From Craspedostauros australis (Eukaryota), in the NCBI GenBank assembly GCA_030167865.1, contig JALAGF010004023.1, positions 1 to 64,000 on the forward strand: a DNA stretch of 64,000 nucleotides, written 5' to 3'. Shown piece by piece: positions 1 through 64,000 of the stretch. Under the pieces are notes generated by a model. It was not told where the DNA came from, searched no databases, and saw only the letters and a list, made by a program, of their open reading frames with translations. Position 1 is the first letter of the stretch. Each line of letters begins with the position of its first letter. Made by a program: the position numbers and the translations under genes.

Positions 1-167
1 CCTCCGCGAAAACGAAAACAAAGGAAAAGGCTCTGATGAATGGATGGATGTCACCAGGAAGACCTGTCAGTGCGCTCGTGCATGCCGCTTTTGTTGTCGT
101 ATCGCGTCGTATCACGTTGTTTCACATCGATCCAAAGAAAGGTTGTTGGTCGAGAGACACACTGAGC

Positions 168-1938
168 TTACACGACCTCGGGAGCACTGGGCCCAAGGCC
201 AGTGAAGCTTGTCATATCGTATGGGTACTGGAGCTCGTCATGGTCGTGCCGGTGCACTTGGAATAGCACGCAACAGAAGCACCAGAACGAGCAGCAGCAA
301 TCATCCACATATCCTTCACCGCAGCAGCTTCCTCGAATGTTGTATCGCTGGCGGTAGAGGGAGCGGACAATGGTGAGGTTGTACACGACGTAGATGAGCA
401 GGGGCAAGTAAACTGCTCGTCAATTGATGTTTTGTGTTCGCAGCGCCCACGTGATTTCACAGGCATCGGGTGTGCATGCATGGCAGTGCAAATGGAACGC
501 CGCACGCGGAGCGTGGGTATCGCGTTGGGAAAAGGGACGAATTGATGTGGCATGGTTAGGATGAGACATGAGACGGAATGGCTACGCACATGATTTCTCA
601 ATATTCCTTCATACACAACATTGCTGTGTTCTTTCAGCTTCGTCAAGCTCCGAGAAATGGAGTAGATCAATGGAATACTTACCGACGGTTCCGGCTGGCC
701 CCGTTCCAGCAAGGATGACCAGGAGAATGGCGAAGACGATGGAAATGGCAGACACGATGATGCACGTGTTGTTGTACTCGCTGCCTTCGCGCGCGATGGG
801 ATCGAGCTTGTTGCGCTGCATGATTTGCCCCAGAAGAACTCCACCGCAGCAATAGCCCATCTGTTCCGCGAGGACAGCCGCCATTTGTGGTTTGGAGTTG
901 CAAATGCAGTGGGAACAGCAAGGCAAGCGATGAGAGAGTGAGCGAAACGGAGGATGGACACAAAATATTGTGGAATATAACATTGTGGAATAGAAAAGTT
1001 GTGTGCACAGAGAGAAAAAACAATGGGTGTCACCACGACAAATGATCAGTTGGGGAAGTCTCGACTTGTTTGGTTGTGCATTTCGGCGCCGAGATTGTTC
1101 TTCGGATTGCCTGCCCATAACATTCTCATAGGTGCAGGTGAAGATGCAGCCGCAGATACAATGGCATGATACCTAGAGTAAAGAGTACTCACCCAAAATG
1201 GACAGCAGCAGGTCTCGCAACAGGAGCAAAGACCATTGCGCCAGCGTCCAGTCACAACATCTCCTTTCGGCGCCTGCCCGACTTCCATTGGTTGGATGAC
1301 AACTGGGCCTGCACTCACTGCAACCGGCTGGTCCATGGCCGGCTGCGCATGCGCCACAGGGATGATATCGTCCTCTGGATATGGAACCTGGAAAGATTCT
1401 CCCTCCTTGACACCCCCCTCTGGCACAGTGACGGTGAACTGCGGTGATGTGTGTGTGTGTGTGCGTGCGTGCGCGCGTGTCGATTGCAGAGGACGGCACG
1501 GTTGGAAGAAGTGTTGGATGGAAATTCGTTTGTTGAGGAGATGGTGAGATGATGTCGACGATGGTGTCAACGACAACAAGGATGGAACAGCGAAGGCACA
1601 ACGCCACCATCCCAAGCAGACACCCAGCGAAAGGACGGTGAATAGGAAGACGCTGACAGCACATCAAGTGCAAAGCCGCGAGGCAGATCTTCGTGCTCTT
1701 GCTGCTGCATGTCACGGCGTCACGCATGCACCCACAACAGGTGCCGACATGGTGCGAGTTGATTGTGCCGTCTTGTTGTCCAGCGTACACGCTCGGCTGG
1801 CAGCACCACGCTTCGCATGCTGTTGCCGACATGAGAGCTCTTCGCGTAACTCACTGTCGTGCCATCGACGGTCGCATCGAAGGTGTAGCCTTCACCGAGG
1901 GTTGCTGGTGCGATGACTGAGACGGTCCTGACGGTCAT
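168..1938 (-). CDS. PLAC8-family cysteine-rich membrane protein, 4 exons (1938-1855, 1438-1193, 860-683, 412-168)
   Basis: GT-AG splices join in frame: MTVRTVSVIAPATLGEGYTFDATVDGTT/FTVTVPEGGVKEGESFQVP...GRWRNGLCSCCETCCCPFW/MGYCCGGVLLGQIMQR...(hydrophobic)/...RSLYRQRYNIRGSCC...DDCCCSFWCFCCVLFQ. The W..GLCSC, R...R.RYNI.G and DCC...WC.CC...Q motifs are typical of PLAC8. Confidence 0.85.
1448..1480. repeat. (GT)n/(GC)n microsatellite at the 3' end of PLAC8 intron 1
   Basis: tgtgtgtgtgtgtgtgcgtgcgtgcgcgcgtgt. Confidence 0.8.
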
Positions 1939-2695
1939 GTTGTTGATGCTGTTGGTGTTGGTGTTGGCAGAGTTGCTCTTGGATTGTGGGGCCTTTTGTG
2001 CGCTGCTTTCTTTTCTCGCTGGCGTGTGGCTGTGTCTGTGGTCGTGATTGTGGCTCTTGTTGTCAGATGTGTTGTTGCCATGCAGAAGGAAGGGAATCTG
2101 TGTGATGTGTTTTCCATCTGTTTGTTCCTCTCCTCCCTTTGGTCGCACAGCCGATCAATCATCCGAACCCACTCGTGTCTCAACTGAGAGCCCCTCGAGC
2201 GCGTCGACCTGCAGGTTGAAATGGACAGTCTAACCTTTTTCCTGGGATTTCCAAACAATGTAGAATATATATTCATAATCCTCGTGGTCTTTTCATGTAT
2301 GGTGAACGCTTTCATCTTGTAGTTAGGTTGTTTTTAAGTTTTTGGAACGATCAATGTGTTCATTCTAGTCGCGTGGGTCCAACAGCACAGAACTCGTTGA
2401 TGTTGGTCGAAGGTTCCATGATGTTCTCGAAAATTTATCGCCGGGTGCTCTGTCACGGACATACTTGCAACGGTGTCGTTCGTTTGGTGCGCGTTAATTA
2501 CACGTTAGCATGTGCCACATGTTTCCACATTCTGTTCGTCGCAACAACACACAAATCGTTCCCAAACATCACACACAAACACCAAACACCACACATCGTG
2601 TGCCAAACATCATCGTCACACTTTGGCTCCATTTCAAAACTTTCTCCGCCAATGCTGTGCACACCCGCCCTTTCGCTCCATGTCCGTTCTCGTCA

Positions 2696-2726
<31 letters not shown>

Positions 2727-2744
2727 TGTTGTTGTTGTTGTTGT
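2696..2744. repeat. Compound microsatellite (TAG)n(TTG)n
   Basis: tagtagtag...tagttgttgttg... seen directly. Confidence 0.9.
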
Positions 2745-2858
2745 CACCAGCTGGTTGGCCTTTCATCGCATCCTCTCGTTTCGTCTCTTCATCTCAGACC
2801 AGTGCAGTTCATCACATCCAACCAGCAAACAACTCTACTCTACAGCAACAACTACATC

Positions 2859-4668
2859 ATGCTTCTCTCTGCTGCTGCCAAGGCCCTCTCCAAGGATGCT
2901 AACTCTCCCCAGTAAGAAACCGCGTTCAACTCACCCTGTTTCGACTCCTCTCTTCGACTCCAAGGGGTTCCTGCTGCCTACCACTGAGCAGATGTTGTCT
3001 GCCAAACCGTCTGTTGCGTTGAGGAAGCCGAGCACCATCAAGCAAGTGATCGATGTGAAGCCGATGCTTGCAGCAGATGGCCTTTTCTCGAATAGTGCGG
3101 ATGTGCATGCTCGCTAGGTGCTTGTGTTCGTGCACATCCTCGACGACAACGGAGGCGTCTTCGACAACTCTCACGTAAGGGTGCGTTCGGAGGGACAAGG
3201 TGTCGGTGATGAGACTTCAGTGAGCATTATCATGAATGTGCCAACCCCAGCTGTGCCTGACGTTGCACCACCTGTTGAGCCCACCCCACCAGCACGGCTT
3301 CCCAGGTGCTGCGACACTGTTGTTGCTGGGGGTGCACAGATCCCTTCAATGACAGCGACAGCACATATGGTGACAAGGATGGGGAACAGACGTGCGCTGG
3401 CTGGGGCTGGAGGGGTGGCAAGTTTGGGTGTGATCCGAAAGAGGAGGAGAGCTGGAGGCGTGATGCCATCGTTCATGTGATGGCGGCACTTGGATCTAAC
3501 CTTGATCCAAAACTGTTGCAACTGATGCTGAAAAACGGACTCATCCTTGTGGGCCAACATGATCAGGCAATCTGGAGCTACATCACACAGATGTGGAATG
3601 TCATATCATTCGCACATTGGGCAGTACTGCTCCTGGAAGAGGATGTGCCAACTCATCAGATGGAACAGGTGGTTGCATATGTACATGGCAAAGTGGAGCT
3701 TCCTCCTGCAATGTTGGCATCCAATCTGTACACCCTGGGGTTTTCTTGGAGAAACTATGTCTTCCCATAAGGTAAGAGCTGCCTTGGCCATGCCTGTGCC
3801 ACATGCACTGTGTACTGCTATCCTGGGTAGGCATGTGCAAAGGCTGTCAGAGAAACAGAATGTTGGCATGCTTCCCAAATGCGACATCATCATGCAAAGC
3901 CAGGCAAGCATCTTGCACCACTACTTCAACATGTTGAGTCACGGCAAAATCATACCACTGCAAGTTCTTCAGTACTGTGTGGATGCCTGTGATCTGTCGG
4001 GTGTGATGTCGTTCCTCATGACCACAACAATATCTAAGGTGGGGTTGAGTCACACAGTTATGAACATTCAGAATCGTGATGGCGACACGATTCTCCGCCT
4101 TGCATGTCGGAAGGGCAGAGCGTCGACCTTTGGAAGTCTTTTGAGACGAGATTCAGTGAATACTACGCTTCAGATTAGCCACAGTGATGCTGCGTTGCAT
4201 TGCATCTGTCGCGCCTGCCCCAACAACAGCGACCGCTGTCTCCGATGGATGAGGCTGCTGGCTGAAGCTAGCAACGTGAAGGTGGATGTGGAGACGGTGA
4301 ACAATGGAGGGAACACTGTGCTCCACTGTGCTGTGAAGAAGAAATTGGTGATATTGGTCGGGTATCCAACGATGTTGGATGGGATCGATGGTGATATGTG
4401 GATCAGGGCTGGCGACACAGCATGGCATCGTGCGCTTGAAGACGGCCGTAATCCGACAATGGTGGCGTTGATGGAGTCGAACGTACCTGCTTCATTCCCC
4501 GCAAGCACAAGCACAAGTACTCCCGGAGATACAGAAGTGCCATCATGTCAAAGATATTGGAAAGAAATCGACGCAGACGTTGACGTAGACGCCTACACAA
4601 ACGCACAAGTGACAGCCCGAAGCCGCGAACAGGAAGAGGAGCAAGTGGCATGGCATAGTCGTATTTGA
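2859..4668 (+). pseudogene. Degraded ankyrin-repeat protein gene
   Basis: The 3' ORF (3547-4668) has ankyrin-like units: NIQNRDGDTILRLACRKG, DAALHCIC, VNNGGNTVLHCAVKK, AGDTAWHRALEDG. Upstream coding-like sequence is broken by a TAG at 3115-3117 and by frame switches (helical segment in the 3306-3770 frame). CpG is strongly depleted. The 5' boundary is approximate. Confidence 0.6.
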
Positions 4669-5060
4669 TGCCATGCTCTCACCACTCTGTGCGAGATCAA
4701 CGAATCCAGCAAGGAAGGATAGCGTGGGTGGGAGCAGGTACACCCTGCACCATCGCAAGGAGCAGCAGTGTGACAGCCGGCATTTTGAACCATGTCTCTT
4801 TGTCGTCGTACTCGTGCCGAAGTATCACGCAATGAGATGCGATGCATTCATTCGTATAACACACCCATTGGTTCATACAATACTTTATTTAGATCGAGTA
4901 GATCGAGTGGACTGTGCTAAGTCGTTGCTTTGTTGTTTCATTCATCCCCGAGCACAACTCGAACAGTGCCCTCATGGCGGCTATGTTGATGTTCGTGCCG
5001 ATGCCCGTGTTGATGCTCATGTTCATACCCACGATTGTGAACTTGGCATTCTGAAGTGCT

Positions 5061-6098
5061 TTACTTGGGTGGAGCAGACTTGCCGGACATGCTCTTTGAT
5101 GAATTCTCTTTCATCTTGACGAGGGTGTACATGAGGCTGCCTCCGAGGACGGTGAAGATGCCGAGGACGCCCATGAAGGTCGCCTGATTCCCCCAGATGT
5201 AGAAGGCCATCATGGACTGGACGGCCGCCTTGGCCGTTCCGCTGATGTTGTGCGACAGCGGGCTGGTGGCCTTGATCTGCAGCACGGTGACGATGCCGAT
5301 GGAGAATCCGAAGAATCCCGCGACCGTCATGGCGGTCCAGAAGGTGGTGCTGACGAGCTGGGCGTTCATGGCCGCGATGATGGTGGGGACCTCGTAGTAG
5401 AGGATGAGAGGGATGAAGAGGATGCAGGCGTTGACGTTGTTGTAAAACGTGAGGCGCCAGTGATCGTTGTCCACTGCTGGCAGGATCTTCTTGGTGAAGA
5501 TGGAGTTGAGGGAGACGAAGAGCGAGCTGCAGATGCCGGCGACGGTTCCTCTGAAGCTGAAGTTGACCTCGCCCTTGGATCCCATGAAGAAGCCGAGGAT
5601 GACGACGCCCAGGCAGAGCATGGTCCTGGAGGACGTGGAGCTTCCCAGCATGACGCTGGAAAACACGACGTTGAAGACGATGGTCAGGGATCGGGCGACG
5701 TTGTAGAAGGAGACCTCGACCCACTTCAAGCAGAGGTTGTTGAATGTGATCATGCCCACGAAGACGACGCTGAGGGGGAAGACCTTCTTTCCGGTGACGG
5801 CGTTGTACTCGGCCTTCGGGAACTGCGAGAAGAAGGACTTCTTTCCTGCGGCGCTGGCGGAAGGCGCATCGTCATTCGTCTTTGGCAGGATCTCTGCGCG
5901 TTTCTGCATGTGCTGCGCCACTTCTCCGGCCGTCCAGCAGATCAGCGCCGTGATCACGCACTGGTACCACGTGACGAACAGAGGAGCATCGATGGATATT
6001 CCGTCATTCGACATGAGCACCTTGTTCAGGTACACCATGCTGATGGAGACGAACCAGTAGGTCGCCACCACGGACGCGATGTATTGGGTATCGGACAT
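5061..6098 (-). CDS. SLC35C1: GDP-fucose transporter (SLC35C1-like nucleotide-sugar transporter)
   Basis: Single exon from MSDTQY. Motifs YWFVSISMVYLNK, PLFVTWYQC, MITFNNLCLKWVEVSFYNVARSLT, QIKATSPLSHNISGTAKA; about 10 hydrophobic segments. Confidence 0.9.
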   Translation of the reverse strand: MSDTQYIASVVATYWFVSISMVYLNKVLMSNDGISIDAPLFVTWYQCVITALICWTAGEVAQHMQKRAEILPKTNDDAPSASAAGKKSFFSQFPKAEYNAVTGKKVFPLSVVFVGMITFNNLCLKWVEVSFYNVARSLTIVFNVVFSSVMLGSSTSSRTMLCLGVVILGFFMGSKGEVNFSFRGTVAGICSSLFVSLNSIFTKKILPAVDNDHWRLTFYNNVNACILFIPLILYYEVPTIIAAMNAQLVSTTFWTAMTVAGFFGFSIGIVTVLQIKATSPLSHNISGTAKAAVQSMMAFYIWGNQATFMGVLGIFTVLGGSLMYTLVKMKENSSKSMSGKSAPPK

Positions 6099-7431
6099 CT
6101 TGGCTTGCTTTTGTGGTATCTTTGCCTTCCTGCTCTGACGGTCTGCTCTTGCGCTCCTTCTCTGCGTCTGCACTTGCTCTTGTGGTTGTGTGATCGTGGT
6201 GTGACTGCTTGTCTCAATGACTCACGGCGAGTGCGGGTCAACAACAGTGGCTATACTTGGAGTAGCAACGAAAAGCTGGCTTCCGACGAATCTCGGTGAC
6301 TGTTTGGATTGTAACTCGTATTGGTGGATGTGACTGTCTTCACCATGGTTGTGCCGTTGGGTCGTTGGTTGTTGTTGGTTTTGTCGGTGGTGGTGATCGC
6401 GGTGGCAGCGTTGGCAGTGGTTGGCGAAGAAGCGCAACTCGCGGTTGTGTCCGTGATGGCAACAACAATGACCGAAGGTCGAGAAAGGGGGGATGTGCCA
6501 CGATCGACACAGTGGACTCAAAACGAGCCGCACGCCCCTTCTAAAAGAGGGGAATCCCCGTTCCCGAATGCGCGCGTGGCGGTACGACATTGGAATTCGC
6601 TTCTCATCACATCACACAGATTTCAGCGCCGGCAGGATGGCATCATGGCGGTGTCACGAGGTTGATGTGTCATGTTCTGTTGTTCTCTCTCGCTTCTTCT
6701 TTTGGGTGCGAACGTTGACATCACACGAGAGAGGATGGTCATTGCTGCGTGTTGCCGCTGCGGATTGGAGGAAGTAGATGGTCTGCGATTGCGGCGGCGA
6801 CGAAGAACTGCGACGCCGAACGCAACAACAGAACGTAACAACAGAACGCAAAAGGATCCGATTCCGTTGTGGTTTGGCAACACGGTCAGCGCTCTGCTCT
6901 ACGTGTAGATAGTACTTGTGCGCTTACTGTTGGCGCTCCAAGCGAGAAGGAGAGGCACTTCTCGTTTTGATTCCGTGCGTATCATCTGTTGACTTCTGAA
7001 CTTTCTCCTCCGCCGCACGCAGCGTGGTTGTGTGATGCAAGAACGCACGGACTCTCGCTGATGATCCGCAGAAGCGCACAGTTGCGTACCATACCTCCAG
7101 CATACCACTCGCACTCGCACCACACAACAAGAACACTCACACAATCTCTCACAAACAACACAAAGCAAACACACAACCAATCCAGGGAGACAAAACGAAC
7201 ACGCTCCACCCGAAAGGCCGCAAACACATCGCAAACCAAGCACCTGACAATCATCCATCCCCACCAAAGATCCATTCAAAGCAGCACCATAGATAGCACC
7301 ACACAGCATTGAGCACAACCCGACTTGACTTCACTTCACTTCACTGTCACACACAAGCCAATCCAACACAACAAGCACCACCCAATCCAACCCCTTTCAA
7401 ATAGTCTCTCATCATCTTCAACAACATCATC

Positions 7432-7983
7432 ATGCTCTCTGCACACGCGACCCCATTCGTCCCATTGACATACGAACCCGTGGAGCTGGCCATCTTCAAT
7501 GATGGCGTTCCGGCGATGGTTCCAACGGACAAGCACGAAGTTGTCCACAACATCCCTGACGAGGCCATCGACGAGATCTTCCCACCCACCGCGGAAGAAG
7601 CCGCGGAACTGGAGATCGTCGAGCACTACGTCAGCCTCATGGCCCGCTTGGACCTGATGGAGGAGCTCGAGGAGGCCGCGCGTAACGATCACACCGGCTT
7701 CCTCAAGCGCTGGGAGGCACGCCGCGAGCTTTCGGGACGTCCGCGACAGGCACGCCATTCTGTGAGCCATGTGGATCACGGCAAGCGCCCCTCCATCCAG
7801 CGTGACATCACGGACGGCATCGTCGTGCATGATCAGTCCCATCTGGAGCTTGAGAATCGTCTCCGGGCTCGCGAGTATTCCAAGTCCGGTGGCTTGCGAC
7901 AAGGCAAGGCCGCCTTCAAGACCAAGCTGCAAGCGCCACACCATCGCCGCGCGTCCAACACCATCCAGCAACCGCGCAAGTAG
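7432..7983 (+). CDS. 183-aa protein with N-terminal PAM2-like motif and C-terminal IQQPR (ERD15/CID-like)
   Basis: Strong codon bias after a CA-rich leader. MLSAHATPFVP fits the PAM2 pattern L[NS]xxAxxFxP. Acidic middle; ends NTIQQPRK. Confidence 0.7.
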   Translation: MLSAHATPFVPLTYEPVELAIFNDGVPAMVPTDKHEVVHNIPDEAIDEIFPPTAEEAAELEIVEHYVSLMARLDLMEELEEAARNDHTGFLKRWEARRELSGRPRQARHSVSHVDHGKRPSIQRDITDGIVVHDQSHLELENRLRAREYSKSGGLRQGKAAFKTKLQAPHHRRASNTIQQPRK

Positions 7984-9166
7984 GCTCGACTGGGCGACGG
8001 GCCGATGCTCGTGCCTGCGCCGCAGTGGGCAGTTGCACCCGGCCATCATCAACACCAGCGGGATGTGGTGTGGTTACATGCTCATCCGCAATCCGGGGCT
8101 CCAGCGTCACGGCACTGCACCATGCGTAGTCGTACATGCCATGCAATGCCACGCCCTCCTCTTTCCTCGTCAGTGGACAGAGTCACAGGGCCATCCCAAC
8201 CTTTAGCGACGATGACATATCTCCCTCCGTCTGTCTTCCCAACGCAAGACCAAGGCGTCAGCCCAAAAGTCTCACTCACCAGAGACCGTCGAACACTTCG
8301 CAAACGCAAGCACCAACATGAACCACCACTCATCTCTACGTTACCAATACCAACATCAACACACCAACCTGCCCATCGCCTATCACGGAACAAACGAGGT
8401 CGTAATGCAGCCAACAAACAATAGAATATCAGAACACCCAACACCAATACAAAAATGAGAAAATATACATACTCTAGTTAAGCATCAAATCACAGGATAA
8501 TCATCAACGTCTCCAGGCTTCCGCAAGTGCTCATGCTTGATTACGAGTGCAAGTCATGTGCATCCATGTTTGCAATCGATGCATCGATTGGGCGACTACG
8601 CGATTCTCCCCCTCTAGATAGCATGTCCCGTAACGGTCGTTTTCCATCGAAGAATTGAGATCATGAAGCATTCTAGTTTTCTGCTTTGTCAGCTGGTTGT
8701 TGGTTCGGGTCGAGCACCAGGGCTGCCTGCAATACCATAGCATCACGTCCACAAATGAACCGAAGCGCTCGCACGAGCGCACTACATGTTCGTACTCTAG
8801 TCCATGAGCTGCAACGTTACACCGCAAGTTCTATAATTGCTTTTTACAAATGTCGTGTTGGCGTTGCACGATCCTTGTTCATCTGCGCTGGGTCATGCGA
8901 AGATCCCAGGGAACCGAGTGTGGTTGGTCTTGTGATGTGGCGGGCGGTGCATGGGTACGGCCAAAGCCAATCGCCCGGTAAGCTGCATGCGCACGAAATT
9001 CCCCAAACGACCAGGGAATAGCAAAGCCGTCCGCGGCAGATATTCGTAGAGTGGGACATAGCACATGGCAATCCTGCTGCTTGTCCGCTCACCCATCATG
9101 TTCTTGGCGTGACCAAGAATTCGGAAGATACTGATGCTGCGAGATGGTGGGCACGGGCACAGTAAC

Positions 9167-10561
9167 TTAGAAGAATCCCTGTCCGTCACCGAATGGAGAC
9201 CAGTGTCCGGATGTGGCCTGCTCGTACAAGTTCTGGCCGGTGAGGACCTCCTGGACGAAGATTCCGGAGATTGCGGCCATGGCAGCACGTCCGTTGTTGA
9301 GCTCGGCGTTCTTCTGGCGGATCTCCTTGCCTGGCTCCTGCTCCCAGTTGTTGATCTTTCCGAGTCTGACACCGTAGTCTCCGTCGAGCTTGGATGCTGG
9401 CCACCAGGTGAGCTCGATGAATCCTGCGACGAGGATGATCTGGGCGAGTCCGGCGGCTGGGACCTGGAAGAGTCCTCCGATACCGCTGTCGATGTCGGTG
9501 AACTTGATGTTGTTGGATGGGGAAAGGTATCCATCGAAGGTCCACTTGTTGTTGTGGACGAAAGTTCCGAGCATGGCCATCATGGCGATGCGTCCGTGCT
9601 TGCGCTCGACGGCACGGTATCTCTCGAAGGTCTCATCATCGGTGATGTATCCGAGCGGATCGAAGAATCCGAGTGGGGCGGTGGCGCCGATCTCCTGCTC
9701 AGAAACCTTGAGGGAGGTGCTGGTGGCCTGTTGTGAGGGGGTTGGGATGTGTTGAATTGTATCGTGTTGAGTATTGTGCGCAGGTGTGTATCACGAGCCA
9801 CATATCAGGACGAAAGTGACAGAGGAGAGATGGAGGAAGGGACAGGAGGGTGTTAGCCATGGCTCGCGGAAAGGCGACGACAGTTGATGGATCGGAAGGA
9901 CGCAAGCAGAAGAGCTTTTTTCGCCGTCGCATGCGGCGACGCTTTGGAAGATCAGTGCCGACAATCTGGCCATTGACACGATCCTGCTTGTTCTTGATGG
10001 GAGGCATGGACTACGAGGACGGTATCTCAGAGAGAGAGACAGAGAGATATCGTGTCAACGAACCAAGCAACAAGCCAATCAAAACAACGATGCATGCAAG
10101 CTCAGCCAACCCATCTCTCTGGAGACACGAGCTGTCCTGCGATGCATGACGCTGCCATGATGGGAACCCGTCGAACGCAATCCCAATGCATGGGACAACT
10201 CTGATGGGTACCGCCATCACTGAGGATGGAGGCCAACCGTCTCCAGAGTCGGCATTTGGATTCGTTCTTTCGCTTGTTCCCATCGTTCCTTCTTGACTTT
10301 CGGTGCTTGCACCAGACGAAGCTGGGAAAGCTCTCGTTGTGTCAAGGAAGGCGGCTGGCAGGCCATCGCGGATGTGACATCGACATCGACAGAACAACTT
10401 CGTCGTCAGGATGGTGTTGCCGTTGATGTTGCCTGGCATGTCGTGCTGGATCCCCACTGCGGCGTGGGTGAGGAACGAAGAGTAGGGCAACGTACTGGAG
10501 TGGTGGCTGGAGCGAAGGCAGCAGCGGAGGCGATGAGGGAGGCAAGGATGGCGGTCTTCAT
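9167..10561 (-). CDS. Light-harvesting fucoxanthin chlorophyll a/c-binding protein (Lhcf/Lhcq-like), 2 exons (10561-10496, 9727-9167)
   Basis: Exon 1 MKTAILASLIASAAAFAPATTP is a signal peptide with an ASAFAP-type motif. Exon 2 contains GATAPLGFFDPLG, ERKHGRIAMMA and ELNNGRAAMAA (LHC helices 1 and 3). Confidence 0.95.
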
Positions 10562-12644
10562 GGTGATTGCTGTGATTCTTGGACAGTCGGATGGTCTATG
10601 GCCATGTCAGGCCGTCGTCTTGCCAACCAACCCAACAGAGCAGCCACTCACCCAAAGATCCCAACCTCGCGATGTTTCCTCCACACACAGCTCACAACCA
10701 CACGAAGCCACAGAACACAAACACAACAGGGGGCAACGATGCGCACGGAACTACTCGCATGGACACGTTGCGTGCCAAACGACTACGGAAGTTGCCGTTC
10801 GTCTGTCCTCGTTGCATTCCGAAACTTTTCGGCAAATCCCTGATTACGTTTTCTGTCACCGTAGGAAGCTACGTCTTGATGTACCACGCCAGGTTGCATT
10901 GAAGTTGAATGTGAAGATCGCGAGAACGCGAGGTATGTGGTGATGTGTTTGCGAGGTCTGAAACAATGACTTATTCGACCTAAAATGAAGTCAACGCCTG
11001 AGGCGACACTAAGTTTGTACTTCATGTTCGAAAAATGTCGCACCGATGGCGGCCAGACGGATATGAATGCCCAAACAGTCATTTGGGTCGTTCGACTCGA
11101 ACAGCTTTGCTGTGTCTTTGTTGTTGTCGTGGTTCCGTGGAGCTTGTTGTGCTACGGTGTTCCGGTACTGGGTTGTCGTGGAGTGCTTTTTGCGTGTTGT
11201 GCTTGTTGCGTGGTGTTGTGTGTGTGGCGTTGTTTGGCGTTTTCGGTGTTGGAAAGACACCGCACGAACAGCAGCAACAACGTGGATGGCGACAGCAACG
11301 GCGGGAATAGCAACAACAGCGACAGCCAAGGCCAGCCAGCAAGCAAATTGGTGGAAGGTGAGGACCATGACGGTGGTGTGCTCTGTTGTTTGAGTTTGCT
11401 TGTTGGAACGGCACGCAGAGAGGGATTGACGGCAACAAAGATCTTGTTGGCATTGCATTGAGCAACTTCTCGAGGAAACCGCGGGAGCATCGAGCATCGA
11501 AACAGCCGAAGTGCTCGAAGCAAGAAAGGCGAAAGCCAAACAAAGCACAAGAGCACAAAACAACGCAAAAACAAAGACCAAAAGAAGGGCCGAGTGTGAG
11601 TTCGGAGGCGTTGCATGTTTTTGTGTTTGTCGCACCCGCAATCCGTACAAGGGTACGGACGTTAAGTACCACGAAAACTCCCTTTGCCATCAAGGCAAGG
11701 CTCCGATGGTGGCGAACGGGTCCTGCAGAGCAGCAGCCGCAGCAGCAGCAACAGCAGACCATGAATGTAACCACAAGCCAACCCAATAGTCGCACAGGCG
11801 TGCGATTAGGTGTGGACGCAATCAACGATGGCCCTGCAGGACTTTGACGGAAGGCCCCACCTGGTGTTGATACTGGTACTGATGCTGGAGGAGAGAGGAT
11901 GGAAAGGAAGGCAATCTGAATGATGCTAAGCCAAACAGTCGCAACTCTTGTCCCAATCCGCAGCTCGACGCCGCAATGCTCTCTCGCCTGCGAGGATTGG
12001 CAACATCCTTGCTTTGTCCGTGCAGAACAGTGATTCAACATGGTGGAACAACATCAGACGAATCAGCTGGTGATCTTCCTCCTGTCAGTATAGCAGACCC
12101 CAAACTCATCCAACTCGCTTGCCTATCTCTCTCTCTCGCTTTCTTCGCAATCCAATCACCTGACCATGGATCCAACCTCTGGTTCATGTCTGAACAACCT
12201 CTGCGCCCACTCTTCCATATTCTATTGCATTACTTCGTGATGTATGTGAAATGGGATCGACTCAAATGTACCGAATCTGACCGGATATGCACATTTGAAC
12301 AATCATATCAACAATCATATCCCACCAACCACACAATCCACTGAACACCAATCATGCGCAACACCACGACGATGCAACAACACGGCACAACATATGCTAC
12401 GTACAGCCAGATACCTCGCTTTTGCTTTCATCTGTGTTCAGCATCAACCGCCGCCTTGATCTCAACCCAACAACTGAACCACTGAACTTCGCGCTCGACC
12501 TTGCATCCGTTTCGTGGGAGCAGAACTTCGTATTGGAGAGCTTTCATTCGGGATCATCTTCAGCAGCAACATTCGCGTCGACGGTAAAGCAGTTGCAACC
12601 ACTCCACTCGTCCTCCTCCTCTTCTCCTTCCTAGTTGTATTGGG

Positions 12645-14569
12645 ATGTTCAGCAGCAGCAGCGGCAGTCAGCAGGCACAGAGCGGCGTGTCAGATCTCTT
12701 CTTGGGGGCCGGTGGATTCAGTGGCGCACTTGGGAACGGCTTCAGCAATGACTCGAACGCTCCGTCATCAGCAGTGGCCAACAACCCTGCAGGGTCAGGC
12801 ACGGCAGGAAGCACCAACACCCTGGACCTCAGCGACTTTCCAATGCTGGGTGGTGCTGCGCCTGGTGGTAGCAGCGCATCAAGCGTGTCTAGCAGTGGTT
12901 TGGCAGCAGCGCTGCGGCAGCAACAGCAACAACCGCAGCCGCAGCAGTCTCAACAGCAGCAGCAACAGTTACGGGCGCACCAGCAGATGTTACAGAGCGG
13001 AACGAACCAGCAGAATAACCTTTACCGGCAGGCGATGTCATCGGGGTCAAACGGAGGCAACTTCAACATGGCGACCGAGGACTTCCCCGCCCTGCCTGGT
13101 GCTCCACCAGCGGGATCCATTAACACGGCGGCGCCAACATCGTCTTCCCTGCTGATCGGAGGAGCTGGAGCGATCTCCAACAACGGAGGCATCAATTCAA
13201 ATCAAACAGGGGTAAACTTGGGAGGCGTGACCTCCACGTCGAGAACGATGAACGTCGGATCTTCAGGTCTCTACGGAAACGAAACAGCGGACGGAAGCAA
13301 CAACAACGGCAACAACACTGTCGGGGCACAGAAGGACATCAACGCATTGCTCGGCGGTGCCGGCCTTGGTGGAATCGGCAGCAACATCGGCGGCGGAGCA
13401 GGTGGTGCCATTGGCGGAGTTGTCGGCGCAGGACAAGTCGTCGGCGCCAACGGAGGTCTCGTCTCGCTGAGTTCGTTGCAGCATCAGCCGCAGTCACAGC
13501 AGTCAGCCTCCAACCAGCAGAAGTCATTGCAATCGTCAAGGGGGTCGAACACGTCGACAGCGCCGATAAGTAACGCAGCCGGAGGAGGCGGGTCGGGACC
13601 AGCCATCGGATCGGCCCTCAGCGGTGACTACGGTCTGTTAGGACTGTTAGGTGTCATCCGGATGACCGATGCCGATCGCAACTCGCTAGCACTTGGTTCT
13701 GATCCAACCATGCTGGGACTTAACCTTGGCACCGCTGATCAGATCTACCAAACCTTCTCGAGTCCGTGGGCTGAGAGCACAGCAACGAAAGAGCCGCACT
13801 TTCAGGTACGTCTATTCAATGGCACTCCTTCACATGACACGAGTTCATCGTACTCTACGGCATTGTGGCGCTATGGGTTGAATCGTTTTGGCTTCCGAGA
13901 CTTCTGACGCTTCTCACACTTGGCTCCTGTGCACATTTCATGACATGAAAAACTAACACTGTGTCACCCGTTGAACTGTGTCCCTGCATGCTTGCCTACC
14001 TCATGTTTGTGTTTTGCATCAATTCTTTTAACGTTGTGCACCGACTGATCACTCGAATCACATGCATGCTGCGCGACCCAATGCAAACCAAATCGCCTGA
14101 ATACATACCTTCATCCGTCACCGTCGTCGCTATCACTGGCACCATTGCAACAACGACAACGCATCATGCACAAAACACGCGTCATGTACGACGCATCACG
14201 CTTCGCACACAACAGCTGCCGTCATGCTACTTCATGCAACCGCCTGCATTGAAGACAGGTCATCTGTCGAAATTTCAGTTGGAGACGCTGTTTTACATCT
14301 TCTACGCCTTCCCGAAGGACGTCCTGCAGGCCTACGCGGCGCAGGAACTGTACACGAGGGAATGGAGGTACCACACGGATCTGAAACTGTGGTTCAAGCG
14401 CGCCGGTCCAACAGACGGCGTGGCGACATCGAGCGGCAGCACGCCACAATACCTCTACTTCGACATCAACTCGTGGGAGAGGCGTGGCTTCAATGGAAAC
14501 ATGAATCAGAACTTCACAAGCGGATTCCTCTCCGAGGATGACGTGCGAGTGCAGTTCCCAAGTTCCTAA
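12645..14569 (+). CDS. CNOT2: CCR4-NOT complex subunit NOT2 (NOT-box protein), 2 exons (12645-13805, 14216-14569)
   Basis: LDLSDFPMLG and FNMATEDFPALPG motifs, then YGLLGLLGVIR...LALGSDPTMLGLNL...FSSPW, spliced to LPSCY...FQLETLFYIFYAFPKDVLQAYAAQELYTREWRYHTDLKLWF (NOT2/3/5 domain). Confidence 0.92.
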
Positions 14570-15280
14570 TGTGCGACGTCGAAAGTATCGGCGATGCTCT
14601 ACCGCGGAATCAACAGTTTTGTCCCTGCTTGGCGTCGGCGACCTCTCCTAGGCCAGCCAGCGCCAGGTGAAGACATCTGAGAAAGCGAATGGGGTTTGGA
14701 TGAAATGACGGAATGAGTTCTCGCGAAGTTACACTGACTACTGCATCGATGACCAATTTACAACTTGAAGCAAAGTGACGCAAAGGGTTGGTGAAGGAAT
14801 CATGGAACTTATGGTCAGGGCGTTGGCACGCCAAGCACCAGGACGGTACCACCGAAGCACCATACATTCGTTTCGTCGGTGGTGCCGATTCCGTACTCAT
14901 ACCTACGCTTGTGCGCGCCAATGTGATGCCATATTACGTGATCACCACGACACAACAGCCATCAGTCCTTTACTTGCTTCGTTGGAGCCAACGCATGCAC
15001 ACTCCGCGATCTAGTCCCTTTCTCCCTTTCTCTGTCTCCGAAGACCGACAGCAACAACGCCGATAGAACACAACACTGGAACTCGAAGAGCCCAAGGAAC
15101 TGATAACAACAAAGACAATAACCTTCGAATGAATGATGAACGACGAATGGATGCGTGCCTGTGTTGTGTATTTGTGTAGGTGCGGATGTACTGCTGTGAT
15201 GGAACTTCCCAGAGCAGTCTCTGTCGAGAAAGATAGAGAACACGACCGCAGGCCGCGGCAGGAAGAGGAACATGCAGCGA

Positions 15281-15325
15281 TGACGTCACGACACGTTCCT
15301 GTTCCATTTCTGTCTGCTGACGTCA
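15281..15325. promoter_or_regulatory. Two palindromic TGACGTCA (CRE/CCRE-like bZIP) sites upstream of SHMT
   Basis: TGACGTCA at 15281-15288 and 15318-15325, about 300-350 nt upstream of the SHMT ATG. Confidence 0.5.
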
Positions 15326-15629
15326 TCATGTTGTCGACAACATCAAAATCTCGTCAACAACAACACGAAACAACGCGACAAACCCAAACAACGATCCCAC
15401 GACTACCACACCACACCACAGTCACAACATCAACATCAACGACCTTCTTCACTTCTGTGTATGACCGCTCCTTGTATCCTTCGTCACAGACCAACACAAC
15501 GAATCACAACAACCGACAGCGCACACAAGGGCAGTGTGGAGTGGATCAATTTTAGGATCTCTCGACGACAAACTCACAATCACAATCGCAACCAAAGCAA
15601 CTGCCACTTTCGAGATCCAACTCTTCAGA

Positions 15630-17660
15630 ATGCTGTCCTTCCGATCCGCCATCGTACCAATCGTTCGCCGCAGCGGCCTCCGCACGTTCTCCGCAGGATC
15701 CTCGTCCGCCGGCGAAGCCCTCAACAAGCCGCTGATCGAGCAAGATCCAGAACTGTGCACGCTCATTGAGCAGGAGAAGGCCCGCCAGCGCAACAGCCTC
15801 GTCCTCATCGCCAGCGAGAACTTCACCAGCAAGGCCGTCCTGCAGGCCCTGGGGTCCGTCTTGTCCAACAAGTACAGCGAAGGCTATCCAGGTGCCCGTT
15901 ACTACGGGGGCAACGAGAACATCGATCAGGTCGAGCTGCTGTGCCAAAAGCGCGCGCTCGAGGCATTCCAGTTGGATCCAGAGGAATGGGGCGTCAACGT
16001 GCAGTCCCTTTCCGGATCGCCTGCCAACTTTCAGGTGTGTTGTGCTTGTGGTGTGGTGTGGTGTATCCTGTGTATTTGAGGTGGTTTGTTGGATGGAGGT
16101 TTGCGACCTGAGCACTTGTCGGGAGATTCTATGGAACCGATATTTCCATGGATGGATAGATAGATAGATAGATGGAAGGAACGAAGGAAGGAAGATGGTG
16201 CACGATGTGCGCAATGGTTTCACATCATACTGTGTTCCAAGATATTGTGGCTCTTGACCTCGCCATGATCATTGGCAAAAAAGTGACCTGCTGCGTAGCC
16301 CGTGCCAATCGCCTTCCGTGGATGGCCGCCATTTCATCGAAGACGCAGCTCAGATGAACTCCTCTCACACAAAAAGCATCTACTCTACCATACTCTTGTG
16401 CTCCATCAATGTTCCAACAAACCCTTCGCATGACCGGGCCTTGGCTTGTATTGCGTGGTGTTACCTTGCGTCGTCACACTCGTGCGACACATTGCATCGG
16501 GATGACCATCGCTCTGGCAAAACACAAACAAATGAAATGAACAGGTCTACACAGCTCTGTTGGAGACGCATGATCGCATCCTCTCGCTCGACCTTCCACA
16601 CGGAGGCCACCTGTCTCATGGATTCCAAACACCCAACAAGAAGATCTCCATGGTCTCACGTTACTTCGAATCCATGCCATACCAGCTCGATCCGTCCACC
16701 GGACAGATCGACTACGACCAGATGGAGAAGAGCGCGCAGCTGTTCCGACCAAAGCTCATCGTTGCCGGTGCCTCCGCCTACGCTCGACTGATCGACTACG
16801 AACGCATTCGCAAGATCGCCGACAGCGTCGGTGCCTACGTCATGGCCGACATGGCCCACATCTCCGGTCTCGTTTCCGCCGGCGTCATCCCATCCTGCTT
16901 CCCATTCGCCGACGTCGTCACGACCACAACGCACAAGAGTTTGAGAGGACCACGAGGTGCCATGATCTTCTACCGCAAGGGCCAGAAGGGAACCGACAAG
17001 AAGGGCAACCCCATCATGTACAACCTCGAGGACAAGATCAACTTCTCCGTCTTCCCCGGCCTCCAGGGTGGCCCGCACAACCACACCATCGGCGCTTTGG
17101 CCACCTGCCTCAAGCAGGCCGCCACGCCCGAATTCGTCGAATACCAAAAGCAGGTGCTGAAGAACTGCAGCCGCCTCGCAGATGAGCTGAACAAGCTCGG
17201 TTACAACCTGGTGAGCGGCGGCACCGACAACCACCTCGTGCTGGTGGACCTCAAGTCGTCGCGCAAGATCGACGGTGCCCGCGTCGAGCGCATCCTCGAG
17301 TTGGCCTGCATCGCCACCAACAAGAACACCATCCCAGGCGACAAGTCGGCCCTCAACCCAGGCGGCATCCGCATGGGTGCACCAGCCCTGACCTCGCGCG
17401 GATTCGCGGAGGAAGACTTCGCCAAGGTCGCGCACTTCTTCGATCGCGCTGTCACCATCGCATGCGATCTCAAGGCCACTGAGAAGGGCGCCAAGATGAA
17501 GGGATTCCGCGAGATGTGCGCTCAGGGACCATCCGTGCATGCCGATCTGCCGCAACTGCGCAAGGAGGTGAACGATTTCGCGTGCGCATTCCCAACGATC
17601 GGATTCACGGAAGACGAGATGGCCTTCGAGGGTGAATACAACGTGGACTTTGTCGCCTAG
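15630..17660 (+). CDS. SHMT: Serine hydroxymethyltransferase, probably mitochondrial, 2 exons (15630-16034, 16545-17660)
   Basis: [50 protein letters not shown] (PLP lysine), GGTDNHL. Arg/Ser-rich presequence [21 protein letters not shown]. Confidence 0.97.
16150..16194. repeat. (GATA)n/(GGAA)n tetranucleotide repeats in the SHMT intron
   Basis: ggatggatagatagatagatagatggaaggaacgaaggaaggaag. Confidence 0.7.
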
Positions 17661-18383
17661 AGGACGTGACTCGTCACGGGCGGCTTCATTCGAATCTCTA
17701 TCGCATCGTACCCGCACAGTGATGATGCAATGTGTCTGCGATAACATCGAAACGAGATTCTAGCGAAGGCGGCCAGAACGAAGGAAGGCACAACAATGCT
17801 TTCCCGGTACCTCCATAAATCCTCGACTGCGGACTACTCGCATGACGGCACATCAACAACACCATATAATTGTAATTCCACCACAACTACAAGTACATAT
17901 AATCCATGCAAGAACCATGCAGCCACAGTTATCTAGAATACCAGCATGCACTCTGATTGTTTGTGCTCTACGTACAACTATAGATGCCAACATCACTCCT
18001 ACTCGTGCCAGCGGCAAGTAGGTACCGTGAACAAGACACAACGTGTTTCCAAGATCGCCAAAAATCTTCGACCCACGATGACCCATAACCCAACCAACCA
18101 ACTGGAATGGAAACTCTTTTTGCTTCTTTGGCTTCGCCCATTCCCCTCCAAATCACACCGACAAGCGAGGAACTTCATCGACTGAGGCAGCCACAATCGC
18201 AACCGCAACAACACCAAGAGTGCGTCTCAGCTTGCATCGCGTCCCATTGATCATACTCTGTGGATTCATCGACAGATCAATCCATCGATCGATCACTGAG
18301 TTTCAGAGCGTCACAAGAGACCAAGCTTCGCCTTCGTGCTTGGCACTTTGATTGTTGAGAACGACAGCAGAAAGCCGGCAATC

Positions 18384-20141
18384 ATGGGAGACCAGGATGT
18401 CGCAATGACGTCCGCGGATGAGCCAAGCAGTCCGACGGCTGCAGTCGCAACATCAACAGGGGAAGCGGCATCAACAGATGCAGTAGCAGCAGTGGATGCA
18501 GAGATGAAGGAAGACGGTGCAAGCACCAATGATGCCACTGGCGATTCCACTGGTGATGCAAACAACGATGATGACGATGACAGCGTGGATTCAGAAGACG
18601 ATGACACAACCTCGACGGACTCTTCGGACGACGATGACGACGACAAGGCAGCCCCCAAGGAGGATCCGGAGCTCCTCCTTCTCAAGGCCGCCAACCACAA
18701 GGAGGCCGGCAATGGATTCTTCAAGGAGAAGGACTTCGAGAAAGCCGCACGATCCTACCGCCGCGGCGTCAACGCGCTCAAGTCGCTCAACAAGGCCAAC
18801 ACGGGCGACGATCAGGTCAAGGCCTTGCTCATCTCCCTGCAGACCAACCTCTCCATGATGTGCTTCAAGATGACCAAGTACAAGCAGAGCATGACGGTGG
18901 CCTCGCGCGTTCTTCAGATTGATGCCAACAACGTCAAGGCGCGGTACCGTCGTGCCGCTGCGCATCGCAAGCTGGGCAATTCCGACGAAGCGCGTGCCGA
19001 TCTCAAGGAGGCTCTGCGGCTGGATCCAAACAACATGGCAGTTAAGAAGGAGCTCATGTCCCTCAAGAAGGAGGTGGAGGCCGCCAAGAAGGCGCAAAAG
19101 AAGGGTCTGCAGAAGGCATTCGCGGGCAAGAGCGGAAGCTTCCTGTATGACGACAAGGAAGAGGAGAAGAAGCGCAAGGAGGCAGAGAAGAAGCTCGAAG
19201 AGCAGCGCAAGAAGGAGGCAGAGAAGAAGCGCAAGGTGGATTGGGAGAACGAATGCGTCAAGCGCATGGCACAAGGTGAGCAGGCCATCTCCTACGAGGA
19301 TTGGGACAAGGAACGCAAGGCGGCGGAGAAGAAGGCCAAGAAAAAGCAGGAGAAAGAGGAGAAGCGCCTCGAGGCGGAACGACGGAAGGCGCGCAAGGCA
19401 GCTTCCGCTGCGGCCAAGAAGGATGATAGCGATTCAGATGATGACAAGCTGACGGAGGCCGAGCTGGCGCAGTTCCGCGGATACAAAAAGACAGCCGATG
19501 GTCGTGTCACGAGCTACTTTTCGCGTGAGCAGTCGGAGCAGGAGAAAAGCCTGATCGGCAGCATCGCACCCAAACGGTTGGAGAGCAATGTCAGCGACGA
19601 CAGCTTTGACAACAACAACAACGACACTGAGGCATCCCCTAGCGCTGCATCTGGCGGTGCCGCATGCGCAGCAACACCATCGGGCGGTGCAGCGAAGGGA
19701 TCCGCCTGGAACCAGGCAGGGACATGGGAAGAAAAGGACACCACCGATTGGTGTCGCAAGCAGCTCAAGGCACGTCTCAAGCAGACCAAAGCCGAATCCG
19801 ATGACAGTGTCGTTGCCCAAATCACCAAAGTCAAGGACATGAAGGGGGATGCCTCCGTCGCGGTTGTCAGTGCCAAGAAACGTTACATCTTCGATTTCCA
19901 TTGCCAGTTGGAGTTCCAAATCACCAAAACAGGTGACGATGATGTCCTGGCCAGCGGTACCTTGCATCTGCCTGATATCTGCAGCACGCATCATGAAGAA
20001 TTGGAGGTCACCATCCAGGCATGGAAGGAATCACCGTCACCCGAGCATCAAGCATTGGCGACGGAATCTCGCCTGGCGTTATGTTCTGAAGTTCGGGAAA
20101 GCGTGAAACTGTGGGTACAGGATTTCAATCAGATGTATTAG
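18384..20141 (+). CDS. TPR-repeat protein with C-terminal Aha1 N-terminal-like domain (putative Hsp90 co-chaperone)
   Basis: Acidic N-terminus; TPR motifs KEAGNGFFKEKDFEKAARSY, NLSMMCFK and NVKARYRRAAAH...ALRLDPNN; coiled coil; then SAWNQAGTWEEKDTTDW...KGDASVAVVSAKKRYIFDF, which resembles Aha1_N. Confidence 0.8.
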   Translation: MGDQDVAMTSADEPSSPTAAVATSTGEAASTDAVAAVDAEMKEDGASTNDATGDSTGDANNDDDDDSVDSEDDDTTSTDSSDDDDDDKAAPKEDPELLLLKAANHKEAGNGFFKEKDFEKAARSYRRGVNALKSLNKANTGDDQVKALLISLQTNLSMMCFKMTKYKQSMTVASRVLQIDANNVKARYRRAAAHRKLGNSDEARADLKEALRLDPNNMAVKKELMSLKKEVEAAKKAQKKGLQKAFAGKSGSFLYDDKEEEKKRKEAEKKLEEQRKKEAEKKRKVDWENECVKRMAQGEQAISYEDWDKERKAAEKKAKKKQEKEEKRLEAERRKARKAASAAAKKDDSDSDDDKLTEAELAQFRGYKKTADGRVTSYFSREQSEQEKSLIGSIAPKRLESNVSDDSFDNNNNDTEASPSAASGGAACAATPSGGAAKGSAWNQAGTWEEKDTTDWCRKQLKARLKQTKAESDDSVVAQITKVKDMKGDASVAVVSAKKRYIFDFHCQLEFQITKTGDDDVLASGTLHLPDICSTHHEELEVTIQAWKESPSPEHQALATESRLALCSEVRESVKLWVQDFNQMY

Positions 20142-20462
20142 GATTAGAGCGGGTGCAGGCAAGGTAGCGTAGATCTCCTTGGTCTTCGGTCTTGGTAGGT
20201 ACGAGTCAGTATGGTAGGGAGGACGTAGGTACTCATACTCAACTTTAATTAGAATAACAGGCGAACTGTACATAGCAGAGCAGAGTACTGAGGGAAGTGC
20301 ATACATGGGGAATCGTCGTGGTATACTGTGTAATGTCGTGCTCTATTTCTTAACTCCACAGTATGGTAATCGCATTTGATTGATAGAGGGACTCAATCCT
20401 ATTCATCATAGGATGATGCGTTGATCGTCCTATCTACCATCACACTGGTAACGACACATTAC

Positions 20463-23400
20463 TCACGCCGCTGTTTGATACGGCACGGCGACATCTTCCT
20501 GCTCGTCATCATCTGGAACGTCCATGAATTCTTGCAAATCCGTCGTGATGTTCTTGTTGAGGAACAGATGATCGATCGTAGCGTACCCAATCACGGCATT
20601 GACGGCCAACCAGCCACCCACCAAGGCGCCACTCAATGACTCGCCCACGGTCAGATCGGATCCCGCCACGTACAGGCCAGGATACGGGGTCTCGGGTCGC
20701 ACACCCTTGGCCGCGTACCGTTCTGGCGTGTGGCTCAGTCCGCGGTGCAGCGGGCCGATCAGCTGGGCGTGCGCCAACTTGCCCTGCAGCTGTGGGTAGA
20801 TCTGGAACAGATCGCGTTTGACGCGCTCCATGAGGCGCTGGTAGTCGCCGCCGGTGGATTTGTTCTTTTGGATGGCGAAGAGCTTGGGTTTGGTATCGAA
20901 GGCAGTGACGAAGTCATCGTCGGCTTCGATGGTGACCACGCACGTGGAGACGTCGCCATGGCGGGTCGCGAAGGATGGATCCTTGGCGGATGGGAAGGAT
21001 ATCTGAAGGTAGGAAATGCCGGTGTCGAATTTGTTACGCCGTTGCCGTTTTGGCTTGGACAACGATGACGACGATGCGATCGCATTTGCTTTGTCAGTCT
21101 TGGATCGTGTTGCTGATGAAACATCAGCCGTCTGCGGATTGGCATCATCGGACTTGGTTTGGTCGCTGCTGGATGCCTTATCTTCGCTGTCGTCCTTGTT
21201 GACGGCTTCGACCGTCACTTCTTCGTTGCCATCTGTGTGTTCGTTGCTCCAACCAATCTCGCCCAATCGAATTGCACCATTCTCATCCACCGTGTCCTGC
21301 GCAAGTCCGGCGTTGGGAAGGCGGTAGTAGTCGGCACCGGTGATGTTCAAGTCCTGCGCTGATCCGTTGAGACCGAACATGATCTTGAAGACCGGACGCC
21401 GTTCCGCCAAGGCAGGCAGTCCGCGTGGAACCTTGTACTTTGTGCGAATGTGGTCGGGCAGCAAGCGGATGAAGGTGGTGATGAGACTGTGGGTGGAGAT
21501 CACGACTGGCTCGATGCCGTTGTTCTGGCGTGTCGCGTCGAATTTGAGTTCCTGATCCTGCATCTTGACACCGATGCATCGTGGCGGGACGACGGTCTCC
21601 TTGCTGTCATCGGATGTCGTGGCAGCTGCCGCTTTTGGATCTTCCGGTGCAAAGAGAAGCTCCGTGGCTGATGCGCCGGTAACGACCAATCCACCGGACT
21701 TCTCAATGACATTGGCCAATGCGTGGCACAGCGCACGCGGTCCGCCAACGGGATAATGCATGCCTTCTCCGCTCATGACCGATGAGATGTTGGTGATATG
21801 CGCGCCCATGCTGGTCATGCTGGGTTTGATGTTCTCGCCCTTCATGCCGATGGCCGCCATGAGGGATCGCGTGTGAGCGTTGGCAGGGAAGCACTTGTCG
21901 AGGAATGCCCCGGCGTATCGGATGGCGGCATCATGGTAGGAGGAGTTGCTGCGCATGTCGTTGACGTTGTCGGCCAGGAGCTTGGCGAGGAAGAACTGGT
22001 TGGAGGAGTTGTTGACCTCCTCCATGCCCTTGACGTAGGTGCCGGTGGTGGACTTGCCAATCTCACCGTGAATGCCCGGCCAACCATCGGCCAGGAACTG
22101 CGCCGCATCTTCCATCAGACTGCGAACGCCATCACCTCGCAGCACGAATGGGAGGTCGTCACCAGCAGCACGAGCACCATTGGCACCCATTCCAGGCACC
22201 GACAAGATTTCGAAGGCATATCCGTCCGATGGCGATCCGATCTTGGCAAAGCGGATTCCACCTTGACAGTCGGTGTTGGTGCACAGTGCCGGAGCCAGGA
22301 GCCTCTGCTGTTTGGATATCTTGGACATATTGGTGGATTCGACGTCGAAGGGTACATTCTCGAACGCCTTCATCTCTTCGGGCTGACCACCGCTGACTGT
22401 GAAACATCCGGAGGCATCAGCGCGCGGCGACAGCACCACGACCCTGCGGCCAGCACGCGACAACAACGATCCCACGAAGAGCGGTGTGGGACCGGAACCA
22501 AGAATGATGGCATCGTAATCCGCTGCATCCAGCTTGCCCACTTCCGTGATGGGAGTTCCCACCGGTCGGCATAGAATATCGTTCTTTGCTTTGTCCTCGG
22601 CGCTGCCGTCGCCATCGTCGCCGCCATCACCATTGTCCTTCTCAATGTTGTTGTTGGTGTCATTGTCCGTAGCTTCCACGGCATAGTAGGAATCCGTCAA
22701 AGGCACGAAAGACTTCATGGAAGACAGAGGACGCTTGCGACGCCTTTCCAACAGACCGTGCCAACCCGCCACCAAAACGACCAAAGCCCATGGCTGCAAT
22801 CCGATGAGGAAGAAGAGCGCCGCCAATGTGAGCACCTCCCACTGCATTTTGCCACGGTACATCATGAAGAGAATGACCACCGCCGTCGAGCGCGGAATGG
22901 GCGGCTTGCTTTGTCGCAAGGGGCTGAAGTACCCAGTGGCGTACTTGCGCTGCATGGACCTGACGAACTGCTCCAGCTCTGGGTGATTCGTGACGAAGGG
23001 TCGGAAGATGCCGTACTTTTCATCGAGCATGCGTTCGAATTTGGCCGCCTTGGCATGGACCTTCCAAGCGCCCTGCTTGCTTTGGAAGTGCTCAGTGGTC
23101 TGATCGAGCATCTCCTCGAGTTCTGTCAGCCAATGTTCGGAATAGTAGAGCGGACGCGGTGGCTTAACTGGCTCATCCATGTTTGCTTTCACGTTCGTGA
23201 TGGTGCCATCGGCATCCACATCCACATCAACCTCCGCAGAGTCCTGCTCGGTCATGTTGTTGTACTGCGCCAGGAGATCATCGTACTCGACCAAATCCGA
23301 CGCGTACGTCTCGAGGGATTCACGCGCCAGCCTCAGGATCTCGGGGCCAAAGTAGGTGGCGATGTAATCGGGTGACAGCTCGCCCACCACGCTTCCCGAC

Positions 23401-23483
23401 GAGCAATGCTTGGGCTTTCCATTGGCACCGACAGTCTTCTTGACCTCGCCGCGTCTCTTGCGATCAGGCCTTCCCAGTCTCAT
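20463..23483 (-). CDS. Retinol saturase / carotenoid isomerase-like FAD oxidoreductase with N-terminal membrane extension
   Basis: 1006-aa single ORF. Rossmann-like DAIILGSGPTPL...AGRRVVVL, YPVGGPRALCHALANVIEKSGG, FPSAKDPSF, GLSHTPERY...RPETPYPGLYVAGSDL. Hydrophobic helices at about aa 200-245. Confidence 0.75.
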   Translation of the reverse strand: MRLGRPDRKRRGEVKKTVGANGKPKHCSSGSVVGELSPDYIATYFGPEILRLARESLETYASDLVEYDDLLAQYNNMTEQDSAEVDVDVDADGTITNVKANMDEPVKPPRPLYYSEHWLTELEEMLDQTTEHFQSKQGAWKVHAKAAKFERMLDEKYGIFRPFVTNHPELEQFVRSMQRKYATGYFSPLRQSKPPIPRSTAVVILFMMYRGKMQWEVLTLAALFFLIGLQPWALVVLVAGWHGLLERRRKRPLSSMKSFVPLTDSYYAVEATDNDTNNNIEKDNGDGGDDGDGSAEDKAKNDILCRPVGTPITEVGKLDAADYDAIILGSGPTPLFVGSLLSRAGRRVVVLSPRADASGCFTVSGGQPEEMKAFENVPFDVESTNMSKISKQQRLLAPALCTNTDCQGGIRFAKIGSPSDGYAFEILSVPGMGANGARAAGDDLPFVLRGDGVRSLMEDAAQFLADGWPGIHGEIGKSTTGTYVKGMEEVNNSSNQFFLAKLLADNVNDMRSNSSYHDAAIRYAGAFLDKCFPANAHTRSLMAAIGMKGENIKPSMTSMGAHITNISSVMSGEGMHYPVGGPRALCHALANVIEKSGGLVVTGASATELLFAPEDPKAAAATTSDDSKETVVPPRCIGVKMQDQELKFDATRQNNGIEPVVISTHSLITTFIRLLPDHIRTKYKVPRGLPALAERRPVFKIMFGLNGSAQDLNITGADYYRLPNAGLAQDTVDENGAIRLGEIGWSNEHTDGNEEVTVEAVNKDDSEDKASSSDQTKSDDANPQTADVSSATRSKTDKANAIASSSSLSKPKRQRRNKFDTGISYLQISFPSAKDPSFATRHGDVSTCVVTIEADDDFVTAFDTKPKLFAIQKNKSTGGDYQRLMERVKRDLFQIYPQLQGKLAHAQLIGPLHRGLSHTPERYAAKGVRPETPYPGLYVAGSDLTVGESLSGALVGGWLAVNAVIGYATIDHLFLNKNITTDLQEFMDVPDDDEQEDVAVPYQTAA

Positions 23484-24333
23484 CTTTGTCCTTGTGGTGC
23501 ACTACCGCAATGCTTGGACGAACGTGTGCAAGTCTGAAAAGTGTAGCAGTAGATGAAGAGGTGAGGATATATTTATTGTGTCGACGTGCCCATGTGTCGA
23601 TGTGTTGATGTGTTGATGCGTGGTGCAAGAACAAGGCAGAGCGGAGAGTGGAGGGTTTCCAGGACACGCAGACAGCCTTGATGGTTGCGCAGCGTGTTCT
23701 TGTTTCAGTGTGGTGGTGGCAGTTTTGTGGCGACGGACCTCACCGTTCCAGGTGTAACACGGTTCGGAAAGTCTGTGTTCTCTTTGAGTCAATCGACTAC
23801 ATCACCAACCAACAGGATCACATGAATCAACAATCAATGAGTCTTGTATCATACGAATCACGTTTTCTACACAATTTCTCCTTGGTTCTGAACAAGTCCT
23901 TTACAGACACACAAACGTCAGTCGACAAAAAGATTCTCGTGACAAACACCACAGAACAATGAAAGATTTGCGTTGTTGTCGTGCGTGGTGATGCCAACGA
24001 ACGTTTTCGCAGTTGGGATGCAGTGCGTTGTCGTGTGACGGAGGGTGTTCGCGACTTGTCCAACCAGCGTTCGTCCCGTTTGTCTGACACCCAGATGCTG
24101 TCTCTCATCGGTGTTTGTGGGTGTGATTCCAACGTGTCTGTGCTGCCGACCACCACCCAGACGATAGCCGATCACCTCCCAGCGTTCGTGGTGGAGACAT
24201 CAACGAATGTGACCTCCCTGGCGTCCGCACCCACTTCAGCTCGCAGCTCACACTTCGCACTCGACGGCGCTCCATCCCACAAATCCACGTGCTCCACTCC
24301 ACTATACTCTCACACACTCTCTATACCTGCAAG

Positions 24334-26682
24334 ATGTTGTCTGTCAAGAAAGCTCTGGTGGTCGTGGCCCTTGCCGCATCCGTCTCCTCGTCGGCATCTG
24401 CCTTCAACCCAGCCGGCGTCGTCCGCAGCGTTGCCAAGAACGCCGTCGGTGTTGTGCGAAACCAGCCATTCGTTGCCAAGAGGTACGTGGATCACACCAA
24501 CTGCGCCAGAGTATCTCGATCCGTGTTGGTGACACCCGCACCAATCGACAAATTCAACCTGGCGATCTTTTCTTTGTTGTTGTTCCATTTGGGACATGAC
24601 AGTCCGAAAAATGGCGACATTGAATCGCTGTTGTATCACGATGTCTCCATCCGCGGTATGGAATGAGCTTTGGCTTCCAATGAAGAGCAAAAGGTTACAT
24701 TGTGCTGATGCTTGTGATTCGCAATGCATCGCATCTTGATGCAGTTTGCCACTGCGACGACAACGACAACACCGGTCTCTATCGACTCATCCGGGTTGGC
24801 GGAGAAGACCCTGTGCTTCTCCAAGGCTCGTATTCCAGTCCGCAGATCACGAACAGGAATGAGTTCAACAATCAACCAAGGGTCGAGTTCCGACTACGAT
24901 GCGGTGCGATGGCATGCGGAATACAGTTGATTTCATCAATGACATCAATGGATGCCAACGCTAACTTGACTTCATCTCCTCTTTCTACTTTTGTGAACGA
25001 ACAACGCTTGCATCTGCATGTGCCTCTGCAAAAACCATTGTGGTGATGGCAACGCTGCATTTGCATCCCAACGACGCATCCACATTTTCTCCCTCTCCGA
25101 CGCAAATCAACCATAATACTTACAACCCCACTCGAATCTAATGCACTCCACTCCATCCTAATGGCATCTATGCAATGCTGAGCGTTGGCAACAACGATTA
25201 TCATTCTCAAAATCATCGTCTTCACAACTACCCTTCCTTCACTACTCTCGCACCAATTACAACAACCAACAATTTTCCTAAAATTTCGAATCTCACTCAA
25301 CAACCAACGGAATGACTTGATGAATGAATGGTTTCATGAATAACGAACGTTGCCAAATGCGCTGGTTTCAATTCGCCATGCTACCGTGTACCCTGCTCGA
25401 CCCCACATGCGCACACTTTGCGTGGCAATACGCTGCACAATGTCTCATTGATGTGAAACTCATCGAATCGAAACCATGACCGAATGATGGGTGAATCGTC
25501 CATGGCACATACATCACGACATCACAAATCTCATCCAATGCTGGTGGTGTTGATGGTGGTCATCATTCGATGATCTGCGATACTGATATTCTCGATGGAA
25601 CGATTGCCGATGCCAACACAACAAATGCATGGTTCTCGCAACCCAACAAAAAATGCAACAGCTCCGATGCCTCCGCGAAGTCGTCCGGCTCGGTGGCCCT
25701 GTCCTCCACCGGAGGTGCCAAGGTCGCTGAGGAGGAGCCAAGCTCCGGATCCAGCCTCGCCGAGACCCTTGAGGTCGGCGCCTACTTCACCATGTGGTAC
25801 ACATTCAACATTGCCTACAATATCTACAACAAGCAGGCGCTCAACCTTCTCGACTTCCCATGGACCATCGCCACCATCCAGATGGCCACAGGAATCGCCT
25901 ACTTCCTCCCAATGTGGATCCTCGGTCTGCGCAAGGCCCCAAAGCTGAGCTTCTCCGACCTCAAGACTCTCTTCCCAATCGCCCTCTGCCACACCGGAGT
26001 GCACGTCGGTGCCGTCATCGCCCTTGGTGCCGGAGCCGTCTCTTTCGCGCACATCGTCAAGGCCTCCGAGCCAGTCGTCACTTGCGCCCTTAACGCCATC
26101 CTCCTGGGACAGGTCCTCCCACTCCCGGTCTACCTCACCCTCATCCCAATCATTAGCGGAGTCGCCATCGCCTCCATGAAGGAGCTCTCCTTCACCGTCT
26201 TGGCCCTCGCCTCCGCCATGCTCTCCAACGTCTCCTCTGCCGCCCGTGGTGTCCTCTCCAAGAAGACCATGTCCGGAAAGAAGATCGGCGAGAACCTCGA
26301 CGCCCAGAACTTGTACGCCGTCCTCACCGCCATGTCCACCATCATCCTGATCCCAACCATGCTCGCTATGGAGGGAACCGGCATGTTCAAGGCCATGGAC
26401 GGACTCATCAAGGCCGGAAAGTACACCAAGCAGTCCCTCGCCACCCTCCTCGCCCTGGGTGGTGCGTCGTACTACGCCTACAACGAGGTCGCCTTCCTGG
26501 CCCTCGGAAAGGTGAACCCAGTCACACACGCCGTCGGAAACACCATCAAGCGCGTCGTCATCATCGTCGCCTCCGTCATCGCCTTCAACACGAAAATGAG
26601 CACCGGATCCATCATCGGTTCCAGCATCGCCATCTTCGGAACGTTGTTGTACTCGCTGGCAATGAACGCGTCCAAGAAGTAA
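24334..26682 (+). CDS. TPT: Plastid triose-phosphate/phosphate translocator, 2 exons (24334-24482, 25662-26682)
   Basis: Exon 1 MLSVKKALVVVALAASVSSSASAFNP carries an ASAF motif and joins exon 2 in phase 2. Exon 2 has WYTFNIAYNIYNK, FAHIVKASEP and NPVTHAVGNTIKRVVII. Confidence 0.92.
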
Positions 26683-27707
26683 ACTACTCCACTCTACTCA
26701 ACTCTAGTGGAGTACTACTAGTACGGACTATCTAGTATGAATGCAAGAGCGATGCGATGCAGCGCGATGCCTTGGTGATGCACAAATAACGATCAACGCT
26801 ACTTTAGAATAGCTATTGCCTGCGATCCGCCGACGCTCGATTTCTCTGTTGGCTTCATTGCATTGTGGTTGTTCGGGGGGTCTGGGTGAGTGGTGTGAAG
26901 ACGTACGAGCCAAGTCAACCTCGGTGAATGTAGGGGAATCAATTGCAACAACATTCGAGTGAGTCACTCACGACCCAAAGACGCAAACATTCCATCGAAC
27001 ACGGAACAAGAAGTCAGAAACGAGAGACGACAAAAACACCACAAGCGCAAGGAGCAGCGCGAAGCAAACCGCACATAAAGAGACAGACGACGACAAAGAC
27101 GACAACAAAGACAACCACAGCCACAACACAGAGAGGAGGGCAAGTGACCAACACACCACGCCTGGATAGTCGTACGTACGACCCACTAATACAGCTTGAT
27201 CCAAACTGGAGATCAACTGAAGGCAGAACCCTCGCGTGAAGGAAGCGAAAGAAGCGTCCATTGCACACTCCACGATTGTGCCTTTGTGTCTCGTGACATT
27301 TGGCTGAGAACAGCATCGAGTGCCCTGACTTCACCTCGCCAAAGTGAGGACTTCGCAACAGCCTTGCTCCTTGTGAATTCAACTTCCGAGAAGCAGTGAG
27401 AGCAAAGACGGGTGGCAGCTGCGCGAACCAAAGGAAGGGCACGCTCAAGGCGCACCTCCAATCGTGGCACCATCACAGCCATCACCTTGGACATCGCAGC
27501 GGGACATCGCAGAGGGACAACACCGTTGAATAACGTTGAGCAGCTCAACAGCTGGCAGGAACCAGAACAGCGATCACACCAAAGAAGGAACCAATCAACC
27601 AAGCCATCAGCCAGTCAATCTATCACAAACCCGAAACGAAAACAGCAGAGCGTCTCAGGCCGTTCATAGCGCCATCCAATTGCCACAATACCAGTACAGC
27701 CAGCATC

Positions 27708-30419
27708 ATGCAGCATTCTGAGGATTCGATATGGTCCATGCGATGGGCGGAACAGACGTCCCACCCATCCAGCGATGACAGCGCGGCTCCCACCATCAAG
27801 AACCACTCGGTCACGCACTTCAACGGTTACCTCTACTGCTTCGGCGGATACGATGGAAGGCGCAATCACCTCACGTTGCTGCTGTATTCGTTGGCGGAAA
27901 AGAGATGGATCCGTCCCCACCGCGTCACCAGCGAGCAGGCCTACCTCGGCGACAAAACCATCATGGTCACGGGCACCCCACCTCCGGGCCGCAACGGACA
28001 CTCCGCAACACTGGCGGTGGATCCAGATGACAGCGACAACGCCCGCATCATCATCATTGGGGGTTGGATGGGGACGGGACCCCTGGCCGCGTCGGACATG
28101 CACGTCTTGGATCTCTCCAAAGGCAGCACCCTCCTGCGATGGTGGCAACCTGACGTCAAGGGCACACCGCCGGGTCCCTGCAACATGCACAGCGCTGACT
28201 TCGTGCCATCCAAGCATGAGGTCTACGTCTTTCGTGGAGGCAATGGGCGAGAGTACCTGAATGATCTGCATGCTCTGTGCACGAAGACTTTGGTATGGAG
28301 GAAGGTGAAGACCACAGGGAAGGCACCGCAGCAACGTGCCAACCATTCTAGCGCCGTGCTGGAATCCACTGGCGAGCTCTTCATCTTTGGCGGATGGTAC
28401 GTCCTGCGCGCGAGTAGAGGACTGTATGCAATGTGTGGACTTGTGCGACTCATTGCTGGTGCTGGGTTCGTGCGGCGAAGCGGTGGTCGCACAACCCACG
28501 AATGCACGGATATTCATGATGATGATGCGTGATGCACTGCCCTATGTTCGAGTGCAATAGTATGCGTGAACCACTGTTGCGGCTGCGCGACTACAGACAT
28601 TGCTGCTTGACGTGTTTCTTACCATTACAAAAATCGTGCTCATTCTATTCAAACATGGGTGGCTCGTTCTCGTGATTGGCCGCGAACAGGAATGGAACGG
28701 AGCGGTTGAACGATATCCATATCCTGGACACCGAGACATCCACGTGGACATGTGCTCAGGCCGGTGGCATCCTACCACACCCCAGAGCCGGCATGACACT
28801 GACCGCACTGCGCGGGCAACTCTTCCTCTTCGGTGGCAGCGGCACATCCTCCAAGTGCTTCCAAGACTTGCAGATACTGGATAGATCCGAAATGGCATGG
28901 TTGGATGTGACGCAATACGAACCTTCAGCGGCGGGTGCCAGACACCGCCAGGATGGAGATCATCATCATCACCACCACCATCATCACCACCATCACATGG
29001 ATCATGACGACTACGATCCGACCTGGAGCTATGGTGGATACTACGACTCCCAATCTCGCAGTGGCGGTATGGGTGCACGAAAACAGATGGTGAGTTCTGC
29101 GTTTAGTGCTTCGCAATGTGGTGCTTTATTTTGATGTGCTGTGCTTTATTGTTTCGTTGGCAGAAGGATTTGAAGTGCCTGCGCAACAGTGCCTCGATGC
29201 ACGCATGATCTGGTTGATGGATCAATCCCAAGCACGTGAACGAGTACGGCATGCTGTGCGCTTGCGGAGGACTCTGCTCATACCTCGAGAGAGAAATTGG
29301 TATCTGTGCCCCAATTCCTGTTCTAAACACTGAGTGAACGAAACATGACACCGCCAACCGCTCAAAAATTGGTGTTCACTGTACTCGATTGAATGATCGA
29401 TTCATTGCGTCGTTGCGTCGTTGATCCATTGACTCTACGCGCAGACCATGCAGCGATCTGCGACTGGACAGCCGATATTGGGCGACGCAAGCAGGCATGG
29501 TGGCGGCTCAACGAACTGGCAATCTGAGGAAATGTCGGTTGCAGCCCGACCTCCGTTGGGTTCGCATGGCGTGTCGCCCAATCCCAACGATCAGGACACG
29601 GTTCCAACCGTCATGGTGCACGGGCGTGGGCCGGGGCGGCGTGCTGGTCATACAGCAACTGCGGTTGGTCGCAAGATCTACATCTTTGGCGGCTCGTGCG
29701 GATCAGACTACTTAAATGACTTCTACGTTCTGGACACCGATCCGCCGCAGCACGCCACGGTGTTGGAACCCTGCAGCCTACAGCTGATTCAAAGACGACT
29801 GAAGCACTTCTACAACAACGACGAATTCTCGGATGTGACATTCTTGGTGCAAGGGCAGCAGATACACGGTCACAAGATGATACTGTCTTCTGTCTCCGAC
29901 TGCTTCCGCGCCATGTTCATGGCCGGCTTTCGGGAGCAGGATTCGATGGAGATCGAGATCAAGGACTGTTCCTACGGAGCCTTTCTGGCCCTGATGGAGT
30001 ACATCTATACGGGCAAGATACCTCGCATTGAACAGCAGCGTCTGCATGCACTGCAGCTGCAGCAACAACAGCACCCGAGCAACAATGGCAACGAGAGCGA
30101 CAGCCAAAGCGCGGCGATCAACCCGAACGAGATGGACGCCAGCAGCAACTACAGCATGCAATCAATGCAACGGTATGGCGCCGACATTGATCAGATCGTG
30201 GAGATTTTGGAACTTGCCGACCGATTCATGGTGGATCATCTGAAGCAGATTTGTGAGACGGTGTTGCAGCCCATGGTGTGCGCAGAGACATTGGACTTCC
30301 TTCTGCATGTATCGAGCAAAACAAATGCTCTGCAATTGCAATCGATCTGCCGTCATTTTTCGCGCAATCAACAGGACAATGCGGCATCGATGAATGCGAG
30401 CAGCAACAGTCAGGAATGA
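27708..30419 (+). CDS. Kelch-repeat + BTB/POZ protein (LZTR1-like architecture), 3 exons (27708-28396, 28690-29089, 29445-30419)
   Basis: Six Kelch blades (LYCFGGYDG, RNGHSAT...IIGGW, VYVFRGGNG, RANHSS...FIFGGW, RAGMT...LFLFGG, RAGHTAT...IYIFGG), then BTB (FSDVTFLV...GHKMIL...FRAMF...ALMEYIYTG). All splices keep the frame. Confidence 0.9.
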
Positions 30420-30781
30420 TGGCATTTCATTCCAGTCCACGATGTCCGCACGAGTGTGTCAGTGCGAAATTAGAGCATGACGGTTTTCTTTTTTAGAACG
30501 GTAGAGTAAGTATCATAGTAAGTAGTTCCTCACAAAGAGTTCAAGAGGCAAACTCAGTGCACAAGGCCGCGTCACAAATGGTTGCGAATAGATGCGGGTA
30601 GGTTCATCGTTCTCTTTGCCGCGCTGCGTGCGTTCATTGAGTTTATTCATGATGTTGATGTGCTGTTTGCTTGTTGGTTTCCTTGATCGTCTTCGCCGAA
30701 TTGCATGGATTACAAACTATGGTACGATTCGTGCCAACACATTGGAGCATCACGGCGCTACCCCCCTGCACGCCAAACCAT

Positions 30782-31614
30782 TTAGTTGTCTCCGTAGTCA
30801 CTGAACATATCCGTCGGTGTGTTCTTGACGACCGTTGTTTTGGCAACCGGTGCAGGTTTCGACGCCGCTTCTGCTTCGTCGGCAGTGACCTTTTGTCTCA
30901 GTGCTGCAGCGCCTTCCATGTCACCCTTCATTTCTCGGTACTTGGCCAAGGCCTCCTCGGCCTGACGACGCTCCTCGTCAGTCAATTCATTCATAAATTC
31001 TTCATCTTGCGCATACGATTCGGTGACCACGGGTGCGTACAGATCATTGGAGTCGAGAATGAAGCCGACGATGATCGTCGACAGGAGTCCGCCAGCCATG
31101 ACGGCCTGTTTGGCGTTTCATTCAATATGGTATGATGTGGGAATGCAATGCATGTAGACGATGGAAGGAATGGATGAGAGGCATGTTGCAAATCTGATTT
31201 CAATGGATGAGTGTCCAGCACATTTTTGGCACATCGCAATGACGTGCACATAGTTCGCAAATGAACGATCGCGCCGATGATACAAGGAACTCGATAGAGG
31301 AGCACAACTTCCACATCGCTGTCGGAAGGCGCTGCACTGTTGATATGCAGCGTCTTGGATTGGATCTGGATTGCACTCACAATTCCACCAGCAAAAACGG
31401 TGGCAAACTCGTTGGTTGGAATGCTGGCAATGTCGGAATCGATGGTCGAAATGAGCATGGAATTCTGCTGGATGGCGGAGGCAATCATCTCTGTCGGTGG
31501 CAGCATGTGGCTGGGAGACACGGCAGCGCGGAATGCGGCCGTGGGCTTCGTGACGAAAGCCGCTGTGCTGGCAATGCACAGCACGAGGAGCAGGCAGATG
31601 GTGGTGGATGCCAT
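30782..31614 (-). CDS. Small plastid-targeted membrane protein of unknown function, 2 exons (31614-31381, 31105-30782)
   Basis: Signal peptide ending ASTAAF. The hydrophobic segment FATVFAGGI/AVMAGGLLSTIIVGFIL spans an in-frame GT-AG intron. Acidic helical C-terminus. Confidence 0.75.
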
Positions 31615-32546
31615 GGTGGTATTATGATGGATGTGGATGTGGATGTGGGTGTTGGTGTTGGTATGTCTGGGAATTGGTCTTGACGATGAACGGTGGGGGG
31701 CGCTTCGAACCCGAGGTTAGACGATGAAAAGGTGAGCAGCAATGTGCACGGGATGGGCACAGTCTATGTTTGAGTTCTCTTGGCGATTGACAGACTGGAG
31801 TTGGTTAGCGTCTTTCACAAGAGTGTCGAGAGTGCTGCTGTTGTTAACGTTCAGTGTGCCTGTCTTGATGTTGATGGCTGTGGATACGGTCGTCGCGTGT
31901 GTGTGAGTGATGAGCCATGAACGGTGGTGAAGTGGAAGACGGAAAACGTTTCGAATACACGAAACACGACTGATGTCATCTCAACGAGTCACGACCAAAG
32001 AAGAGGAGTAAAAGGGGATGTTATGAAGGGGTGATGATGATCCCCCTTTTCAACTTCCCCCGAAAGTGGCGTTCGGATCCATGAACATCAACATGAAGAA
32101 TCGCGAAGAAGAAATCAATCAAGGCACATCATCCACCTGATAATATCACTCTGTGATTCGCTGTAACACGTCATGACACGTCATATCATGTTCTGTTCGA
32201 TGTCTTTGGTGACGACATCACCAACAACGCAACACCAGGCTTCGCCCGAATCGGCCATCTGCCGACAAATCAAACGATCTCCGTTTCTTCCTTTCTTTCT
32301 TCGCGCATCAACTCAACTCTGTTCCATTCGAAGTCACACGCCTCTTTCTGTGGAAGCACAAGTCGAGGACGAAGACTGGGGGAAGAAGAGAGGCAGCGAT
32401 AGAGGATGCAGGCAACACCATCGAAGAGTACGAGCCACAGTCGAAGAACACAATACCAGCATACTCATTGAGTTGCTCATCAAAGTTGACGGAAACAGGA
32501 GGAGCCGCATGAGTCGTCCAAGAGCAAGACAGAGAAAGAGCAGAAG

Positions 32547-34997
32547 ATGGAGACGAACGGCGGCAGCCAATCAATGACCTTGCGGTCCACGAAGAGTCGC
32601 AAAAGCCGACATCGACATCGACGCCGATGCAGACGGCTGCCATGGATTGTGGCGACTGCTACCCTTGTCACCGTGTGCAGAAGTTCGGCTATCACATGCC
32701 GCGCCTTCTCCAATCCATCGATACAGACGCAAACACAGCCATTTGCTCGGGGTGGCCACCGACCAACATCCGGCAAAAGTCATTTGCCTCGGCGATTCGC
32801 ATCAACCCATTCACATGATCAATGGGAGGAACAGCGGGATGGGCAACTGAATCACCAGCAGAAGCAGGAGCAGAGGCAGACGGGACATTCGCAACGGCAG
32901 ACGCGGGGGCGTCCCGTTGATGCTGTTGCTTCATCCCACAGCAACGAACATCACAGCACAGATCCATCTGCAAGCTCGAATCCTCGTGTGACCACTTTGA
33001 GCAGACGAGATGCGATGCGTAACTTGTCGGTCATGGGACTGCTTCCCTTTGCTCTCGCCCTTGGATCCGATGCAGCAGCATCAGCAGCGGCACCGGATGC
33101 TGCCTCCAAGTCATCATCGCAGCAGCAGTCGCTGGAGGGCCTGCAATTTGCAGACGGCAAGTGGCAAAGCCTCACCCAAACAGGCACTAGCACGACGGGC
33201 AGCATGGTCGTCCCGGCCTACTTTGCCACGTACCTTGCCAGGTTCCTCATCCGATACGATGCTGGCGTCAGCTCTTGGTACGAGCAACAGAAGAAGTCCA
33301 TCTCACTGCTATCACAAGACGAGCAGGTCAGCCGTGAGGGACGCATCTTTGGAAATTTCGCAGAATCCTTGCAGCTTGGAGTCAAGGACTTTCTGCTGCA
33401 GGAGTTGAGAGCCACGCCTCAATCGCAGCAACCTGACAAGCCGCGCACGATACGGGACTGCTACAGCGTGTTGGCGCAGCTCTTGATGGACAAGTATGCT
33501 GCCACATCGTCCGCTTCATTAAGCAGCAAACAGCAGCAGCAGGAGGAGGACGGGGAGGAAATCATGAGACAAATTGCGCTATTGTTTGCCATGCTTCCGC
33601 CATCCCAGCAACCAGTCACCGTCCTCGGTCAGATCACGGCGATGTCAACATCATCGTCGTCATCGTCGTCTTCGTCATCTGTGCAAGCCATCTACAAATC
33701 GCTTTTCTCGCCAACGACACCAGCCACGCAAACGAAATCTGCCAGAAGCCAATCATCAACATCCATCAACGGTCTCCTATCGTCGGACTATCAGGTGCGC
33801 TTCATCTCCACCAGGTTGGCATCCGGCGGCAGCAACGCATATAACGGCGTGTCCTCCATTGCCTCCGCATCGGTTTCAGCAGCAGCATCGACAGTCTTCA
33901 CTATCGATCCACCCTTGCAGCTCTTCGAGGTGGGCATAGAAGAGGAGTTCGGGCAGACGGCCGTCGCAACACCCTTCGGTCCCTTGGCATCTTCGCCTCT
34001 CATCCGGGACCTTCCCGCCTACTCTCCCCTCATCTACGGCCTCTTCGGGATCAGCGGTGCCACCGGTTGCGCGTTAACGCATTCCGTCGTTATCCCTCTA
34101 GATGTCGTCAAGACCAAAGCGCAGACCAATCCGGAACAATTCGGAATCGTCTCTGCGGAGGCCATCACGACGAAGGCTGCCACAGATGGCACTGCCACAC
34201 TGGAATCTCCAAAGCCAAATCTGTGGACTGGAGCTACGCAAATCGTCAAGGAGGAAGGTATCGGCGGTCTGCTGACGGGCGCGCAGGCCACCATCGCCGG
34301 CTACTTCTGGTACGGACTGTCCGTCTACCCAACCTATACCTTCTCCAAACGATGGCTCGCCCACACCGTCTTGTCTCCGGAACAGGCAATGGTCCATGCC
34401 AACGACATTGCTCTTGTCGCTGGTGCCATGGCCGCCGTTGTTGCCAGCCTTGGCCTCACGCCGTTGGAAGCGGCACGTATCCGTGTCGTGGCCGAGCCGC
34501 AGCAGTACAAGCCGTTGGGATTGATCGGAACTTTGCAATCTATCGGACTCCAATCGAGCTACGCCGGTTTGCCATCCCTGCTGGCGCGTCAGGTCATATT
34601 TGGTTCCGTCAAGTTCTTGGCCTTCGAACGTGCCTGCGATGCCATCTTCCACGTCTATCCCATGCTGCGCGACACCACCGCCACTGCCCTGCTGGTCAGT
34701 TTGATCGCCGGCGCCTGGTCAGGCTGCCTGTCCTCTGTCGTTTCGCAACCCGCAGATTCTGTTCTCACCTACGTGGCACAAAACTCAAAGGATGGTCGAT
34801 CGTTGGGCGTTGTGGAAGGGTGCATCGAGATGGTACAGACGGATGGTCCGGGATCCTTGTTCCGCGGGTTGGGCAGCCGGTGCGTCTGGGCGGGATCCAT
34901 CATTGCTGGGCAGTTTCTCTTGTACGATGTGTTCCGCACCTACTTCGGTGTCAGTGGTCCGGACTTGTCGCAAGTCTATTCCATTACTATTGGATGA
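32547..34997 (+). CDS. Mitochondrial carrier family protein (phosphate-carrier-like) with about 490-aa N-terminal extension
   Basis: Three carrier signature repeats THSVVIPLDVVKT, TPLEAARIR and QPADSVLT resemble the SLC25A3/PiC signatures. The N-terminus has a hydrophobic stretch ending CRAF and an SRR...hydrophobic...AAASA segment. Confidence 0.85.
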   Translation: METNGGSQSMTLRSTKSRKSRHRHRRRCRRLPWIVATATLVTVCRSSAITCRAFSNPSIQTQTQPFARGGHRPTSGKSHLPRRFASTHSHDQWEEQRDGQLNHQQKQEQRQTGHSQRQTRGRPVDAVASSHSNEHHSTDPSASSNPRVTTLSRRDAMRNLSVMGLLPFALALGSDAAASAAAPDAASKSSSQQQSLEGLQFADGKWQSLTQTGTSTTGSMVVPAYFATYLARFLIRYDAGVSSWYEQQKKSISLLSQDEQVSREGRIFGNFAESLQLGVKDFLLQELRATPQSQQPDKPRTIRDCYSVLAQLLMDKYAATSSASLSSKQQQQEEDGEEIMRQIALLFAMLPPSQQPVTVLGQITAMSTSSSSSSSSSSVQAIYKSLFSPTTPATQTKSARSQSSTSINGLLSSDYQVRFISTRLASGGSNAYNGVSSIASASVSAAASTVFTIDPPLQLFEVGIEEEFGQTAVATPFGPLASSPLIRDLPAYSPLIYGLFGISGATGCALTHSVVIPLDVVKTKAQTNPEQFGIVSAEAITTKAATDGTATLESPKPNLWTGATQIVKEEGIGGLLTGAQATIAGYFWYGLSVYPTYTFSKRWLAHTVLSPEQAMVHANDIALVAGAMAAVVASLGLTPLEAARIRVVAEPQQYKPLGLIGTLQSIGLQSSYAGLPSLLARQVIFGSVKFLAFERACDAIFHVYPMLRDTTATALLVSLIAGAWSGCLSSVVSQPADSVLTYVAQNSKDGRSLGVVEGCIEMVQTDGPGSLFRGLGSRCVWAGSIIAGQFLLYDVFRTYFGVSGPDLSQVYSITIG

Positions 34998-35648
34998 ATC
35001 GGGTGCAATTAATGCTACACTTGCTGCCACAAGTCTGCACTATTGGATTTGCCGGCGCTAGAGAGACAGCGGATGCTCCTTGAACGTTGATACTCCAGAG
35101 AGGCGACCATCCTGGGCAGAATCATGCTCTTTTATGGGGGTTGGACACTCAATACGTTCCAACTGCTGTTGGGTAGAGCACTCTGACGTACTCAAGCGTT
35201 AGTATCTATTCTACCAGATTTAAATGACCTGAACTCGATCCAATGTTGATACTATGGATCCAAGGTACCTTGGAATGCAGCCGAATATTCCTGCCATAAT
35301 GCTGCTGATGTGCACGTCGCAAAAGTACTGCGAATGAAACATTTGCGCAGAGCTTAGGAGTTGTTCTGTATCCATGCTTGGTGGACACTCGAGTTTTCCT
35401 TGATAGTCGCACTCTGTATCAAACTCCCTCCAAGTTTGGTACTATGCTCATTCCACGTGACAAGCAGTCGCCACGATGGAGGGATTTTGAGGTTTTGGTG
35501 CGGAATGCTTGTGCCTTCGTCCTGTGCTGAGGCATTCCTGGTACAAGACAATGCAGCGCTTTGCGAAAAAGACGTGATGTGGCACTCAAAAATCACACGC
35601 TCGTTCCACCACATAATCATCAGCCCTCAGCCCTCTGAATTCACCATC

Positions 35649-36452
35649 ATGTTGACCGCCAAGCACAAGATCCGTAACCTGCGCAATGCCAACAAGGCCA
35701 AAGCTTGGTATTGTGATGAGTATGTCCTTACCCTCTTTGTTGCCTTTTCGATCGGGTTCTTGATGGGTTGCAATGGCGGAACAGCACCAGAACCAGAACC
35801 AGTACCAGCACCAGCACCACCCGTGCCACCATCTCATCCCTTGGATGGATATTACGCGTCACCCTTGCCCCTTGATTCTCGCACATATTGGAAGGAATGC
35901 GATGATGCAGGCCTGCTGGCTGTGAAACGCCATGTTAAACAATGGGGCAAGCATGCCGATATGAACCAGTTCCGGCTCCTCTTGCGCGGTGCCTTGAAAT
36001 CGATCGGCCGCAGCGATCCCCAGTTGGATATGAACGAGCTGTACGTGCGCCGCATCTACGCTGCTGTGGGTGGCGACATTGACGCCTACTACGGCGAGCT
36101 GGTGACGACATTCGGGTTTTGGCACGATGGGCGTCACGATCCGTTCGGCGCCGACGCGCGCAAGGATATCGTGGAACTGGTCGAGAAGGGCATGTCGATG
36201 GAGACCCTGACGATGTACGTGCAGGTGGGCGCCTCCCACACTGGTCTTTACAAACACCTCAGCGTACCATCGCGTTCTGCAGAAGCGCACTGCCAGATTT
36301 TGGAATCACAGCGACTGATGAAGGAGAAGGAACGCCTGGAGAGTTTTTGGTTCTATGCTTCCAAGAACCTTAAACGGGTCGAGGATAAGATTGCGGAACG
36401 GATGAAGCAGGCTGTCAACGATTGTTCGAGCAGATCTTCGAACAAAGGATAA
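35649..36452 (+). CDS. Orphan membrane-anchored protein, tandem paralog 1
   Basis: Intronless. Basic N-terminus, hydrophobic helix ending GC, Pro-rich linker, core shared with paralogs 2 and 3 (ALKSIGRSDP...FWHDGRHDPF). Confidence 0.8.
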   Translation: MLTAKHKIRNLRNANKAKAWYCDEYVLTLFVAFSIGFLMGCNGGTAPEPEPVPAPAPPVPPSHPLDGYYASPLPLDSRTYWKECDDAGLLAVKRHVKQWGKHADMNQFRLLLRGALKSIGRSDPQLDMNELYVRRIYAAVGGDIDAYYGELVTTFGFWHDGRHDPFGADARKDIVELVEKGMSMETLTMYVQVGASHTGLYKHLSVPSRSAEAHCQILESQRLMKEKERLESFWFYASKNLKRVEDKIAERMKQAVNDCSSRSSNKG

Positions 36453-37114
36453 GATCCGAGGAAGTGAAGGTGGAAGCATTGTCATTGTCCAAAGAGTAGT
36501 ATTATATGGGACAAGAATGAGTTTCGAGTACACTTGTGTGTTGCAGTAGATATTGCACGTCAGAGCAGTGTGTGTTGTGGAAGCACATATTCCAATTTCG
36601 TGTGGACGATCCAAGTTTGTGGCGAGGCCCACTTTATCCACGATTCGATGATGGTCCGGCGCAAACAAAACACGCGGTGCCATCAGCAAGGCAAACGTAC
36701 CACGCCATCCAAAGAGGGTATATTACCTTAGCATGCTCATCCATCCCGTCTATTCTTCGGGGAACTTCCTCCCCATCCTTGAGCTGACCATCGACTTTCC
36801 TGATTGGCTGTTCTCCCATGGCCTGTTGTGCACGATGTGATGTGAGGAGACTCTCTTGTGTTTCAGAACAGTTTGGATCTGAGGAATATCACCAAATCGT
36901 GGAGGTGGAAGTTCGTGTTTTTTTGCCACGTGACAGAACGACGCGGGGAGATCCCACAGACTGATGATGTTGGACGATTCGGGTTTCGTTGGAACATCCG
37001 TGTGCTGTGCTGTCGAGAACGACACGACGCAATACAATGCTCCTGAGCTGCATGTTGCTCCATTCTCATTTCTCTCTCTCTCTCTTTCTTTCTTCTTTCT
37101 TGCTCTCCACCACC

Positions 37115-37849
37115 ATGTTGAACACCTACGATGAACCGTGCACGCCACCCAACCGTGTGCGATGCAACGGCTTCATGGTCATTATCAAGATCATGATTCC
37201 CTTCCTGATTGGCCGTTGGATGGGCTGCAATCGAAGCTGCGATGTTGCGCCGAATCCGCCGCCACATCCATTGGATTTGCGCTACGCCACACCATTGGAA
37301 TTGGATTCGCATTTGTTTTGGCGAAAGTGTGACGAGGAAGGATTGATAGCCGTCAAGCGCCATGTGGCACAAAAGGGCCACAAGATGGATATGACTGAGT
37401 TCCAGCTCATCCTGCGCAGCGCCTTGCAATCCATCGGTCGCAGCGACCCCGCGTTGGAAACGGATCAGATGTATCTGCGTCGTGTCTTCGCCGCCGTGGG
37501 CGGGGACATTGATGCGTACTACAACGATCTTGTGACCACGTTTGCCTTTTGGCATGAAGGACGCAACGATCCGTTTCCCGGCGGTGCTCGTCACGAATTG
37601 ATGACGTTGGTGGAGGATGGGATGTCCCTCGAAGCATTCCGGACGTACGTGGAAGTGGGGGCAACCCACAATTCACTTCACAAGCGCTTGAGCCTGTCAA
37701 CGAATGCGGTGGACGCTTATGTGCAGATTCGAGATTCGCAGACGCTGAAGAGCGAGCGCAAGGGATTGGTGGAACATTGGAGCGTCAAAGCTGAGAAGAA
37801 GTGGATGGAGCTGAAGAGGGAGATTGACAGACGGCTCCGAGGTGAATGA
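37115..37849 (+). CDS. Orphan membrane-anchored protein, tandem paralog 2
   Basis: Same caccATGTTGA start context as paralog 3; ALQSIGRSDP...FWHEGRNDPF...YVEVGATH core. Confidence 0.8.
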   Translation: MLNTYDEPCTPPNRVRCNGFMVIIKIMIPFLIGRWMGCNRSCDVAPNPPPHPLDLRYATPLELDSHLFWRKCDEEGLIAVKRHVAQKGHKMDMTEFQLILRSALQSIGRSDPALETDQMYLRRVFAAVGGDIDAYYNDLVTTFAFWHEGRNDPFPGGARHELMTLVEDGMSLEAFRTYVEVGATHNSLHKRLSLSTNAVDAYVQIRDSQTLKSERKGLVEHWSVKAEKKWMELKREIDRRLRGE

Positions 37850-38504
37850 AGTCGCGGCAATGTGCCCATTCCAGGCGCTGTATTGGTTGAGCAAGTTCGA
37901 CCATGCGAAGGGGTGTAGATACCATACCAATCTCTAAACCAAACCCTGACAGTACGTAACGTCGTTGCAGAAGCTTGCGATGTAGGTATGTCCACTGGTG
38001 CTCGTAGGTATGATTGTGTAATGGTATGCTCAGATTTTGATGTGAGTGGGTGATCAAGCTTCGTCGCAAATGAGTTGCGTCACAGTTGGAAGGATATGGC
38101 CAATGCCACTTTTGCAGTTGGCAGATAATAACCCACCCAACCGTCCATTCATGCATCTATGTTGTATTTGCGAGAGCATGATGAGTTGCGAATGAAGCTC
38201 ATTCATTGATGGCAGTCACATGCATTGGAACTGCATCCCTGTTGGAGTCCCACGAAGAAGACTCATTCACTTCGTAGCTTTGCCATCGAATGCAATGCCA
38301 TCGTCTGTGTATTAGTATGGTCGTATTCAACGCATGAGACCCACGCAGGCTTGCGGTTGTTGTACTCGTGCATCGGCTATGCTTGTGTGCAGTGAATGCT
38401 GAGCAACGAGCTCATCGCATCGAATTGAATCATGGAGGTTGCTGAGGGATGCAGCATCCGGTCATAAATTCATCATAAATTCGAACATTGTCAAATCATC
38501 CACC

Positions 38505-39239
38505 ATGTTGAACGCCCGCCACAGAAAGATCCGCAAACCGCGCAAGATCGTGCGATTCTGTTTCCACGAGGATGTCCTCAGGATCGTGATTCCCTTGCTG
38601 ATTGGCCTCTTCATCGGCTCCAACTGCGGATACGACCCCATGACCGCTCCCGTTCCGTACCATCCGATGGACGAGCGCTACGCCACGCCGTTGAAGTTGG
38701 ATTCCCCTAAATTCTGGAAGGAATGCGACGACGATGGCCTGCTGGCTGTGAAACGGCACGCTACGCTGTGGGGCAAGAACGCCGACATGTCCCACTTCCG
38801 GCTCCTCTTGCGCAGCGCCTTGAAATCGATCGGCCGCAGCGATCCCCAGTTGGATATGAACGAGCTGTACGTGCGCCGCATCTACGCTTCCGCGGGTGGC
38901 GACGTTGACGCCTACTACGGCGAGCTGGTGACGACATTCGGGTTTTGGCACGATGGGCGTCACGATCCGTTCGGCGCCGACGCGCGCAAGGATCTCGTGG
39001 AACTGGTCGAGAAGGGCATGTCGATCGAGACCCTGAAGATGTACGTGCAGGTGGGCGCCTCCCACAATGGACTGCACATGCATCTGAGCCGATCGTCGAA
39101 CGCGGTGCGGGCGCATTATCAGATTCGTGAGTCGCAGCGATTGACGACCGAGCTGGACAATCTGAGGAATGCCTGGTTCGTCGGCGCACGGCGCGAGCGC
39201 TTGCGGAATGAGATCCGGCGACGTCTTCGGGATGAATGA
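38505..39239 (+). CDS. Orphan membrane-anchored protein, tandem paralog 3
   Basis: Same architecture; core nearly identical at the DNA level to paralog 1. Confidence 0.8.
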   Translation: MLNARHRKIRKPRKIVRFCFHEDVLRIVIPLLIGLFIGSNCGYDPMTAPVPYHPMDERYATPLKLDSPKFWKECDDDGLLAVKRHATLWGKNADMSHFRLLLRSALKSIGRSDPQLDMNELYVRRIYASAGGDVDAYYGELVTTFGFWHDGRHDPFGADARKDLVELVEKGMSIETLKMYVQVGASHNGLHMHLSRSSNAVRAHYQIRESQRLTTELDNLRNAWFVGARRERLRNEIRRRLRDE

Positions 39240-40549
39240 TCATGACGTGATCGAGGCAGTTCCGTCGTGCTTATGGAGCAATATTAGAATATTCTGTTTC
39301 TCGAGGGAGGAGAAATGATGGTCCATCTCTTTCTGTGCCCAACTCTTTTGCCAATGGGAGTTGAGAGTCTCTCTTGTGTGTGGAGAGGCGGATCGAGGAT
39401 TGATCACCATTAATGTAATTGCCGGCACGGGCGTTTCCAAGTAGAATAGGACTCACATCCAATCTCAAATTAAAATGGAGGGTGGAAAGGTGGCATAGCA
39501 TGGGACGATGTGCTAGTCTTCTGTCTTGTCATGTCATGCCATGCTTTCTCAAGTGCCTTGGGCAGCAGCTCGAGTGTGGCCGATGTTGTGTTGTCGCTTC
39601 GTCAAACAACGCTCTGCTCCATGGATTGTTGATGGAATGTGCCTCACTCTTGACGACAGACAGCGACACTCGTGAGCCTATGGACGCACAACTCAGCCCA
39701 AGAGGCCATGGCTGACATGTATGGGCGTCGTTGCATTCCATCGTGAACACAGGTGAAGCTGAAGATACTGCACCGATGATGCTGACCTCCGTCAGATGTT
39801 GTTGATGCCAAAACAGAGAGGGCGAAAATAATGATGCAACTTGAAAGGAAGATCTTGGATGCGACGGTATCTTTCGCACCAGAACGTGCTGGCGCCAAGA
39901 AGTCCGCCAATCATGACACGGCGGTTGGAATGTCATGGCTACCAACGCTTTTTTGGCAATCATCGACAAATTTAATTAGCCGTGGGGGGAGGGAAATTTC
40001 TGTTCCGGCGTGGCACCAATCGCCGTTCACGTGTCGCAACAGTCCGTAAATTTTGCAATCACCGTGTTGAAAATAGGGGTGTCGTGGTTGGGTGTGCGGA
40101 ACGAGGAAGAGCGAATGACGTGAAGCCAACGTGAAGGCGATGCGAAGCAACCACTCCACTTGTGACAACATTCATGTCGTGGTTGCCCTCCTTGCACCAC
40201 GACCACCACCAACACCACCACCAAGACGCGGAGGCAGAGAGAAACACAATCAGAAGGCATCCAAGATCAAGTGCAACCGTAGCTGCTGAACCCTCTGCTG
40301 CGTTTGCATCGTCATCCATTGAAGGCCGCACCCAAGAACCCACAATCCTCCACTCATTTGTGCATCTCAGAGAGCAGAGGTGCAGACCCCAGAGCGTGTT
40401 CTCCATCGACAACTCACTCCAAAGGAACTCCGCTGCATCGATTCAACGACCATCGCAGGACCTCCAGACGACAACAAGAAGAGGAGACGAGAACAATCAT
40501 CCAGAAGGCAATTAGGAGAACAGCAACGAAACGACCGCTCGAGACGACG

Positions 40550-43500
40550 ATGGCGGCAACCGAAGAAGATCCAGGCGCCAGCACAATGCCCACGACGACG
40601 ACGACGATGGCGGAATCAGAAACCAAGTGCAACACCTGCGACATGCCCAAGACCAAGGGCGACTTTTCTGGAAAGCAATGGAAGAAGTCTGCCACCACGC
40701 GCAAGTGCCGCGATTGCATCGATGCTGCCACCAAAACAGAAGACAAGGCCGAATCGCAAGATTCATCCAACGAACAGCCGGAGCAAGAAGCAGCACCAGC
40801 AGTGGTAGTGGAAGCGCCAGCAGCAGAACCACTTCTGGAGGATGCCAACCAAGAACAAGAGGACGCTTCTGAAGTCAAGGACGAGGCCGTTGAACCCACG
40901 GTCGTCAACGAAGAGATAGTTGAAGAAGAAGAATACGTCCAGGTGATTGAGAACGTCGTCGAGGACGTCGTCGTCGACCAACCTGCCACTGACGAGGCCA
41001 CCGAAGACGCTGTCGTCGAGGAGGCTGTCGTCGAAGAGCCCGCTGTTCAAGAACCAACCATCGAAGAGACAGTCGTCGAAGAGACCATCGTTGTAGAGAC
41101 TGTGGTTGAAGAGGCTGCCACCGAAGATAACGTCGTTGAAGAGATCACGGAAGAGATCATCGAGGAGCTGATTGAAGAGGTTACCGAAGAGGTCACCGAA
41201 GACATCGTGTCAGACATCGTCGCTGACGAAGCTCGCCCAGAGCAGCCACCCAAGGAACAAGAAGACACCGTCGCTACCGAAGCCCAACCAGAGGAAGAGC
41301 ACCCAGACGACGAACCGCAAAAGGCCAACCGTGAGGCCGACTTGCTGAAGCAAAACGAGGAAGAGAAGATCAGGCAGCAGATTGAGGAAGAGGCCAGACA
41401 ACGAGCCGCTCAACTCAAGAAGGAAAAGGAGGAAGAACAGGCGCGTGCGAGGAAGGAAGCTCTCGCGAGGGCCCAAGCCATCCTCGAGGAGAAGGAAGAA
41501 GAGGAGCGTGCCGCCATCGAGGAGGCAGCGCGCAAGAGAGCCGCTGAGGTCAAGCGACGACGGGAAGAAGAACAACAAAAGGCGGCCGAAGCCAAGCGAC
41601 TACAAGAGGAAGAGGCAAAGGCGGCCGAGGAACGTCGACAGAGACTGGAGGCTGAGGCCGAGCGGTTGGCAAAGGCCAAGGAGGCACGTCTGCTTGCGGA
41701 GGCTTCCAGACAGCGCATGCTCCAAGAGGAGCAAGATCGTCGCAGAGCTAGAGAGATTGCGGAAGCCAAAGCCAACGCCGACGCGTACAACAGGCCGCCC
41801 ATGAGTCCTGTGGCAGATCATCACGGCAACCACGAAGCACCCAAAACAGCCCCACGTCCAGTCAACACCAGCATGACCTTCGGTAAGTGTCTCATGTCAT
41901 TGCGACTGCAATATTGGTCCAACACCCTCGCCGCCGTCACTGTTGGTCGCAGCCGCTGTCATTGATGTGACAATTGAACACAATGATCCACAAGCTCTGT
42001 CTACCAGTCTCTCTCACTGTGTCCACATCTTTTCATTCCTCCCTTCCATTTGCCCCTCCATTTTCTTTACTTTGTTTTTGCCAGCTGATGCCTTCAGCAA
42101 TCATGGTGGATCACCTCGGGAGCCACTTTTCACGCCACGTGAAGTTAGCACTGCAGGTACGTACAAGCAAGCATGGTCCCTGGATGACTTCTGTCTGTGC
42201 AGTGCATGTTATGAGTGGTTCAATTTTCCTCGTTACCCTTTCTTCGTCAAATCAAGCACAGCAGTAACGCTCTGGTGTGTTCAATGCTCAATACCATGCC
42301 ATGCCATGCCATCATCACTCATCCCACGCAATGCCACACTTCACTACTTCATGCATTCCACACTGTGCCATAATTCACAGCAGACACCGACTACAAGACA
42401 CCCAAAGCGGCAGCTGCCAGCGCCACTCCCGTGTCAAACCAGTCCCATGCATCGCAAAAGACGACGGCAAGCACCGAGACTAACATGACCAGCGTCAGTG
42501 AGGCCACCACAGGAACAAACGCAACTAACAAGAGCGATGCCACCCCGGATACCACATCCTTCACGGCCCTTGGGGCAAGAAAGAGCAAGAAGGTCTCCAA
42601 CAGAATGAACGCCTACCTCGAGCAAGCTAGGAAGAACAAGGTCTCCGAACTGCCACCGGACAAGATCCCCATCCCATCGGCGTCGCCGGTCGGAGTTCGC
42701 AAGCTCGCATTCACAACACCCTCCAGCCCGACCTCCCCCACATCCAAAGCACATTTGCGATCCAAAACGCCGCCGCAACAGCGCCGCAGTTCCACAGACC
42801 TTTCCACCATCCGTGCCAAATTCAGTGACAACAGCAATCCCGGCCAACCCAACACGCAGTTCGTCTACGGCGAAGCCTTCCGTCAGAAGCAGCGAACTCT
42901 GAAGCAGGCCGCCAAGATCAAGGACAAGGAGGCCGTCAGCGTGGCACGCGGATTCGACGTCATGGTGTTGGATTCCGGCAAGGCCGAGATGGGAGAGGTC
43001 GATGCCACCAGTCTTGACAAGACCTTCGTCTTTCAGGGCGATTCCGAGGTCCAGCTGCACAACGGGGAATGCAAGATCGACTATGCCAACACGAGCTACG
43101 AGGCATTCGTCTTCTTGGTGCATCGCACGCGTGGTCTCCTGCTGCTGAAGCAAAGCATCAATCCCGAGACGCCACGATACGTCGTGCCAGGTGGTGCGCT
43201 GGTCGAGAAAGAATTCCTGAGCGCAGGTATGTTCCATGCTTGCTTGTTCACGTGTTCAATTTCCTGTGCTTGCCGTGCGCCGCTGGTTGCATGGTCAATA
43301 CGTTGGTGATGCTGTTTTGCAGGATGCACAAAAACATGATGGTTGTCAATTCATTCTCTCACACACGCACATGCTCTTGCACTGCCCGAACACCCGTTAA
43401 CAACAGCCAAACTCACTGGACACGAATCCGTCCAGTTACAGTTGGCCGGCCGCGAAGGTGCAGCACGAGAATTGCATCACGTCACCGGAATTGATGTGCG

Positions 43501-44486
43501 CGCCAAATTGGAACGCTTGAAACCAGCCGTCCTGCGTACAGAGGCAATCGAGCACGAGAACAAGATCCTGTTGAAAAACGAGAACAGCAACAAGCTCTAC
43601 TACTTCCTTCAAGTGGAGGAGAATGATTTCCCGACGGAGGTGAGTATGTTGGTTGGTTGGTTAGCGAGTCGGTTTGTCGGTTAATTTGCGATTGATTGTG
43701 TGGACATAATGGCGGGATACGATACGATACAGTGCAAGTGGACGAATCTGTCTCTCACACGTTGTTTCCTTTTGCAAACTACCATGCATGCGCACACGCC
43801 ACATTGCTGCATACGTGGCCCATGGAAACACAAACACAAATCACGCGGATGAGCAGAGTGTGGAAGGCAAGACATTGAGAGGACCAGTCGACGAACCGGA
43901 TGTCACGAATTCTGCCTTGAGAGTAAGTTCCCTGTTATCGACGGTGCTTTGATGCCATGTCGTCCGATGATACACACGAGTATTTGTACCTCGCTATTCA
44001 ATTTGCCCATTCGTTCACTCACCACTTCACCCACCACCTTCCCTCCACACACAGCTCCTACTCGATGACGATGTGGAAGGATTCCGATTCGCCCGCGAAC
44101 CTCAAGAAGCCGCCGAGTACCTGAAGCAACATGACGATGGTAAGTCTTCCATCGCTCTGTCGTTGGTGATGAACCAAGCATCGGACACACCCGTGCCCGA
44201 CGTGCAAGTCAGTCCCATGGCGCAAGGCGATGCAAAGCACGTCCCGAAAGAATTCAAGAAGGAAGAATCGGACAGGCCATTCGACGAGAAGGAGAATCCC
44301 GAAAGCGCCTTGGAGTTGGCGCAGGAGAAGTTCGATCTTGTCAAAGGTGACGGCGCGCCCAACGAAGTGGTGGCGAACGACAGCGGCGTTGCTGCTGCGG
44401 AAGCTAAAACAGCGCCCAAGGGGGGATTGGGATCCGAGCCAGCTCCGGTGGAGACTGGCTTGTGCTGCGCATGCGTGGTGCAGTAG
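40550..44486 (+). CDS. Multidomain protein: CxxC/CxxC Zn finger, Glu/Val-rich repeats, coiled coil, degenerate Nudix-like domain, CaaX tail; 6 exons (40550-41882, 42085-42156, 42381-43226, 43407-43639, 43857-43922, 44055-44486)
   Basis: All five GT-AG introns keep the frame. CNTC...FSGKQWKK...KCRDC; AFVFLVH...VPGG...E...AARELHHVTGID; C-terminus CCACVVQ*. Confidence 0.75.
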
Positions 44487-44666
44487 ATGCGACGAAAACG
44501 ATCAGGGAGACGGGAAAGTGATCCGACCGCAACTACCTTTCATGTTACTCTATTCTACTCTTCTGTATTCAGTTCCGATGGCACAGGCGATATCATATTA
44601 AAATTCAATACGGCCTGCTATTATTTTAGGAGAGCATACCACACATGTGCTTGCTCTGCTGTATTC

Positions 44667-46593
44667 TCATGACGCCGCCTGCTGCTGCTTCCATTCGCTG
44701 TACTGTGTCAACAGATCCTGCGAGACGGACTTGGTGGCCTGATTGATTGCGGTTTCAAAATCCTTCAAGGCGATGGGGCGAATATCGTTGACGGCGACGT
44801 CCCGGATGGCGTTCATGCCACCCAGATCTCGCAGAGGCCCGAACGAGGCTTCGGATGCGATGGAGGTGAGGTCGGATCCGGAGAATCCCTCCGTGCGCTT
44901 GACGACCTCTCTGATTTCCGTTCGGCTGAGGCTGTGCTGACCGGCCTTTTCGAGGAGCTTCTTAACCAGGACCTTGCGCGTGTCCTTGTCGGGTAACGGG
45001 ATGTAGATTCTGCGCGGGAATCGTCGCAGGACGGCGGAATCGATATCCCACGGGCAGTTGGTGCAGGCGATGACGAGCACGTGCTTTCCGTTGGTCTCGT
45101 CGCCCTTGACGATGCCATCGACCTGCGTCATGAATTCCGTCTTGAAGCGTCTGCTTGCCTCGTGCTCGCCGTCGCTTTTTCGCGTGGAGAGCAGGGCGTC
45201 CATCTCGTCCACGAAGATGATGGATGGTGCTGCAGCTCTCGCAACCTCGAACAAGGTGCGAACGAGCTTCTCGCCCTCGCCGTGCCATTTGGACGTCAAT
45301 GCGCTGGCCGTGCAGAGGAAGAGCAGACACTGGCTTTCCTTGGCAACGGCACGCACCAGCATGGTCTTTCCAGTTCCTGGCGGTCCGTACAGCAATATAT
45401 TGCGGGGTTTGCGCAATCCAGTGAACAAGTCAGGGCGCATCAACGGCAGGATGGCCGCCTCTTGCAGCGACTGCTTGGCGTCTGCAAGGCCAGCAATGTC
45501 GTCCCACGTCATGTTCTGCAGCTGCGACGGGTCGACGTAGAGATCTGTTTTGACGGTCTGCACCAACGGGTCCTTGCTGTCCAGATACTTGGATGGTGCA
45601 GCCGGTTTTGGATTTGCAGGTCTGGCAGGTGCAGGCGCGGGTGGTGGATAGGTCGGCTGTGATGGCACCTGGCGTCTGGAAGATGCCAAGTGTTGCTGAC
45701 TTTGTTGATTGCGAGACAGGGCTGCTGCAGGTGGCGGCGGTATCCTCCGTTTGGAGGGTTGCTTGGGTCCCATCGATGCAGTCGGTTGACCTGTGCTTTG
45801 CTTATTTGCATTTGGCCTCGAAGTCTGCTTGTTGGCAGGAGGGTCTGCCCTGCTGGATTTCTTGCTGGAAGAATTCCATGGCAGGCGGAAAGTGGATCCG
45901 GCCGAATTGCCATTGACAGAACCGTTTGTTGTGGAAGCTGTCGCTCCTGCCGCTCTCGTTGATGACTTCTTTTTGGCCTCAGCAGTTGCTGCTGCTGTTT
46001 TAGATCGTGTCATGATTCTGGAAGTGCTCGTTGTTGCAGATGATGAAGATGATGTTGGCGATGACGATGTGGATGGCGGCGATGTGGATGATGCATGCTT
46101 TGAATTGGGATTGGAATTGGACTGCTTGGTTGGCTTTGCTCGAGCTTGCGTTTGTTGCTGTTGCTGTTGCCTGGGTTGCTGTTGCTGTTGACTCTTCCGC
46201 TCCTTTATCCTTCGTTTGAGCGCTTCCGCCTCCGTCAACGCCACTTGCACATGCGCATAGACGCTGTCGCGATCCACCGACGGCAAGACTGACTGGTCCG
46301 CCTTGAGGAGCTTGATGAGAGACTCCAGCGCCAGCTCATAGATCTTCGCTGCCTCCTCCTCGGTGCCAAGATGGTTCGTCCGTTCTCCAGTCTGCGCCAG
46401 CTTCTCGGCCTTCTGCAAGCCTTCCAACGCCATGTCAATGTCCTGATGCGTCATCATGCCATGCTGCTGCCGTTTCTTCATGGCGCTCTGCATGGCCAAC
46501 GCAACCCTCATGTCTTCCTTGTATCGATCCAATCCTGGCGGTGTGCCTGGCGTCTTATCTCCGCTTTTGTTCATCTTCCTTGTGCTGTTGCTA

Positions 46594-46624
<31 letters not shown>

Positions 46625-46715
46625 CGTTGCTGTTGCTGCCGTTGCTGCCTTGATTCGTGCCGCCGGAGCCAAGCCCCAGATTGACGATGCTCTGGTCCCA
46701 GTTGAGATCGTCCAT
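44667..46715 (-). CDS. Spastin/fidgetin-like microtubule-severing AAA ATPase with MIT-like N-terminal helices
   Basis: WDDIAGL, LLYGPPGTGKT (Walker A), LTSKWHGEGEK, IIFVDEMD (Walker B), EHEASRRFKTEF, LRRFPRRIYIPLPD. Confidence 0.9.
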
Positions 46716-47613
46716 CGCTCACAAGAAACGCTTCGATGTCGCGATCCCTTGCCGCTGTTGCATTCAGGTTTCCGAGATGAAGATTGGCTGTCTTGTGAGA
46801 TGGATGGAGCAGCAGCTGAACCGAGTGGAGGAGGGAAGAGGATGTATGGCACAATACCTCCAGCTTCTGCTCTCTCTCTATCTATCTCTCTTCAAGACCT
46901 GGCTTGATGTGTTGCCAATTGCAAACTGGTCTGAAAGAACCCAAGAGCAAAGACGCTTATCCCTGATGTTTCGCTCTTGCCTTCTTGCTGTGGTGTGCTG
47001 TGCTGTGTTGGGTGTTGTTGTGTTATCGAGTGTTGTTGGATGTTGAGCTGTGCCGACTTGTGTTCGGTCTTGCATCAGCTCCGCCTTTTCCATGGTGGTC
47101 CATTCTTGGCGCCCCGTTTCTCGTGTGTTTGTGTTGCTTCTCTCTCCGCATGTTCCGTGAACGCCTCTTTTGCACAAAAATGTTGATGTCCACTCTTGTT
47201 GACTGCACATCGACTTGATTCGATTTCGGAACCATTCTTGATCATGTCGTGTGAGTCGTGCTGGGATGTGAACAATAGTGTGTCGTATGCGACTGACTAG
47301 TCGTTATATGCAATCCGTAATTTGAATTTGGTTGGGCTTGCTCACTTTTTTGTGTGAGTGACTGTTGCTGTTCTGTCTGGTCTGTGAGCAAAACACTTCC
47401 ACAACCCCTCATCGTCATTTGCTGCCGCAACCCCAACGCGGCCAGCCCAAGAGAGTAGCCAACAGGGACTGTGCGCACGTACTCGAGTACTCTACGTTCT
47501 ACGTCCTCCGATCCCCGTTCTCACATCCTCCCACACGCTCAGACATCCAACCATCCGCGCACCCAACCACCAATGCCATTCATCGTTTCCCCGCTACTCT
47601 CTTGACTGCGACC

Positions 47614-49013
47614 ATGACGGGCAGCAAGTCCAACGGCAAACCGCGCCCCGCATGCACCAAGCGCCCCTTGCTCAACATCAACGCGGACAAGATCAATGAA
47701 GAATTCAGCCGCTCCTTCCATTCCAACGACTTCCAATTCGGCGACACCACCTTCCGTCAGGATGGCTTCTCCATCGGTCAGGACTACCTGCGTTGCGAGG
47801 GTGCAACGATATCGCGCAAGGACTGGAAGGAATTGCAGATCTGCCCCGATCGGTTGCTGGGACGAGGCGCCTTCTCCAAGGTCTATTTGGGGCGCTGGAA
47901 GCAGGATCGCAGCAGCGACAAGAGGCACGACATTGCCGCGGACGGCACGATCGCCGTCGCCATTAAGCAATTTCAGCTGGTGGACATCTCCGCGCAACGT
48001 CGCGATATGCTGCTGCAGGAACTGCGCGCTTTGATCAAGCTGCAGTGCGATTGCTTGCTGCAATTCCATGGCACCTTCGTGCAGGACGATCACATCACCA
48101 TCGTGCTGCAGTACATGGACGCCGGATCGCTGGAACAGTACCTGCAACGGCAGCCCAAGCACCGTCTGCCCATCTTCGACTCCATCCTGCAGCCCATCGT
48201 GTACCAGGTGCTCTGGGGGTTGGCCTATCTGCATCACGAGCGCATCATTCATCGCGATCTCAAACCTGGAAACATCCTGCTGGACACGTCCGGCGCCGTG
48301 AAGCTGTGCGATTTCGGATTGGTGTCGTCATTGACGCAGGATGCCATGCTGCAGTCCGGCACCATCATGTCTTCCACCGTGGTGGGCACAACGAGGTACA
48401 TGGCGCCGGAACGATTGAGGGCCACGCCGTACGGACGATCGAGCGATATGTGGAGCTTCGGTCTCATCGTGCTGGAATGCATCTTGGGTGAAACCCCATG
48501 GAAGGAGGCAGACAACATCGTGTCGCTGTTAATGACGGTGGAGGAAACGACGATCGATGAGATCGTGCCTGTCAATTTGGAGGAGACGACGAGAGATTTC
48601 CTGCTGGCTTGCTTGCAGTTTGAACCTGGTAAGGCCCGTTGGTTGGTTGGCTTGTTGGCTGGCTGGCTGGTTACGTGTATGCTGTTGTTGCATGCAAATG
48701 TAGGTATACGTGTTTGTCAATTTCTCGCTTGACTATGTGCTCACTCACATGCTCGTATCATATCTGCCTCAAATTCATTGTACTGTACTCGTCCGTATGT
48801 ATGGTGCGATACTGCCCCATGTTGCCATTCATCGTTGACTGGCATCATCACTTCGCGCCAAATACCCATGCAGTCAAGCGAATCCCTGCAACGATTCTGA
48901 CGCAATCGCCGTGGTTTGAAGCCGACGATCGCGAGATATCATCCGTTACGGAGGCTGTCCAACAAGTCATGCTACATTTGAAAGACACGTTCGATGCAAA
49001 CAAGGAGAACTAG
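47614..49013 (+). CDS. MAP kinase kinase (STE7/MEK-like), 2 exons (47614-48628, 48874-49013)
   Basis: LGRGAFSKV, VAIK, YMDAGSL, HRDLKPGNILL, KLCDFG, VGTTRYMAPER, SDMWSFG. Splice to VKRIPATILTQSPWF supplies the subdomain XI arginine. Confidence 0.85.
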
Positions 49014-49019
49014 TAAGAG

Positions 49020-49043
49020 GTCTCTCTCTCTCTCTCTCTCTCT
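49020..49043. repeat. (TC)n microsatellite just after the MAPKK stop codon
   Basis: tctctctctctctctctctctct. Confidence 0.9.
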
Positions 49044-49481
49044 AGATAGAGAGAATGGAGTAGATGCAACGATGCATCAACAAATCCAGCCTTGATCGTA
49101 ACTCCTGTGAAGTTTGTAGACAAGGACATGTTCTTCCATCACAACCAACAGACTATCTGTATGTACTGCGCGAAAGCTGCCTTCATGTTAGAGTTGCATG
49201 TATGGTGGGCCTACCTGCAGCTCATTCCATCATCGAACGGACCGCTTCGTTCTTTCCCCAGATGCAGTGAGTGGGATTTGTCCCGAAATCCGTCGTCTTG
49301 GCTTCCCACCGCAGTGCTGCTTTTCGTCGTTAGTGGCTCTTTGTGTTCACCTTGTGTATTTTCACTAACGTTCTTGTTCCTTCTACTTCTGCGACTATCC
49401 TTGTCATTCTCAACCTTCGTACTCTTCCATCGGCCTCAACGCCTGCTCCATCGTTTGTTCGCTGCTGGCTTCCAAATCATC

Positions 49482-49796
49482 TCAGCACTCGAGGTACTTG
49501 GCCGCAATCAGAAGCTCAAGAGCAATCTCCGGCTCGATGGGGAAATCCGGGACCCTCAGCTTGCTGTCCGTGTGCTGCACCTTGTAGTGCAGGTATTTGA
49601 CCACCTTTTCCAGGATGTAGCTGGAGATGTCTGGGAACCGAACGATGTTGTCCTGCGCCTCGCGGAAGTGCCCCTCCAGCATCGTCCGTATCGTCGTGCT
49701 CGACTTCATCGCGATCTCCTTGTCGACGAAGAATTCATGTCCCTCAGCGCTGATCAGCTTCACGTACACGCGCTCTTCCGGAGGTGTCGATGCCAT
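49482..49796 (-). CDS. ELOC: Elongin C (SKP1/BTB fold)
   Basis: YVKLISAEGHEF, STTIRTML, ILEKVVKYLHYK, FPIEPEIALELLIAAKYLEC. Confidence 0.95.
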   Translation of the reverse strand: MASTPPEERVYVKLISAEGHEFFVDKEIAMKSSTTIRTMLEGHFREAQDNIVRFPDISSYILEKVVKYLHYKVQHTDSKLRVPDFPIEPEIALELLIAAKYLEC

Positions 49797-50829
49797 GGTC
49801 TTGCTTCTCTCGTGTTGCCGCAAGTGGAGGGATCAGAGAGGATGCTGCGTGCTCTTGGGTCACAGTGTGGGGGCAATGGAATGGAGCAGGACTGATGCGT
49901 GCTCGTTGCGGTGTTGGGTGTGATGTAGAATACTTAGTATGAGATGGGGGAGTACTCCAGAGTATGTACGAGTTGTGCGGATACACGTATAGTATCGTGC
50001 AGGTGCAGTCTGCGGAGTCGTCGTGCTCTGCAGCGCTCCACCTCGCGGTTGTGTTCTCAAGTGTCTGGTCGAGTTGCGCTGTGTGTTGTGCGATGCCGTG
50101 TTTGGGGTTTTCTCTAGGTAAACTGCGTACCAAAGTTTCACTCAGGCTGTGTTGGGAGGCTTCTCCGTTGTGAATCTGGACTGACAAGTTTGGAGTTTCT
50201 TTTGGTCAATCTAGTCGAAGATGTGGCGACAATACCAGTGCAACCAAGACAAATTGATCTTCATTAGTACTCCTCATTTTAGCTCGTATCGATGCTGCGT
50301 ACTGCCGAAGAACACCATGGAGTAGAGTGGAGTACTGGCATAATACTTCATTGTCCAACCTGCCATTGGGTTGGGATGAGAGTGCTCCAGAGCAGTGAGA
50401 CATAGGTCTGCAACCGTCGTCCTACTCTTACCTTCAATGCCATCAACTTGAGGGATTTGATAGTGCAACGATGCGTTCCTATGAGGCGCGGTCAATACAA
50501 ATAAGATTATACTCCATTATTGTTGGATGTCCATAAAAGCCATTGGTTCGGACACATGTGGCGCTGGCGACATGTATCTATTTTTGCGGTGCTGCGTGCG
50601 CGCACTCTTGCGCATGCATATTCGCAGACGATTGCTGCGGTGAAGAGTATCCCCACTCTCGTCCATCACCAGTACAATGCTCCCGCGCATTTCCCCAGAA
50701 CAATAAATGCCCAATCAGGCGTAGTGCCAATCTGATACATTTGCTCATCTCGATGCTGCCGGCCTGGTATCCCCTCATGCTGCTGCAACTCTCTGAGGGA
50801 GAGAGAGCATGTACCAAACGGAGCCGCGT

Positions 50830-52020
50830 TCATCGCGGCATTGAGACCACCACAGGAGGACAGCCCATCTCAATGTATTCGATTGTTTTGGACGGGCCGA
50901 TGGCTTTCATGATGCTCGCCTTGGCTTCTTGCGCGCAGGTTGAGTCGGCTGCTGCCAGCAGGGGACAGAGCTCATCGTAATCGCTGTGCTTCCTTCCATT
51001 GACATCGAAGGCAGACGCATCATCGGCTTCGGCCAAATACCCCTTCAGCTTGAGGAAGCGGATGTTGGCCTGGCCGATGCATTTCAGGACATCCTTGGGC
51101 AAGCCCTTTTGCCGTTCGGTGATGGCCAGCGTTGATATGGTGCATATCGTGGCAAGCGCTTTTAGAATCTGAAGGAGAGACAACGGATTGTGGACATTGA
51201 TCTCTTCAAGCGTGAGGCTGTCGAGCTTTTCGTTCGCCGCCAAGCCGCGTGCGAATTCTTGGAAGAAGCACGTGTTGGAGGCGTCAATGTCGCTGAAGGT
51301 GATGTCCTGGATGCTTGCGTGGGAGGATAGCGTCGCGGCGAACTCGTTTGTTGCGGATGGGCAGGCATTGAAGGCGATGTGACTCAGGATGATCTTTTCG
51401 ATGCCATGATGCCTCTGTAACGAGTCCGAGAAATGGCTTAGCGATGTCTCACCAAAACTCGCGTTCGAGAGATCCAGCTCCCGCAACGATGGGCTGTGCG
51501 CCAGGATGTGCTGAAAGAACTTCGCATCATACGCATATTGAGGTCCCTCAATGTCATGGAAGGTTGGCTCCGCCCCGCTGTTGATCTCCAACGTTTGGAC
51601 ACTGTGCAGCGACGCCAGGAGGTTGGTAGATGACGCGAAGACGCATTGTGGAAGTCCGGCCAGCGTGATGTGGCAGAGTGAAGGATGGTGCTCGATACAG
51701 CGTGCCAATTCCTTGATCGAACGGTGAAGTGGCCCATGCGTTGTTGTTGGGTGAAGCGTGCAGTCCATCACCCGCAAGCTCAATCGTGAGACGTGCCTGC
51801 GATGAGCACTGCTCAATTCGGCGGCAACCGAATCAAATATGGCAGACAGAGCATGCTGCTCTGCTTCTTCGGAGCAGTCACCATCCAGCGGGCAATACAG
51901 CTCGATGCTCTCCTTGTTGACGTCAAGCTCTGCGATGCAATCTCCCTCAAGATCCAAGTATAAGTGCGAGTCCGTCGTGATCTCCGTCTCTGGTTCTGGT
52001 GCTGGTGTTACGGCTCTCAT
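50830..52020 (-). CDS. Leucine-rich repeat (RNI-like) protein
   Basis: 396-aa ORF with repeated LxxLxL units: SLCHITL, SVQTLEI, SLRELDLSN, GIEKIILSH, SIQDITFS, KLDSLTLE, TISTLAI. Confidence 0.65.
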   Translation of the reverse strand: MRAVTPAPEPETEITTDSHLYLDLEGDCIAELDVNKESIELYCPLDGDCSEEAEQHALSAIFDSVAAELSSAHRRHVSRLSLRVMDCTLHPTTTHGPLHRSIKELARCIEHHPSLCHITLAGLPQCVFASSTNLLASLHSVQTLEINSGAEPTFHDIEGPQYAYDAKFFQHILAHSPSLRELDLSNASFGETSLSHFSDSLQRHHGIEKIILSHIAFNACPSATNEFAATLSSHASIQDITFSDIDASNTCFFQEFARGLAANEKLDSLTLEEINVHNPLSLLQILKALATICTISTLAITERQKGLPKDVLKCIGQANIRFLKLKGYLAEADDASAFDVNGRKHSDYDELCPLLAAADSTCAQEAKASIMKAIGPSKTIEYIEMGCPPVVVSMPR

Positions 52021-53066
52021 TGTTCTCCTTCTCTTCGGGTGTGCAAATACGCAGCTGTTGCTGTTGGTGATGCTAGTGCAAATGCTAATGCTGATGCAAA
52101 TGCTGATGGTTGTTGGGCATAAGGTATGCAGCCCTTGTTGTTGTGGCGTCCGCAGAGGAAAGATGCTGGCCGAGGTAGACCGCGTGGATGTTGACGAACG
52201 GCCTCCTCATTTGTTGGCGATCATCCTGAAGGGGTGTGATGCGAGTTTTTGGAGATGTTGTCGCACAACCACATCGCCACTTGTGAAGCGACAACGGCCC
52301 GATCTGCGGAACCACAACGGTATCGAGCCTGCCGACAACCTCTGATTAATCGCAGCGGCCGATAGGCGTGGCCGTTGCATGTCCATGTCCCTCATGTACA
52401 ACGAAGCCTCCATCCCTGAATATACCATAAACCCACGTTGTGCAACGATGAAAATGAAATGTGTCGCAGGTGTCCCCCCACTCTGTGGGAGCAGAAAGAA
52501 GTGATTCTGGCGTCATGCCAAAAGGATGTGAGGATGACAATTCCCGATGCAGAAAAATGGTGAAGCTCCCAGCGCGTATCTTCACGTGGTTCCCATTTCC
52601 TCACGTTTCGCCGTACAATTGGCTCACGCCAACAAACACGGACGACTGCATGGATCACTATTCGAATTTGTAACCGTTATAATTGCCTCTCGTCGGTTAA
52701 CTCGAATGTTTGAAACTGACCCCCGACCAAATCGAATGCTTTCGACCAAGACTTGTCAGGCAAGACTGATTGATGTCCGTGAATCAATCGCGCAAATCAA
52801 CGCAAACAGAACGACATCGCATCATCACGTCATGGCACCATCGGCATCATCGGCACCGCGATGGAGCCTGCTATTCGCGTCGTTGAGCACTTGCTACGCT
52901 GCAACACGGATGAGGAAGAGATTAAGAATTGTCTTCGAGAGTATTCTACAATAGGTGTGATAGCGCTCTCTTGGGGGAGTATTCGTTGCGAGCAGAATAG
53001 TTGCTTCGTCTAATCTAATGCAACATGTCTAAGGAACAGCGTGGCGTGGTGATCCCAACACGATAC

Positions 53067-55995
53067 TCACGCGGAAAGTGCCTCCTGGTGTTCCTTCAGC
53101 TTCTTTTCGTACCAAGGTCTGCGCAGCTTCCTCAGTGCGCGGCATTCCTGCGATCGGACCCATGGTTTGGACTGCTTCATTATCGCGGCGACGATCGTCA
53201 CGGTGCGCGTCAGACCATCCGTCAGGCCGTATCGGTATGAAATCACCGTGCGTTCCTCCTCGGTCAGGGCCTTCAACATTTCACCGAGATCATCGTGGAA
53301 GAGGGAGCGATCCACGATCTTGGTGGGCGGACTGTCCTGATCGACATCATCGGAGGTGGTGAGGCCGTCGCCCAGCACGTCGTCGCGGTCCAGCCCCATG
53401 TTCCTGACATTGTTCTGGTATTTGGGGACTTCCAACGAGATGGATCGTTTCGTCAGGCGCAACATGTTGTTGTACTTCGGCAGAGGCATTTCCAGGGCAG
53501 CCGCCATCTCCTCGTTCGTCGGCATGCGCCCGAGCTGGGCCTGCAGCGTGTTCTTCTCCTTGCGGACCTTGCTCAGCAGGTTGTGCACGTGGACTGGCAA
53601 CCGGATGGTTCGAGAATGGTAGGCAATGGAGCGGAACACCGACTGCTGAATCCACCTGTTGGATGTCGTGTGCGGGCATGTTTGATATTATATGTAACAG
53701 CGCACATCATGATGAATGGGGGTGGATGATTTGGGCAGGTAAGCAGCAGGAGAAAAGTATTCGAGACCGAGCCGACGTGATGTTGGGCGTGGCACAATTG
53801 CGATTATGTGAGACGAGGAACGGTGGACGCCAAGGGCATGGAAATGAATTGGATAATACGCATTACGCATTACGCACCGCAAGCTGGCCAAGATGAGACG
53901 AGATCGTGTTGCGCAACGACAAATGATGAATCGCCCTTTCCATCACCCGTGCCTGTCGTCTCCACGAACATCATGACAATACATATGAATGCCAACGTTT
54001 GTTTGCTCGTGCGAATGCGCACAAGCACGCACTCACGGCGCACATGACATACAGAACATGTTCGGTAAGATGCAACAACCCCGAACCGCCATGCGACGTA
54101 CCATGATGCGTAGGTCGAAAACTTGAATCCCTTTGCTGGATCGAACTTCTCGGCTGCTCGCGACAATCCCAAGCTTCCTTCCTGCACCAGATCTTGCAAA
54201 CCGACCCCCACATTGCAGTACTTGCGTGCGATGCTCACAACCAGCCGCATGTTGCACTGCACCATCCGCTGCTTGGCTTCCTTGGCCTCGATCATGCTAT
54301 CAACGAATTGCGATGCCGTGCCCGTGTTCACCAAGACCCTTTTCTTTTTGTTCTTCTTAGTCTCGCCGTCACCGTTGTCACCGGTGTCACCGTCTGTCTT
54401 GACTGGTTCTGACACGTAGAATTTGGTCAGTTTGGTCGGCGGTGCTTTCTTCTGCCTTCCGCGTCCTCTGCCAACTCCGGCGGAATGTGCGAGGCCGTTG
54501 CCGACAAACATGTTGGGATCCACTTTCTGGAACATGGAGTCGTATCCTTTAGGGCGGATCTGGTCGTCAAACTCCGTCGCACGAAAGTCGGGATCGGCAT
54601 CTTCGAAGCTGTGGCATACCGCACGCGCGATTGGAGTCGGAGGTGATGAACAGAATGAACGTTGCAAAAGAAAAGAGATGTTACCCATCCGTTGTTGGCA
54701 GCGGTAGTGGTGATACAAGTTGGTGAGTTGAATATCAATATTCCTATGCCTGCACTTTGTTCGCACGCGGCACAGCTCTGTAGTACGTAATACGCCTGAA
54801 CAAGTACGGCATGCCGTTGCAGTCTGACGATCGGTGCCATCCAATCTGTACACATGCGCTCATACATTCCGAATCATCCACGCAGTATCTCACAGCGCAG
54901 GGATAGGACAGCATAGTATGGCATGATAGTCACTCACCCGCACGCGGCAGCCCATTCTTCGATGGTGGGCACCCGCATCAGCGCCGTTGCCAGGCCTTCA
55001 TGCACGCTTTCGCACTGCATCATGAACTTGACCTGCATTCCAAGGGTGTATTCATCTTCGGGTGTCAGCAGCTCCGTGTTGTAATACTTTTGCAGCTCCA
55101 TGTTTCCAGGGATGTTGCGATTGCGCTTGAGCGCAGCGCTGACGGTGGCACCTTTGGGCCTTGGCTTGGGCAGGTTCTTGTGAACGCGCTTGCGCTTTTT
55201 GGGGCCGACAGCCTTGGTGTTGGTGGTGCTCTCCTTGTCCTTGGAGATGTCTTTGATATCGCGTTTGGGTTTGCGGGATGATCCGCGGACCTTTTTGGCA
55301 GACGCTGGCGATGGCTGCGCCGATGACTTTCCTGCGGCACTATCTCCGTTGCCGTTGTCGTCGATGCTGCTGGACAACTCATCCGCGTCTCCGTTGATGA
55401 ACTTGGAGATGGTCGCCATCTCCTCCTTCCCGAGGTCGCCCCGGACTTCCTCCAATCGGTCGATGGCGTGCTGGCGTCTTCGGAACTTCGCCATGGTCCT
55501 GCGAGTCATCGCGCCGGGGACGAGGTTTGGACGACCTTGCGGTTTGGACTTGAGGTAGTTGCTGGTGCTCTGCCTGATTCTGGGGACCCCAACTGCGTCG
55601 TCGTCTTCTGAAATGCCCTCATCCGGGAATAAGCATGCATCGGCGAGCATCCCCAGGGTTTCGGATTCCATGCTGGAGATCTTCCGGCGCACTTCCTTGC
55701 GTTGCATCGCGGCAACCGCGACTTTTCGTTTGGCATCAGAGACCTGCGTCTTAGGTTCGATCATCGTGACGGATGCATTCTCCGTGGATGATGTTGACTG
55801 GGAGAGCGTGACGAAGGTCCCGCGGTGGTGTGATGGGTATCTCGCAGCACCATGGATACCATTGACGCGTGCGTTGGCATTCGCGTTGGCATTGGTATTG
55901 CCCATTCCCTGCAGCACCGAGTGCCCTCCCAACGATGTGAAAGCCGCGCAAGTTGGCAGGGATGTGAACAGGACCGCCACGATGACCAGCAGCAT
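53067..55995 (-). CDS. Nucleus-encoded plastid RNA polymerase sigma-70 factor, 3 exons (55995-54938, 54608-54102, 53655-53067); an in-frame upstream ATG lies at 56268
   Basis: Region 1.2-like LLTPEDEYTLG; region 2 NMRLVVSIARKY...[44 protein letters not shown]; region 4 ERTVISYRYGL...VRSQECRALRKLR. Signal peptide MLLVIVAVLFTSLPTCAAF. Confidence 0.92.
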
Positions 55996-58170
55996 GGCTG
56001 TTGTGGTTGTGTGCGCTTGCGGTTGGCTGTGGCTTTGCGTGTTTACTTGCGTTCGCGTCTGATGTTGCTGCTGCCGTTGGCGTTTCCTGTGCGGTCTCAA
56101 TCTTGGGCATGCGATCATGTTGCATTCACTGTCGCCGGAAGCGGTTTGCTGAAACATGGTGGTTGCACTCGTGGTTGAGGTTGCGTCTGCATCATCGTGA
56201 TGCATCTGGAGCTGCTCAGTTTGTTGTGCCGATTGCAGCAGGGCATGCAATGGGCTTGGGACTGTCATGGTGTGGTTATCCCGTACTGTCGTTGTCCTGT
56301 AGTGTTGATGTGCAGTTGGGGTGCTGTCAAGTTTGGGATAGGAAAGGTGTCAGCCTTGTCCCTTCGCAGTTGCAGTCGCGGTGGAATTCGAATTAATCTG
56401 GTGGTGAGGAGTTCAACCGATTCCTCTCTGCCCGATCTTCCTTCTTCAATCACAAAATCGCGGAAGCGGAGAACGCCAAATGCGGAGATGCGAAAAGACA
56501 GTCAGTGAAGTGGGACTGCTCAATTGATGGGACCACCTTGTCTGAAATCGCTGAAGATGGATCGTGAGCCAACGGTGACGATGGTGGTGGCAGTCACGAT
56601 GGTGGTTCGGCGGGACGTTGCTGCTTCGATGCGTTTTGCTTGGTTGACAACTACCGATTGATTAAGGCAGAGTGTGGCGATGATGGCAGCCTTCGTCTCC
56701 CACGTTGCTGGAGTATTATTCCTCTGTCTTCTTGCTCTCCTGTTGATGCTGCTGCTACTACTTCCAACAGACAATGATGATGATGATGATGATGGGGGAG
56801 TGTTGGTGATGCTGAAGCCGCTTGTGATGATGATGTGTTTGTATGCGGAGATGATGCGATTTGCGCTCCTCGATCCACCCAAGTTGAATTCAAGAGCCGA
56901 CGATGGTCCTTCTTGATGTGAATTCTGTACTTGAAGAGTACCACACACACACACAAAACTCTTGGAGTGTGTCGGCACAAGATTGCGGTTATTTCCGACT
57001 CAACCTTCCTCGTGTCGACGTCTCGCCCTTCTGCTCTCAGTTCCTCCTTCCTTGATGTTGGCTGGCTGCGGATCGCGAGTCCAGTTGTCATCTTTTTCAA
57101 CCGTGTCCACACACACAGACACACACACAAGATCATGTCTGCTTCCTCCCACGCTTTCTCGCGACCAGCACGGGTGAGGTGGTGTGACAGCTGCCGCTTT
57201 CCACCAATCAATCTGCAGCACGCCCGGCTCGCCCAAACCCACGATCCTCCGGGTTTCTTTCTTCTTCAACAAAACGATGACGTCGGGAATTGATTAGTTT
57301 CTTATTGAATTCCCATTCATGGAAATACGTGACTAGATCTTTATGCACGACTCGTTGTATCCAAAGGTGAAGTTGTGACGAGTTTTGACGTCTGCGCCAA
57401 TTTTTTCGATTTGTACCCAAAGCCGACGCACTTCTTGCGTCCATCATCTGCTCATGCTCTTTGTCGTCATTCGATGTGGCCGGGAGAACGCGATGCCAAT
57501 TGAGAACGCCTCAGGCTGCACATGGGTGTTCGCGGGTGGGGAAGATTGCTTGCAGTGATGCGGTGGTGTTGTGGAGGTGTTGTGGAGGTGTTGTCTTGTG
57601 CTGGTTGTGTGCTGGGCTCATGCCGACGACCATGGCGCTGCCGGAAGCAAGGATCGGCATCTGCCGTTTCTCCTTTTGGAGGAAGTGCAGGCAGGCCAAC
57701 GGATTGGGGGTTGTCGGCGCCGAGGTAGACATGCAAGGGGACGATGGAGCTCCAAGCCAAAGGAAAGGCAAGCAACAAGCGAGACAGAAGAAGACAAGAG
57801 TGGAGCAGAACGGAGCACTCGGTATTGGCAGTTTGGTTTTTGGTTTTTCTGTTTCTTCTTTATTTTTTTCTGTTGGGTTATTGTTTGCTCGTATTCATGT
57901 AAAATATTAATCGCTGCCCGGATGCTGCTGCTTGTGTTGTTCTGCTGGACATGGATTGTGTTGTTCTCGCTACTTGCCATTACGTACACATGTGGGATGT
58001 GCAAAGCCGCGTCCATGTTGTGAGACTCGGGCTTTGCGTTTGAGTATGAGTTTGAGCGGCGCTTGCTGGTCGATCATGGTTGTTTGCCTGATGGCTGGCA
58101 TATTGGTTGTGTTCGTTGCCTTGTTGTCGTACCTCTTCAACGGTTTGTGGTCGACGATCGTCGTTTATAG

Positions 58171-58205
58171 TGTTGTTGTTGTTGTTGTTGTTGTTTGTTT
58201 GTTTG
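58171..58205. repeat. (TTG)n/(TTTG)n microsatellite
   Basis: tgttgttgttgttgttgttgttgtttgtttgtttg. Confidence 0.85.
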
Positions 58206-58599
58206 TGAAATTGAATTCGTTGTCATCCCATTGGATTCCAATTGAATTCAATCGAATGGATTTTTGTTATGTGCCTGGGATCGAGGATTCTCGCTCGATC
58301 GAAGTGCGTTGATGCATCGCCGCTTTGAAGCAGCGTTCGTTGGATGTAGCTTGCTCGCTCATGTACGTACGTATGGAAGGATGGCCGTGTACTCATTGGT
58401 GGACCCGTTGCCGCAGGTGTCTTCGTCTCTTGTGCGTTCCCGCAGTCATGACGTGCGATGATATGGATGCGTTGCCTGCACATCATCGCTGCAGGGCATG
58501 TCCGGAGTTCTTGGTCATCCCATTGGTCGCCCGGGCTGGAGGGCAGTCCATGAGGATCGCCTCATCTCACGTACCTCGCCACGCCGCGCCTTGTCGGAC

Positions 58600-59709
58600 T
58601 TACTTGTCCAAGAAGAACAAGCTTCCGCCGCCGTTGTCCCAGTTTGGGCCGTCGTCCCATCCACCGTCAGCGCCGGACGCGCTGGCATCGATGAGATATG
58701 GTTCCACAATGACGGACAGCGGGAACTCGACAGTTCCTGTGTTCACCACTCGGACCACGTTGCCTGTTCCTGGAGTCTCGATGACGACGAAGAATGGGCG
58801 TTCCAAACCGTCCTCGGTGTACACCTCCATCACTTGCTTGTTGTTGTTGGGACCTTGCAAGAGCTCGATTCTGGCGTTGAGAGGACGTCCGTCGGTGCGG
58901 AGCATCACTTGGACGCTCGCCACGGACGGGGGGTACGGGTAGGTCTGGATGGCTCCACCTTGGATGATGTTGGGGACGCTGAGGCTGCCCAGCTTCCTCA
59001 TGATGCTGCCGAGGGCGCTGCCAACATCTGGCTCCACGCAGGCCGACATGGGGAACTCGAGGTGTCCGGTGTTGCGGATGGCGACAGCGTTGTTGCTTCT
59101 GGGGCTCTCGATGACGCAGTTGAAGGGGCGCAGGGCACCGTCCTCGATGTAGACGGCCATCTTCTGCGGTGTGTTGTCGGGTCCTTGCCACAGCTCGACG
59201 TTGGCGTTGAGGGGACGTCCGTCAGTCTTGAGGAGCACCTGGACTCGAGAGGCCGTGGAGGGTGGCACGCACGTGCGCAGCGATCCTCCCTGGACGATCA
59301 CGGGCGAGAGCGTGTCCCAGACCTTCTTGACGAGGCGCACGTCGCCCGCGTTGCTGAGGTCCGCCGTCAGGGCCGGGTTGAAGGTGGACTTGTCAGCGTA
59401 CGCTGTCGAGGACGGGGCTGGGGCGGAGACCTTCGGGAACTCGAACGCTGGCTTGGCTGCCGAGGCCGAAGGAGCGTATGAGGTGGGCGCGGCCTTCGCT
59501 GAGCCGTTGGTGGTGCTGTTGCCGGTGCTGTTGGTCGACGCCGCCGTCGTCACTGGATCATCATCGCTCAAGTAGGAGTAAGAGAAGGAGTTAGACGAAT
59601 GCAGCACGATTGGAGCCTTCGCTCTGGGTGCTTGCACGAAAAAGGCGCACACACCCCAGTTCGAGAGGTGCCACAAGGAAAGGGTGAGGGCCGTTGGTGC
59701 GATCTTCAT
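58600..59709 (-). CDS. PyShell: Plastid-targeted protein with two homologous beta-rich domains; probable pyrenoid shell (PyShell/Shell) protein
   Basis: Signal peptide ending VCAF, Ser/Thr/Ala-rich linker, then two units 110 aa apart: QGG..RT...VQVLLKTDGRPLNANVELWQGP...EDG..RPF...IESP...IRNTG..EFP and QGG...VQVMLRTDGRPLNARIELLQGP...EDG..RPF...IETP...VVNTG..EFP. Family name recalled from memory. Confidence 0.72.
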   Translation of the reverse strand: MKIAPTALTLSLWHLSNWGVCAFFVQAPRAKAPIVLHSSNSFSYSYLSDDDPVTTAASTNSTGNSTTNGSAKAAPTSYAPSASAAKPAFEFPKVSAPAPSSTAYADKSTFNPALTADLSNAGDVRLVKKVWDTLSPVIVQGGSLRTCVPPSTASRVQVLLKTDGRPLNANVELWQGPDNTPQKMAVYIEDGALRPFNCVIESPRSNNAVAIRNTGHLEFPMSACVEPDVGSALGSIMRKLGSLSVPNIIQGGAIQTYPYPPSVASVQVMLRTDGRPLNARIELLQGPNNNKQVMEVYTEDGLERPFFVVIETPGTGNVVRVVNTGTVEFPLSVIVEPYLIDASASGADGGWDDGPNWDNGGGSLFFLDK

Positions 59710-61158
59710 TGTTACGTGTTTGGTGGTTGTTCTGCTTGGCAGTAGTGTTGCGATTGCTGTTGTTGTTTGGTTTTGTTCGGATGCGCTGTGCTGTGTTGAT
59801 GTCAGCTGATGCGATGCGATGCGATGTTCTGATTTGGGTTGGTTTGGCAGCTTTCTGCTTTTTGTGTGTGTTGGATGAGGGTTGCCTGATTTGTGTTTGA
59901 TGATGCACGATGATGCACGATGATGCGCGTTGATACGCAGTGATGGGTGATGATGTGCGTTGCTTTTGCATGGGATCGGGTTGTGTTTGCTGCTTGTTGG
60001 ATCTGTTGATGTTTTTGATGTGCGCGTTCGTGTGTGTGTTTTTGGTTGTTGGCGTCGAGGCTGTTGTTGTTGTTGTTGTTGATGTGCTGATGGGCTGCCG
60101 TGATGTGTTCGGTACTCCAACTCGTACGTTTTGGTTGTGTCTTTCTCGTAGGTAGAATAACAGCTGCAATTCGTACGGCAGATGCGATTGTTGCTGTTGG
60201 GCGGATGGGTTGATGTCCGTGTGCGTGGGGGTGTCAGCCACAGTTAACGCGGATTCCTACGAAGTATTCGATTGTTGCACATGGAATGACGCAGTTGATG
60301 TCACATTTACCCTTTCCGTACTTAGGGGGCCAGCTGGTCCAGCTCACAAACATCACTCTGCCGTCACCTCGATCTTCGGATGGGAAGCACAAACACTCGC
60401 GCCGATTCTCGTCGAGGGTGCATCGCCGAGCATCATGGGTGGGTGCGGAAACATGGGACGTGTGCATCAAATGAATGGACAAGGAGCACTTGTTGCTGCA
60501 CATGCCCAGGACGGCTATGCGGATTGGCCGGATGACATGTGATGGCGCCAGATGACGTATGTGGAGCGTTTTCGAAACGTAAACAGTTGGTTGAATCTGG
60601 TGAGCGTTCCGACCGATGCTGGGCAGATGTCCAATAAAGATTCGGCTCATGAGGCTGACAAGGTAGGAGCGTGTCCGGGTGAATGATACCCGGCATCTCG
60701 GACAGAAAGGCATCTGGAATTCTCACAGAGTACTCGTGGCTTGATTGGTTAGATTCGTTCTCTGTCTCTGTTAGCATTCTATGGGACGGCTCGAGGACTC
60801 TGCTCGATGCTTTTTTGCGTGTCTGCAATTGTGTTTCACCATGTGCGTCCCAGGGAAGCGGATAAAGAAATAGCAGTAGCTGCTGCGGCTGAGGCAGCCA
60901 GGTTGCAAGCCTTGACTGTATCGAGCAGTTGGCTGATTGAATGCTCTTGTTGTGGGAGCAATTGGGTACCGTTGAATGACTTCATTGCATTCGTTCCGAA
61001 AGATCGCCGATTCCAACAGTCGCGATACTCCCGAGGCCACCTTGTCGATGGAATTGAATTGAATTTGAAAGTGTTACCATGCGATGTGATTTAATGCCAC
61101 GCAATGCGCCTCAAGCAAGTTAGTCTTTCCGTGCGCTCCGATGATTTGCATCGACGCA

Positions 61159-62351
61159 TCAAAGTAAGTTGTTGTTTTGGATGTTGGATTGGACCGTGTG
61201 AAAGAGCCTCTGCGTGTATTGGCTCTCGACTCCGGCAGCAGTAACCGTGAAAGGGCAGGCGACCGTGACGACGAATCGAACCACGTTGTCTCTTCCGCTC
61301 AGGTCCATGTATTGGAAGTCCTGCTCCACACTCTCGACGATCGGCACGCCCGACAGGGTCACATCCGGCATGGCCGTGTTCTGCATGACACTTGCAATGC
61401 TCGTCGCATAGCTCTCGTACGAATTCTTGCGCCCAAACGAAATAACTCCAAACGACAGACGGAAAGTGGCGTCTTTGGGAAAAGGATTGGTGATCACAGG
61501 AACAAGCGCTGGACTTTCTCTTTCTGCCGCTGACGTTGCCTCCGGCGTTCCCATGGAATCGGCTGTGCCCACCGCCTCCACTGCAGCTGACGCGTTCCCT
61601 GGTTGGGATTCTCGCATCGGAGATTTCGGAGGAGCCTCCTGGCTTTCTTGTGCGACGCCTGTACTCGTCAGACAGCAGTGTCGTTCACCGATCAAGGAGA
61701 AAATTGGCATGCAGATGATCACGTGAGTGGGCAATATCTTTCCAAGGAATGCGAAGAATCATGAACAGTGGCCATACTGCATTGGTACTTGCAGGCGCGT
61801 CATGGTGCATGGGATCATAATCCAGTCATCATCGAATTGAATCGCATCAAATCCGATCCAATTCAATTCAAGTAGGAATTGAGGAACCTAGTCCCATGCA
61901 GGATCAGTCTCTCACCTGTGAACATGTTCGCCATGGCCGACACCGACCCAGCAACGATGTTGTTGATGGAATCCTCCGGTTGGACGCTGACAGGCTGCGG
62001 GAAGGACTCCTCCGTCCCATCATCGACGCTCGGCTTGCCCTTGCCCATGGGCGAGCTGTAATGACGCATGCTGTGCTCGGCTTCAAGACGGTGCTGGCGT
62101 TCCTCCTCTTTCATGGCGGCGAGCTTGGCATCTTCCTCCGACAACCCATCCGCTCGGTACGTGCGCATGTGCTGCTCCGCCTCCAGCTTCTTTATCCGGT
62201 CCTGCTCCTTCTGGGCGGCGAGCTTGGAGGCTGCTTCGTCCGCCGCGCTGACGCCGCTGAAGTTGCGCAACGCGGCCGCTGCTTCATTCTTGCGTTTGCG
62301 TTCTTCGTCCTTCTGCGCCTTCTGCTGCGCTTGCCATGCTTCGATGTTCAT
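61159..62351 (-). CDS. Hypothetical protein with three helical repeats, 2 exons (62351-61916, 61658-61159)
   Basis: Repeats KAQKDEERKRKNEAAAALRNF, KLAAQKEQDRIKKLEAEQHMRTY and KLAAMKEEERQHRLEAEHSMRHY. Phase-1 intron keeps the frame. Confidence 0.7.
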
Positions 62352-63112
62352 GTTGATGTTGTTGGTAGTGATTGCTGTCCTGCGGTCCAAAACCCTCTGA
62401 TTGAGTAGAGTATGGTGCGTGTGGTGCGTATGGCGCTGACTGTGGCTCGTTGAGAAAGTCGTCGACAGATGTCACAAAGCCACCAAGACGGCTCTGCTCT
62501 GCTCTGCTCGATTCGGCTATTCTCGACGTTGCTATGTGTCCTGAGATTGGAACGGACTGATGCTTGTTGCAAGTTGAATGCGTCCCTTCTTCTTCTGCTC
62601 TCTCCTTCTCCTTCTCCTTGTTGGTTTGTGAACAATGACGATGGAGCAGGTTGAGAAACATGGTGCGAGTTGGCGCAATGGCGCAAAAACGTAGCATTCT
62701 TCTTCATGAACGGTCTTTGTTGTGTCACGCAAATCCAACGCTTGAAGTTCCAGTCCCATTTCATTCGTGTATGAAACCACAACATCGTCCTCCGGTCCCG
62801 CTTTCGGAAGCGGCTCCATGTCACGAGTAGTCGTAGTTGTCCGTCTGGAACTAGGCACCATTTAATAGCTCGTGCTAACGTCCTTTCCGTAGTCGCAGAC
62901 AGGAGCATGTCCACATGTTATAAATACATAACTCGTCCTCGCACAGGATTAGACTACGAGGAGGAAGACGCAGTTACCATCAGGAATTCTCCCACTTGGC
63001 TCTCTTTAGTGTACCAGTATGATGACATGTATTTATATGTTTTTCTAACGCAGTGACGATGTAGTAGAGCAGAGCGGAATGTGTTGGCCGCGAGCGCTGC
63101 CTGCCTGCGTGC

Positions 63113-64000
63113 CTACGCATCCATGACCTTGTCGTCGTCTCCATCTTCCTTGTCACCCCCATCCTCGCTGGTGCGGTCCTTGCCATTGGTGGTAACCACG
63201 TCCTTGGTCTGTTCATCCTCGGTCTCCTCCCTCATGTTTGGCATATCGGTGATCGCGCCCTGACTGTGGCGATGCCCATCTCCGTGATGGTCGCAGTGCT
63301 CCTCCTCGTTGCTGTCTGGGATTCGAATCTCGCCGGGATGTTCCACCTGGTTGCAAGCCAGAACGTGCTCCAGCTGCTCCTCGAGTCTCTCGACCCAGTG
63401 CTCGGCCTCCGAATCCTTCAAAAGACCAATGTGCAAGATCTTGCCAACGTACATGATTCCAGAGTTGAGCAAGATCATGCAGAGCTTGTGAGATGAGATC
63501 AGCTCGACCTCACGCGGGTCGCATTCTTTCAGGATCTCTGCGGCCTTAGCCATCTGAGTGCTGCTTTCCTCCAGGACGACCTTGCCCGCCTCGGAGAATT
63601 CCGTTTGGCTGTTGCCGAACTCCTTCAGGAAGTACTTCTGCGCAAACTTATGCGCTGCCATGAAGGCCAAAGAGCGTTCGATCTTGAGCCTCTTCGCGCC
63701 AGTCTTGGCGTCGGCGGCCACACGCTTCGTCTTGTGCGACTTGCCGAGGCAACCCAGCAAGAAATCGCTATTTGCGAAGCGTGACACCAGCTTGGTGTAC
63801 GGATCATCGATGATGATGACGTGCTCCCAGTCGTTGATGGGAAGGCCCTTGTCCACTTCGTCCGCGGCGAAATCCAGACTCTGTTCGAACATGACGGCAA
63901 GGAACTTGCGATCCTCCAGCTCACCATCTCGGATTTGGGTCGCGTAAGCAGCGCGCAGGATGGAGATGAAGAGGACGCGAAGCTCTTTGGCTGACAGCGG
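63113..64000 (-). CDS. 3' part of a gene running off the window; resembles the cytosolic region of SOS1/SLC9C-like Na+/H+ antiporters
   Basis: Open frame to the window edge: ELRVLFISILRAAYATQIRDGEL...QSLDFAAD...PINDW...AFMAAHKFAQ...VLEES. The transmembrane domain is not in the window. Confidence 0.55.
   Translation of the reverse strand, partial: PLSAKELRVLFISILRAAYATQIRDGELEDRKFLAVMFEQSLDFAADEVDKGLPINDWEHVIIIDDPYTKLVSRFANSDFLLGCLGKSHKTKRVAADAKTGAKRLKIERSLAFMAAHKFAQKYFLKEFGNSQTEFSEAGKVVLEESSTQMAKAAEILKECDPREVELISSHKLCMILLNSGIMYVGKILHIGLLKDSEAEHWVERLEEQLEHVLACNQVEHPGEIRIPDSNEEEHCDHHGDGHRHSQGAITDMPNMREETEDEQTKDVVTTNGKDRTSEDGGDKEDGDDDKVMDA

Follow-up and report, generated by a model that had tools for sequence, protein, structure and literature searches.

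We found that three genes on the forward strand of a Craspedostauros australis contig, g1, g2, and g3, are true protein-coding paralogs that arose by tandem duplication, and that they form a family with no detectable relative in the collections searched. Purifying selection acts on their core domain, one gene-conversion event of ~250 nt has made copies 1 and 3 more alike over part of their length, and copies 1 and 2 are members of a transcriptome-derived protein set. We consider it very probable that all of these statements hold together as one claim. We infer that the proteins are best read as lineage-restricted, N-terminally anchored, single-pass membrane proteins with a Pro-rich stalk, a hitherto undescribed helical domain with a polar pocket, and a charged amphipathic tail. 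The full explanation, in which the genes, this architecture, a pocket mechanism, and a native origin are combined, is one that we believe somewhat more readily than we doubt.

A tandem array of three constrained genes

The window, by which we mean the whole 64-kb stretch of DNA that was analysed, contains three same-strand open reading frames (ORFs) in an array with a tandem unit of ~1.4 kb. By ORF and translation, copy 1 (g1; P0001) is a 267-aa coding sequence at 35649..36452, copy 2 (g2; P0002) is a 244-aa coding sequence at 37115..37849, and copy 3 (g3; P0003) is a 244-aa coding sequence at 38505..39239, all on the + strand. These coordinates, sizes, and strand agree with the initial annotation, and the frames are uninterrupted. 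An alignment of the three proteins gave full-length identities to copy 1 of 46% and 63%. In an alignment of the 148-aa core, the identities to copy 3 were 81% and 59%, and 80 of the 148 columns were invariant among the three paralogs (alignment A2). This resemblance is far above chance. When the three proteins were compared with the 64-kb window by tblastn, we recovered exactly the three copies (E ≤ 1e-67) and nothing else under an E value of 1.

We found transcript-labelled proteins for two of the copies in the protein collection. P0004 (315 aa; sources JGI/IMG and mmetsp) is an N-extended form of g1 that is identical to the genome from an in-frame ATG at 35505, and P0005 (270 aa; mmetsp) is a form of g2 that starts at an upstream in-frame ATG at 37037. 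The label mmetsp denotes ORFs of transcripts, as shown by row P0027. The exact 244-aa g2 sequence is also in the collection. The exact g3 sequence is not in this collection, and no form of g3 was among the similarity-search matches. Contigs of run X1, whose RNA nature is only a guess, cover g1 (35000-36487) and g2 (37109-37943) with 0 differences to the genome. They do not cover g3 or most of the g2-g3 spacer, a gap that we count as evidence neither for nor against g3. P0004 and P0005 match the genomic ORFs letter for letter and the X1 contigs are gapless, which bears out the earlier description of the genes as intronless for copies 1 and 2.

All three copies share M1-L2 and the start context CACC(ATC)ATGTTGA. 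For g3, no upstream in-frame ATG precedes the stop at 38400, and 38505 is the first possible ATG. Use of the upstream g2 ATG would add a second hydrophobic stretch to that protein.

The selective constraint on these genes is concentrated in the core, which spans 35829..36272 in g1, 37259..37702 in g2, and 38655..39098 in g3 (+ strand; alignment A2). Whole-length dN/dS values (NG86) were 0.23, 0.42, and 0.30. In the core we found dN/dS values of 0.18 for g1-g2 and 0.16 for g2-g3, and in the N-terminal 60 codons the values were 0.5 to 1.0 where computable. Core pS between copy 2 and the other copies was 0.66 to 0.67, with pN at 0.23 to 0.24. The duplications are therefore old, because copy 2 is saturated at synonymous positions relative to both other copies.

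Copies 1 and 3 differ from this pattern along one tract. Positions 35991..36240 of g1 align with 38817..39066 of g3 (+ strand) over 250 nt and differ at only 7 sites, and two stretches, one of 89 nt and one of 72 nt, are identical. Across codons 85-203, dS was 0.19 for g1-g3, while the two pairs that include g2 gave 1.33 and 1.50, and the synonymous sites that flank the tract are saturated. By blastn, g1 and g3 were 87% identical across 435 nt.

Search for relatives and folds

We looked for relatives at the level of sequence, domain, and fold. A profile HMM search of 1,835,955,588 representative proteins, prokaryotes and metagenomes included, returned two self matches only, and a relaxed word-index search at E ≤ 10 retained 2 of 6,484 candidates, both self. 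Pfam had no family for g1 or g2 even at E ≤ 10. For g3, the single Pfam match was a 21-residue stretch to DUF7067 (E, 0.086) at 13.1 bits versus a cutoff of 27. None of the three proteins matched NCBIfam, PHROGs offered nothing credible (one match at E 0.44, to the g1 N-terminus only), and PDB sequences gave zero matches at E ≤ 10. An ESM Atlas search with whole g3 and the g2 core produced no usable match. Motif searches of DNA found 40 matches in 185,579 prokaryote species genomes and 130 in IMG/VR viral contigs, none of which encodes a relative; a second motif, VTTF[GA]FWH[DE]G, had 0 matches in IMG/VR. Its sole metagenome match (L001) was rejected as chance, as the motif lies 9 codons past a stop and the frame is otherwise dissimilar. 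The initial annotation had described three orphan genes in tandem that share a domain it did not recognise, and had suggested profile searches for a known family. That description is upheld: there is no confident Pfam match, no NCBIfam or PHROGs family, and no non-self relative.

Comparisons of structure gave no usable match. When the whole low-confidence model was compared with the PDB by Foldseek, the best E value was 2.4, and the best fold match among viral structure models (BFVD) had an E value of 0.77. No PDB fold was matched, but the models are weak (pLDDT, 53 and 63) and were built from 3-sequence alignments, so this absence proves little and does not show the fold to be new.

Many lineage-specific genes can be explained by homology-detection failure. 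Here the core might belong to an older all-helical superfamily, or diatom orthologs might have diverged past the reach of sequence methods, with weak models hiding the fold. The adjacent mitochondrial carrier gene provides a measure of how well the collections sample this lineage. Its nearest sampled relatives, which include Seminavis robusta and MMETSP taxa, are only 36 to 56% identical (28 matches), and thus the collections hold no close relative of the organism. By our estimate, a core that evolved a few times faster than the carrier would drop below detection. Against this, the paralogous cores retain 59% identity at a saturated synonymous distance, with dN/dS of 0.16 to 0.18, and therefore orthologs of similar age should be easily found; yet not one marginal match appeared even at E ≤ 10. 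We consider detection failure unlikely on balance, but the identities of the carrier relatives keep it a live rival. By a "new" domain we mean only that no known family or fold can be attached to it, and a better model may reveal a known fold.

Proposed membrane anchor, stalk, and core domain

Each protein has one hydrophobic segment near its N terminus. By hydropathy, the segments are residues 25-41 of g1 (YVLTLFVAFSIGFLMGC; 35721..35771), residues 20-38 of g2 (37172..37228), and residues 24-41 of g3 (38574..38627), all on the + strand. The classical Kyte-Doolittle cutoff for a transmembrane segment is 1.6, and the best 19-residue windows scored 1.70 (g1), 1.72 (g2), and 1.86 (g3). In the AlphaFold model of g1, a predicted helix spans residues 17-39. 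The net charge of the N-terminal flank was +4 in g1, 0 in g2, and +6 in g3, and that of the C-terminal flank was -2 in g1 (15 residues past the segment), 0 in g2, and -2 in g3. A positive-inside charge bias is thus present in two of the three proteins, g1 and g3, and absent in g2. The anchor reading is weak for copy 2, because K25 and R34 lie inside its segment and the charge bias is missing.

The initial annotation had described a shared design of basic N terminus, hydrophobic helix, conserved Cys, Pro-rich linker, and core. We found the hydrophobic segment, the linker, and the core in all three copies; the basic N terminus is clear in copies 1 and 3 only, as the charge in copy 2 is 0. The reported segment endings, FLMGC, RWMGC, and IGSNC, are correct, but the Cys residues do not form one column, since that of copy 3 lies two columns later.

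We propose that each protein would enter the secretory pathway via its single N-terminal hydrophobic segment. The segment would then be kept in the membrane as a signal anchor, leaving the basic N terminus in the cytosol, a type II orientation under the positive-inside rule. On the lumenal or extracellular face, a Pro-rich stalk would carry a compact domain of ~150 aa that is all-helical, and a charged amphipathic C-terminal helix would come after it. This reading of topology and location is drawn from hydropathy and charge counts. Type II Golgi and ER proteins such as glycosyl- and sulfotransferases consist of a signal anchor, a stem, and a globular domain. The g1-g3 proteins resemble them in architecture only, with a short basic tail, a hydrophobic segment of 17 to 19 aa, a Pro-rich stem, and a globular domain. 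They differ from these transferases in that the domain is small (~150 aa) and all-helical and is followed by a charged helix, and there is no Pfam transferase match. Two further features bear on location. No N-glycosylation sequon is conserved among the three proteins (one of them has a sequon, right at the membrane), and the core offers no positive mark of a lumenal domain, because it has a single invariant Cys.

The same segments could be cleaved signal peptides with unusually long n-regions, in which case the mature proteins would be soluble and secreted or lumenal. Small residues and a Pro-rich stretch after an h-region resemble a signal-peptide c-region, and the h-regions here are short (17 to 19 residues), have small-residue ends (G-C and S-N-C-G), and precede a Pro-rich stretch. 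We saw by eye no common -3/-1 cleavage pattern across the three copies, however, the n-regions of 19 to 24 residues are long for signal peptides, and all three Kyte-Doolittle windows exceed 1.6. Cleavage is thus a rather improbable reading, and targeting to an organelle is less probable again. In the latter case, the basic N terminus and hydrophobic segment would act as, for example, a mitochondrial inner-membrane stop-transfer anchor, with the domain inside the organelle. Over the first ~20 positions, g1 and g3 carry many K and R residues and no acidic ones, but in g2 positions 6-7 are D and E and the net charge is zero, and the diatom plastid-type signal-peptide motif was not seen by eye.

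AlphaFold2 predicted the g3 core to be all-helical, with nine helices (pLDDT, 63.4; pTM, 0.59), and the g1 model is likewise all-helical. Mean pLDDT was 52.9 for the g1 model and below 55 in the C-terminal third of the core. All of the motif blocks listed in the initial annotation were found, and only the LDS-to-W spacing needed correction, from two residues to three. The invariant polar and aromatic residues of the core comprise 4 His, 8 Asp, 8 Arg/Lys, and 7 Tyr/Trp, and by our own count 15 of these 27 lie in or beside the inter-helix loops SIGRSDP, GGDxDAYY, and FWHxGRxDPF. The helix that follows the core is charged and amphipathic, with a maximum hydrophobic moment of 0.46 to 0.65. A coiled coil was considered for it and rejected, as strong hydrophobics occupy only 35 to 38% of a/d positions in the best heptad registers.

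The invariant polar and aromatic residues may form one pocket for a metal ion or a small charged ligand, in which case the core would serve the endomembrane system or cell surface as a binding module or enzyme specific to the lineage. We share, as the most likely reading, the suggestion of the initial annotation that the products would be lumenal or surface proteins with a putative active or ligand-binding site. The specific combination of type II topology and the pocket mechanism, drawn from sequence and models, is more tentative, and we would sooner doubt than assert it. Like EF-hand and other small helix-loop-helix ion-binding domains, the core is modelled as ~150 aa of helix-loop-helix units, with the Asp-rich loops GGDxDAYY and SIGRSDP. 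The EF-hand is defined by a canonical 12-residue loop consensus. We could not place this consensus by eye on either loop, and no EF-hand Pfam model matched at E ≤ 10. HD-domain and phospholipase-A2-like readings of FWHDGRHDPF were also rejected, as copy 2 has HE and N there and no Pfam model scores. A bolder possibility is that the core is a new fold from one diatom lineage, with a catalytic or metal-binding His/Asp/Arg/Tyr site on the lumenal or extracellular face; this is a long shot.

Probable native origin and significance

The setting of the array is that of an ordinary eukaryotic locus. Neighbouring genes encode a mitochondrial carrier, BTB-Kelch, AAA, kinase, and Aha1-TPR proteins, and GC3 is 0.63, 0.67, and 0.79 for the three copies versus 0.60 to 0.73 in six neighbouring ORFs. 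The intergenic DNA between the copies has no shared similarity. A search for shared promoter motifs found common 10-mers within the shuffle range (2 observed; shuffle maximum, 6), a scan for bacterial promoters and terminators found nothing above shuffles (promoter-like sites, 1 versus a shuffle mean of 4.6), and Rfam had 0 matches within the window. The sequence CCACGTGACA is found ahead of both g1 and g2, at distances of 196 and 189 nt from their respective starts.

The initial annotation had found the xMGC ending loosely lipobox-like and had raised a horizontal or viral origin. In such a scenario, a bacterial lipoprotein-like or giant-virus gene would have been acquired and later duplicated. 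The lipobox closes a short signal peptide and has the consensus [LVI][ASTVI][GAS]C. As in bacterial lipoproteins, the hydrophobic N-terminal segments of copies 1 and 2 end in x-M-G-C, and the genes lack introns. None of the three endings is an exact match, and only the LMGC of copy 1 is near, with M at -2; the WMGC of copy 2 has W at -3, the GSNC of copy 3 departs from the pattern, with N at -1, and the n-regions have 19 to 24 residues. In contrast to bacterial lipoproteins, the genes have no bacterial relatives and lie in a eukaryotic setting. There is likewise no relative among the motif matches in prokaryote genomes and IMG/VR contigs, among BFVD structures, or among the 1.84 billion representatives, GC3 is like that of the neighbours, and shuffles contain more bacterial promoter-like sites than the actual sequence does. 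We therefore consider acquisition very unlikely. It is scarcely credible that the three frames are pseudogenes, pieces of a transposon, or open merely by chance in DNA of high GC3: long antisense ORFs of 143, 268, and 206 aa overlap the three copies and show that open frames are cheap here, but dN/dS in the + frame is well under 1, transcript-derived proteins are known, the flanks of the units have no terminal or inverted repeats (the coding core itself being the only repeat family), the intergenic DNA is unshared, Pfam finds no transposase, reverse transcriptase, or integrase domain, and there are exactly three copies within the 64-kb window. We favor the view that the family is native to its lineage, where it would have been invented or have diverged past recognition, with no recent acquisition.

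Tandem families of this kind have a counterpart in another diatom. A report on Seminavis robusta (PMC7335047) describes 4594 tandem duplicates and finds that families which expanded in tandem did so largely in a species-specific way; those named there are recognisable families, such as LRR proteins, cyclases, and globins. The same report indicates that tandem duplicates are generally under relaxed constraint and that diatom genomes commonly contain orphan tandem families (PMC7335047). Like the families described there, g1-g3 are small, lineage-restricted, and expanded in tandem; unlike them, g1-g3 have no known domain. Their core is also more constrained (dN/dS, 0.16 to 0.18) than the general remark on tandem duplicates would lead one to expect.

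The practical value of the family is modest until a structure or localisation is obtained. Lineage-only families are common in diatoms. The invariant polar residues are direct mutational targets. If the new-fold reading were true, the core would represent a new class of enzyme or ion-binding protein that acts in building the cell surface or cell wall, and the duplication, selection, and conversion would document a young domain that is already indispensable. If the domain is truly without relatives, the family would show, cleanly and on a small scale, that a taxonomically restricted domain can fold, come under constraint, and be duplicated. The g1-g3 genes would then provide good material for how new domains arise and act in diatoms, in which many genes are lineage-specific and uncharacterised.

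Three paralogous genes, two with transcript-derived proteins

The array consists of three uninterrupted open reading frames (ORFs) on the + strand: g1 (35649-36452, 267 aa, protein P0001), g2 (37115-37849, 244 aa, P0002), and g3 (38505-39239, 244 aa, P0003). Over the full-length alignment, identity to g1 is 46% for g2 and 63% for g3. All three have a core of 148 residues, in which g1 and g2 are 81% and 59% identical to g3 and 80 of the 148 columns are invariant (including 4 His, 8 Asp, 8 Arg/Lys, 7 Tyr/Trp, and one Cys). When we searched the window in six frames with the three proteins by tblastn, we recovered g1, g2, and g3 at E<=1e-67 and found no further family copy below E=1 in the 64 kb; the copy number of three is that of the window. 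The ORFs, the alignment, and tblastn thus bear out the three same-strand paralogs proposed in the initial annotation. Its motif blocks are all present, with one slip in spacing (LDS to W is three residues). It also described a conserved Cys ending the hydrophobic segment, but the g3 Cys falls outside the aligned Cys column.

We obtained Nei-Gojobori estimates of dN/dS in the + frame. The whole-length values were 0.23 (g1-g2), 0.42 (g1-g3), and 0.30 (g2-g3), and the core values were 0.18 (g1-g2) and 0.16 (g2-g3), with pS saturated in these two core pairs (0.66-0.67). The C-terminal tail gave 0.34-0.48, and the first 60 codons gave 0.5-1.0 where computable. Given the low + frame values, the long antisense ORFs over g1, g2, and g3 (143, 268, and 206 aa) are by-products of GC3-rich coding DNA.

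An exact-sequence look-up in the protein collection returned g2, and g1 as the N-extended form P0004 (315 aa). P0004 and P0005, a 270-aa form of g2, are both labelled with the source mmetsp, and entries so labelled are ORFs of transcripts, according to row P0027. MMETSP is a marine eukaryote transcriptome project. Because both entries are transcript labelled and letter-for-letter identical to the genomic ORFs, they indicate that g1 and g2 are transcribed and that their coding part is not spliced. Contigs of X1, a public sequencing run whose kind is only guessed as RNA, match 35000-36487 and 37109-37943 with no difference or gap. We found no g3 in the 15-billion-protein collection, whether by exact sequence or among the search hits; the gene may lack annotation, or its expression may be limited to some conditions. 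Its intact frame and its core dN/dS of 0.16 versus g2 argue that g3 is functional.

M1-L2 and the context CACC(ATC)ATGTTGA are common to the three copies. Transcript-based models of g1 and g2 begin at upstream in-frame ATGs (such ATGs lie at 35505 and 35577 in g1 and at 37037 and 37052 in g2), and g3 has no in-frame ATG from its upstream stop (38400) to 38505. The N-terminal extensions of g1 and g2 are not conserved among the copies, and that of g2 is a translated CT-rich tract. The most economical reading would put the start at the conserved ATG in all three copies.

CT-rich tracts (TCTCTC/TTTCTT) occur just upstream of the g2 start (37060-37108) and upstream of the start (32547) of a neighboring carrier gene (32278-32302), and could represent a pyrimidine-rich element, in a 5' leader or a promoter, that the two genes have in common. 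In P0005, the upstream-ATG model, the g2 tract reads as a hydrophobic extension. The 10-mer CCACGTGACA, with a G-box/E-box-like CACGTG core, lies 196 nt upstream of the g1 start codon (35453-35462) and 189 nt upstream of that of g2 (36926-36935). It was not found upstream of g3, and the count of shared 10-mers falls within the shuffle range.

Homology searches and their reach

A profile HMM of the three proteins gave 2 matches at E<=0.001 among 1,835,955,588 representative proteins, both self. A word-indexed search of 5.8 billion clusters retained 2 of 6484 candidates, again both self, at E<=0.001 and at E<=10. Pfam searches at E<=10 were blank for g1 and g2 and gave only one sub-threshold stretch of 21 residues for g3. 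NCBIfam gave no match for the family, PHROGs no credible match, PDB sequences 0 matches at E<=10, and the ESM Atlas (two queries) no usable match. We also scanned with back-translated motifs and checked the matches by tblastn; viral contigs yielded 130, metagenome contigs 223, and prokaryote genomes 40, and none of these was a relative. A further motif scan gave one match in metagenomes, judged to be chance, and none in viral contigs. The main reading of the initial annotation holds: these are tandem paralogs of an orphan family, and their domain is not recognised. That the core belongs to a known helical superfamily hidden by homology-detection failure is possible, although we think it rather unlikely.

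As a search control, we used the adjacent mitochondrial-carrier gene (32547-34997, + strand), an ORF of 816 aa whose C-terminal part carries three mitochondrial-carrier repeats and whose N-terminal extension, ~480 aa long, is Ser- and Gln-rich. It returned 28 relatives at 36-56% identity. Relatives of 471-806 aa come from diatom-labelled sources, some named phosphate transporter (SLC25A3-like); those with a named source include Seminavis robusta and MMETSP taxa with names beginning 'Amphi' and 'Kry'. These matches make a diatom the most likely source organism, in line with the initial annotation, although the collections contain no close relative of it. The carrier's own protein was not listed among its matches, which suggests that the annotated proteome of this genome may be missing from the collection. 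Because the control relatives are only 36-56% identical, the blank shows, as far as these searches reach, that diatoms this distant either lack the family or carry it in a form that is not recognised; confinement to a single species does not follow.

Downstream of the array lies an ORF of 553 aa with no Pfam family (40304-41965, + strand). Within it, short acidic direct repeats rich in V and E (units of 27-32 nt, 40955-41143) precede a long stretch rich in E, K, and R that looks helical. Four further long ORFs have no Pfam family at E<=0.001 (20463-23483, 1006 aa, 50830-52020, 396 aa, and 54934-56268, 444 aa, all on the - strand, and 12645-13907, 420 aa, + strand), and genes without a known domain thus seem frequent in the window.

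Predicted membrane architecture

A single hydrophobic segment, 17-19 residues long, occurs in each protein (Kyte-Doolittle maxima over 19 residues are 1.70, 1.72, and 1.86 in g1, g2, and g3). The net charge is +4, 0, and +6 in the N-terminal stretch before it and -2, 0, and -2 in the Pro-rich stretch after it. Under the positive-inside rule, an established basis for orienting membrane segments, g1 and g3 are predicted to have a signal anchor oriented N-in, C-out. The topology of g2 is ambiguous because K25 and R34 lie inside its hydrophobic segment. We found no conserved N-glycosylation sequon in the three proteins.

AlphaFold2 models were built on the 3-sequence alignment. The g1 model is all-helical but weak (mean pLDDT 52.9, pTM 0.38), with a helix at residues 17-39 corresponding to the hydrophobic segment and a linker that is disordered; the helices of the core have pLDDT 56-80, and a single long helix spans 209-265. 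The core-only model (g3 target) has nine helices (pLDDT 63.4, pTM 0.59), with pLDDT of 65-87 in the first 90 residues and <55 in the last third. The post-core tail is a charged amphipathic helix (maximum hydrophobic moment 0.46-0.65); we dropped a coiled coil for it, as heptad regularity was poor (35-38% a/d occupancy). By our count, 15 of 27 invariant polar residues lie within or adjacent to three loops between helices, SIGRSDP, GGDxDAYY, and FWHxGRxDPF.

In the predicted layout, a basic tail leads into a short membrane segment, and a Pro-rich stalk then connects to a compact domain, as in type II proteins found in the ER, in the Golgi, and at the cell surface. Most likely, the proteins would form a membrane-tethered helical module on the lumenal or outer face that would bind a cation or small charged ligand or catalyse a reaction on one. 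We hold it very probable that the family is real, under constraint, restricted to its lineage, and associated with membranes; its specific topology and the mechanism proposed for the pocket are tentative. The same hydrophobic segment could instead be a cleaved signal peptide, leaving the protein soluble and secreted, which we consider unlikely, and organelle targeting seems less likely still.

Duplication history and origin

The repeat unit is ~1.4 kb, and successive starts lie 1430 and 1396 nt apart. The coding core is the only repeated DNA in 31000-43000, and the spacers between copies have no mutual similarity. We found a tract of low divergence between g1 (35991-36240, + strand) and g3 (38817-39066, + strand), with 7 differences in 250 aligned nt and unbroken identity across stretches of 89 and 72 nt. 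For codons 85-203, dS was 0.19 for g1-g3 and 1.33 and 1.50 for the pairs with g2; in codons 61-84, just outside the tract, pS was 0.91. As read from the sequence, this is the signature of ectopic gene conversion or partial re-duplication over an old duplication. An 11-nt string, CTCTCTTGTGT, occurs in the g1-g2 spacer (36851-36861) and downstream of g3 (39369-39379) and could be left over from the duplication unit or be a chance match; these two regions have 3 10-mers in common, and the shuffle maximum was 3.

The array genes look native to the genome by composition and setting. GC3 is 0.63, 0.67, and 0.79 in g1, g2, and g3 versus 0.60-0.73 in six neighboring ORFs, the neighbors are ordinary eukaryotic genes, and bacterial promoter-like sites are rarer than in shuffles. 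The intact, constrained ORF of g3 has the highest GC3 of the copies. The initial annotation raised a horizontal or viral origin from a lipobox-like Cys; this resemblance holds loosely, in one of three copies, but the searches returned no bacterial or viral relatives, and with composition near the neighbors' GC3 such an origin is unsupported and very improbable. A transposon or pseudogene is the least probable reading, as nothing resembles a transposon and no terminal or inverted repeats frame the units in 31000-43000.

Since no known family or fold can be attached, the family is new at the protein-family level. As a phenomenon, it is ordinary for a diatom to have a small tandem family found only in its lineage. 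Diatom genomes commonly contain species-specific families and tandem duplicates; in the Seminavis genome paper, 4594 tandem duplicates are reported, and the expansions driven by tandem duplication are largely species-specific (PMC7335047).
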